From an uncultured archaeon (GTDB lineage: Archaea; Asgardarchaeota; Thorarchaeia; Thorarchaeales; Thorarchaeaceae), in NCBI GenBank assembly GCA_964354495.1, contig CAYHAA010000007.1, positions 1 to 32,000 on the forward strand: DNA of 32,000 nt, given 5' to 3'. Of this stretch, positions 1-32,000 are shown piece by piece. Every line of letters starts with the position of its first letter. Positions within the stretch are counted from its first letter, which is position 1. The notes under the pieces were generated by a model that ran no database searches, had not been told where the DNA came from, and was given only the letters and a program-made list of their open reading frames with translations. A program made the position numbers and the translations under genes.

Positions 1-563
1 TCGCCCTCTTCGACTATCTCAATCTCTTGCACACCTACGCGTTCAGCATCGTATCTTCGTGCAAGAATGTTACCATCGAACCTTTCTCTGGCTGAGGCGC
101 TCTTGCCTCGCCAAACCCAGATGCTATCCCATCCATCGAGAATAAAGACGTCCTCGGATTTGAGAGAGTTCTTATTGAGGGGGACCTCTGCGAAGAATGT
201 CTCATCTCCACTATGATGCACCTTCCAGAGCTTGTGCTCATGGGTCTTGAGTTGGACTTTCCTCAGGATTCCCTCGGTGTCTTGGTCAGTGAGTTGAAAG
301 TTGCTGAAGAGAGCCTTGAACTCAGGGGGTTCATGGCCTCCCTCGATACGGTCTATGTCTGCCTTTCCCTTTCGCTCTGTGTCGCGCATTACTGCAGTTG
401 CTGCAGTCAAGAATTTCTCATCAGCAGTCGACTTCGGTCCTATCCAGAGGTAGATTTTTGGTCCTGCATCCACAAGGTAGCAGTCTCCTCTTCCGAATGT
501 ACCGGGATTTGGTATCTTGACAAGCCGACCTTTCTGAATGTGATAGACTATTATAGGTTTCAT
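1..563 (-). CDS. Two-domain gelsolin-like actin regulator (Asgard 2DGel type), 3'-truncated by the window edge
   Basis: Not in the ORF track. Manual translation from ATG 563: MKPIIVYHIQKGRLVKIPNPGTFGRGDCYLVDAGPKIYLWIGPKSTADEKF...SLKSEDVFILDGWDSIWVWRGKSASARERF...; two gelsolin-repeat signatures (DCYLVD...IYLWIG; DVFILD...IWVWRG); frame open to position 1. Confidence 0.9.
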   Translation of the reverse strand, partial: MKPIIVYHIQKGRLVKIPNPGTFGRGDCYLVDAGPKIYLWIGPKSTADEKFLTAATAVMRDTERKGKADIDRIEGGHEPPEFKALFSNFQLTDQDTEGILRKVQLKTHEHKLWKVHHSGDETFFAEVPLNKNSLKSEDVFILDGWDSIWVWRGKSASARERFDGNILARRYDAERVGVQEIEIVEEG

Positions 564-709
564 GAAATTGCATGCCCATTATTTGTTACTAAAACTATCG
601 TGTTGGTTCTCTTGGCTTTCCCTATTGTCTGTAATAGTGATCTCTGAATGCAATGCTCTGTTGATACATACTCTTCTTATTGGTTGAATGCACACCGGAA
701 TCTAACAAT

Positions 710-1513
710 ATGCCCGAACTTCCAGAGCTTCAAGTGATAAGTGAACGTTTGACAGACCTGTTGAAGGGTCATAGTATAACCAAGGTTTCAGTTCATAGTC
801 ACATTGTTGTACATGGACGAACTGTCGAAGACTTTTCCAGCACGGCAATTGGTGAAACGTTTGAGAGAGTCGAGGCTGATGGAAAATTCCTGATTCTCGC
901 GCTCAATCAACATGACATAGTCATCAATCCCATGTTAACGGGACGATTCAGAGTCTTTGAAAGATACAGAAAGCCTGCAAGTATAGATATGGTTTCAATC
1001 CAAACAGATGGTCCTGCACTTTGGTATTCTGATACAAAAAAGATGGGAAGAGTGTACCTCGTTCCCAAGGGTGATTATTCCATTGTGGCTGGCTTTGCAG
1101 GTCGTGGCCCCTCAGCTCTTGACCCTTCTCTGACGCTCGAGGCTTTCATGCAACGTCTGAGGCTTCATAATGGTCAGATAAAGAATGTACTGCGTAATCA
1201 GCGGTTCGTGAAGGGCATAGGGAACGCCTATGCCGATGAGATACTGCTGTATGCGGCAATCCTTCCCTTCAGGAGACGGTCTTCCTTGAGCCGTCAAGAA
1301 ACAGAGCAACTCTACCATTCGATGAGGAATGTTCTGACTCGCATCCTAGAGATCCTCGCTCAGAAATCACTCGATGAGATATCCAAGGAGAAACGCGACT
1401 TTCTGATGATTCACAACAAGGGCGGCGGAATCTGTCCCCTCTGCGGCGGACGAGTCTCTGAGGTGCACGCAAATCGTTTCAAGACAAACTACTGCCAGAA
1501 CTGCCAGAAATAA
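710..1513 (+). CDS. mutM: Fpg/Nei-family DNA glycosylase/AP lyase (MutM-like)
   Basis: N-terminal MPELPE (catalytic Pro2/Glu3), GKFL, H2TH motif LRNQRFVKGIGNAYADEIL, C-terminal zinc finger CPLCG...YCQNCQ; start placed at ATG 710. Confidence 0.92.
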   Translation: MPELPELQVISERLTDLLKGHSITKVSVHSHIVVHGRTVEDFSSTAIGETFERVEADGKFLILALNQHDIVINPMLTGRFRVFERYRKPASIDMVSIQTDGPALWYSDTKKMGRVYLVPKGDYSIVAGFAGRGPSALDPSLTLEAFMQRLRLHNGQIKNVLRNQRFVKGIGNAYADEILLYAAILPFRRRSSLSRQETEQLYHSMRNVLTRILEILAQKSLDEISKEKRDFLMIHNKGGGICPLCGGRVSEVHANRFKTNYCQNCQK

Positions 1514-1581
1514 CCTCGTGTCATAATACTAATCAGGTAGCATGTATGTACATTCTAGCAATACGCGGGAGACAAATAGAG

Positions 1582-2763
1582 ATGGACAAGTGGGAAGAGG
1601 CTTTTCTTCGAGAACTAGTCGAACTCGACACCAACAGCGATGAAAAGAAGAATTACCAGAAGTGCGCTGAGGTGGTTAAACGGTATTGCGAAGAGGCCGG
1701 GCTCAAGGTAGAAGTCTTCGACTCCAAACACAATGGCATCCCCCAACCGAACATTGTTGCTACGATGGATGTCGGTGCAAAGACCACAGTACTTCTTTGC
1801 ACGCACTATGATATAGTACCTCCCGGGGATATTGAGGATTGGAAATACCCTCCATTCAAGCTTACAGTGAAGGGCGGCAAGGCATACGGTCGTGGTGTCA
1901 GTGATGACAAGGGGAACATTGTTGTTTCTGTGAGCGCCGCTAAAGCGCTCATTAAGAAGGGCAAAGCCAAGGTCAACTACAAGATTCTAATCAGTCCCAA
2001 TGAAGAGATTGGTGGGGTGTGGGGCATAGATTACCTCATGAACGGGCCTCCAATGATTCGTGGTGACTTTGGAATTGTCGTGGATTCTGGACCAGAGTAC
2101 GTGAGCATTGGCGCAAGCGGAGTCATCGCTGGTACGATTACTGTTCATGGAACTCAGGGGCATGCGGGGTATCCCTTCAAATTTGCCAATGCGATTCATC
2201 TCTCAGTGCCATTGATGCAGGTCATGTTGGACTATGCTGATCTGAGAAGGAAAGTTGAATCGAGGTTTCCTGCTCCTCCTGGTAGTCCACACACAACACT
2301 CTGGGGCAGGTTTTCGTTGACTGTCTACAAAGCAGGGAGCAAGACCAACACCATTCCCGGAAAGGCTGAGATCTCCTTTGACTGCAGAACCATCCCTGAG
2401 GAAGATGTTGAGGACGTTGTCAAAGACATCGCTGACTTCTTTGAAAAGGCTAAGGAGGAAACATGTGTGGATGCGACCCTCGAGTTCAAGAGCAAGCATG
2501 CTGGCTGGGGGTCGGACAAGGAAAACAAGTTCATAAAGAGATTCCATTCAAGCGTTAAACAAGTGGTCGACCCTGATATTACGACTTCTGCAGACCTGGG
2601 TGGAAATGATGGTCACTACTTCATCTCACATGGTATTCCTACAGCCTGCTTTGGCACGTTGAGGGATGACAACAATTATCACGGAATTGATGAGTTCATG
2701 CACATCGCTGACTTCGAAACCGTGAAGAAAGTATTAATTCATTTCGCGGAGACTTCTGAATAG
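1582..2763 (+). CDS. M20-family metallopeptidase/amidohydrolase (ArgE/DapE-like)
   Basis: HYDIVP, GRGVSDDKG, NEEIGG, GHAG, GNDG and NYHGIDE motifs. Confidence 0.9.
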   Translation: MDKWEEAFLRELVELDTNSDEKKNYQKCAEVVKRYCEEAGLKVEVFDSKHNGIPQPNIVATMDVGAKTTVLLCTHYDIVPPGDIEDWKYPPFKLTVKGGKAYGRGVSDDKGNIVVSVSAAKALIKKGKAKVNYKILISPNEEIGGVWGIDYLMNGPPMIRGDFGIVVDSGPEYVSIGASGVIAGTITVHGTQGHAGYPFKFANAIHLSVPLMQVMLDYADLRRKVESRFPAPPGSPHTTLWGRFSLTVYKAGSKTNTIPGKAEISFDCRTIPEEDVEDVVKDIADFFEKAKEETCVDATLEFKSKHAGWGSDKENKFIKRFHSSVKQVVDPDITTSADLGGNDGHYFISHGIPTACFGTLRDDNNYHGIDEFMHIADFETVKKVLIHFAETSE

Positions 2764-3888
2764 ATGAGAGACATACATGATCTTGAGATAGGCGCTCCAG
2801 GCCCCTTCCTTCCTCCTTGGGAGAACGCTCTGAAGAACGCCAAGACGATTGACTCCTTGGGGTATGACAGCATGGCATTCCCTGACCACTTTGCTGGTTT
2901 TATCCCTGAGAGCATCTGGACTTCTGATATAACTCCTCTAGCGTTTCTTCAGCAGTCGCCCCACACATACTACGAGTTGGCCACCATCATGGGTGCCTGT
3001 GCTGCTGTGACTGAGAGAGTCAAGTTGGTTTCCTCTGTCACTGAGCCCATCAGAAGGCATCCTGCCCTCATCGCACAGACATTTCTGACGCTGGACCATA
3101 TCAGTGGTGGAAGGGCAATCCTTGGTATTGGTGCCGGGGAGATTGAGAACACTGAACCCTACGGGCTCACCTATGGTGGGCAACTTGGTAGACTGAGAGA
3201 GGCTCTACGCATCATTCGGATGATTTGGGATACACATGCTCCCTTTGATTTTGAAGGCAAATACTGGAAGCTAAAGGATGCTGTGATATCACTACGCCCG
3301 TCTGTTGAGGGACGGCCTCCGCCAATCTGGATTGCTGCTCACGGTCCGAAGATGCTTGAGCTCGCTGCCGAGTATGGTGACGGTTGGCTCCCAACTATTC
3401 TACAACCAAAGGACTATGGAGAGCGACTCAGGACAATACAGGCCCATCGTAAGAAGAAGGACAGAACAGGTGTGTTCACACCAGCGTTGTGGAACTGGTG
3501 CATTCTTGATAATGAACCCTCTGAATGTGAGCGGATGATGAATACCCCCTTAGCCAAGGCATTTGCGCTCTTACTGCCCGCGAGTGAGTGGAAGAAACTG
3601 GGATATAATCACCCCTTCGGTAAGGCGTTCCACTCTCTCACAGATTATATTCCGATGCGCTACAATAGAGAAACAACTCTGAAAGCTATGGATGCTGTCC
3701 CACAGAGCGTCTTGGAGAACTTCTACATGATGGGTGATGCTGAATCCATGATCAAGAGACTGGAGGATTATGCGGCACAGGGTCTGAAGCATATGATCCT
3801 CTGGAATGCCACTGGTATGTTTGACCTCTCCAAGACCAAATCCTCCTATGGCGTGATGAAGGAGATTCTTTCGTATGTCAAAGGATAG
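2764..3888 (+). CDS. Luciferase-like (LLM) flavin/F420-dependent oxidoreductase
   Basis: FPDHF, VTEPIRRHPALIAQ, LDHISGGRAILGIGAGE, IWIAAHGPKML, AEYGDGW; ATG directly follows the upstream TAG. Confidence 0.88.
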   Translation: MRDIHDLEIGAPGPFLPPWENALKNAKTIDSLGYDSMAFPDHFAGFIPESIWTSDITPLAFLQQSPHTYYELATIMGACAAVTERVKLVSSVTEPIRRHPALIAQTFLTLDHISGGRAILGIGAGEIENTEPYGLTYGGQLGRLREALRIIRMIWDTHAPFDFEGKYWKLKDAVISLRPSVEGRPPPIWIAAHGPKMLELAAEYGDGWLPTILQPKDYGERLRTIQAHRKKKDRTGVFTPALWNWCILDNEPSECERMMNTPLAKAFALLLPASEWKKLGYNHPFGKAFHSLTDYIPMRYNRETTLKAMDAVPQSVLENFYMMGDAESMIKRLEDYAAQGLKHMILWNATGMFDLSKTKSSYGVMKEILSYVKG

Positions 3889-4453
3889 AATTGTCCTAGT
3901 CACACAAAACAAGCACAAGCTTGCAGAACTAAAACCCCTGTTTGCTGAGTATAAGGTTCGTTTTGATACCACTGACCTTGAGAAACTTGAGATACGATCC
4001 CAGGATGTCGAGCAGATTGCGCTGGCAGCAGCGAGGCATGCTCATGAGAGTCTGAACCGTCCTGTCGTTGTTGATGACACAGGTCTCTTTGTATCATCAC
4101 TCAGTAATTTTCCGGGTTCCTATGCTGCATATGTCTTACAGACTATTGGTTACCGCGGGATCCTCAGACTCTTGGAAGGGGTTCAAGACCGCTCCGCTAG
4201 ATTCGTGACTGCTGTTGCATTCTGTGATGAAGACACTTTGAGATCATTTGTCGGCCAGATGCCCGGAACGATCAGCCAAAGCCCCTCTGGAGAGGGTGGA
4301 TTTGGCTATGATCCAGTTTTCGTTCCGAGTGGCTTCTCTTGTACATATGCTCAGCTATCACTCTCTGAAAAAGTTCGTATCTCACATCGCACTAAGGCAT
4401 TCAGAGCATTCTTGGATTGGAAAACACGCGCACCTGATAAATGTCCACTGTAA
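3875..4453 (+). CDS. rdgB: Non-canonical purine NTP pyrophosphatase (RdgB/HAM1)
   Basis: TQNKHK, VDDTGL, FPGSY, GFGYDPVF, SHR motifs. Confidence 0.93.
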   Translation: MSKDRIVLVTQNKHKLAELKPLFAEYKVRFDTTDLEKLEIRSQDVEQIALAAARHAHESLNRPVVVDDTGLFVSSLSNFPGSYAAYVLQTIGYRGILRLLEGVQDRSARFVTAVAFCDEDTLRSFVGQMPGTISQSPSGEGGFGYDPVFVPSGFSCTYAQLSLSEKVRISHRTKAFRAFLDWKTRAPDKCPL

Positions 4454-4817
4454 AGTAGATAAAACTGGACATCAGGCCGTTCGCCCATGAACAGCACCGA
4501 GCCCGCGAGGAACATGAATAAGAACAGAGAGGAGCCTGCGGCTGGAATCAGAGAACTCTTTCAACAGATTGTAATGAAAACCAAAAAGAGATGGATTGAT
4601 CAGAGAATCTGTAAACGGGAATAATCGACATCATCTGAGATGAAACATGTTCGCATCTAGAGCAGCAAAACTGGAAATGTGGTTGCACGAAAGACACAGG
4701 GGAAGAGATACATAGTACTCCCTGTGCACACGCAACATCAAGGTGTCGCGTTCGATTGATTAGGGACTGGCTTCATAGATTAGTGGTACATTAAAGGCAT
4801 GTAAGGAATGAGTAGAC

Positions 4818-6692
4818 ATGAGTAAATCAGTACGTGGTAGGGGTTTGGCTGTAGTAATAGCTTTGCTCCTGCCTTTGGTCATTGTGGGACTTCAGCATAT
4901 TGCTATACAGCCATCAGTGTGGATTGTCTATGCTGATACGCAAGATGCAAGCATAGATCTTGCCTCTATAACGCTTTCAGATGAAATGATATCAGCAGGA
5001 TATATTGTGAAGGAAATGTCATTCATGGAAATTGACAGAATACCACTCTATTCAGATGCAATAGTGCTTATTGGTCATGGACAAGTAGAAGGGCTTGAGG
5101 TCTTGGATACAATCCTTCCATGGACCCTCGTGAATGATGTGCTAGAGGAACGAGAATCCCAAATGGTTATGTTGCTTACATGCAATTCCCCATCGGAACC
5201 AGAATCAGGTATCTTTGGATTCCCGGGACAGATTGATGCAAGAGCTGGTGCGCTGCTTACTGCTTGGAAGATACTCCAGACCTTAGCACCCCGCCAGCAA
5301 GCGAATATACCACTTGAGCTTGCAGTCGATGCGCAGATGAAGATGGAGCATCCATTGGAGAGCTATGTATACTTCCTACATGGGTACTATGGCAGTAATT
5401 CAGACTTCGATTTCATGAGGGATTATCTAGAACCATTCATAGGCAGCAGATATAGTGCTGGAACGATTGAGAACTATTCGTATTTCGAGGACTACCCTGG
5501 CTTGCCCGAGGAGTGGGTTCACACTTTCGTTGGAGGTGTATCGACCTATAGTGAGAACTTCTATAATCGGCTAATGAATAATCACACCGCAGGAACCCAG
5601 ATTGACATAGTAGCACATAGTATAGGAGGCATCATCATCCGCGAAATGTTGCGCCTGCATCGAGCAGACCTAGAATCAGCAGGGATTGAGATTGGTAGAG
5701 TTGTCACCCTCGGAACGCCGCATTACGGAACTGAGATGGCGTGTGCGAATCTTGGTGCTTTCGCTATCACTGTCTTGCTGTCACTCTTTGGAGATTGCTG
5801 GCTCACCCCCGTCTTTCTCCAAATGCATCCATATAGCCCCTTGATCATGATTTTGAACGCAGATCCTGAAAGCTACATGAGCGGAATTGAATGGTACTCT
5901 ATAAGTGGATATGATTGGTTGATTGGCAACTTACTCTATATGGGTGGAATTCTTAATGGTCCAAATGATCAATTGGTCACCATGAGTAGTGCCAGTGTTC
6001 CCCTCGCATCCGGTACAGAGTACATAAACGGCACTCACGCGATGTTAGTCAGCGACGGGCCCAGTGGAGCATCTTACCCACTTGTCAATGACTGGTTAGG
6101 TGGAGGGATAGACACCGATACCGATGGCATCATTGATGTGGAAGAACGATACATATACTATACAGATCCATATGATAGCGACAGTGACAATGATGCTCTT
6201 AGTGACTACGATGAGATATTCGTTCATGAAACAAATCCTAACGCTTGGAGCACTGATGGCGACATTCTTAGTGATTCACAAGAGATAGCTTGGGGCTATG
6301 ATCCCAATAATACGTACGACCCAATTAACGCACAGGAGCTTACCTACAGCGCGTGGCAGGTCAATGGCGTTACAGGGTATGTTCGAGCAAATCACTATGC
6401 TGCAATGGACTATGTGAAGGTCTATGTCCAATACAAGAACAGCCTGGGCTACTGGACCGCCTATTTCTATGTTGGAACTGATTATACACCCTCCTACTAT
6501 GGAGACTACTATGTGGAGTGGAGCCTTCTCCAAGGGTATGTTCAAATGCAGGTGAATGTTCAGGCATATGCTATAGAATGGGATCCAGCAATAGAACAAG
6601 ATGTCCATATCTATCTTGGTAGCGACCAGCAATACGTCACACTTCCGGGTGGTGGCGGTGGCAAGCCTGGCGGTGATCCGGTGCCAGAGTGA
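4818..6692 (+). CDS. Secreted modular protein: possible clan-CD peptidase-like domain, alpha/beta-hydrolase (lipase/PGAP1-like), TSP3-like Ca-binding repeats, Gly-rich tail
   Basis: N-terminal hydrophobic segment; FLHGYYG, AHSIGG, TLGTPHYGT, NDQLV, GTHA; DTDTDGIID, DSDNDALSD, STDGDILSD repeats; ends GGGGGKPGGDPVPE. Confidence 0.75.
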   Translation: MSKSVRGRGLAVVIALLLPLVIVGLQHIAIQPSVWIVYADTQDASIDLASITLSDEMISAGYIVKEMSFMEIDRIPLYSDAIVLIGHGQVEGLEVLDTILPWTLVNDVLEERESQMVMLLTCNSPSEPESGIFGFPGQIDARAGALLTAWKILQTLAPRQQANIPLELAVDAQMKMEHPLESYVYFLHGYYGSNSDFDFMRDYLEPFIGSRYSAGTIENYSYFEDYPGLPEEWVHTFVGGVSTYSENFYNRLMNNHTAGTQIDIVAHSIGGIIIREMLRLHRADLESAGIEIGRVVTLGTPHYGTEMACANLGAFAITVLLSLFGDCWLTPVFLQMHPYSPLIMILNADPESYMSGIEWYSISGYDWLIGNLLYMGGILNGPNDQLVTMSSASVPLASGTEYINGTHAMLVSDGPSGASYPLVNDWLGGGIDTDTDGIIDVEERYIYYTDPYDSDSDNDALSDYDEIFVHETNPNAWSTDGDILSDSQEIAWGYDPNNTYDPINAQELTYSAWQVNGVTGYVRANHYAAMDYVKVYVQYKNSLGYWTAYFYVGTDYTPSYYGDYYVEWSLLQGYVQMQVNVQAYAIEWDPAIEQDVHIYLGSDQQYVTLPGGGGGKPGGDPVPE

Positions 6693-7921
6693 TGGAACTG
6701 AAATGTGAAGGAGCTATGATGAAAGACCTTTTTGGAGGGTCAACCACTAGCCTGCTGGCTTGGGTTGTCTTCCTCTTCATCCTGACTCCATCAGTTACCG
6801 GTGTAGTCGTTCTAGGGACTGCAATTGGTGGTTCATCTTTCATCCCTGCACAGAGTGAGGCTACTTGGGAGATATTGAATCACGATTTCCTTTCCAGCGG
6901 CGCGTACACGCACGATGTTGAGTTCGTGAACGCAACACATGGGTGGGTTCTTACCCAAAATGGGTCAAGCATACGACAGGGCATGATCTTACATACAAAC
7001 GATAGTGGTGACTCTTGGTATCAGCAGTACTATAATGCTTCTCAAAGGTTTAGGCAAGTTGCTGTCATTGATAGCGAAATCCTCTGGGTGAGTGGGATAG
7101 GAGGTCTGTATCATACTGAGAATGGAGGACTCCTATGGAACAAAACGGGTATAGGCGACGACAATGACTTCTTCTACGGGATTCATTTCTTCAATAGAAC
7201 CCATGGCTGGACATCATCCCATGTAAATATGTACAAGACTACAGATGGCGGGCAGAGCTGGGAATCTGTTGAGTCTTGGGTCTTTGACAATGACTGGGGA
7301 AGAATGATACACTTCATAACTCCCCTAGAGGGGTGGGTATTAGGATTCCTCGGCATCTATCACACCGAGGATGGAGGCGATACCTGGACGAAGAAGGTGA
7401 ACAATGGGGGATGGACAATGTCATTCGTGAGTGATGCTGAGGGCTGGGCAATTGCTGATGATTGGCTCGCACATATGACAGATGGCGAAACATGGGTGGA
7501 ACAACCACTGCCCCGTACATCTCTTCTGCCTACGAGAGCACCCTATTTCTCAGACATCCTTTTCCTAGATACTGACAACGGCTGGATTGTAGGCGACGAA
7601 ACCAAGGTTGCGTATACACCCAATGGAGGCAGGGATTGGTATTCGCAATCTTTCCCGAATGATAATCGAGTATCGGCTGTGGACTTCATTAATGTCACTC
7701 ATGGCTGGGTGGTCGGAAGCGGTGGCTATATCTATCGTACCGTCAATGGTAACAGTCTTGGGATACGTCTATGGACTGGCGTGACTGACCTCATCTTTCT
7801 ATCAAGTGTGGCTGCAATAGCAGTAGTTGTTCTACTCATGGGGGTCTTCATCTGCTACCGGAAACGACGAATAGTACATAGTCTGGTTGGATTGACTTCA
7901 GATGCACCAATTATTGCATAA
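6689..7921 (+). CDS. Membrane-anchored YCF48/BNR-repeat beta-propeller protein
   Basis: Repeated F.N.THGW and T.DGG..W motifs; N-terminal hydrophobic segment; C-terminal TM followed by RKRR; many N-x-S/T sequons; 4-nt overlap with the upstream stop. Confidence 0.85.
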   Translation: MMELKCEGAMMKDLFGGSTTSLLAWVVFLFILTPSVTGVVVLGTAIGGSSFIPAQSEATWEILNHDFLSSGAYTHDVEFVNATHGWVLTQNGSSIRQGMILHTNDSGDSWYQQYYNASQRFRQVAVIDSEILWVSGIGGLYHTENGGLLWNKTGIGDDNDFFYGIHFFNRTHGWTSSHVNMYKTTDGGQSWESVESWVFDNDWGRMIHFITPLEGWVLGFLGIYHTEDGGDTWTKKVNNGGWTMSFVSDAEGWAIADDWLAHMTDGETWVEQPLPRTSLLPTRAPYFSDILFLDTDNGWIVGDETKVAYTPNGGRDWYSQSFPNDNRVSAVDFINVTHGWVVGSGGYIYRTVNGNSLGIRLWTGVTDLIFLSSVAAIAVVVLLMGVFICYRKRRIVHSLVGLTSDAPIIA

Positions 7922-8014
7922 GAACGAAATCCGAATGAATCTCCCAAGATGGAGGCCGATGATTTGTAGGATTAGTAATAGAGCAGAGTATAGGCTGTAA
8001 TCCCCTGTGCTGCC

Positions 8015-8043
8015 GGCACAACACCTGTGCCAGCGTTTTCTTT
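8015..8043 (+). terminator. Possible hairpin plus T-tract downstream of the propeller gene
   Basis: GGCACA-ACACC-TGTGCC stem-loop followed by agcgttttcttt. Confidence 0.25.
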
Positions 8044-8480
8044 GGCAGTGTTTATGGATTCGCCCGCTGAAGAAGCTGATGAGTATTATAAGATTGGCCG
8101 TTAGTTCTTCCTGAGGAGATTGGCGCCGCGTTTCGTGGTGTGTGAAAATCTGTACTCCATAGTCTGTAAGGACTCGACTTCAACCTCTGCCTGCATTCAA
8201 TAGTGAGAGCTCTGAGTTGTCTGTCAACGTCCCTGCCGGTCTTCTCACGTTGCCCTAAAACGCTGGCATAGACGGCACACATTTTCCTCTGTGGCTCAGC
8301 GATGAGTTCTGGATTTATGGTGCCAAGATGCGGGTTGACCCCAGTGAGAGAGATGCGGCGATGACCCCTAACATATCGAGTGCAATGGAACTTGCCACTG
8401 ATATCCCAGCGATGGATCGCATTGACAAGACACACCCCGTCGAAGAGGAGTCTGTGATACTGAAAACATGGATTTTCTGC
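8040..8480 (-). pseudogene. tnpA: Decayed IS607-family tnpA (MerR-type HTH plus serine recombinase) remnant
   Basis: Pieces in two frames: HRWDISGKFHCTRYVRGHRRISL (HTH), MCAVYASVLGQREKTGRDVDRQLRAL (YARVS...LDRQ-like; catalytic motif eroded) and, after a frame change, VLTDYGVQIFTHHETRRQSPQEELTANLIILISFFSGRIH (C-terminal helix); internal deletion; no tnpB follows. Confidence 0.75.
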
Positions 8481-8574
8481 AAAGGGGCATCAAGAAATAT
8501 CCGGTTTTATACAGAATTCACGTAGATGTGCCATATCCTTAAGTTGGAACACAGAAACCTCAGCTTCGGTGTTA

Positions 8575-9330
8575 ATGATGTCCGTGAGTGAGGCAACCCT
8601 GAAGGCTCTCAAGCAGCTTGGACTCACTGAGTATGAAACTCAAGCCTACTTAGCTCTGGTTGGAGGTGGCCAGATGGCTGCCTCAGATATCTCCGCAAGG
8701 TCTAAAGTGCCATTCTCGCGGATATACGATGTTCTTGGTCGGTTGGAGGAGAAGCAGTTCGTCCAAGTTCGCAAGGGCAGACCCACGTCATATGTTGCAA
8801 AGGCTCCCACAGAGGTCATGCGTCTCATCCGCCTTGAGTGGGAGGAAAGGCTGAAGGAGTCCAGCAGAGTTGTCGTTGAGGAGTTGCAGCCATTATTCGA
8901 GCAGGAGCAACACGCAACGACGCGCGATGTCTGGGTTGTTCATGGTCGTGCTTCGATACTTGCAAAGGCCATGGAGATGCTTGACTCAGCAAGAGAAGAA
9001 GTGCTTCTCTCACTGCCGTCTTTTGATCTCTCTGCAGAAGATGTGGATGCTGTTGTTGAGAGAGTCCTCGGAGTCAAAGCGAGAGTTCGAATCTTGACAT
9101 CTTCTATCACGGACACTCTCAAAGACCTAATTCCCAGTAAGTTTGAGGTGAGAACCAGAGATCGTGTTTTTGGAGCAGGCCTTGTGGTTGATCAACGAGA
9201 CACCCTGATTATGCTGCCCGGCGGAGAGCAGAATAACGGATTTCTCGGGATATATAGCAGTCACGCAATCTTCGCAGCCATGTCATCAAGCTATTTCGAA
9301 TCTCTGTGGAAAGACTCTAGGCCGATTTAG
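8575..9330 (+). CDS. TrmB-family transcriptional regulator
   Basis: LGLTEYETQAY...VPFSRIYDVLGRLEEK wHTH followed by a C-terminal effector-binding-like domain. Confidence 0.9.
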   Translation: MMSVSEATLKALKQLGLTEYETQAYLALVGGGQMAASDISARSKVPFSRIYDVLGRLEEKQFVQVRKGRPTSYVAKAPTEVMRLIRLEWEERLKESSRVVVEELQPLFEQEQHATTRDVWVVHGRASILAKAMEMLDSAREEVLLSLPSFDLSAEDVDAVVERVLGVKARVRILTSSITDTLKDLIPSKFEVRTRDRVFGAGLVVDQRDTLIMLPGGEQNNGFLGIYSSHAIFAAMSSSYFESLWKDSRPI

Positions 9331-9391
9331 GAACTTATATTCTCTGCTCCAGATAATCTAGCGTTAGTAACACTCGCTTTGAACTATCTAG

Positions 9392-10819
9392 GTGGTTGAA
9401 GTGATGCCGCAGTCAGATTCAGATGATCCTGTTCAGGAAGACGCATTGATGCCAGATGATGAAGCTGCCCTCAAACTTGACAGGAAACTGTCGCCAAGCG
9501 CTAGAGCCATTCTGAGATTCATACAGGTCAGCGAAACTGGCGGCAAGATAGAGGTATTTAGCGAAGATGCAGACACTGCACATCTACGCAAGATTATCAA
9601 ATCATACAGAGGGCATCTCTATCCATTGCTCATGAAGCGACTAAGACAAGTCCTCAGGCTTGGCGGCGTGGAAGTCATCACACAGAGGGACATTATGTCA
9701 TTAATCGATGGGTTGTGGGCGGGCAACATCTCAATGCTCACAAAGACAGAACTGCCCTTTCTTGAAGCTGTACTGAAGAGTCCCGGAGACTCACTGAAGA
9801 GCCTCTCTGAGAAAGCAGGATTTAGCTACCCTCAGGCACGCCGAGCTCAAAAGAGGCTCAGCGAAAGTGGAGTTCTCAAGATTGGAGGCATGCTGAATAC
9901 GGACCAGCTCGGCTTGGAACGCATTCTCATAGTCCTTGAGAATCCCTCTCTTGTCTTGTCGGGTCCGTACTGTCAAAAAGAGATCTTTGTCGATGGCTAT
10001 TCTCCATTGGTTCTGATTGTTGCCATAGTTCCATATACCAAGCGGAAGGACCTCATAGATACCGTTCGAAGTCTGAGGAACTCAACAACAAATGCGTCAG
10101 TCTATGGCCTTTCGGCAGGTCATCCCAGTTTCAGTGGCCTGTATTCTGATCCACATAAGGGATGGAATCTTGACCTCCTGCATTTCCGACTTATGCTACG
10201 AAAGGGTGGCGACCCTATCACGCTGGCTGATATTCCAGTTCCCTCTACTATGGAAACCGCTCGCTTCACATATGGGGACACTCAGGTGATGGATGCATTG
10301 ATTGAGAGCCTGGACAACACCGCGAACGACATTGCAGTGAAAACAGGGTTGTCTCTATCCACCGTCTTCAGGAAACGAGCAAGCCTTCTCACGAAGGGCA
10401 CAGTGATCTCTCGAGCACGGGTCAATATGCCACAATTGAGTGACCGCATAATTGTCATGTGTAGCCCTGAGGTGGGAGGCAATCTCACTCCGGGCTGGCA
10501 GAATCTGCCCCTGACCTATACAAGCCGAATCTCTAATCTCGAGCACAACTCCGATGAAAAGGTGTTGCTGATATCCGCCCTTCCGGCAGGTTCAGGTGCA
10601 TCTGTACTCAGTGTGCTCAACGATGAGACCTCAAAGGTGGACGACTACTCTGCGTTGACCGTTGCTGCAGGGATAGGTGGGGTCACCAAGGTCTCGAGTA
10701 TGTATGACCGTCGTCAAAATACTTGGGCATATGATGTCTCTCGGCATTTTGATGCAGTCACCTACAGTGTTTTGAGGAAAGAAGCATCGCCCTACAACAT
10801 ACCCCTTGACCTCGCATAG
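9392..10819 (+). CDS. Hypothetical protein with two wHTH (Lrp/AsnC-like) modules
   Basis: SLKSLSEKAGFSYPQARRAQKRLSESGVL and TANDIAVKTGLSLSTVFRKRASLLTKGTV, each followed by an alpha/beta segment. Confidence 0.65.
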   Translation: MVEVMPQSDSDDPVQEDALMPDDEAALKLDRKLSPSARAILRFIQVSETGGKIEVFSEDADTAHLRKIIKSYRGHLYPLLMKRLRQVLRLGGVEVITQRDIMSLIDGLWAGNISMLTKTELPFLEAVLKSPGDSLKSLSEKAGFSYPQARRAQKRLSESGVLKIGGMLNTDQLGLERILIVLENPSLVLSGPYCQKEIFVDGYSPLVLIVAIVPYTKRKDLIDTVRSLRNSTTNASVYGLSAGHPSFSGLYSDPHKGWNLDLLHFRLMLRKGGDPITLADIPVPSTMETARFTYGDTQVMDALIESLDNTANDIAVKTGLSLSTVFRKRASLLTKGTVISRARVNMPQLSDRIIVMCSPEVGGNLTPGWQNLPLTYTSRISNLEHNSDEKVLLISALPAGSGASVLSVLNDETSKVDDYSALTVAAGIGGVTKVSSMYDRRQNTWAYDVSRHFDAVTYSVLRKEASPYNIPLDLA

Positions 10820-10880
10820 AGGCATCTACGCGGCAAAACCCATATCTTGTGCAACATTGTAGGACCAGAGTGAATAATCA

Positions 10881-11846
10881 ATGCTAGACATCATATTCCT
10901 AGGTACAGGTGGCTCAATGCCTACTGAGGGTCGTAACCTCCCTGCTATAGCAATTCGATACCTAGGATGGATCTTCCTCTTTGACTGCGGTGAAGACGTA
11001 CAACGCCAGATCGAAAAAGCTGGACTGGGCTTGAACAAGAACATGGCAATCTTCATCACTCATATGCACGCAGATCACATTCTTGGACTTCCCGGGCTCC
11101 TATTGAGATTCTCGCTCCTAGGAAGAGGGAAACCCCTGAACATCTATGGTCCGAGAGAACTAATCGAGTACGTCAAGGTCAATCAAGCCACAATCAATCT
11201 TGGCACCACCTTTGAGACCGTTGTTCATGCAATTGACCCCGGAATCGTATTTCAGGATGGCCCTATAACAATTCGTGCCTTTGAAGTCGACCATCGAGGG
11301 CTTGCGCTTGGTTATGAGATTGTATTTCAAAATCCAACGGGAGAGTTCATACCAAAGAGGGCAGAGGACCTAGGAGTCCCCAAGGGGCCTCTTTGGAGTC
11401 TGCTTGCAAAAGGGAACCAAGTGACCCTAGAGGATGGCAAGATTGTTAGTCCCGAAGATGTCACAGAACCTCGTCCAAGACCCCTGAAGATAGTATACTC
11501 TGGTGACACCCGCCCCTGCCAGGCACTCCGAGAAGCATCAAAGGATGCAGACATTCTGATCTCGGAAGCAATGTACACCACAGAACACGCAGACCTTGCT
11601 GAAGAGCGGGGGCACTCGACAGCTGAGGCTATTGCCAGAATTGCTGCTGATGTTGGTGTTAGACTGCTTGTCCTCACTCATTACAGTCCGAGGTATTACG
11701 ATGGTGAAGAGATTCTGAATGAGGGGAGGGTGTACTTTCCCAATACTGTTCTTGCCCGAGATCTGCTCACAGTCACCTTGGACAAGGAGGGAAACCACAC
11801 CATTATGCAACCGGGTTCTGCACCTACTGCTGAAGACCCAGCCTGA
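10881..11846 (+). CDS. rnz: Ribonuclease Z
   Basis: FLGTGGSMP, FDCGE, THMHADHILGLPG, exosite GVPKGP, YSGDTRP, GHST, LTHYSPRY. Confidence 0.95.
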   Translation: MLDIIFLGTGGSMPTEGRNLPAIAIRYLGWIFLFDCGEDVQRQIEKAGLGLNKNMAIFITHMHADHILGLPGLLLRFSLLGRGKPLNIYGPRELIEYVKVNQATINLGTTFETVVHAIDPGIVFQDGPITIRAFEVDHRGLALGYEIVFQNPTGEFIPKRAEDLGVPKGPLWSLLAKGNQVTLEDGKIVSPEDVTEPRPRPLKIVYSGDTRPCQALREASKDADILISEAMYTTEHADLAEERGHSTAEAIARIAADVGVRLLVLTHYSPRYYDGEEILNEGRVYFPNTVLARDLLTVTLDKEGNHTIMQPGSAPTAEDPA

Positions 11847-13032
11847 TTGCCTTCAAAGGATGATGCAGAATTATTCTCTTGCGAATCTGACTCAAGAGGT
11901 TCGACTGGGGTTTGATTCTAGCCAATATGTCTGTCAAGTGCTCTCTCATTATGGGGTCCTCGCTAGCGATTGCACAAATGAGTTCAACACTCGCATTTGA
12001 CTTGTAGACAATTCCTGCAAGCGACCTCAGTTCGTTAAATTCCTTAAGCAATCCCAGTTTCAGTCTACTCTCATACTCGACTACATGGACTGAAGACTTG
12101 TCCCTGACTGCCTCAAAGGCAACATCGGCAGCTATTATCCCAGACTCGATGGCGTATGAAATCCCTTCTCCTGACACAGGCGATACAAGACCCGCAGCAT
12201 CACCAATCAACATTGAGCGTCTGGCAACATGGTGACCGGCCGAACCGCCAAATGGCACCCGAGCTGATGTCTTCCCTGTGACCTTGAGGTCAAGTCCCTT
12301 CGTCTTTCCAACATATGAGATCAGTTCCTTCCATTTGTCACGAAGGTTTTGAGCCCTATCCATCCTGCACCCTATACCGATATTGAGAGTCTCACGTTTG
12401 GGGAAGCACCATCCGTATCCCCATTCAACGAGCCCATAGTAGAGGTCGAGACTGGTCTGAGCGTGCCCCTCCTTGGATATGCACAATCTTTCAATATCTG
12501 ATGAATCCACTGGAATCTCTGCATCAATACAGACTGCCACGCACTCAGGGTTCCACCTGTCCCTAATCCTCAGTTGTCTACTTGCAACACTATTGACTCC
12601 ATCAGCTCCAACCAGAAGATGCGCCTTATAGGATTCACCAACTCCAAGTGCCCGAATGCCCTTTCGAAGCTGTTCGATTGCTACGACCTTGGTCCCCTGA
12701 ACTATCTCTGCTCCTGCCTCGCGAGCCTTCTTGAGCAGGAAGTCATCAAATGTACTCCTCCGTACGAGGTGTCCTCTGAGTCCATCACGTGTCAAGATTA
12801 CGTGTTTTCCTGCTGGTGTATGAAGAACTGCAGCCTGGAACTCCCTCTCATAAAGGTGTGAAATATCGAAGTCAAGTAGGTCAGCAGTTCTTGGGCTCAG
12901 AGCACCTCCACACACTTTTTCCCGTGGATGGACTGCCTTCTCAATGAGGACTACATCTAGTCCCTTCTGCGCGGCTCTTCTAGCACAGGTTGCCCCTGCC
13001 GGTCCTCCACCTATGACTAGAAGGTCGTGCAC
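11824..13032 (-). CDS. Geranylgeranyl reductase-family FAD-dependent oxidoreductase
   Basis: IGGGPAG, KVCGG, GADG, YGWCFPK, GDAAGLVSPVSGEGI. Confidence 0.9.
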   Translation of the reverse strand: MHDLLVIGGGPAGATCARRAAQKGLDVVLIEKAVHPREKVCGGALSPRTADLLDFDISHLYEREFQAAVLHTPAGKHVILTRDGLRGHLVRRSTFDDFLLKKAREAGAEIVQGTKVVAIEQLRKGIRALGVGESYKAHLLVGADGVNSVASRQLRIRDRWNPECVAVCIDAEIPVDSSDIERLCISKEGHAQTSLDLYYGLVEWGYGWCFPKRETLNIGIGCRMDRAQNLRDKWKELISYVGKTKGLDLKVTGKTSARVPFGGSAGHHVARRSMLIGDAAGLVSPVSGEGISYAIESGIIAADVAFEAVRDKSSVHVVEYESRLKLGLLKEFNELRSLAGIVYKSNASVELICAIASEDPIMREHLTDILARIKPQSNLLSQIRKRIILHHPLKAIRLGLQQ

Positions 13033-13107
13033 TCTTGGTCACCTACCTAGTGAAACTATATCACAATATGAATAAATCTGCTAGTATGACTCTTGATTGG
13101 AGAATAC

Positions 13108-14166
13108 ATGATGACCTCTGAAGAAACAGCAAAAATCTGTCTGATGACCACAGGTGGCACGATCTCAAGTATCTATGACGAGCGAACACAGGCTCTTCGT
13201 CCAGGCCTTGCAGTAGATGAGCTGCTTGAGAGACTGCCCAAGGGTCTGCGCAACATTGAGGTCATCAAGAGAGAGCTGTTTCAACTTGACTCTGCAAATG
13301 CGCAGCCCCACCATTGGCAGACACTCGCAGGCGCTATCAAGCAAGTGAGTGAGGAGATCAAGGATCTACGCGGCATCGTTGTCTCTCATGGAACCGACAC
13401 GATGACCTATTCCTCTGCAGCTGTCAGTTTCATGATTCAGGACTTTGGAAAACCTATAGTCTTCACAGGCGCTCAGATACCCGCCAGCATACCTTGGAGC
13501 GACGGCCCGAGGAATCTCCTGGATGCAATGCGAGTCGCTGCCTTTGGTGATCTTGGCGAGACTGTCATCGTATTCAATGGTGAGATACATCGTGCTACCA
13601 GAGCAAAGAAGGTTCGGGTGAATTCTTACGATGCGTTCGACTCTATGGACCCATCACCAATTGGCATTCTGGCCAGAGATATTGTACTCTACGAGGGACG
13701 CATTAAGCGCAACATGAGTCTCATTCCTCGCTTTGACACACGACTCGATAATCGAGTCTTCTTGTTGAAGGTGTTCCCTGGACTTCCACCACAGGCGCTA
13801 GCCAAGATAATCGATATGGGATATCACGGGATTGTGATTGAGGGATTCGGCTCGGGCAACATTCCCACTGACGAGAATGCTCTGACAGGTGGAATCCTGC
13901 AGGCATTGGGTCAAGGTTGTTTTGTAGTAGTCAGTTCACAATGTGCCTTCGGACAGGCTGACTTGTCAGTCTATGAGGTCGGTCATGCAGCAATGGATGT
14001 CGGCGCCATGAGTGCCTATGACATGACCTCGGAAGCTGCGCTGGTGAAACTGGCATGGGTTCTAGGTCATACTCGCGAGCCTGAGAGAGTCCGAGAGATG
14101 ATGGGAATTAGCTATGTGGGCGAAATGTCCTACTCCAGTTCTCCGGGCCAGTTGCACACCAGTTGA
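13108..14166 (+). CDS. ansA: Type I L-asparaginase
   Basis: TTGGTI, HGTDTM, TGAQIP...SDG; lacks the extra N-terminal domain of GatD. Confidence 0.85.
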   Translation: MMTSEETAKICLMTTGGTISSIYDERTQALRPGLAVDELLERLPKGLRNIEVIKRELFQLDSANAQPHHWQTLAGAIKQVSEEIKDLRGIVVSHGTDTMTYSSAAVSFMIQDFGKPIVFTGAQIPASIPWSDGPRNLLDAMRVAAFGDLGETVIVFNGEIHRATRAKKVRVNSYDAFDSMDPSPIGILARDIVLYEGRIKRNMSLIPRFDTRLDNRVFLLKVFPGLPPQALAKIIDMGYHGIVIEGFGSGNIPTDENALTGGILQALGQGCFVVVSSQCAFGQADLSVYEVGHAAMDVGAMSAYDMTSEAALVKLAWVLGHTREPERVREMMGISYVGEMSYSSSPGQLHTS

Positions 14167-14245
14167 GAGAAGGGACTCGTGTACGAAGACTCGAACACAG
14201 GCGCAGGGAAAAGATGAAAAGGACTGCAGAGCCTTCAGGCTGCAA

Positions 14246-14362
14246 GCCCGGATAGCCTAGTGGCTATGGCGGCAGCCTGGAACTGATAGCGTTTCTATTA
14301 CATCCCAACAGGCAGCTGCTCTCCCTTGGGAGGCATGAGTTCGAGTCTCATTCCGGGCGCCA
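14246..14362 (+). tRNA. tRNA-Ser(GGA) with a 31-nt intron at 37/38 (14283-14313) and encoded CCA
   Basis: Acceptor GCCCGGA/TCCGGGC, discriminator G, CCA; D stem GCC/GGC; anticodon stem GCAGC/GCTGC with CT-GGA-A; long variable arm CTCCCTTGGGAG; T arm ATGAG-TTCGAGT-CTCAT. Confidence 0.9.
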
Positions 14363-14487
14363 TTCCCTCTCACCATAAGGCATCATCGTCGTTCTCAACA
14401 TCAGCATGATTCGCTATCGGCTCGTGTTGTGTCTTCATTGAGGCTGCAGCTCGCACAAGATCCGGATGCATAGTCAGTTGAGCAGGA

Positions 14488-16077
14488 CTAGTCTGAAACG
14501 ATCGGCCTTCGGAGTCTCGACCTATTGAACTGCATGTATGCGACTGTGATAACAGCCGCACATATCGCGGCTCCTAGAGGCACAGCCCATGGAAGTATCG
14601 ACATCCACCAGCTGTTTCGAACAGTGAAATACAGAACTCCTATGGAATCGTCGACTACAAACGGATACTGAACAGCCTTCCATGTCGCGTTGATCGTCAG
14701 CCTGTAGTCTCCATTCGTGAACAGAAATGTGCTTATGTCTAACCGCCAGCATGTATCGTTAACGGCACGAGCCTCCAAGATGAAATCACGCAGCACTGGA
14801 CCCTCTGTATCGACCTGTTTGGCCACGTATCCCGTCACAGACTCAAGGTTGCATCGAAAGCAGCTCCTGAGAATATCTGTCGTTACGTTGAAATTGATGT
14901 CACAATAGACCAAACCCGAAAGCACTCCGGAAATTGGTTCTCCATACTTCTCATACAAAGCAATTGTGGGCTCTACAATATCATCCGGTGAAACCAAAGG
15001 TTCGGGGTACTTCCATTGGCCGATTTCTCCGGCGAGACCAAATCTTATGGAAGCAGCAAGGAACACTTTGAGGAACGAATCAGAGAGGATTACATCGCTT
15101 GCCATTATCCCTGAATGTATGACCATCCCCTCTCCATATCTGTGCAAATAAGCAGCAACAGGATCGCTTGGATATTCACTGGCGTTGACGAAATTCCAGT
15201 AACCGATAATGTCTGTCCCTGTCTGGTTCTGTAGGAGATTCTCTTCATGGCCCGTGTAAACCGTGGATATGTTCTCACCCAACGTAGTTCTGATGAAGTC
15301 GCTCAGAGCATTTGTTGTATTGATAGTGATGCCACTGTAGTGTTGGCCCGTCCAATACCTCCAGAAGTTGCCACCAACCCAATTCATGTTGTCCTCGTAC
15401 CATCTATGATAGACGGACTTCCAAGCATGGGTTCCATTGAATTCCCACCCGTGCCCCTTGGTTAGGCTTAGATAACCATTGGAATATGTGACTTCCGCGA
15501 GGAAGTTGCAGGCATCCATTATGATCAGTGTGCCTCCCGACGCCACGAATTGCTTATAGTAAAGGTACTCCCTCTCTGTGACATACTCGGTAAATCCGAG
15601 TATCAGGACATCATACAATCTCACGCCATCATGGAAGAGCGCACCACGGTCCACGTCGATTTCGTTGATGAGCGTCACGGTTTCACCGAGGACCAGGTGC
15701 AGAGAGCGAGCGGTTTCACTCGTAAACCATTTATTGAGTTGCTTGCTCCACCCCCAGTCATCGACCACTGTTCTGTTCAAGAGGCCTAATTCGGTTATGA
15801 CATACTCTCCTGGAGGTACCGAGCTGTACGTATAGTAGAATTGATAGAAAGCGGCTGAGTAGGCAGTCTCAGAAAAAATGGGCTTGACTAGAGCTATTCT
15901 ATTCTCGGTCGATGCAAAGGAAACTCTGCTATGCGTCGTTGCATCTGTCAAGTTGTCCACGCCATATGAAACCACAGGCGCTTCAGCAGAACTAAGAAAC
16001 ACAGCAAGCACTACAAAAAGAGTAAGCCATTCGATTCTGAAATTGCCTCTGCCCCCTTCTCCCTGAGCTTCAGCCAT
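14488..16077 (-). CDS. Membrane-anchored extracellular protein, possibly N,N-dimethylformamidase beta-subunit-like
   Basis: N-terminal TM and C-terminal TM followed by RSRLRR; many sequons; LILGFTEYV...GGTLIIMDACNFLAEV segment resembles that family from memory; not searched. Confidence 0.6.
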   Translation of the reverse strand: MAEAQGEGGRGNFRIEWLTLFVVLAVFLSSAEAPVVSYGVDNLTDATTHSRVSFASTENRIALVKPIFSETAYSAAFYQFYYTYSSVPPGEYVITELGLLNRTVVDDWGWSKQLNKWFTSETARSLHLVLGETVTLINEIDVDRGALFHDGVRLYDVLILGFTEYVTEREYLYYKQFVASGGTLIIMDACNFLAEVTYSNGYLSLTKGHGWEFNGTHAWKSVYHRWYEDNMNWVGGNFWRYWTGQHYSGITINTTNALSDFIRTTLGENISTVYTGHEENLLQNQTGTDIIGYWNFVNASEYPSDPVAAYLHRYGEGMVIHSGIMASDVILSDSFLKVFLAASIRFGLAGEIGQWKYPEPLVSPDDIVEPTIALYEKYGEPISGVLSGLVYCDINFNVTTDILRSCFRCNLESVTGYVAKQVDTEGPVLRDFILEARAVNDTCWRLDISTFLFTNGDYRLTINATWKAVQYPFVVDDSIGVLYFTVRNSWWMSILPWAVPLGAAICAAVITVAYMQFNRSRLRRPIVSD

Positions 16078-16498
16078 ACGACAACGCCGCCCTTCGAACC
16101 CTAATTCAAAACCCTCACACGCTCAAATAAGGATACCGACTCGCAGTACTATGTTTTGTTTCAAACCAGTATGACTGTCTTCCATGGTTTAAATCATGTT
16201 AGAAATTCAGTTTGAGTCTATCTGAATTCGTCCTAACTAGAGAGCCATATGAAGACACTATAGGAAAGAGAAAACGCCGATTTCTGTTGCAGGGAATGAA
16301 TAGTATAGTCGTCAGATTGATACCGGTTCTTTCCTTGGTCTACTGACATAGATGGGAGTGACAGGTCTGCGAACAAGAGGATTGCTGCGTCATCTGAATA
16401 TGCTCCAAGAGTGTGAGAAATCACTCCTGCTTCATCTATACTGTCATACTTGCTCAAATATTGGCTATTTGCACTTCACCCACTGAGAGGTACGCACC

Positions 16499-17386
16499 AT
16501 GATTTACAGCGTCGTCTTAGTCAATGTGGCTGGTCGACGCAGTACTGCTTCTTCTGACTATTGGAGCCAAAGAGTATCGCGAGCGCAACTCAAGAGATAT
16601 CTCTCAAGTCTGGCTGAAATGGCAGAGAAGTCAGAACGGCTCAAGTACAAGCCCACTGTGATTGATGACTTGAAGTTCTTCAGCCGTGAGTGTGGAGACG
16701 ATAGTCTGATAGTCTTCGTAACCGACCTGCGCGAGTCTGAAGATGAAGTGATTAAAAGAATCAATAGTGCCGGGCGTGTTCTTCGAGGAATCACTGGCGA
16801 GAAGTCTGCGAGCTTTATTCGGACGAATTTCCCTGGGATTATCGATCCTGTAGTCACGTCCCGTTTTGTTATTGTATTGGTAGGTGAGAGCGGTGTGGGA
16901 AAGACTTCAATCCTTCATCTCCTCATGGGAACGCCGCCTCCTGAGGAGCATCTTCCTACTGTCTTGCTCAATACGGAGGTACTTCCGAAAATTCGTTTTG
17001 CTAACTACGACATTATGATACTTGATTTCGGAGGGCAATTACAGCCCCAGAAACTGTGGGACTTCAGCAGAGCCGACATGGCTTTTCTCGTATCTGATTC
17101 CACGCTAAGAAATTTGGTCACATCAAAGGGAATCATGGTGAAGATTCAGCAGGAGCATTCCAAGCTTCCAATCAGAGTATTTGCAAACAAACAAGACCTG
17201 CCGAATGCTTTAGACCCATCCGCCATTGGTAAAGTCATGGGGGTTGATGTGCAGTCTCTGGTCGCTGTAGACTTGGCATATCGAGTCAACCTGCACAAAA
17301 GCCTCATACAACTGCTATGCGGGCACTTTGGATTAGAGGTCCCCGACATCTCACCAGATGCCTTGCTTCGTTTCAATCCCACCTAG
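16499..17386 (+). CDS. Small GTPase (Arf/Rab-like) with an N-terminal longin-like domain
   Basis: G1 GESGVGKTS, G2 PTV, G3 DFGGQ, G4 NKQD; ~120-aa N-terminal alpha/beta domain (FFSRECGDDSLIVFVTD). Confidence 0.85.
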   Translation: MIYSVVLVNVAGRRSTASSDYWSQRVSRAQLKRYLSSLAEMAEKSERLKYKPTVIDDLKFFSRECGDDSLIVFVTDLRESEDEVIKRINSAGRVLRGITGEKSASFIRTNFPGIIDPVVTSRFVIVLVGESGVGKTSILHLLMGTPPPEEHLPTVLLNTEVLPKIRFANYDIMILDFGGQLQPQKLWDFSRADMAFLVSDSTLRNLVTSKGIMVKIQQEHSKLPIRVFANKQDLPNALDPSAIGKVMGVDVQSLVAVDLAYRVNLHKSLIQLLCGHFGLEVPDISPDALLRFNPT

Positions 17387-17775
17387 TTTGAGGGTCTTGG
17401 CAGAAAAGGTGAGTTCGCATCGACATATACAATCCCCAGAATCAGGTTTCCACGAACCTCATCAAATTTGTAGACTCCGTATCTATAGTCTATTCCTTTC
17501 TTCTGGCTGACAACTTCTCCCTCCTTGACATAATACCGGAAGAGGTTGCGGCACTGATCTCTCACCTCAGAGAACAGATTTCTATATTGTCTGCGTTGCG
17601 ATGGTCTGATTCCCCAGTGAAGATGTACAAACCTGTTGGCTAGGCCGTTGCTGGAGATGAGAACACTCCTTCGTCCTCTTCCCTCTTGTTTTTCGAAGTT
17701 CTCAAGAATGGTTTCTTCTAGAAGGACTGCGATACTCGATTTGATACTGGGCGTAAGGGTGGGTTCGTCTGACAT
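17383..17775 (-). CDS. Hypothetical protein
   Basis: ~130-aa ORF with natural composition between the GTPase and the r-protein promoter; start placed at MSDEPT. Confidence 0.65.
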   Translation of the reverse strand: MSDEPTLTPSIKSSIAVLLEETILENFEKQEGRGRRSVLISSNGLANRFVHLHWGIRPSQRRQYRNLFSEVRDQCRNLFRYYVKEGEVVSQKKGIDYRYGVYKFDEVRGNLILGIVYVDANSPFLPRPSN

Positions 17776-17906
17776 GTGTTTCCCCAAGAAATGAATCTTT
17801 ACTGAGTGCTAAAAGGACCTTCAAGAATCGGTTCTCTATGGCAATGGTTATAAGGAATCCAAAAGAGCGGAACTAGCCAAAGCCAGTCAGAATGAGGTAA
17901 CAGACC

Positions 17907-18365
17907 GTGTCTGAAGACTACAAGCATATTGTTCGTATCGGTGGGTCCGACATTGATGGCCAAGAGAGTCTGATTCAGGGGCTAACCCATATCATGGGTG
18001 TTGGCCTCAGAATGTCCAGGACTATTCTAGCACATCTTGGAATGGATCCCAATGATCGACTCGGATACATTACAGATGAGAACATTAAGGCTGTAGAGAC
18101 CATTCTTCATGATCCTCATGCGGCAGGCTTTCCTGACTGGTTCTTAAACCGCCCGAGAGACAGAATGAGTGGCAGAATGCTGCATTTGACTGGTTCTGAC
18201 CTTGATTTTGCCAGCAGAAACGATATTGACAGACTGCGCAGGATCAAATCATGGCGAGGCACAAGACACGCAGCTGGTCTTAAGGTAAGGGGCCAACACA
18301 CCAGAACGACTGGTCGTGGTGGCGTAGCAGTCGGTGTGTCAAGGAAAGAAGCAAAGGCGGCATGA
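17907..18365 (+). CDS. rps13: 30S ribosomal protein uS13
   Basis: GLTHIMGVG, WFLNRPRD, SWRGTRHAAGLKVRGQHTRTTGR; GAGGT RBS before the GTG. Confidence 0.96.
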   Translation: MSEDYKHIVRIGGSDIDGQESLIQGLTHIMGVGLRMSRTILAHLGMDPNDRLGYITDENIKAVETILHDPHAAGFPDWFLNRPRDRMSGRMLHLTGSDLDFASRNDIDRLRRIKSWRGTRHAAGLKVRGQHTRTTGRGGVAVGVSRKEAKAA

Positions 18366-18368
18366 GAG

Positions 18369-19031
18369 ATGGGAGATATACGATTCCAGAGCAAGAAGTA
18401 CGTAACACCGAAGCGTCCCTTCGATACAGACAGATTCGAACAGGAGCTTCAATTGATTGGTACTTATGGTCTACGGAACAAGAAAGAAATCTGGATCCAT
18501 AGGACAGAACTCTCTCATTACCGTCGACAGGCAAGATACCTCCTAGCACAACCACCCTCAGAGAGAGCTCATGATGAGAAAGAGCTCGTTGACAAGCTCA
18601 GCAGATTTGGCATTCTTTCTGGTGATTTGACTCTTGATAGTGTTCTGGACCTGACCCTCGAAAAACTTCTCGAACGTAGACTTCAGACAATTGTCTTTCG
18701 AAAGGGTCTAGCAGCCTCCATGCATCATGCTAGGCAGTTGGTGACCCACGGTCATATTGGACTGAACGACCGCCGCGTCACAACACCAACACGATTGATT
18801 ACTCTTGCAGAAGAGGAGCACATCACATATACTACTAAGTCTGCGCTGAATGATCAGTCCCACCCAGCAAGAATTGCTGCCTCAGACGCAGCAACAAGGA
18901 TTACTGCTGTTCCTGAAGAAATCGAGGAAGAACGGCCAAGACGACGACCTGTTCCGACGGAATCTGTAGAAGAGAGAGAGCCGCTGAGAAACGAACCTGA
19001 TGATGTTCCAGGAGATGAGGAACTTGAGTAA
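18369..19031 (+). CDS. rps4: 30S ribosomal protein uS4
   Basis: [35 protein letters not shown]; acidic C-terminal tail. Confidence 0.96.
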
Positions 19032-19425
19032 GGAAGAGAAGAGAGACAAGTGGGCGGTCGCGCACATCTTTGCGTCATACAACGACACTATCGTTCACAT
19101 CACTGATATCTCTGGTGCAGAGACCTTGGCACGACACACCGGTGGTATGATGGTCAAGGCTGACAGGAACGAGTCCTCACCGCACGCTGCTATGCAAGCA
19201 GCATTTCAGGCGGCCAGAGAGGCAAAGGACAAGGGTGTCTACGGCATTCATATTCGCGTGAGAGCGCCAGGCGGTTCAGGTCCAAAGACTCCTGGTCCAG
19301 GTGCTCAGGCAGCCATCCGTGCACTCAGCAGGGCCGGTCTTAGAATTGGCATCATTGATGAGGTCACTCCTATGCCACACGATGGAACCAGAAAGGCTGG
19401 TGGTCGTCGTGGCAGACGTGTGTAG
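19024..19425 (+). CDS. rps11: 30S ribosomal protein uS11
   Basis: [55 protein letters not shown]; TTG start inferred. Confidence 0.96.
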
Positions 19426-19462
19426 ACTCAAACGCCTTCTATCTATTCATTTGACAGATGAC

Positions 19463-20797
19463 TCAGGGATTATGCCATTTGCTGACTAGATGCTCCGGTC
19501 TTCCTGAGTTTGAACGATCAATCCTTGCAGGCGGCCGAGTGAGATGTCTCTGCGCGCTGAGGGGTGGGAGATGAAGCCCCTCTCTGATGGTTCTCTCTAC
19601 CCTCCTCTCGACCTTCATTGCAGTTGGGTCTTTGAAGCCACATCTGAAGCACTTGAAGCCTTTCCCGCTTCCAGCACTCTTCATCCGCTTCAGGCAGTGC
19701 GGACAGTCTGGATTCACTAACAAAACACCAGGCATGAGATTGAGAATCCCAAGACCTTCGATATTGAGCGTCAGACCATGCGTCCTCGACCTTGGCTTGA
19801 CATTTGCATGCACATTAATCTCATCACCAACACGAAGTCCCCTGACAATCTGTCTAAAGCCCCGAGTGGGTTCGTATGCCGCACAGTCGATTCTCTCAAG
19901 ATCATTTCCAAGCTCGAAGAAGACGTGTCCTCCCTCCGTAATCCTTGGAATGCTCTCTACGCGTCCATGGACAACGCAAGCCATGTACGGTCTCAGGTCA
20001 CGTATCCTTATGCTATGTGCAAGATGCTCCGCAGTGGCTTGGTTGCTTCTGAACACCATCCATCTCTCGACAGCCTGCTCGCTCCTCACGAATCTTGCCG
20101 CTTCAATGACATCAGTTGCCGCTTCTCCCCGAATTCCATAGATTACGGGGTCCGGACCGTGAGGTTCAATCAGAATCCTCCCCTCATCAGGGTCGATATT
20201 TGAGAACACCCTGTCTTTCATTCTGTCGACCATCTCGAGCACAGACTCAGGATCAACTCCTCTCTTGAATTCAGACTGGTCCATTGAACGATAGGCAATG
20301 AACTCGTATGTGTGATCGTGCTCAAGGGTGTTTCCAATAGACGCCAGTGCCCCAATCAGTCCCCTCCCGTTGCCCCCTCTGTAGTGGACTATGTCGTATT
20401 TCTCCACAAGCCTCTCTGCTAGTTCTATCGGGACCATGCGCCATAATGCCTGCCGTGACAGTACCTGCACGCTATCAGGAGTCTTTCCAGTGACAATGAC
20501 GGCACCAGGGTTCGTATTGGGATAGGTCTCATCAACATAGTTGTGGACCATCTGTTCAATCTGTTCTAGCAGGTCGCTAATCCTGCTGGTGTCGAAGAGC
20601 AACTGAAGTGCAACGGCACCATTGCCCCGTGTCCTGAACGGAATGCCAGGATTCAATCGAATCAGTCTAGGGTAGTCTATCCACTTGACCGATTGATGCG
20701 TGAGATGTTCAACAAGAAGGCTAGCAAAGTGTGTAGTGCATCCTCCCTTTGGACTGTCAATGTCGTCAAGACCGATGTGAATCTCTTGTAGTTTCAT
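19463..20797 (-). CDS. tiaS: tRNA(Ile2) 2-agmatinylcytidine synthetase
   Basis: GLDDIDS...GCTT, PRLIRLNPGIPFRTRGNG, GPDPVIYGIRG, OB fold AAYEPT, Zn ribbon CPHC...C..CG, RHLTRP. Confidence 0.93.
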   Translation of the reverse strand: MKLQEIHIGLDDIDSPKGGCTTHFASLLVEHLTHQSVKWIDYPRLIRLNPGIPFRTRGNGAVALQLLFDTSRISDLLEQIEQMVHNYVDETYPNTNPGAVIVTGKTPDSVQVLSRQALWRMVPIELAERLVEKYDIVHYRGGNGRGLIGALASIGNTLEHDHTYEFIAYRSMDQSEFKRGVDPESVLEMVDRMKDRVFSNIDPDEGRILIEPHGPDPVIYGIRGEAATDVIEAARFVRSEQAVERWMVFRSNQATAEHLAHSIRIRDLRPYMACVVHGRVESIPRITEGGHVFFELGNDLERIDCAAYEPTRGFRQIVRGLRVGDEINVHANVKPRSRTHGLTLNIEGLGILNLMPGVLLVNPDCPHCLKRMKSAGSGKGFKCFRCGFKDPTAMKVERRVERTIREGLHLPPLSAQRHLTRPPARIDRSNSGRPEHLVSKWHNP

Positions 20798-21066
20798 GCC
20801 TCTCTCTTCCGACAGTAATCACAGATTGTAGACTCGTCCACTTTCGTTCCATGGTCCTCACACACAAGTCTGCCGCAGATATTGCATGCCCGTGAGGCCA
20901 GGTACTCACCACAGATTTGACATCTGGCTTCAACACAGTTCAGACATAGTTGAGTATCGCGGGTCGCACATTGAGGACAGACATATACCCCGCACATCTT
21001 GCAGCAGACAAGATGCATCTCATCCTCACCGCAGATCTCGCATGAGGATGCAGGTTCATGGTGCAT
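20794..21066 (-). CDS. Small Cys/His-rich protein with tandem B-box-like zinc fingers
   Basis: CEIC...CKMC...CPQC...CLNC then CQIC...CNIC...CEDH...CDYC; ATGA overlap with tiaS. Confidence 0.8.
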   Translation of the reverse strand: MHHEPASSCEICGEDEMHLVCCKMCGVYVCPQCATRDTQLCLNCVEARCQICGEYLASRACNICGRLVCEDHGTKVDESTICDYCRKREA

Positions 21067-21104
21067 TTCAGCATTACCTCTTGTTTAGGCCTATGACAAC
21101 ACAG

Positions 21105-21220
21105 AAATCCTTTACCGTTCATTATTAACTGGACAATCTTGGACACCAGAGTGTTGTCCGCCCAGAAAACGGCACTGGGCTCCACTCCGTGAGGTCAGCT
21201 TAGGCGTCGGGTCTGCCTCA
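21105..21220 (-). ncRNA. Putative stand-alone omegaRNA-like structured RNA (homologous to the TnpB 3' end at 28.5 kb)
   Basis: GAGCCCAGTGCCGTTTTCTGGGCGGACAAC matches GAGCCCAGTGCCGTTCCTGGGCGGATAGC at 28489-28516; both are followed by a second hairpin and a TTA.(.)AATGA.CGGTA motif; TTTATATA box upstream. Confidence 0.55.
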
Positions 21221-21241
21221 GAGTTGTATTCCTCAGCACAG

Positions 21242-21249
21242 TATATAAA
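21242..21249 (-). promoter_or_regulatory. TATA box upstream of the omegaRNA-like element / ZnF-tiaS
   Basis: TTTATATA about 25 nt upstream of GAGGCAG at ~21219. Confidence 0.5.
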
Positions 21250-21323
21250 CATCTGTCCGACTATGTCCAAAATTGAAGCAACTGCCGCGTACCCTTTTGG
21301 ATAATACGATTGGTGAATCAAGT

Positions 21324-21854
21324 GTGACCGCACAACCGAGAGTCCTCATCTATCACGCTGACCAGTGTGACCCAAAGAAATGCACTGGGACACGGCTCAT
21401 CAGAATGAAGAGGGCTCAGATTCTCAAGAACATGAATCAAATACCTCTCGGGGGTGTGGTGCTCAACCCGGTTTCTGAGGTCGCCTTTTCAAGGGCAGAT
21501 CGGGATGCTATTCTGCATGCAGGTCTTGTCGCACTTGACTGTTCGTGGAAAAAGGCTGAAGAGATATTCGCCAACTCGCAATCTGGTATCCAGAGAGCAC
21601 TACCTTACCTGCTTGCTGCGAATCCAGTCAACACCTACAAACCAATCAAGCTGTCCACTGCTGAGGCCGTGGCTGCAGCGCTCTATATTGCTGGTTTCAA
21701 GGAAGAGGCTGAAGACATCATGTCTATCTTCAAGTGGGGACCGGCCTTCATAACGCTGAATCACGAGTTCTTGGAAGCATATTCAAAATGCAGCACGAGC
21801 GGGGAGGTTGTAGAAATACAGAGAGAATACATGGAACTACAGAATCGTGAATGA
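21324..21854 (+). CDS. tsr3: 16S rRNA aminocarboxypropyltransferase Tsr3
   Basis: QCDPKKCTG, ALDCSW, RALPYLLAANPVNTY, LSTAEAVAAAL, FKWGPAFITLN; GTG start with a GGTGA RBS. Confidence 0.93.
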   Translation: MTAQPRVLIYHADQCDPKKCTGTRLIRMKRAQILKNMNQIPLGGVVLNPVSEVAFSRADRDAILHAGLVALDCSWKKAEEIFANSQSGIQRALPYLLAANPVNTYKPIKLSTAEAVAAALYIAGFKEEAEDIMSIFKWGPAFITLNHEFLEAYSKCSTSGEVVEIQREYMELQNRE

Positions 21855-21984
21855 GCTCTTCACTCAACTCTTCAGAATGCCACTTTGCAGAGATGTCAAT
21901 AAGCTAAAAATAATCTAATCCTTAGAGCAATTCTCAGTCTTGTCCTGGAAACGGTCCATGTGGATTTGTCGTTTTACTAACGAC

Positions 21985-23195
21985 TCATTCGATTTGTAAT
22001 TCTTCAAGTTGCTCTCTCGGGCTTGTCTTTCTTTTGCTTTTGTATATGAGAATCAATGACATATATGCTACTGTGGAAACCGTACCTACTAATAATGAGA
22101 TATGCGGAATCCAATAGCCATTGCCTGTCCATCCTTCAGTTAGAGCGAATCCAGTAAGCAGACGAGGCCCAAGGGAATTCCCGCTGGTCGTCCGAGCAAT
22201 AGCCCCCTCCCGTCCAGCAGCCCAACCATGTGACTCATTGATGAAATCAACCGTTTTAAAACGAAAGTCCGGAGTTATCTGCTCATACCAAGAAAAGCCG
22301 CCATCAGGGGTATACGCTACAGCAGGTTCAGCTCCTACAATCCATCCATGTTTGGAGTCGATAAACTCGATATCAGTATAAGATGAATGGCTTGAGATTC
22401 TTATTCTCGAAACTTGTGGAAGCTCTAAAAAACTCCATCAACGAAGTGGGACACGGTTGAGTGATGAAGAATCCATCCTTCACTATCTGTTATGAATGAC
22501 AGGCCAGCAGTGTTTATTGAATCCTCGATCTTCCAAGTCAATCCCCAATCCTCGCTAAGAAATAGACCCAACCATGTGGCAACTCTTATTTTTGAAGCAG
22601 ATAGATGGAAGTCGCGTATTGGGCTATAGTCAGAACTCCAATTGACTGCGGCTTGCCAAGAGATTCCACCATCGATCGTTCTATATAGACCCTGAGAATC
22701 TGCAACCAAGCCATGCGTATTATTGAAAAACTCTACTCTGGGTCCAATGGTTGTTGGAGTGGATTCATTATGCCATGTCACTCCTCCATCGACCGTGTGA
22801 AAGAGTTCGCCATGACCACCTGGCGCATCTATTAATGCACTAGCCCAGACATTCATTGGCGTGACAACTGATAATCCGTAAAGAACACCATTTTCTGGCG
22901 CAAGACTAATGCTCCAAGAGTCACCACTGTCATTGGTATGGAGTAATGCTCTACCTCCCAATAACCAACCATGAGTTGCATTGAGGAATGTTATTTCACT
23001 AAAACCCCAATCATCATAATACTCCTCTGGGACTGATAGTGACTCCCACTCAGCCATAGAGTATCCGATTGGTGGTGCTATTGCGATTTGTGTTGTGAGA
23101 ACAGATGAGAAAATGAACACGACAAATAGGCTAACTATCAACCATCTAGTAGAGTAGTGTTTTCTTACTGCGAATCTTGTTTCAGATTTCATCAT
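21985..23195 (-). pseudogene. Frameshifted YCF48/BNR beta-propeller membrane protein (paralog of 6689-7921)
   Basis: The ORF stops at DGVF* just after an A6 run (22427-22432). Another frame continues LELPQ...YTDIEFIDSKHGWIVG...VAYTPDGGFSWY...VDFINESHGWAAG...TTSGNSLGPRLLTG...TM...KSKRK to TGA at 21985-21987. Confidence 0.85.
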
Positions 23196-23289
23196 CGTTC
23201 ATGAATACTCCCAATACGCATTCGTCGTCCCTCTCTTGTCACTAAATCAATGATGTGTAAAAGCCTTATCGAATTGCAAATAGAATGTG

Positions 23290-23335
23290 AATTGAAATAC
23301 TGTGGCTCTGGTCCAGAGGGTGGCCCTCATTCCTT
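23290..23335 (-). repeat. Degenerate rnpB 3'-end fragment (copy A)
   Basis: tgtggctctggtccagagggtggccctcattc aligns with 24061 tgtagctctggtccagagagtaaccccaattc and 28595 tatggccttggtccaaagaataaccccgattc. Confidence 0.7.
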
Positions 23336-23497
23336 GTAGTAGTCAAACGTACAACTCGCAATAACCATTAGCTCAGATTATTTTGTACACTTAGGTTCTT
23401 ATCCTAAATGCGTTGAACAGGATTACTGAAAATCGAGTTCAGGAAGTGGTTTGCAAGGGGATATGAATAGAATCAGGTCCCATTCGAGGTTGAAACG

Positions 23498-23983
23498 TTG
23501 GAGAGACAGAAGGAGTACAATGCGGGCGTGGAGGAACTAGTCTCAAAGCAGAAAGTAGCAATCGGCTCTCTGCTGTTTCAGGCATCAGTAATCCTTGGTT
23601 TTGTGGTATGGACAATCTACATATTCCCCGCAACATGGCCCTCTGGCTCAATTCCAGGCATTATCGGTCTCTATATCATCTTCATTTCTCCAGGACTCTT
23701 CCCCTTGTTGTTAGCTATAGAGTTGTATAGAGGCAAGCTTCATAGACGGTGGCTACAGGGTTGGGCAGGAACCTGTATTAGTTTCGGGCTGTTCTATCTA
23801 TTAGTGATGGTACGATCTCTTCCCGATTTTGAAATATACAGAATCGCCATGATTATGACCGTTCTATTTCTATTGGTGCCTTCCGGACTTGTCTTGCGTT
23901 TGACAGGGCTCTCCACTTGGAAATGGTTTCCTCCATCGAGGCAAGCGCCCAATCCATTTGAAGGCGATGAACAAGGAGGATAG
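23498..23983 (+). CDS. Hypothetical ~4-TM membrane protein
   Basis: Four hydrophobic segments in 161 aa; lies between rnpB fragments A and B. Confidence 0.7.
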   Translation: MERQKEYNAGVEELVSKQKVAIGSLLFQASVILGFVVWTIYIFPATWPSGSIPGIIGLYIIFISPGLFPLLLAIELYRGKLHRRWLQGWAGTCISFGLFYLLVMVRSLPDFEIYRIAMIMTVLFLLVPSGLVLRLTGLSTWKWFPPSRQAPNPFEGDEQGG

Positions 23984-24051
23984 CTGCCCAATCTACAATG
24001 GACGGCAGGATGCTTAGTTAGAGTTTAAGAAGAAGACATGGTGCCAATCTT

Positions 24052-24125
24052 AAGAGAGATTGTAGCTCTGGTCCAGAGAGTAACCCCAATTCTGTTCCAT
24101 CCCAGACAGTAGCCAAAATGAGATA
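24052..24125 (-). repeat. rnpB 3'-end fragment (copy B)
   Basis: Minus strand GGAACAGAATTGGGGTTACTCTCTGGACCAGAGCTACAATCTCTCTT contains the CR-V motif, the P4 3' strand and a P1 3' strand complementary to the 5' end of the copy at 31572-31590. Confidence 0.8.
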
Positions 24126-24393
24126 GTGTGTTTGAAAAACAACACTTCAAACAGGAGAAATCTTATCCTGTCAATACTGAGTATGCGGTCCCTACCAGTC
24201 AATAGTTGTGAAATAATCGCCACTGGGGATTTTTCTTCTTTGTCTTCTTTTCTACTCTTTTCGCTTGTGGCTGATTTCCAGCCCAAGATACAAGACGGTA
24301 AGCCATTCATCTGGCTGAAGACATCCTGATTAGAAGATCATTTCTTAGTTCAAGGTCTTGCCACGAGCATGGTCTTAGTACTTTGCGGTAATC

Positions 24394-27300
24394 TTACAGA
24401 GGAAGTTGACGAAGTTCTTGAATGACTTCTGGTATCTGCTTCTTCAGCACTTCGCTGACATTGGAGATATTCAACAATTCTGGGACTATGTCAGCTTCAA
24501 AGGTTTCTCTCACTTCTCGTTCAGCCACCCGTATCTCTGCACCAATGAGAACTTTGGTATCATCATATAGAAGTCCAGTCCGAAACATCTTGGTTTCATA
24601 CTGCTCAGCCTCCCAGAGGACAGCTCGCCGCTCCTTATCAACAGAGAGTGTGACTGTCCATTTCCCAAGTTCCTCAGAGCCATCTTCCATATTCAGGGTA
24701 AGGCTCTTCAGCCATGATGTAATCGTGTTCAGGAAGGAACCTGTGTTCCTGATTGAATAGATACCCATCTCGCCCTCAGAGAGCCCGACTTCAATGGCCT
24801 CGATGATTGCATCAGATGACGCTGCATCTGTGATTTCTATAGTGAATGTGAGAAATGGCTCTCTTCGAGTCCTATCGACAGGAAACACGCCATACATGCA
24901 TTTCTTCTTAGACAGTTCAAGAATGCGTAGCTCACAGATGGGACTCGTTTCAGAGTAACCAAGGTTTCTTAGGCCAGAAAGCAACTTTTCTTCGACATTG
25001 GAGACATTCGTCATATATTCCCGTGGAATGTTCGCAGTAATGATGCCCATTATTCTGGTACACTCCTCCTTTGCACCACGGCCATGTGAAAGTTCAATCA
25101 TGTGTTGACTGCCTTCAAAGAAGAGGCCGGAAACCGTCGACTGCGCACTCCACTTGACATGTGCTTCACTGTCCCAGACGATATCGACCATCCATTTCTG
25201 TTTCCTAATACTCAGATAGGTCCCAGGTTCTAGACTACTCAAAATCAGTCCATTTCTACGAAGAAGCATACGGATGTACCGATCCTCATGGAAGACAATT
25301 CCCTCGTCCTTCTCTGACACTGTAGGTGGAGTCATGTCAAGCATGTACAGTTTCCCAGCATAGAGTCGCTCTGGTGCAAGTAGACCGTTCATTTCCTCCC
25401 CTGTCATGGCTCTACCAAGTTGTTTTCGGACTTCATCAGGGCAATCCGGTGGCAATATCACTCTCCAACAGGCGCCATGTTCTAACTCTTCACCCAGTGC
25501 GACTGGGCAGACTGATTGGTCATGCTCAATGCTCAGAGTAAGCGTTTCTGTTTCGTCAAAGAACTGCACAATTCTCTTCGGAAGTCTCTCTGGGACTATC
25601 CGAGCAGCTCTGAGGGTGATGAATGGTTCAATGAACTCTAGGTCCTTATACTCGATATCATCAAAGATGCTCCATGTCACGAATTTGCCCGAGTCTGTGA
25701 ACATCGGACCTCCTTTAACCATGGGCCATCTGAGGAGGGTGATAAGGTCTGCAGTATATTCAATATTGATGCTCTGAAGGACCTCGTCTTCTTCATCAAC
25801 CAGAACAGCATGACACACACCATCCGTCATCTCAAGACGCATAGTTACTGGCGTGGGTCTTGTGATAGCCTTGAGGTGTCTTTGAAGAGAGTCGGTTACT
25901 CGCTTGTAGAATGATTCTGGGGGTCGTGCTCCCGTTGTAGGATGAGATCTAGGAATCTCAGTGAAGGTCTGACGAATCGCTCGGAGTTGTCCTACGGTTG
26001 AACGTCCCTGACCTATCAATTCGAGGACTCCTGAATTGATAACCTCATTGTCGTTCTGCATCGAGCTCCATGTTTCAATGCCACTCTCGGTCCTTTTACA
26101 CATCATGATAGTCTGTGGGAGTTCTAGTATCTCATCCAGACTCTGTCGTGTCAGCACGTTTGATCTGGTTTCTGCCCAGAGATATCCATCTTTGGTTGGA
26201 GGTCTATCTATGAAACACCCAACAAGCATTCTTCCCTCATTCTCAGGGTCTTGCATCACAATCCACCAGGGCTGGGTTTGATCCTCCTCTGCTGCGAACT
26301 TGATTCCAAACAGCCACTCCTCCAATTCCTCCTCGGATTGTAAGGGGGTGGGGAGTGTCTGTTTTGGTATTGTCTTTAACCTGTTCGGGGAGCGATAGAG
26401 TCGCTGAGAGTTGATCTTACCAGCGGTCACAGTCACAAAGGATGCGCTGTCAAGGGTGGCAGGAATCCTATACCGTAGAAGATCAAGGATATGGGGGGCT
26501 GGACTGGGGGGTTCATGTAAAGTTGCTTGTTGAAAGCTCGGCCCATCTGAGATTCTTCTAAACTCAGTATCCAGCCTTGTGAATAGTTCTTCGAGGGTGT
26601 CCTTCGAGTCCTCAACAAGTGTTGCCTTTGGCCAGAGTCGCACAAGCCATGGGAGCAGAGTCAGTGAGAGGAGTTTCATTCGTATTCGAAGCTCTCTCTC
26701 AGGTATGATATTATCTATCTCTTGATTTCGAACGACTTGTCCAGTTCCCATGTTCCTAAATCTCTTAGACCACCCCCTCAGAAGTGGGACATGGGTCAAC
26801 TCAATTTCCAACTTGTTAGTTGACTGATGGATGATAACTCGAATATCATCATGCATGGGGGAGTCGCCAATGATAGGCATTTTCCACTTTTCGGGGTCGA
26901 TAGTTCCCCTTGGTGCTACAGGCAGGTTCCAGACAATCTCTGTCACCATCTCAGCGAGAGAGGAGTCTTCATAGAACGGGAGGAGAGCTCTACTAGAGTA
27001 CGATACAGCTTTCTCGACAGAGGGGACAGGCGAATCGAACCAGACAATAATGGTGCTCTCATCCTCCGGAAGACTGCTCAGAAGGTGATCCATCACGATC
27101 TTGAGTCTCTCACTATGAGTTGATGGTGTCGCATCCCGAAGAATGTCAGCTCCTGTGACAATGATGATTCTTTCTTTATCAGAGCTCGTATCAATGGCAA
27201 ATGATGGTTCATCTCCATCCTCGTAGAGGAAAGATAGGATATCATCAAGATACCCCCTAATCTCAATCTTTTCGAAGAACTCTCGAATATGATTAGGTTG

Positions 27301-28155
27301 GGCCTTGAACACTTCCTCTTCTGAATAACCCCTAGGTCTTAGACGCAGTCGTGCTTCAGCAAGGCGCCTATCATTGAACTGGTCAGCTAGGTCAATCCAG
27401 AAAAACATTTCACCAGTCTGTGATTCTTTCATATTATAGAGCATCTGAAGTCCGTGATAGTTCCGAGCGTTCCAGGCGGCAGACGGTCCTGCAGATGTCG
27501 GTACAGCACCTGCCAAATAGAGAATGAACTGAGGCCTCATTCCTTGAATGATCTTGAGCGGATTGTAGAGAGGCTGCCATGGAATCTCAATGGCTTCATC
27601 TTTTTTACTTCCAGATGCGTGCTGTTCATGAACAACTAAGGCAATGTGGTTATATTCGTTGCTGGTGGGCGTAACGATTGTGCGTTTAATCTTTCGAGAT
27701 TTCTCCATCACACACTCATAGGCATGTACCAACAGGCTCTCGATGACTCGTCGCACTTTATCTACATCTGAATCAGAGTCGACAATGAGAGTCCCTCTCA
27801 GAACATGTCCGAGTTCGTGGTGCGTGGCATCCTGATAGATGTCTGTCAGAGCCTCAGCATAGGCCATTAACTGCTCCTCTGCCGAGGGAGTAGGAGTTGA
27901 CTTGACAATTGCATTCCACATGTCATCATCAAGTGGATAATCATTCATAGGAAACTCACTCACAACTCTCTGGACAGGACTTCCATCCTGTCGAACCTCG
28001 GATTTCTTGTAGTCAGGTTTAATGTACCAGCTATCTCCTCTACGGGTCTTAATCTCCAACACGAACCTCGGTCTCCAGAGCGCCCGTTTTCCATCCTCTG
28101 TGATGATCCTCTCCAGCAGGACGAGATCGGTTCTGCGAACATCATGGAGTGAAGA
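24394..28155 (-). CDS. Large (~1250 aa) hypothetical protein with an N-terminal RecB-type PD-(D/E)xK nuclease motif; apparently 5'-truncated
   Basis: The frame stays open 31 codons upstream of the tracked GTG (stop at 28156-28158) without a start codon; RRTDLVL...FVLEIKTR...EEQLMAY gives D...ExK...QxxxY. Confidence 0.7.
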   Translation of the reverse strand, partial: SSLHDVRRTDLVLLERIITEDGKRALWRPRFVLEIKTRRGDSWYIKPDYKKSEVRQDGSPVQRVVSEFPMNDYPLDDDMWNAIVKSTPTPSAEEQLMAYAEALTDIYQDATHHELGHVLRGTLIVDSDSDVDKVRRVIESLLVHAYECVMEKSRKIKRTIVTPTSNEYNHIALVVHEQHASGSKKDEAIEIPWQPLYNPLKIIQGMRPQFILYLAGAVPTSAGPSAAWNARNYHGLQMLYNMKESQTGEMFFWIDLADQFNDRRLAEARLRLRPRGYSEEEVFKAQPNHIREFFEKIEIRGYLDDILSFLYEDGDEPSFAIDTSSDKERIIIVTGADILRDATPSTHSERLKIVMDHLLSSLPEDESTIIVWFDSPVPSVEKAVSYSSRALLPFYEDSSLAEMVTEIVWNLPVAPRGTIDPEKWKMPIIGDSPMHDDIRVIIHQSTNKLEIELTHVPLLRGWSKRFRNMGTGQVVRNQEIDNIIPERELRIRMKLLSLTLLPWLVRLWPKATLVEDSKDTLEELFTRLDTEFRRISDGPSFQQATLHEPPSPAPHILDLLRYRIPATLDSASFVTVTAGKINSQRLYRSPNRLKTIPKQTLPTPLQSEEELEEWLFGIKFAAEEDQTQPWWIVMQDPENEGRMLVGCFIDRPPTKDGYLWAETRSNVLTRQSLDEILELPQTIMMCKRTESGIETWSSMQNDNEVINSGVLELIGQGRSTVGQLRAIRQTFTEIPRSHPTTGARPPESFYKRVTDSLQRHLKAITRPTPVTMRLEMTDGVCHAVLVDEEDEVLQSINIEYTADLITLLRWPMVKGGPMFTDSGKFVTWSIFDDIEYKDLEFIEPFITLRAARIVPERLPKRIVQFFDETETLTLSIEHDQSVCPVALGEELEHGACWRVILPPDCPDEVRKQLGRAMTGEEMNGLLAPERLYAGKLYMLDMTPPTVSEKDEGIVFHEDRYIRMLLRRNGLILSSLEPGTYLSIRKQKWMVDIVWDSEAHVKWSAQSTVSGLFFEGSQHMIELSHGRGAKEECTRIMGIITANIPREYMTNVSNVEEKLLSGLRNLGYSETSPICELRILELSKKKCMYGVFPVDRTRREPFLTFTIEITDAASSDAIIEAIEVGLSEGEMGIYSIRNTGSFLNTITSWLKSLTLNMEDGSEELGKWTVTLSVDKERRAVLWEAEQYETKMFRTGLLYDDTKVLIGAEIRVAEREVRETFEADIVPELLNISNVSEVLKKQIPEVIQELRQLPL

Positions 28156-28523
28156 CTATTTACTTTGAAGACCTCCGCTCCTTTCAAGCAAATGGGGGTA
28201 TGAAACGACACAGCTGGAACCTTTCAATCAATCTTTGGGGCAAGATGATTGAGGGTGTTCGATATCGCCGCGAAACTCTAGGTCATAGATATGGTGGTAT
28301 CTGGATGATTAATCCTGCATGGACCTCACAGATCTGCCATGTCTGTGGGCAGCGGGGTTTCCGAGTGGAGGACGATGTTTCTACGAATGAGAAGAAGGGA
28401 GGCGAATACTTCCATTGCCCAAAGTGTAGAGCGCATTTTCATGCTGATGTAAATGCAGCACGAAACATTATGCAATTTCAACCACCTGAGCCCAGTGCCG
28501 TTCCTGGGCGGATAGCTTTGTAG
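28131..28523 (+). pseudogene. tnpB: 5'-truncated TnpB (IS200/IS605 or IS607 family)
   Basis: RuvC-II IYFEDL, PAWTSQICHVCG...FHCPKC zinc ribbon, RuvC-III HADVNAARNI; RuvC-I and the N-terminal lobe are absent. Confidence 0.88.
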
Positions 28524-28547
28524 CTAGTCAACTTACAATGACCGGTA
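28489..28547 (+). ncRNA. TnpB right end / omegaRNA scaffold region
   Basis: Hairpin GCCCAG-TGCCGTTC-CTGGGC overlapping the tnpB 3' end, a second hairpin, then TTACAATGACCGGTA; same layout as 21113-21183. Confidence 0.55.
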
Positions 28548-28597
28548 GGAAGCTTAGTTCGATACCGCTCTCAATAAGAAAATCATGGTAGAAATAT

Positions 28598-28947
28598 GGC
28601 CTTGGTCCAAAGAATAACCCCGATTCTGTTCCACCTCATCTCGTTACCGAAATGAAGTCTTGCAACATCGAACTAACGCTCTCTACCCTACATCTTGGAC
28701 CGACGCCTCAGCGATGTATTCTTGAGATTGCTCAACAGTGATGGGCCGTTTCAGCCTGTCCGAACGAGTCCTCAACAGATTCAAGTCCGTATCATTGTCA
28801 CATCCCGTTCGGGGGTGTCGTTTCTGTTCCCAGAGCGAGGCTCTCGCCTCCCTGCTTTCACAGGACTGTTGTCGGTATGAGTCAGGAGTTTCCTCAGCTC
28901 TCATCCCGGGGGATAAGTACCGTCAGTTGCACTTCTGCTCCAAGGCC
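28598..28947 (-). ncRNA. rnpB: RNase P RNA, complete copy (copy 1)
   Basis: P1 GGCCTTGG/CCAAGGCC; CR-I GAGGAAACTCCTGA (28882-28895); ACAGAAAC; CTGAAACGG; GAGCAA; TTAGTTCGATG; CR-V GAACAGAATCGGGGTTA (28615-28632); P4 AAC(U)CCUGA pairs with UCGGGGUU; 350 nt. Confidence 0.9.
28742..28942. repeat. 201-bp perfect direct repeat, copy 1 (partner 31374-31574)
   Basis: Base-by-base identity by eye from tgggccgtttc to cttctgctcca. Confidence 0.95.
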
Positions 28948-28968
28948 TATTCCAATTTGCATTCATCG

Positions 28969-28976
28969 CTATAAAA
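28969..28976 (-). promoter_or_regulatory. TATA box of the complete rnpB copy
   Basis: TTTTATAG 22-29 nt upstream of the P1 5' strand. Confidence 0.6.
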
Positions 28977-29000
28977 GTAATTGGGTGAGTTAATAGAATA

Positions 29001-31232
29001 TCATATCGTTTCCTTTGAGAATTTGAATATTCGAATCTTCCCTCTTGAAATTGGAGGAGTCCAGCAGATAATATAAACTCGTTCTACATTCATCGTGCGT
29101 GCTTTTCTATTTCCTAATCTGACTATATCTTCTTTCCGTGATTCTATATTCTCCATGCATCCAAATATCACGCTAATTTTGCCAATAACGAGGGGTTTTG
29201 AAACTGGTGTTCCTTTTCTTATTTTTTGTTTTTCGCAACCTTTTATGATTTTTACTATCTTGGAACGGATTGCTTCATTTGATTCCAATAAGTGAAGACA
29301 TACAGAAACGAAATGATTTGGTTGCTCATCCTCCAAACGAGATAGTAATGCTTCAAAGACGGAATCCATCTTGAAATATGGTTTGGATGTTATACTGCCT
29401 TGGACCTGTGACGATGAATAATATGCATCTAGATCCTGAGTGTGTGAGGATATCATGAATCTATCAACATCTTTGAATCTTTCTTCCTGATGGGATAGAT
29501 CGTTTTGAAGAAACCTTCCAAAATAATCCATTTCATCAAATGCTTCAATCAATGAATCTTCATTCTGAGCGATTCGTTCTCTGAGATAGTGGAGAAAGAT
29601 AGATGGATGATTAATTATTTCCGAAACGATGCGAAGGTCGTTGAGATATACAAACCAAGGCCATTCTTTTCCTATAACCAAACCCAATTTCTTTGCTGTT
29701 GAGAGGTGTGAACTCAATTCATACAAAGGTTCGTCGTTAATCAGGATGATGAATATGTTTTCAAATTTCTTTTGCTCGATTTGAACTACTGGAACACCCC
29801 TATCATTATAGAAAATAACAGAAGGGGCTGATTTAATAAATCGGAGTGCTCTGGTTGCTTGATCATTTGCTTTCGTCAGTATTTCACTAAGACTATCTAT
29901 TATACCCTGAATAGATCCTCGTTTCTTTTGCCTAGGAATTTGACCAGCTTTGGCTTCTATGATAATGAGCACATCGTCATAGATTACGAGTCCATCAAGT
30001 TCATAGAGCTGTGGTTTAGAACCCTCTATCGGACCGTATCGTAACTTTGGGAATACCTTAGAAGATGGGAGCAAAGTTCGAATGTAACGCAATGATGTTT
30101 CTTCAACGTATTCATCTCTAGATTTGAGATATTTTTGGAATTGGTTTGGTGATTGCTGTTTGAGAAGATGCTCCGATATGAGTCGTAAATTTCTCAATGC
30201 TAAGGATGGATTGAAAACGTAGTATTGTTGATTGTGCTTAATAATCGGACGGAGTGAGATTATTGTATCATTTGTGGGCCATCCTCTCCATTCTGTTTTT
30301 GCAGGGCTAAGAAAATCAACATTGTTTCCGAGTTCGCAGCTTAGACATTGCAGAATCTTGTCATCAGTTGTTTTCTGCGGTTCCACTTCAAAAGCATATA
30401 ATAATTCCAAGGGGCGTAAATCAGAATGTATGCTTCTTGGTTCGCATTGAACATCTTCCCTTGATTTTAGTAAACCTGTATTGAATTTTCCATGTAATTC
30501 TGCTATTGTGTCAAATATATCGCGTTCTTGTTGCATAGTTAAGAGATACTTGCTTTTTACTCTTTGAAAGAACTCATATAGGTCTTGAGCTGAAAAACCA
30601 ATTGTGTTTTCTAGGTATTGGCTTTGTTTCCTGAATAGTTCTAGAAATGTTTGATCTAGATGCTGGATATAGGCATCGCCTCTTCTGAACAAATAGGAAA
30701 GAATTAGTTTGAATCTCAATTCAGCCTCAACTGGATTCTCTTGATTGGTTACAAATTCAGAGCCGAAATAGTTGGAAACATTCAATTCGAGTTCATTCCA
30801 AAGACTGAGAGCTTTTTCTATCTCTGCTCTTTTTGGCTCTTTCCAAGTAGATGAGTAAGGCTTCGAAGTAGCTATACTCATTAAATATTCTATGAGCGAC
30901 TCGTCTGTTGAATCAGATGATATTCCCGAGGCTCTAATTTGAACTAATTTTTGAATTTCTGCAATAATCGATAATGGGTTGTATTCTACGACAAGACTTT
31001 CGAATTTGCTTATTATGATATCTACCGCTCTCTTGAAATCCGGTTTTCTATTGCGTAGATTTTCAATGAATAGCTTATGTTGTCTGGAATCCCATCTAGA
31101 TGTAATTGAAATATACTTACCTTCCCTATGGATCGTAAAGGGGCCATGCTCGAAGGTTTCAGAATCATCTATCTTAGATGCTTCTTCTCTAGTGGATTTC
31201 TTTCCTCTATGTATGTACTTCTTCTTCTTCAA
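29001..31232 (-). CDS. NERD/PD-(D/E)xK nuclease-domain protein (743 aa), AT-rich cargo
   Basis: YELDGLVIYDDVLIIIEAKAG motif; visibly more AT-rich than the flanking core genes. Confidence 0.75.
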   Translation of the reverse strand: MKKKKYIHRGKKSTREEASKIDDSETFEHGPFTIHREGKYISITSRWDSRQHKLFIENLRNRKPDFKRAVDIIISKFESLVVEYNPLSIIAEIQKLVQIRASGISSDSTDESLIEYLMSIATSKPYSSTWKEPKRAEIEKALSLWNELELNVSNYFGSEFVTNQENPVEAELRFKLILSYLFRRGDAYIQHLDQTFLELFRKQSQYLENTIGFSAQDLYEFFQRVKSKYLLTMQQERDIFDTIAELHGKFNTGLLKSREDVQCEPRSIHSDLRPLELLYAFEVEPQKTTDDKILQCLSCELGNNVDFLSPAKTEWRGWPTNDTIISLRPIIKHNQQYYVFNPSLALRNLRLISEHLLKQQSPNQFQKYLKSRDEYVEETSLRYIRTLLPSSKVFPKLRYGPIEGSKPQLYELDGLVIYDDVLIIIEAKAGQIPRQKKRGSIQGIIDSLSEILTKANDQATRALRFIKSAPSVIFYNDRGVPVVQIEQKKFENIFIILINDEPLYELSSHLSTAKKLGLVIGKEWPWFVYLNDLRIVSEIINHPSIFLHYLRERIAQNEDSLIEAFDEMDYFGRFLQNDLSHQEERFKDVDRFMISSHTQDLDAYYSSSQVQGSITSKPYFKMDSVFEALLSRLEDEQPNHFVSVCLHLLESNEAIRSKIVKIIKGCEKQKIRKGTPVSKPLVIGKISVIFGCMENIESRKEDIVRLGNRKARTMNVERVYIICWTPPISRGKIRIFKFSKETI

Positions 31233-31312
31233 AACCTATTCTCCCATTTCGTGCAGAAGAATCAAACACATAGTTCTACTAAGTCATCGTCACATCGCAA
31301 TAAGAATCCCTT

Positions 31313-31590
31313 CCTACCCTACACCTCAGGTCGACACGTCAACAGTGTATTCTTGGAATTGCTCAACCAGTGTTGGGCCGTTTCAGCCTGTCCGAACGAG
31401 TCCTCAACAGATTCAAGTCCGTATCATTGTCACATCCCGTTCGGGGGTGTCGTTTCTGTTCCCAGAGCGAGGCTCTCGCCTCCCTGCTTTCACAGGACTG
31501 TTGTCGGTATGAGTCAGGAGTTTCCTCAGCTCTCATCCCGGGGGATAAGTACCGTCAGTTGCACTTCTGCTCCAGAGCTACATCTCTCTT
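31313..31590 (-). pseudogene. rnpB: RNase P RNA, 5'-intact and 3'-truncated copy (copy 2)
   Basis: Own P1 5' strand, 201-nt core identical to copy 1, then ~60 nt diverged; no CR-V or P4 3' strand before the NERD gene. Confidence 0.8.
31374..31574. repeat. 201-bp perfect direct repeat, copy 2 (partner 28742-28942)
   Basis: Identical to 28742-28942; offset 2632 bp. Confidence 0.95.
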
Positions 31591-31602
31591 TATGATTCAA
31601 CT

Positions 31603-31610
31603 CATAAAAA
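31603..31610 (-). promoter_or_regulatory. TATA box of rnpB copy 2
   Basis: TTTTTATG 21-28 nt upstream of TGTAGCTCTGG, just downstream of the cbf5 stop. Confidence 0.55.
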
Positions 31611-31631
31611 GATGGCTAAATCACATAATAC

Positions 31632-32000
31632 TCACTCGTCCGCAGAGTGTTTCTTCCACATCTGAGGATATCTCCCTCTGACCATCAAGACACGCTCGCT
31701 GGTAGCCACTATCCCGCTCTTGGCCTTCGCGATCCTCTCACTGTTATCATTGCTCGTTGCCAGCGCAACGGCTTCCCCCTTCAAGGTCTTGATGAGTAAA
31801 AGGTCTCCATTCTTGATGCCTGTGTTCAAACTGAGAACTCCTGTTGCAGCAAGGTCCGCACCGTGGCATATTGCATCAACGGCGGAGTCTCGTATCTGTA
31901 TGAATGGCAAATGGCCTAAGGCGAACTCCGTAGGCAGCAGATATCTGCGAAGGAGTTTCTCGTCACCATTCTCCTTCCAGAAGATGTAGGCGTCTTTCAG
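31632..32000 (-). CDS. cbf5: H/ACA pseudouridine synthase Cbf5 (TruB family), C-terminal PUA part; 5' end outside the window
   Basis: LKDAYIFWKENGDEKLLRRYLLPTE...IRDSAVDAICHGADLAATGV...TLKGEAVALA...ERVLMVRGRYPQMWK. Confidence 0.92.
   Translation of the reverse strand: MKDAYIFWKENGDEKLLRRYLLPTEFALGHLPFIQIRDSAVDAICHGADLAATGVLSLNTGIKNGDLLLIKTLKGEAVALATSNDNSERIAKAKSGIVATSERVLMVRGRYPQMWKKHSADE

What the first reader, a model, noticed from the sequence alone, without database searches (positions are those of the whole stretch)
21105..21249. Orphan omegaRNA-like element with its own TATA box, upstream of the ZnF-tiaS operon
Seen: the minus-strand intergenic sequence shares ~27/30 nt with the hairpin at the tnpB 3' end 7 kb away. 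It then has a second hairpin of different sequence (GGACAA...TTGTCC vs GATAGC...GCTAGTC) and a matching end motif (TTAATAATGAACGGTA vs TTACAATGACCGGTA). There is no tnpB coding sequence upstream; instead there is a new 5' stem (GAGG-CAG/CTG-A-CCTC) and TTTATATA ~25 nt upstream. Established: TnpB omegaRNAs derive from the element's right end, with the guide taken from the flank. Inference: this is a stand-alone guide RNA (guide about TAAAGGATTTCTGTGTTGTC) for a TnpB or TnpB-derived regulator acting in trans, or a domesticated leader for tiaS.
Basis: partly seen in the sequence, partly recalled or inferred. Interest (0 to 1): 0.66.

Follow-up and report, generated by a model that had tools for sequence, protein, structure and literature searches.

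The report
Guide-RNA-only IS607 mini-transposon insertion
The "orphan guide RNA" is real, but it is one of about two dozen copies of a 177-base protein-less jumping element that carries its own promoter and a TnpB guide-RNA gene. It landed recently between tsr3 and the tiaS operon, so it is a mobile element of a known kind and not a domesticated regulator.

Summary

- **What it is.** Window 21115-21293 (minus strand) is a complete, non-autonomous IS607-family mini-element. It consists of a 41-nt left end with two TTGGACA repeats, a BRE/TATA box, a variable spacer of about 22 nt, and a ~105-nt omegaRNA scaffold. The scaffold ends in ACGG at the right end, and the guide is read from the flank.
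- **Copy number.** A covariance model finds 30 scaffold copies in this genome. About 24 are stand-alone and 6 sit at tnpB 3' ends.
- **Autonomous relatives.** The same genome holds an autonomous relative on contig C24, with a serine-recombinase tnpA and a tnpB. It also holds three full-length TnpBs with the RuvC motifs D-E-D intact.
- **Recent insertion.** Seven relatives of the same genus, including one whose flanks are 92-94% identical, have a clean empty site at a GGG. This insertion is therefore recent and is not conserved at the locus.
- **Selection pattern.** Promoter and RNA are conserved (0.82 and 0.79 pairwise identity) while the spacer is not (0.51). Twelve of 24 base pairs show compensatory changes across 10 genera.
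- **Guides.** No guide has a second genomic target.

Stand-alone, mobilised omegaRNAs are already described in the literature. The IS607 type, the Asgard host and the built-in archaeal promoter are new details. The scan had already met this family on other DNA (e1-5383731).

The parts
21254..21294 (-). Left end. The flanking G is at 21294 and the GG core at 21292-21293. Two subterminal repeats follow: TTGGACA (21264-21270) and TCGGACA (21254-21260).
   Evidence: Conserved in all full-length copies, with 0.76 pairwise identity against 0.29 in the flank. Homologous to the left ends of the tnpA-bearing IS607-like elements on C24 and C22.
21241..21253 (-). BRE/TATA promoter of the RNA gene. TTTATATA lies at 21242-21249.
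   Evidence: This is the most conserved segment (0.82 identity). It sits at a fixed distance of about 22 nt from the RNA start in copies from 10 genera, even though the linker between left end and TATA varies by 0-50 nt.
21221..21240 (-). Promoter-to-start spacer, not conserved in sequence.
   Evidence: Pairwise identity is only 0.51, between two segments at about 0.8.
21115..21220 (-). omegaRNA scaffold of about 105 nt.
- P1: 21214-21220 with 21190-21196.
- P2: 21184-21189 with 21147-21152.
- P3: 21175-21180 with 21160-21165.
- Crossing helix: GGACA 21155-21159 with TGTCC 21131-21135.
- Possible guide-adjacent pseudoknot: CCGUU 21168-21172 with AACGG 21115-21119.
- It ends in the GG core at 21115-21116.
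   Evidence: The covariance model R1 scores it at 115.9 bits. On 25 copies, 93.6% of cells are paired and 12 of 24 pairs show compensatory changes, against 35-48% paired in the slid controls. The loop-to-3'-end helix is 96.7% paired with one compensatory change. No Rfam family matches.
21095..21114 (-). Predicted 20-nt guide. This is host flank, not part of the element.
   Evidence: Homology among all copies stops after the terminal GG. The same 20 nt follow GGG in the empty sites of relatives. There is no second genomic match beyond chance.
21324..21854 (+). tsr3 (ribosome-biogenesis aminocarboxypropyl transferase), divergent neighbour. Its start codon is 30 nt from the left end.
   Evidence: Pfam Ribo_biogen_C, E = 1.5e-45. 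The start was placed from conservation in relatives.
19463..21066 (-). Zinc-finger ORF (20794-21066) and tiaS (19463-20797), co-oriented downstream of the element. The ATG lies 48 nt after the right end.
   Evidence: Pfam TiaS domains. ORF list.
28149..28547 (+). Truncated tnpB (C-terminal 124 aa) with its own scaffold and right end.
   Evidence: PF07282, E = 3e-14. It is 76% identical to the C-terminus of the intact C24 TnpB. R1 scores it at 36.8 bits.

Best explanation
The feature is a complete, recently inserted, non-autonomous IS607-family mini-transposon. The net insertion is 177 bp, and its only gene is a promoter-driven TnpB guide RNA (omegaRNA).

**Shown**
- It has IS607-type ends: GG at both termini, insertion at a GGG target, no target duplication, and inverted subterminal TTGGACA repeats.
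- Its left end is homologous to that of resident elements that encode a MerR-HTH serine-recombinase TnpA, one of which also encodes TnpB.
- Its 3' two thirds are homologous to the RNA scaffold at tnpB 3' ends.
- The site is empty in relatives.
- Promoter and RNA structure are conserved across 10 genera.

**Inferred**
- Transcription starts about 23 nt after the TATA box, near 21219. It runs through the scaffold into the flank and gives a guide that starts at 21114.
- A TnpB made by a full-length relative (C24, C1 or C3 type) binds this RNA in trans.
- If the serine recombinase excises the mini-element, the restored site (AGGG followed by the 20-nt target) is cut and repaired from a copy that still holds the element.
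- The occupied site is spared because the right end reads ACGG instead of NGGG. This is the same discrimination at position -3 that was shown experimentally for a Clostridium IS607 element.

**Local side effect (inferred)**
- The insertion split the conserved ~100-bp divergent promoter region.
- Read-through from the element's promoter probably now contributes to, or drives, transcription of the zinc-finger/tiaS operon.
For: - **Copy family with sharp ends.**
- **Empty sites.** Seven same-genus genomes have them, including G012 with flanks 92-94% identical.
- **Polymorphic copies.** Between G000 and G012 there are two shared insertions and two further clean filled/empty pairs. All fit the rule flank-G, GG, element, GG, flank.
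- **Autonomous element on C24.** TnpA has a MerR HTH plus a Resolvase domain. TnpB is 504 aa, and its D, E and D align to the Cas12f catalytic residues.
- **Three full-length TnpBs.** All keep the DRG, FED/FEN and HAD motifs.
- **No Y1 TnpA in the genome.**
- **Segment conservation.** Left end 0.76, TATA 0.82, spacer 0.51, RNA 0.79, flanks 0.27-0.29.
- **Covariation.**
- **Same modular anatomy in 10 genera.**
- **Literature.** IS607 hallmarks (PMC6188088). TAM TGGG against right end UCGG, with TnpB-dependent retention of IS607 (bioRxiv 10.1101/2023.11.20.567912). Stand-alone mobilised omegaRNAs that work in trans (PMC10691335). PATEs carrying omegaRNAs (bioRxiv 10.1101/2023.03.14.532601). A guide-adjacent pseudoknot as an omegaRNA hallmark (PMC10097598).
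Against: - No expression data exist. Transcription, the start site and the 3' end of the RNA are inferred from motifs only.
- The stand-alone scaffold lacks the upstream part of the RNA that lies inside tnpB in full-length elements. It has a short hairpin (P1) instead, so binding by the resident TnpBs is untested.
- The TAM (NGGG, mostly AGGG here) is inferred from flanks, not measured.
- Two related genomes (G041, G094) hold at least 27 copies each but no close homologue of the C24-type TnpB at E <= 1e-60. Copies can therefore persist without an obvious partner, unless that partner is divergent or unassembled.
- The guide-adjacent pseudoknot is nearly invariant, so covariation can hardly test it.
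Confidence: 0.85

Rival explanations
1. Domesticated cis-regulatory leader or exapted promoter: the element is kept because it now controls the zinc-finger/tiaS operon.
For: It is co-oriented with the operon and ends 48 nt before its ATG. The insertion split the conserved divergent promoter region, so the element's promoter may in fact now drive these genes.
Against: It is absent from the locus in all seven relatives examined, including one with flanks 92-94% identical. The same element sits at about 24 unrelated sites. Orientation relative to the downstream gene shows no bias, 12 same against 9 opposite.
Confidence: 0.05
2. Guide RNA for a TnpB-derived, nuclease-dead transcription factor (TldR-like) that acts in trans on a distant target.
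For: It is a stand-alone guide gene with its own promoter. The guide coincides with a 20-nt block that is invariant across the genus.
Against: TnpBs carrying the cognate scaffold keep the D-E-D motifs. The guide is simply the insertion flank, and it has no second match within 3 mismatches beyond chance. The element is mobile and polymorphic.
Confidence: 0.03
3. Inert relic: a decaying internal-deletion remnant of a tnpB element with no activity of its own.
For: It has no coding capacity. Truncated tnpB copies exist in the genome, for example at 28149-28547, on C17 and on C46.
Against: Both ends, the TATA box and all helices are intact. The insertion is younger than the split from a relative with flanks 92-94% identical. 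The TATA box lies at a different place from that of the tnpA-bearing left end, so it is not a simple deletion product. The conservation pattern and compensatory changes across 10 genera indicate selection.
Confidence: 0.07

Closest known systems
Stand-alone, mobilised omegaRNAs of OMEGA systems (Altae-Tran et al. 2021, as summarised in PMC10691335) and PATE-like protein-less IS200/IS605 elements that carry omegaRNAs (Meers et al. 2023, bioRxiv 10.1101/2023.03.14.532601)
   Same: Protein-less transposon derivatives that keep both ends and a guide-RNA scaffold. They occur in the same genomes as full elements and depend on nuclease and transposase supplied in trans.
   Different: This element is of the IS607 (serine-recombinase) type, not the Y1-transposase type: no Y1 TnpA is found in the genome. 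The host is an Asgard archaeon. The element carries a dedicated archaeal BRE/TATA promoter. The part of the scaffold that overlaps tnpB in full elements is replaced by a short hairpin.
IS607-family transposons with TnpB/omegaRNA, e.g. the Clostridium botulinum IStron (bioRxiv 10.1101/2023.11.20.567912) and IS607/IS1535 (PMC6188088)
   Same: GG termini, a (G)GG target, no target duplication and no terminal inverted repeats. Subterminal short repeats are present. TnpA has an N-terminal MerR-type HTH plus a serine-recombinase domain. The TAM reads NGGG while the right end reads NCGG, so self and non-self differ at position -3.
   Different: The window's copy has neither tnpA nor tnpB, nor an intron. 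Its guide RNA is transcribed from its own promoter, not processed from the tnpB transcript.
TldR / TnpB-derived RNA-guided transcription factors (bioRxiv 10.1101/2023.11.30.569447)
   Same: A guide RNA derived from an omegaRNA scaffold.
   Different: There is no nuclease-dead partner, no conserved distant target and no conservation at the locus. The element is mobile.
Classical MITEs of DDE transposons
   Same: Short, multi-copy and non-coding, mobilised in trans, mostly intergenic.
   Different: There are no terminal inverted repeats at the tips and no target-site duplication. The ends are of the IS607 type, and the element encodes a functional-looking RNA gene.

Membership tests
IS607-family transposon (non-autonomous derivative) | Termini end in GG, insertion at a (G)GG target, no target-site duplication | tested here: met
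   Three filled/empty pairs (the window against G012, G017 and G006; G012:C81 against G000:C17; G012:C44 against G000:C1) all read flank-G, GG, element, GG, flank, with a single GGG in the empty site. The rule comes from PMC6188088.
IS607-family transposon (non-autonomous derivative) | No terminal inverted repeats, but short subterminal repeats and an imperfect inverted repeat near the ends | tested here: met
   Two TTGGACA-type repeats lie at 21254-21270 and two TGTCCA(A/G)-type repeats at 21129-21145, inverted relative to each other. The tips share nothing beyond GG(T).
IS607-family transposon (non-autonomous derivative) | Ends shared with an autonomous element that encodes a serine-recombinase TnpA with an N-terminal MerR-type HTH | tested here: met
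   The C24 and C22 left ends align with the mini-element's left end. The TnpA proteins hit Resolvase, MerR and HTH_17. The C24 right end carries the same scaffold.
IS607-family transposon (non-autonomous derivative) | Actual mobilisation by TnpA in trans | not testable with these tools
   Only indirect evidence exists: insertions polymorphic between closely related genomes.
TnpB omegaRNA (OMEGA guide RNA) | Scaffold homologous to the RNA encoded at the 3' end of tnpB, ending at the right-end boundary with the guide taken from the flank | tested here: met
   R1, built from stand-alone copies only, also finds the six tnpB-linked copies at 37-71 bits. Homology stops at the terminal GG.
TnpB omegaRNA (OMEGA guide RNA) | Conserved secondary structure, including a pseudoknot formed by the nucleotides next to the guide | tested here: inconclusive
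   Helices P1-P3 and a crossing helix are well supported. The guide-adjacent pairing of AACGG with the P3 loop is 96.7% paired, but it is almost invariant, with one compensatory change. The hallmark comes from PMC10097598.
TnpB omegaRNA (OMEGA guide RNA) | Transcribed, bound by TnpB, and guides TAM-dependent DNA cleavage | not testable with these tools
   The supporting evidence is a conserved BRE/TATA box at fixed spacing and TnpBs with intact catalytic motifs in the genome. There are no RNA or biochemical data.
TldR-type domesticated guide/regulator | Nuclease-dead TnpB partner, guide matching a conserved distant target, and vertical conservation at the locus | tested here: not met
   The catalytic motifs are intact. 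There is no second guide match. The site is empty in seven relatives.
PATE (IS200/IS605 palindrome-associated element) | Ends recognised by a Y1 (HUH) TnpA | tested here: not met
   No PF01797 match in a genome that is 97.7% complete. The ends are of the IS607 type.

The most novel reading that the evidence does not exclude
These promoter-bearing, guide-only IS607 minis may form a long-lived population of autonomous guide-RNA genes across one Thorarchaeota family. They outnumber the cognate full-length nuclease genes about eight to one in this genome. On this reading they are "guide parasites", selected to borrow TnpB and the serine recombinase in trans. Their compact ~105-nt scaffold, free of any ORF, would be a naturally minimised omegaRNA. 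At this locus the element's promoter would have taken over transcription of the essential tiaS operon after splitting its native promoter.
Probability: 0.25. Interest if true: 0.5.

Novelty: new member of a known kind. Interest (0 to 1): 0.35.

Why it matters
**For annotation.** The finding removes a false lead. There is no domesticated guide RNA or riboswitch-like leader at tiaS. It also explains a whole class of "structured intergenic RNAs" that the scan keeps flagging in Thorarchaeota genomes.

**For TnpB biology.** It gives a well-defined natural example of an IS607-type guide-only element in Asgard archaea. The example comes with exact boundaries, a predicted TAM (NGGG against ACGG at the right end), a dedicated promoter and a short scaffold that does not overlap any ORF. 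All of these could be tested directly with the three resident TnpBs. The general principle, that stand-alone mobilised omegaRNAs act in trans, is already published, so the gain is incremental.

Tried and rejected
- **Rfam.** Gathering thresholds on the whole window and permissive E-values on 21050-21350 gave no family for the scaffold.
- **Distant guide targets.** The first 18 nt of the flank of every copy were searched against the genome at up to 3 mismatches. Only chance-level hits appeared.
- **Y1 transposase.** None was found, so a PATE/IS200-IS605 reading was dropped.
- **Single-sequence folding.** The fold of the window copy is not better than shuffles (z = -0.82). The structural case rests on covariation, not on energy.
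- **"Mobile promoter" idea.** Orientation relative to the downstream gene is 12 same against 9 opposite, so there is no bias.
- **Co-occurrence of minis and cognate TnpB.** The comparison covered genomes of the taxonomic family. None of the 8 genomes without the scaffold has the TnpB. Ten of 15 with the scaffold do. The genomes are kin and the test is partly circular, so it is reported as description only.
- **The 73-aa ORF at 21112-21333.** It overlaps the element, has no family hit, is not conserved, and is taken as spurious.
- **One G012 copy (C16).** It gave no clean empty site, because it lies within a larger 359-nt indel.

Full report
**Observation**

The minus strand of 21080-21300 was read and aligned to 28380-28600. 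The two share the hairpin GCCCAG...CTGGGC with its flanks: 24/26 by blastn, about 27/30 by eye. Each is followed by a second hairpin of different sequence and by matching end motifs. The 28-kb copy lies at the 3' end of a 124-aa ORF that hits the TnpB/Cas12f TNB domain. That ORF is only the C-terminal quarter of a TnpB, 76% identical to an intact one elsewhere.

No tnpB lies upstream of the finding. The upstream gene is tsr3 on the other strand, and the downstream genes are a zinc-finger ORF and tiaS.

**A repeat family, not an orphan**

blastn of the intergenic region against the window's own genome gives 27 copies. The genome has 3.30 Mb in 51 contigs and is 97.7% complete. A covariance model built from 19 stand-alone copies gives 30 copies.

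- Six copies lie at tnpB 3' ends. Three of these tnpB genes are full length (C24, C1, C3) and three are truncated or broken (C17, C46, and this window at 28547).
- About 24 copies stand alone. Three of them are degenerate.
- A few more are cut by contig ends.

All copies end sharply after ...AACGG and then diverge completely. Full-length stand-alone copies also begin sharply, at GGGT.

**Anatomy**

Coordinates are on the minus strand.

- **Left end, 21254-21294.** It holds two TTGGACA-type heptamers 10 bp apart.
- **BRE/TATA, 21241-21253.**
- **Spacer, 21221-21240.**
- **RNA scaffold, 21115-21220.**
- **Host flank**, which follows the scaffold.

Among 12 copies the mean pairwise identity by segment is as follows.

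| Segment | Identity |
|---|---|
| 5' flank | 0.29 |
| Left end | 0.76 |
| TATA | 0.82 |
| Spacer | 0.51 |
| RNA | 0.79 |
| 3' flank | 0.27 |

A conserved TATA box, a free spacer of fixed length and then a conserved RNA is the signature of a promoter and its transcript. The right end contains two TGTCCA(A/G)-type heptamers, the inverted image of the left-end repeats.

**It is IS607-type**

- The genome has no Y1 transposase.
- It has two 200-aa serine recombinases with an N-terminal MerR-type HTH.
- On C24 one of them is followed by an unknown antisense ORF and a 504-aa tnpB whose 3' end carries this scaffold.
- The left ends of the C24 and C22 elements align with the mini-element's left end: the same GGGT...ACAGCT...(T/G)GACAAAGTTGGACA. 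Their TATA box, however, sits inside the left end and not behind it. The mini-element is therefore not a plain deletion product.
- The defining features of IS607 are GG termini, a (G)GG target, no duplication, no terminal inverted repeats and subterminal short repeats (PMC6188088). All are met.

**Recent insertion**

A 1.5-kb query across the locus was searched in 40 relatives. In G012 (flanks 94% and 92% identical), G017 and G006 the two flanks abut. An alignment that also includes G023, G024, G002 and G007 shows one uninterrupted site...AAAAGGG followed directly by the 20 nt that form the predicted guide. The net insertion is 177 bp.

Comparing G012 copies with this genome gives two shared insertions and two more clean filled/empty pairs. 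All pairs obey the same rule: flank-G, GG, element, GG, flank. The family is therefore mobile on the time scale of species within the genus. The window's copy is specific to this lineage.

**RNA structure**

RNAalifold on 19 copies predicts P1, P2 and P3. A further helix, GGACA with the distal TGTCC, crosses P2. It is supported by a G-C to U-A switch in the subfamilies that read GUACA...UGUAC.

- On the 19 copies, 94% of cells pair and 7 pairs show compensatory changes. Slid controls give 32-45% paired.
- On 25 copies drawn from 10 genera, 93.6% of cells pair and 12 of 24 pairs are compensatory. P1 includes a complete switch in one genus. Slid controls give 35-48%. One caveat applies: that alignment was fitted to the model for P1-P3.
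- The P3 loop CCGUU can pair with the terminal AACGG just before the guide. This helix is 96.7% paired, nearly invariant, with one compensatory change. A guide-adjacent pseudoknot is the hallmark of omegaRNA and Cas12 guides (PMC10097598), so this fits, but covariation cannot prove it.
- tnpB-linked copies share P3, the crossing helix and the 3' tail. They have a coding-region hairpin where the minis have P1.

**Partners and targets**

The C24, C1 and C3 TnpBs keep DRG, FED/FEN and HAD. In the C24 protein these align with the catalytic D, E and D of Cas12f.

The 18-nt guides of all copies have no second match beyond what is expected at 3 mismatches. The guides therefore point only at their own insertion sites, as in transposon homing.

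The base before the GG core is G in all three empty sites and in nearly all copies. The base before that is A in about 18 of 21 copies here and varies in other genera. The right end reads ACGG. This is the same arrangement that was shown experimentally for a Clostridium IS607 element: TAM TGGG, right end UCGG, discrimination at -3.

**Distribution**

The scaffold is found in 15 of 23 other genomes of the same taxonomic family, across 10 genera, and often in 20 or more copies. It was found in none of the 117 sampled genomes from 26 other families of the phylum. Top hits from all those genera are stand-alone, with left end, TATA box and RNA in the same order.

Close homologues of the C24 TnpB occur in 10 of the 15 scaffold-positive genomes covered by both searches, and in none of the 8 scaffold-negative ones. 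This comparison is descriptive only.

**Local consequences (inference)**

- The element sits 30 nt from the tsr3 start and 48 nt from the zinc-finger ATG. It lies in the middle of a ~100-bp divergent control region.
- The 20-nt core of that region is invariant in eight genomes.
- There is no oligo-T after the guide. Transcripts from the element's promoter probably continue into the zinc-finger/tiaS operon.
- Across copies, orientation relative to the downstream gene shows no bias, 12 against 9. Any such read-through is a side effect, not the element's purpose.

**Comparison with the known**

Stand-alone, mobilised omegaRNAs that work in trans are described (PMC10691335 citing Altae-Tran 2021). 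So are PATE-like elements carrying omegaRNAs. My searches found no description of IS607-type minis or of this Asgard family. Rfam has no model for the scaffold.

The scan itself had already filed a sister copy as an IS607-type MITE (e1-5383731). First readers had also flagged several other copies as "structured RNAs". The taxon name Thorarchaeota comes from those notes and was not checked here.

**Verdict**

This is a real, intact and recently inserted mobile element of a known kind. It is a new member of that kind, with a tidy dedicated promoter, and of moderate interest.

Noticed in passing
window 21094-21113 (minus strand): The 20 nt directly after the insertion point, which equal the predicted guide, are invariant or nearly so in eight genomes of the genus. 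The neighbouring coding DNA is only 67-94% identical. This is probably the core of the shared tsr3/zinc-finger divergent promoter, which the element has split.
   Followed up: partly
window 28603-28942 and 31249-31574 (minus strand): Two archaeal RNase P RNA hits (157.5 and 110 bits) share a 207-nt identical stretch. They flank a 743-aa ORF with a weak GapS1-like match. Shorter fragments of the RNase P 3' end lie at 23294 and 24054. This is already covered by earlier scan finding e1-5383669.
   Followed up: no
window 14246-14359 (+): A tRNA gene found by Rfam (46.7 bits, 114 nt) but missed by ARAGORN. It presumably contains an intron.
   Followed up: no
window 24394-28062 (minus strand): A 1222-aa ORF with no Pfam or NCBIfam match starts 87 nt from the truncated tnpB at 28149. 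It occupies the place where the missing three quarters of that tnpB would lie.
   Followed up: no
L038 (G000:C24:10400-14100), ORF 951-1913 minus: The autonomous IS607-like element carries an unknown 320-aa ORF, antisense, between tnpA and tnpB. It has no Pfam or NCBIfam hit.
   Followed up: partly
G000:C8:82340-87272: Four scaffold copies lie within 5 kb, in mixed orientation. This is a local cluster of mini-elements.
   Followed up: no
genomes G041 and G094 (same taxonomic family): Each has at least 27 covariance-model hits but no homologue of the C24-type TnpB at E <= 1e-60. The minis may persist without an obvious partner, or the partner may be divergent or unassembled.
   Followed up: partly
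L042 (G012:C16:4179-5559): This copy lies inside a 359-nt indel relative to G000:C3:186042, with about 88 nt of extra DNA on each side. It may be nested in another small insertion.
   Followed up: partly

Follow-up and report, generated by a model that had tools for sequence, protein, structure and literature searches.

Comparative evidence for a recurrent cassette insertion point at the 3' end of the RNase P RNA gene in one Thorarchaeota genus

The stretch analyzed here, which we call the window, comprises 32,000 nucleotides of contig CAYHAA010000007.1 of GCA_964354495.1, a MAG of an uncultured Thorarchaeota archaeon (51 contigs, 3.8% contamination). At one end lies the 3' part of cbf5 (31632 to 32000, minus strand; Pfam PUA and TruB_C_2), which runs past the window end and is syntenic upstream of rnpB, the RNase P RNA gene, in all congeners. 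The far border of the locus is tsr3 (DUF367; 21273 to 21854, plus strand; NCBIfam PRK02287, E 9e-66). In fifteen congeners, cbf5 is followed by a single rnpB and, after 13 to 60 nt, by the convergent tsr3, with nothing between. The window has an island of 9.4 kb at this spot. The closest relative, G012 (86 to 93% DNA identity), aligns with the window up to 21854 and resumes from 31310. There are three layers: a BNR cassette with rnpB fragment A, a membrane ORF with rnpB fragment B, and a 7.1-kb block. The block contains a complete rnpB and the promoter that belongs to it, what remains of an IS607/TnpB element after decay, a giant gene that has been truncated, and a gene of low GC content for a 743-aa protein. 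The initial annotation had described four rnpB-derived pieces separating cargo. All four were found, two as Rfam matches and two as fragments (B and A), and a fifth piece of 17 nt was added. The gene order was as it had claimed, and so were cbf5 and the tnpB fragment (Pfam) and tsr3 (NCBIfam).

The two Rfam matches are to RF00373, which has a gathering score of 84 bits; no third rnpB exists elsewhere in the genome beyond them. Copy 1 (28598 to 28947, minus strand, including 5-bp leader and trailer extensions of P1) matches at 28603 to 28942 with 157.5 bits over model positions 1 to 288, and congener rnpB genes score 146 to 170 bits. Both ACAGAA and the GGGGUU strand are present. Copy 1 therefore meets the test for an archaeal RNase P RNA (full length, above the gathering score, both P4 strands and CR-V), and its earlier description as a complete rnpB holds under the covariance model. 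It has a promoter region of its own, P' (28948 to 29000, minus strand), with a CTTTTATAG box. P' keeps the spacing of the genus promoters but not their sequence, and it shares about 67% identity with the upstream sequence in metagenome contig L087. Copy 2 (31286 to 31579, minus strand; Rfam match at 31249 to 31574, 110 bits) fails the full-gene test. Its leader is AGCTC, and positions 1 to 262 are intact to 31310, after which the tail has diverged; the 3' quarter is unrelated. Because ACAGAA and the P4 3' strand (CR-V) are missing, copy 2 is the 5' part of a gene, as had been proposed for the cbf5-proximal copy. Ahead of it is a promoter region (31580 to 31631, minus strand) that can be aligned with the corresponding upstream sequences of G012, G006, and G017. 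It has a TATA-like box, CTTTTTAT, which 24 congeners also have at the same spacing.

Fragments A and B both lie in unique sequence. Fragment B (24064 to 24124, minus strand) was found with a genus rnpB HMM at 24069 to 24124 (HMM 287 to 342; nhmmer E 6e-12) and ends in the trailer GAGCT; its identity to G006 is 98%, and to G012, 91%. Fragment A (23304 to 23335, minus strand) is older and decayed, and the match by HMM alone is weak (23309 to 23352, E 0.58). It aligns with genus 3' ends and shares with fragment B the exact 14-mer CTCTGGACCAGAGC, which occurs in the window only at 23305 to 23318 and 24065 to 24078. Furthermore, 22064 to 23326 is orthologous to the junction of an rnpB 3' end and BNR gene in congener G015, which supports fragment A; in G057, G060, and G015 alike, the orthologous sequence ahead of the BNR gene is an rnpB 3' end or fragment. 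The 17-nt piece (28547 to 28563, plus strand; HMM about 255 to 271; nhmmer E 0.01) is inverted and abuts the right end of the TnpB element.

Leader and trailer pair at 8/8 positions in 22/22 rnpB genes of the genus, in at least five leader/trailer combinations. The leader of copy 1, GGCCT, pairs 8/8 with its own trailer, AGGCC, and the leader of copy 2 pairs 8/8 with the trailer of fragment B. At positions 208 to 262, copy 2 is 100% identical to G012; copy 1 is 94.5% identical to G007, 98% to L087, and 74.5% to the resident type. The pairing and the segment identities together show that the copy 2 stump and fragment B are two halves of the resident gene. Copy 1 is a foreign allele with its own promoter, and the resident rnpB has been split by the 7.1-kb block, with the stump on one side and fragment B on the other. 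The initial annotation had not foreseen that the cbf5-proximal 5' copy is a broken resident gene rather than a new insert, or that the complete gene is of foreign origin and has its own promoter. The 7.1-kb block does not have clean junctions, and about 15 nt of resident rnpB are absent or divergent.

Copies 1 and 2 have in common an exact repeat of 207 nt (28736 to 28942 and 31368 to 31574), followed by 54 nt of 78% identity and then by unrelated sequence. The common tract is a patchwork of L087-like and G012-like tracts, and gene conversion after insertion of the 7.1-kb block is inferred to have made the first 207 nt identical. The exact identity may also be, in part, an assembly effect in which a repeat node was traversed twice. 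Could the array, or at least its tandem rnpB copies, be a chimeric path through this repeat in a MAG strain mixture? The repeat can be traversed two ways in this MAG of 51 contigs and 3.8% contamination, and the second route would produce a single hybrid rnpB and a circle of 2.6 kb. However, that route yields only 6/8 leader/trailer pairs versus 8/8 for the contig path, fragments A and B are outside any repeat, and independent MAGs, as well as metagenome contigs from many samples, contain comparable arrays. We had no read data but judge an artefact to be very improbable.

The 743-aa gene (29001 to 31232, minus strand) has a GC content of 36 to 37%, versus 46 to 50% in its flanks. It had been called a NERD gene, but the protein has no Pfam hit, NERD included; there are only weak matches to GapS1 (E 7.5e-5) and CARF_PDDEXK (E 0.009) at residues 320 to 462. 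It is probably a protein with a PD-(D/E)xK nuclease-like domain, a prediction from these matches. Its homologues in Thorarchaeota are not rnpB linked. The giant gene (24394 to 28062, minus strand; 1222 aa) had been given a nuclease motif, for which we found no match. It is an N-truncated member of a Thorarchaeota protein family of about 1650 aa, and homologues of 1630 to 1660 aa cover the whole query. Contig L087 has an intact copy adjoining rnpB, inverted, and contig L058 has an intact arrangement of TnpB, a 78-aa ORF, and the giant gene. Relative to L058, a 3.1-kb deletion took out the rest of the TnpB region in the window. The cassette between fragments B and A is a 161-aa ORF (23498 to 23983) from the ORF list, placed on the minus strand by the initial annotation but actually on the plus strand. 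It has no family match, and its designation as a multi-pass membrane protein rests only on hydrophobic stretches in the translation. The BNR/Ycf48-like gene (21985 to 23195, minus strand; Pfam PSII_BNR) is an apparent pseudogene, with a frame that stops at 22425, versus intact orthologues of 407 to 411 aa in G015 and G060. Cassettes in other arrays are mostly single genes, coding mainly for surface-type repeat proteins, and occur in both orientations.

Comparison of the cbf5-rnpB-tsr3 interval across relatives was a check set beforehand. Beside the fifteen congeners with the empty site, variable cargo flanked by rnpB pieces was seen in six genomes and in roughly half of the metagenome contigs that matched. 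At least five other congeners (G015, G057, G060, G061, and G063) have additional co-oriented rnpB 3' fragments in the rnpB-tsr3 interval. About 14 of 29 metagenome contigs have arrays of such fragments with variable cassettes, up to six or more fragments per contig. In other genera, 59 genomes yielded no additional fragments. The BNR cassette is directly behind the working rnpB in G057 but has been pushed behind further cassettes in G060, G015, and G000, and the same cassettes are found at different positions in different arrays. Terminal fragments retain the ancestral flank beside tsr3. The rnpB pieces are truncated at varying points and increasingly decayed away from rnpB, and the decayed co-oriented ones are farthest from the gene; for the window, the initial annotation had noticed that similarity falls off with distance from cbf5. 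The locus has two features of a tDNA-type island. One is a regenerated intact target (copy 1) with displaced co-directional 3' fragments (B and A), a pattern repeated in five further genomes and some 14 metagenome contigs; the other is an empty site in relatives. These observations of anatomy, empty sites, and recurrence confirm, at the level of sequence comparison, that the 3' end of rnpB is a recurrent insertion point for piled-up cassettes in one Thorarchaeota genus, and they support the proposal that rnpB is a repeated integration platform.

We also considered that the rnpB 3' pieces are functional units, such as terminators or processing signals reused by cassette genes, rather than relics. 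Each piece does have a hairpin and palindrome and sits between genes. However, the pieces decay with distance, are variably truncated, and are absent from other loci in the genome, and the cassette genes they would serve are in both orientations. This explanation is scarcely credible.

Insertions of this kind call for comparison with the islands at tRNA and tmRNA genes (the Islander model and tandem arrays), which have a regenerated gene, displaced direct 3' fragments at older borders, and stacked events (PMC4383910). The rnpB arrays are alike in that insertion is at the 3' part of a small stable-RNA gene, incoming sequence regenerates the gene, fragments are co-directional, and events stack. 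They are unlike them in that RNase P RNA is encoded at the target, most units are single genes, duplicated lengths vary, and searches of the arrays found no integrase; one window event also brought a whole rnpB with its promoter and split the resident gene. Consistent with the earlier statement that the window has no integrase, Pfam, PHROGs, NCBIfam, and PADLOC revealed no recombinase in the larger island ORFs, with short ORFs and pseudogene pieces only partly covered. Pfam revealed none among about 50 cassette ORFs of other arrays. Viral contigs did not contain the rnpB insertion site, and neither they nor the genome had an attP-bearing element.

Even so, the anatomy fits the tRNA/tmRNA island model, and classical site-specific integration has to be weighed, with an attP copied from the last 55 to 60 nt or so of rnpB and a tyrosine or serine recombinase acting in trans or lost from every remnant. 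The genome does have IS607 serine recombinases, and 17 of 31 fragments start at HMM 283 to 296. The site contains a near-perfect palindrome, CTCTGG-A-CCAGAG, and a symmetric core would allow the one cassette that is inverted between G061 and G015. On the other hand, the extended P1 helix of RNase P RNA accounts for the palindrome, and the 31 starts range from HMM about 72 to 118 up to 317, giving duplicated lengths of about 25 to 270 nt. With no recombinase or attP found in the searches above, we regard site-specific integration as unlikely, although it cannot be set aside.

The varying duplicated length and the lack of a cassette-encoded recombinase among the scanned ORFs are the basis on which we infer single-crossover (Campbell-type) homologous recombination; the initial annotation had offered this option, and the failure to find an integrase favors it. 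Incoming DNA with its own rnpB 3' segment, perhaps circular or looped-out cassette DNA from other arrays, would recombine with the conserved 3' part of chromosomal rnpB. The incoming 3' end would restore the gene, and its former 3' end would be shifted downstream, behind the new cargo. Repeated events would build a layered array with the newest cassette beside rnpB and decayed fragments toward tsr3. We lean toward this account, with the rnpB-tsr3 spacer as a recombination hot spot, but do so cautiously: both the mechanism and the order of events are inferences, made without circle, empty-site, or junction read data. The rnpB alleles of the genus are mosaic. For homologous recombination, homology tracts of 30 to 60 nt are short, and the G061/G015 inversion is not accounted for by a simple Campbell model. 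The cluster of fragment starts at HMM 283 to 296 could mean a fixed att site, or merely reflect the variable hairpin just upstream, which aligns poorly.

The last feature to be accounted for is the IS607-family element. Its C-terminal TnpB fragment and right end occupy 28149 to 28546 (plus strand); the remnant is 124 aa (Pfam Cas12f1-like_TNB at 28149 to 28523, E 3e-14) and meets the test for an IS607-family C terminus and right end. The right end aligns with 7 to 17 genomic IS copies up to ...AATGA(A/C)CGGT, which defines the boundary. The serine recombinase TnpA and a full-length TnpB are absent from the window element, and a paralogue on contig C24 has TnpA and TnpB. Directly after the boundary, at the TnpB guide position, are the 17 nt identical to rnpB HMM 255 to 271. 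The same junction occurs in G015 (contig C40), where it is continued by the whole rnpB 3' part. In rnpB, this 17-nt target is preceded by TAGGGT, a hexamer that also flanks the left end of four IS copies.

Characterized TnpBs cleave 15 to 21 nt from the TAM. If the window TnpB did so, the missing or diverged resident segment (about 263 to 277) would cover the expected cut spot. The resident stump breaks 6 nt into the target, in which the linked complete copy differs by two substitutions and a 1-nt insertion. These findings raise the possibility of nuclease-driven replacement (homing, or cleave-and-rescue), in which cassette-linked nucleases cut insert-free rnpB and repair copies the cassette along with a resistant rnpB 3' end or the whole gene. 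Candidate nucleases are an IS607 TnpB with an rnpB-matching guide, the PD-(D/E)xK-like 743-aa protein, and a 119-aa GIY-YIG-like ORF between rnpB and the displaced fragment in G060. TnpB is a homing nuclease in bacteria (PMC10055086), and L077 and L086 had the rnpB 3' part swapped without cargo. However, TnpB in the window is only a remnant, most cassettes have no nuclease, and the presumed resistant AGAGAGC allele is also common in array-free genomes. The G060 ORF has no Pfam hit at E <= 1, and its assignment rests on a visible GVY...YIG...R...E...N motif and a language-model feature score of 0.96 to GIY-YIG clusters. Also, contig C50 of G015 breaks off within rnpB, with the TAM and the initial 4 nt of the target still present. 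The guide-bearing junction is in the same genome, so the G015 guide would probably target the cell's own rnpB. Nuclease-driven replacement as a general account is therefore improbable, although the decayed TnpB element with its rnpB-matching flank keeps it in play.

A specific form of it is natural cleave-and-rescue: a TnpB guide would break the resident rnpB, and the linked, mismatched copy would become indispensable and fix the island. Cleavage and guide function are inferred, and we think this rather improbable as well. If it were true, rnpB-aimed nucleases would drive turnover of the 3' end and build-up of the arrays. The element resembles IS607/IS605 TnpB-omegaRNA homing, which serves transposon retention (PMC10055086), in that its right-end flank matches a TAM-like hexamer and rnpB target; it differs in being a remnant whose flank, a sequence match only, has just 17 nt of rnpB, inverted beside the gene. 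The locus is thus a concrete candidate for asking if TnpB guides can target essential host genes.

In the literature searched, we found no report of rnpB as an insertion platform, and it is unmentioned in a 2021 review of archaeal tyrosine recombinases and in the main Asgard mobile-element paper. Known stable-RNA landing pads are tRNA and tmRNA genes, with ffs (4.5S RNA) reported as new in 2025; rnpB adds an essential ribozyme gene. The ffs site also uses a structural RNA gene other than tRNA, for a single bacterial prophage with its own integrase and a 27-nt core (PMC12540744), but it forms no array. Integron cassette arrays are similar in having mostly single-gene cassettes, short structured repeats between them, and the newest beside a fixed platform. 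Unlike integrons, the rnpB arrays have no adjacent IntI-type integrase (the neighbors are cbf5, tsr3, and tiaS), their cassettes are in both orientations, and their repeats derive from the end of a host gene rather than being attC sites. The platform recurs genus-wide and gathers surface-protein genes without a cassette-borne integrase, and rnpB is itself a mosaic of swapped 3' parts. Gene flow in uncultured Asgard archaea can be traced through the arrays, and the window shows that an essential RNA gene can be split and, by inference from sequence, functionally replaced in place. HeimM2, a heimdallarchaeal element between a 16S rRNA gene and a tRNA gene, carries a homing-endonuclease-type gene (PMC8813620). 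Its lineage and target are different, and neither an array nor displaced pieces of genes have been described for it, but like the rnpB arrays it is Asgard mobile DNA beside stable-RNA genes, possibly placed by a nuclease.

In 15 congeners, cbf5 is followed by a promoter of ~55 nt, rnpB, 13 to 60 nt, and the convergent tsr3 gene. The closest relative, G012, is 86-93% identical at the DNA level over 30 kb, with an alignment that stops at 21854 and restarts at 31310. Therefore, this genome has ~9.4 kb of additional sequence (21855-31309). The island encodes a BNR/Ycf48-like pseudogene, a predicted 161-aa membrane protein, a 1222-aa protein that is a truncated member of a Thorarchaeota family of ~1650 aa (the giant gene), the C-terminal 124 aa of a TnpB, and a 743-aa protein with weak PD-(D/E)xK-type matches, the gene for which is low in GC (36-37%). 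None of the scanned island ORFs matched a recombinase. We found no attP-bearing element: the genome has no further rnpB fragment, and the site is absent from viral contigs. No homologue of the 743-aa gene adjoins rnpB. The giant gene adjoins rnpB only in the metagenome contig L087, in inverted orientation, and lies elsewhere in another, L058, where it encodes 1631 aa and, with a 78-aa ORF, is divergent from an intact 696-aa TnpB-like gene (318-7606). Thorarchaeota genomes each have several members of the giant family, which lacks a Pfam domain. Elsewhere in the window, at 14246-14359 on the plus strand, a tRNA gene (Rfam tRNA, 46.7 bits) is interrupted by 33 nt at the intron position.

The window, the opening 32 kb of contig C7, comes from a MAG of 3.3 Mb in 51 contigs (97.7% complete, 3.8% contamination). 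The Rfam archaeal model gave two RNase P RNA matches in the whole genome, at 28603-28942 (minus strand, 157.5 bits; copy 1) and 31249-31574 (minus strand, 110 bits; copy 2). Copy 1 is complete, whereas copy 2 is a 5' stump because the ACAGAA/P4 3' strand is absent. They share an exact 207-nt repeat beginning at RNA position +1, past which they are 78% identical over 54 nt and then unrelated. An HMM trained on 12 rnpB genes of the genus recovered three further pieces: fragment B (24069-24124; HMM 287-342, E = 6e-12), fragment A (23309-23352; E = 0.58), and a short piece on the plus strand (28544-28568; E = 0.01). The HMM match alone is weak evidence for fragment A, but its assignment as a putative rnpB piece has two independent supports. 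The exact 14-mer CTCTGGACCAGAGC occurs in the window only in fragments A and B, and three congeners (G015, G057, and G060) have, before their BNR gene, an rnpB 3' end to which fragment A is orthologous. We also sought a remnant beside tsr3 (21855-21900), but it was not convincing. Three of the compared genomes have matches to the RNase P model that fall below threshold and lie outside the rnpB locus (G012:C76:31966-32128, G001:C5:8936-9065, and G075:C60:4-156), all confined to model positions of about 38-191, the specificity domain.

All 22 complete genes of the genus have a 5-nt leader that, together with the first 3 nt, pairs perfectly with the last 3 nt and a 5-nt trailer. Therefore, P1 is 5 bp longer than the Rfam model ends, in agreement with the bounds that the initial annotation had placed on the complete gene (28598-28947). 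Leader and trailer co-vary, with at least five combinations in the genus. Copy 1 pairs its leader GGCCT with its own trailer AGGCC (8/8). The copy 2 leader AGCTC pairs with the GAGCT trailer of fragment B (8/8), a combination of the type in G012, G006, and G017. Copy 2 also has the ancestral promoter and is identical to G012 at positions 208-262, and fragment B shares 98% identity with G006 and 91% with G012. Upstream of copy 1 lies a separate TATA promoter, homologous to that of L087. At positions 208-262, copy 1 shares 74.5% identity with the resident type versus 94.5% with G007 and 98% with L087. Judged by these sequence features, copy 2 and fragment B are the resident gene and copy 1 is foreign. 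The pairing, promoters, and segment identities together imply that a 7.1-kb block bringing a whole foreign rnpB split the resident gene. The shared 207 nt is not purely resident in type, as we had considered, but is pieced together from both L087-like and G012-like tracts. This patchwork is consistent with gene conversion between co-resident copies, which may have occurred here, and the exact identity may partly be an assembly effect.

The array follows the model of a regenerated target and displaced fragment described for tRNA/tmRNA islands (PMC4383910). A paper from 2025 adds ffs to the RNA-gene att sites and otherwise names only tRNA/tmRNA and csRNA (PMC12540744). RNase P RNA is unmentioned in an archaeal tyrosine-recombinase review and an Asgard mobile-element paper. 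In our limited literature search, no paper presented rnpB as a hot spot for insertion, which does not prove that there is none.

Extra co-oriented rnpB 3' fragments lie between rnpB and tsr3 in five other congeners (G015, G057, G060, G061, and G063), including five in G061 and, in G015, one on C40 and three on C91. In the other genera of the family, BLAST with a 63-nt probe, which has lower sensitivity there, found none in 59 genomes. Scanning JGI metagenomes for exact patterns gave 30 loci on 29 contigs, about 14 of which have displaced fragments (at least six on one 72-kb contig). Judged from the assemblies alone, an artefact of assembly is unlikely because there are independent arrays and the leader/trailer pairs are coherent. 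Each unit mostly carries a single gene, with cargo types that include NosD/beta-helix, FG-GAP, beta-propeller, LamG, LRR, BNR, Ras-family GTPase, and small membrane proteins. We found no integrase, transposase, or resolvase among about 50 cassette ORFs.

The BNR cassette is directly behind the working rnpB in G057, but newer units lie between the two in G060, G015, and G000. Terminal fragments retain the ancestral flank beside tsr3, and some cassettes occupy differing array positions (a 418-aa unit in G015 and G007, and a 534/550-aa unit in G015 and G061). These arrangements fit stepwise addition at the gene-proximal end, an order inferred from comparison of the arrays. The opposite orientations of the 534/550-aa unit relative to the rnpB fragments in G015 and G061 are unexplained. 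This 1.64-kb cassette, at 4584-6224 of the G061 locus (L045), is 86% identical to its inverted counterpart on G015:C91, with one breakpoint exactly at the boundary of the rnpB 3' end and trailer. The membrane cassettes of G063 and G000 were checked and are not homologous. The cbf5-rnpB spacer is variable too, with a 168-aa GNAT-family ORF and a 136-aa ORF without a Pfam match in G061 (L045, 1849-2984) and two ORFs in L087 (reverse complement, 124-1769). On two metagenome contigs (L077, 1993-2906; L086, 4921-5822), a complete rnpB is followed almost immediately by a second copy that lacks only about the first 70-120 nt, and the displaced copy is a different allele.

We favor recombination of the Campbell type, in which incoming cassette DNA with an rnpB segment would recombine with the conserved 3' part of the chromosomal rnpB. 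Circles looped out between direct repeats of other arrays could be the source of this DNA. This is favored because we found no array-linked recombinase, the duplicated lengths are variable (fragments start from about HMM 72-118 to 317), rnpB alleles are mosaic, and rnpB 3' parts were replaced without any cargo in L077 and L086. A simple version, in which a crossover between chromosome and circle within the 207-nt repeat made the two window copies, was rejected because the co-varying leader in the copy 1 promoter region and AGGCC trailer would fall on different parent molecules. Fragment starts also cluster at HMM 283-296, which, with a palindromic core and the inverted cassette, suggests, as a rival explanation, a site-specific recombinase acting in trans.

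Nuclease-driven homing, the other rival, is suggested by the putative TnpB guide, a GIY-YIG-like ORF in G060, and the PD-(D/E)xK-like gene. The G060 ORF (L051, 8482-8841, plus strand) encodes 119 aa with a GIY-YIG-like motif, has no Pfam match, and has Atlas features that score 0.96 to GIY-YIG clusters. It is the sole cargo separating the working rnpB from a displaced fragment of 83-89 nt.

Alignment of 7-17 genomic copies set the right end of the IS at ...AATGA(A/C)CGGT. The family is IS607 because contig C24 holds a full paralogue with both TnpB and a TnpA of the serine-recombinase type. In the window, the 17 nt after the right end (28547-28563) are identical to rnpB HMM positions of about 255-271. 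G015:C40 has the identical IS/rnpB junction, then the entire rnpB 3' part and the BNR gene. TAGGGT precedes the 17 nt in rnpB, and four IS copies have this hexamer, as (T/G)AGGGT, next to their left end. The resident stump breaks 6 nt into this target, in which copy 1 differs by two substitutions and a 1-nt insertion. These matches suggest that TnpB may have cut the resident gene under RNA guidance, by a mechanism taken to be as in PMC10055086. However, a 3.1-kb deletion relative to L058 has left only a remnant of the TnpB in the window, and alleles mismatched in the target are common in array-free genomes. Also, the same guide would probably target the assembled rnpB of G015 because the TAM and first 4 nt of the target are present before the contig end.

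Contigs of two congeners end inside rnpB, G015:C50 at its end and G016:C173 at its start (HMM 264 and 268). Both ends are within 10 nt of the copy 2 break and IS junction, and no G015 contig spans this point. A pattern search, unsuited to the G016 allele, found no uninterrupted rnpB junction in G015 or G016. Solo IS607/TnpB right ends of 31-69 nt, with no adjacent tnpB, occur at 21114-21182 (minus strand) in the window and at least 15 other genome sites, and resemble orphan elements of an omegaRNA-like or MITE-like kind. One is between a 90-aa gene and tsr3, and three are in the cbf5-side flank of G015.
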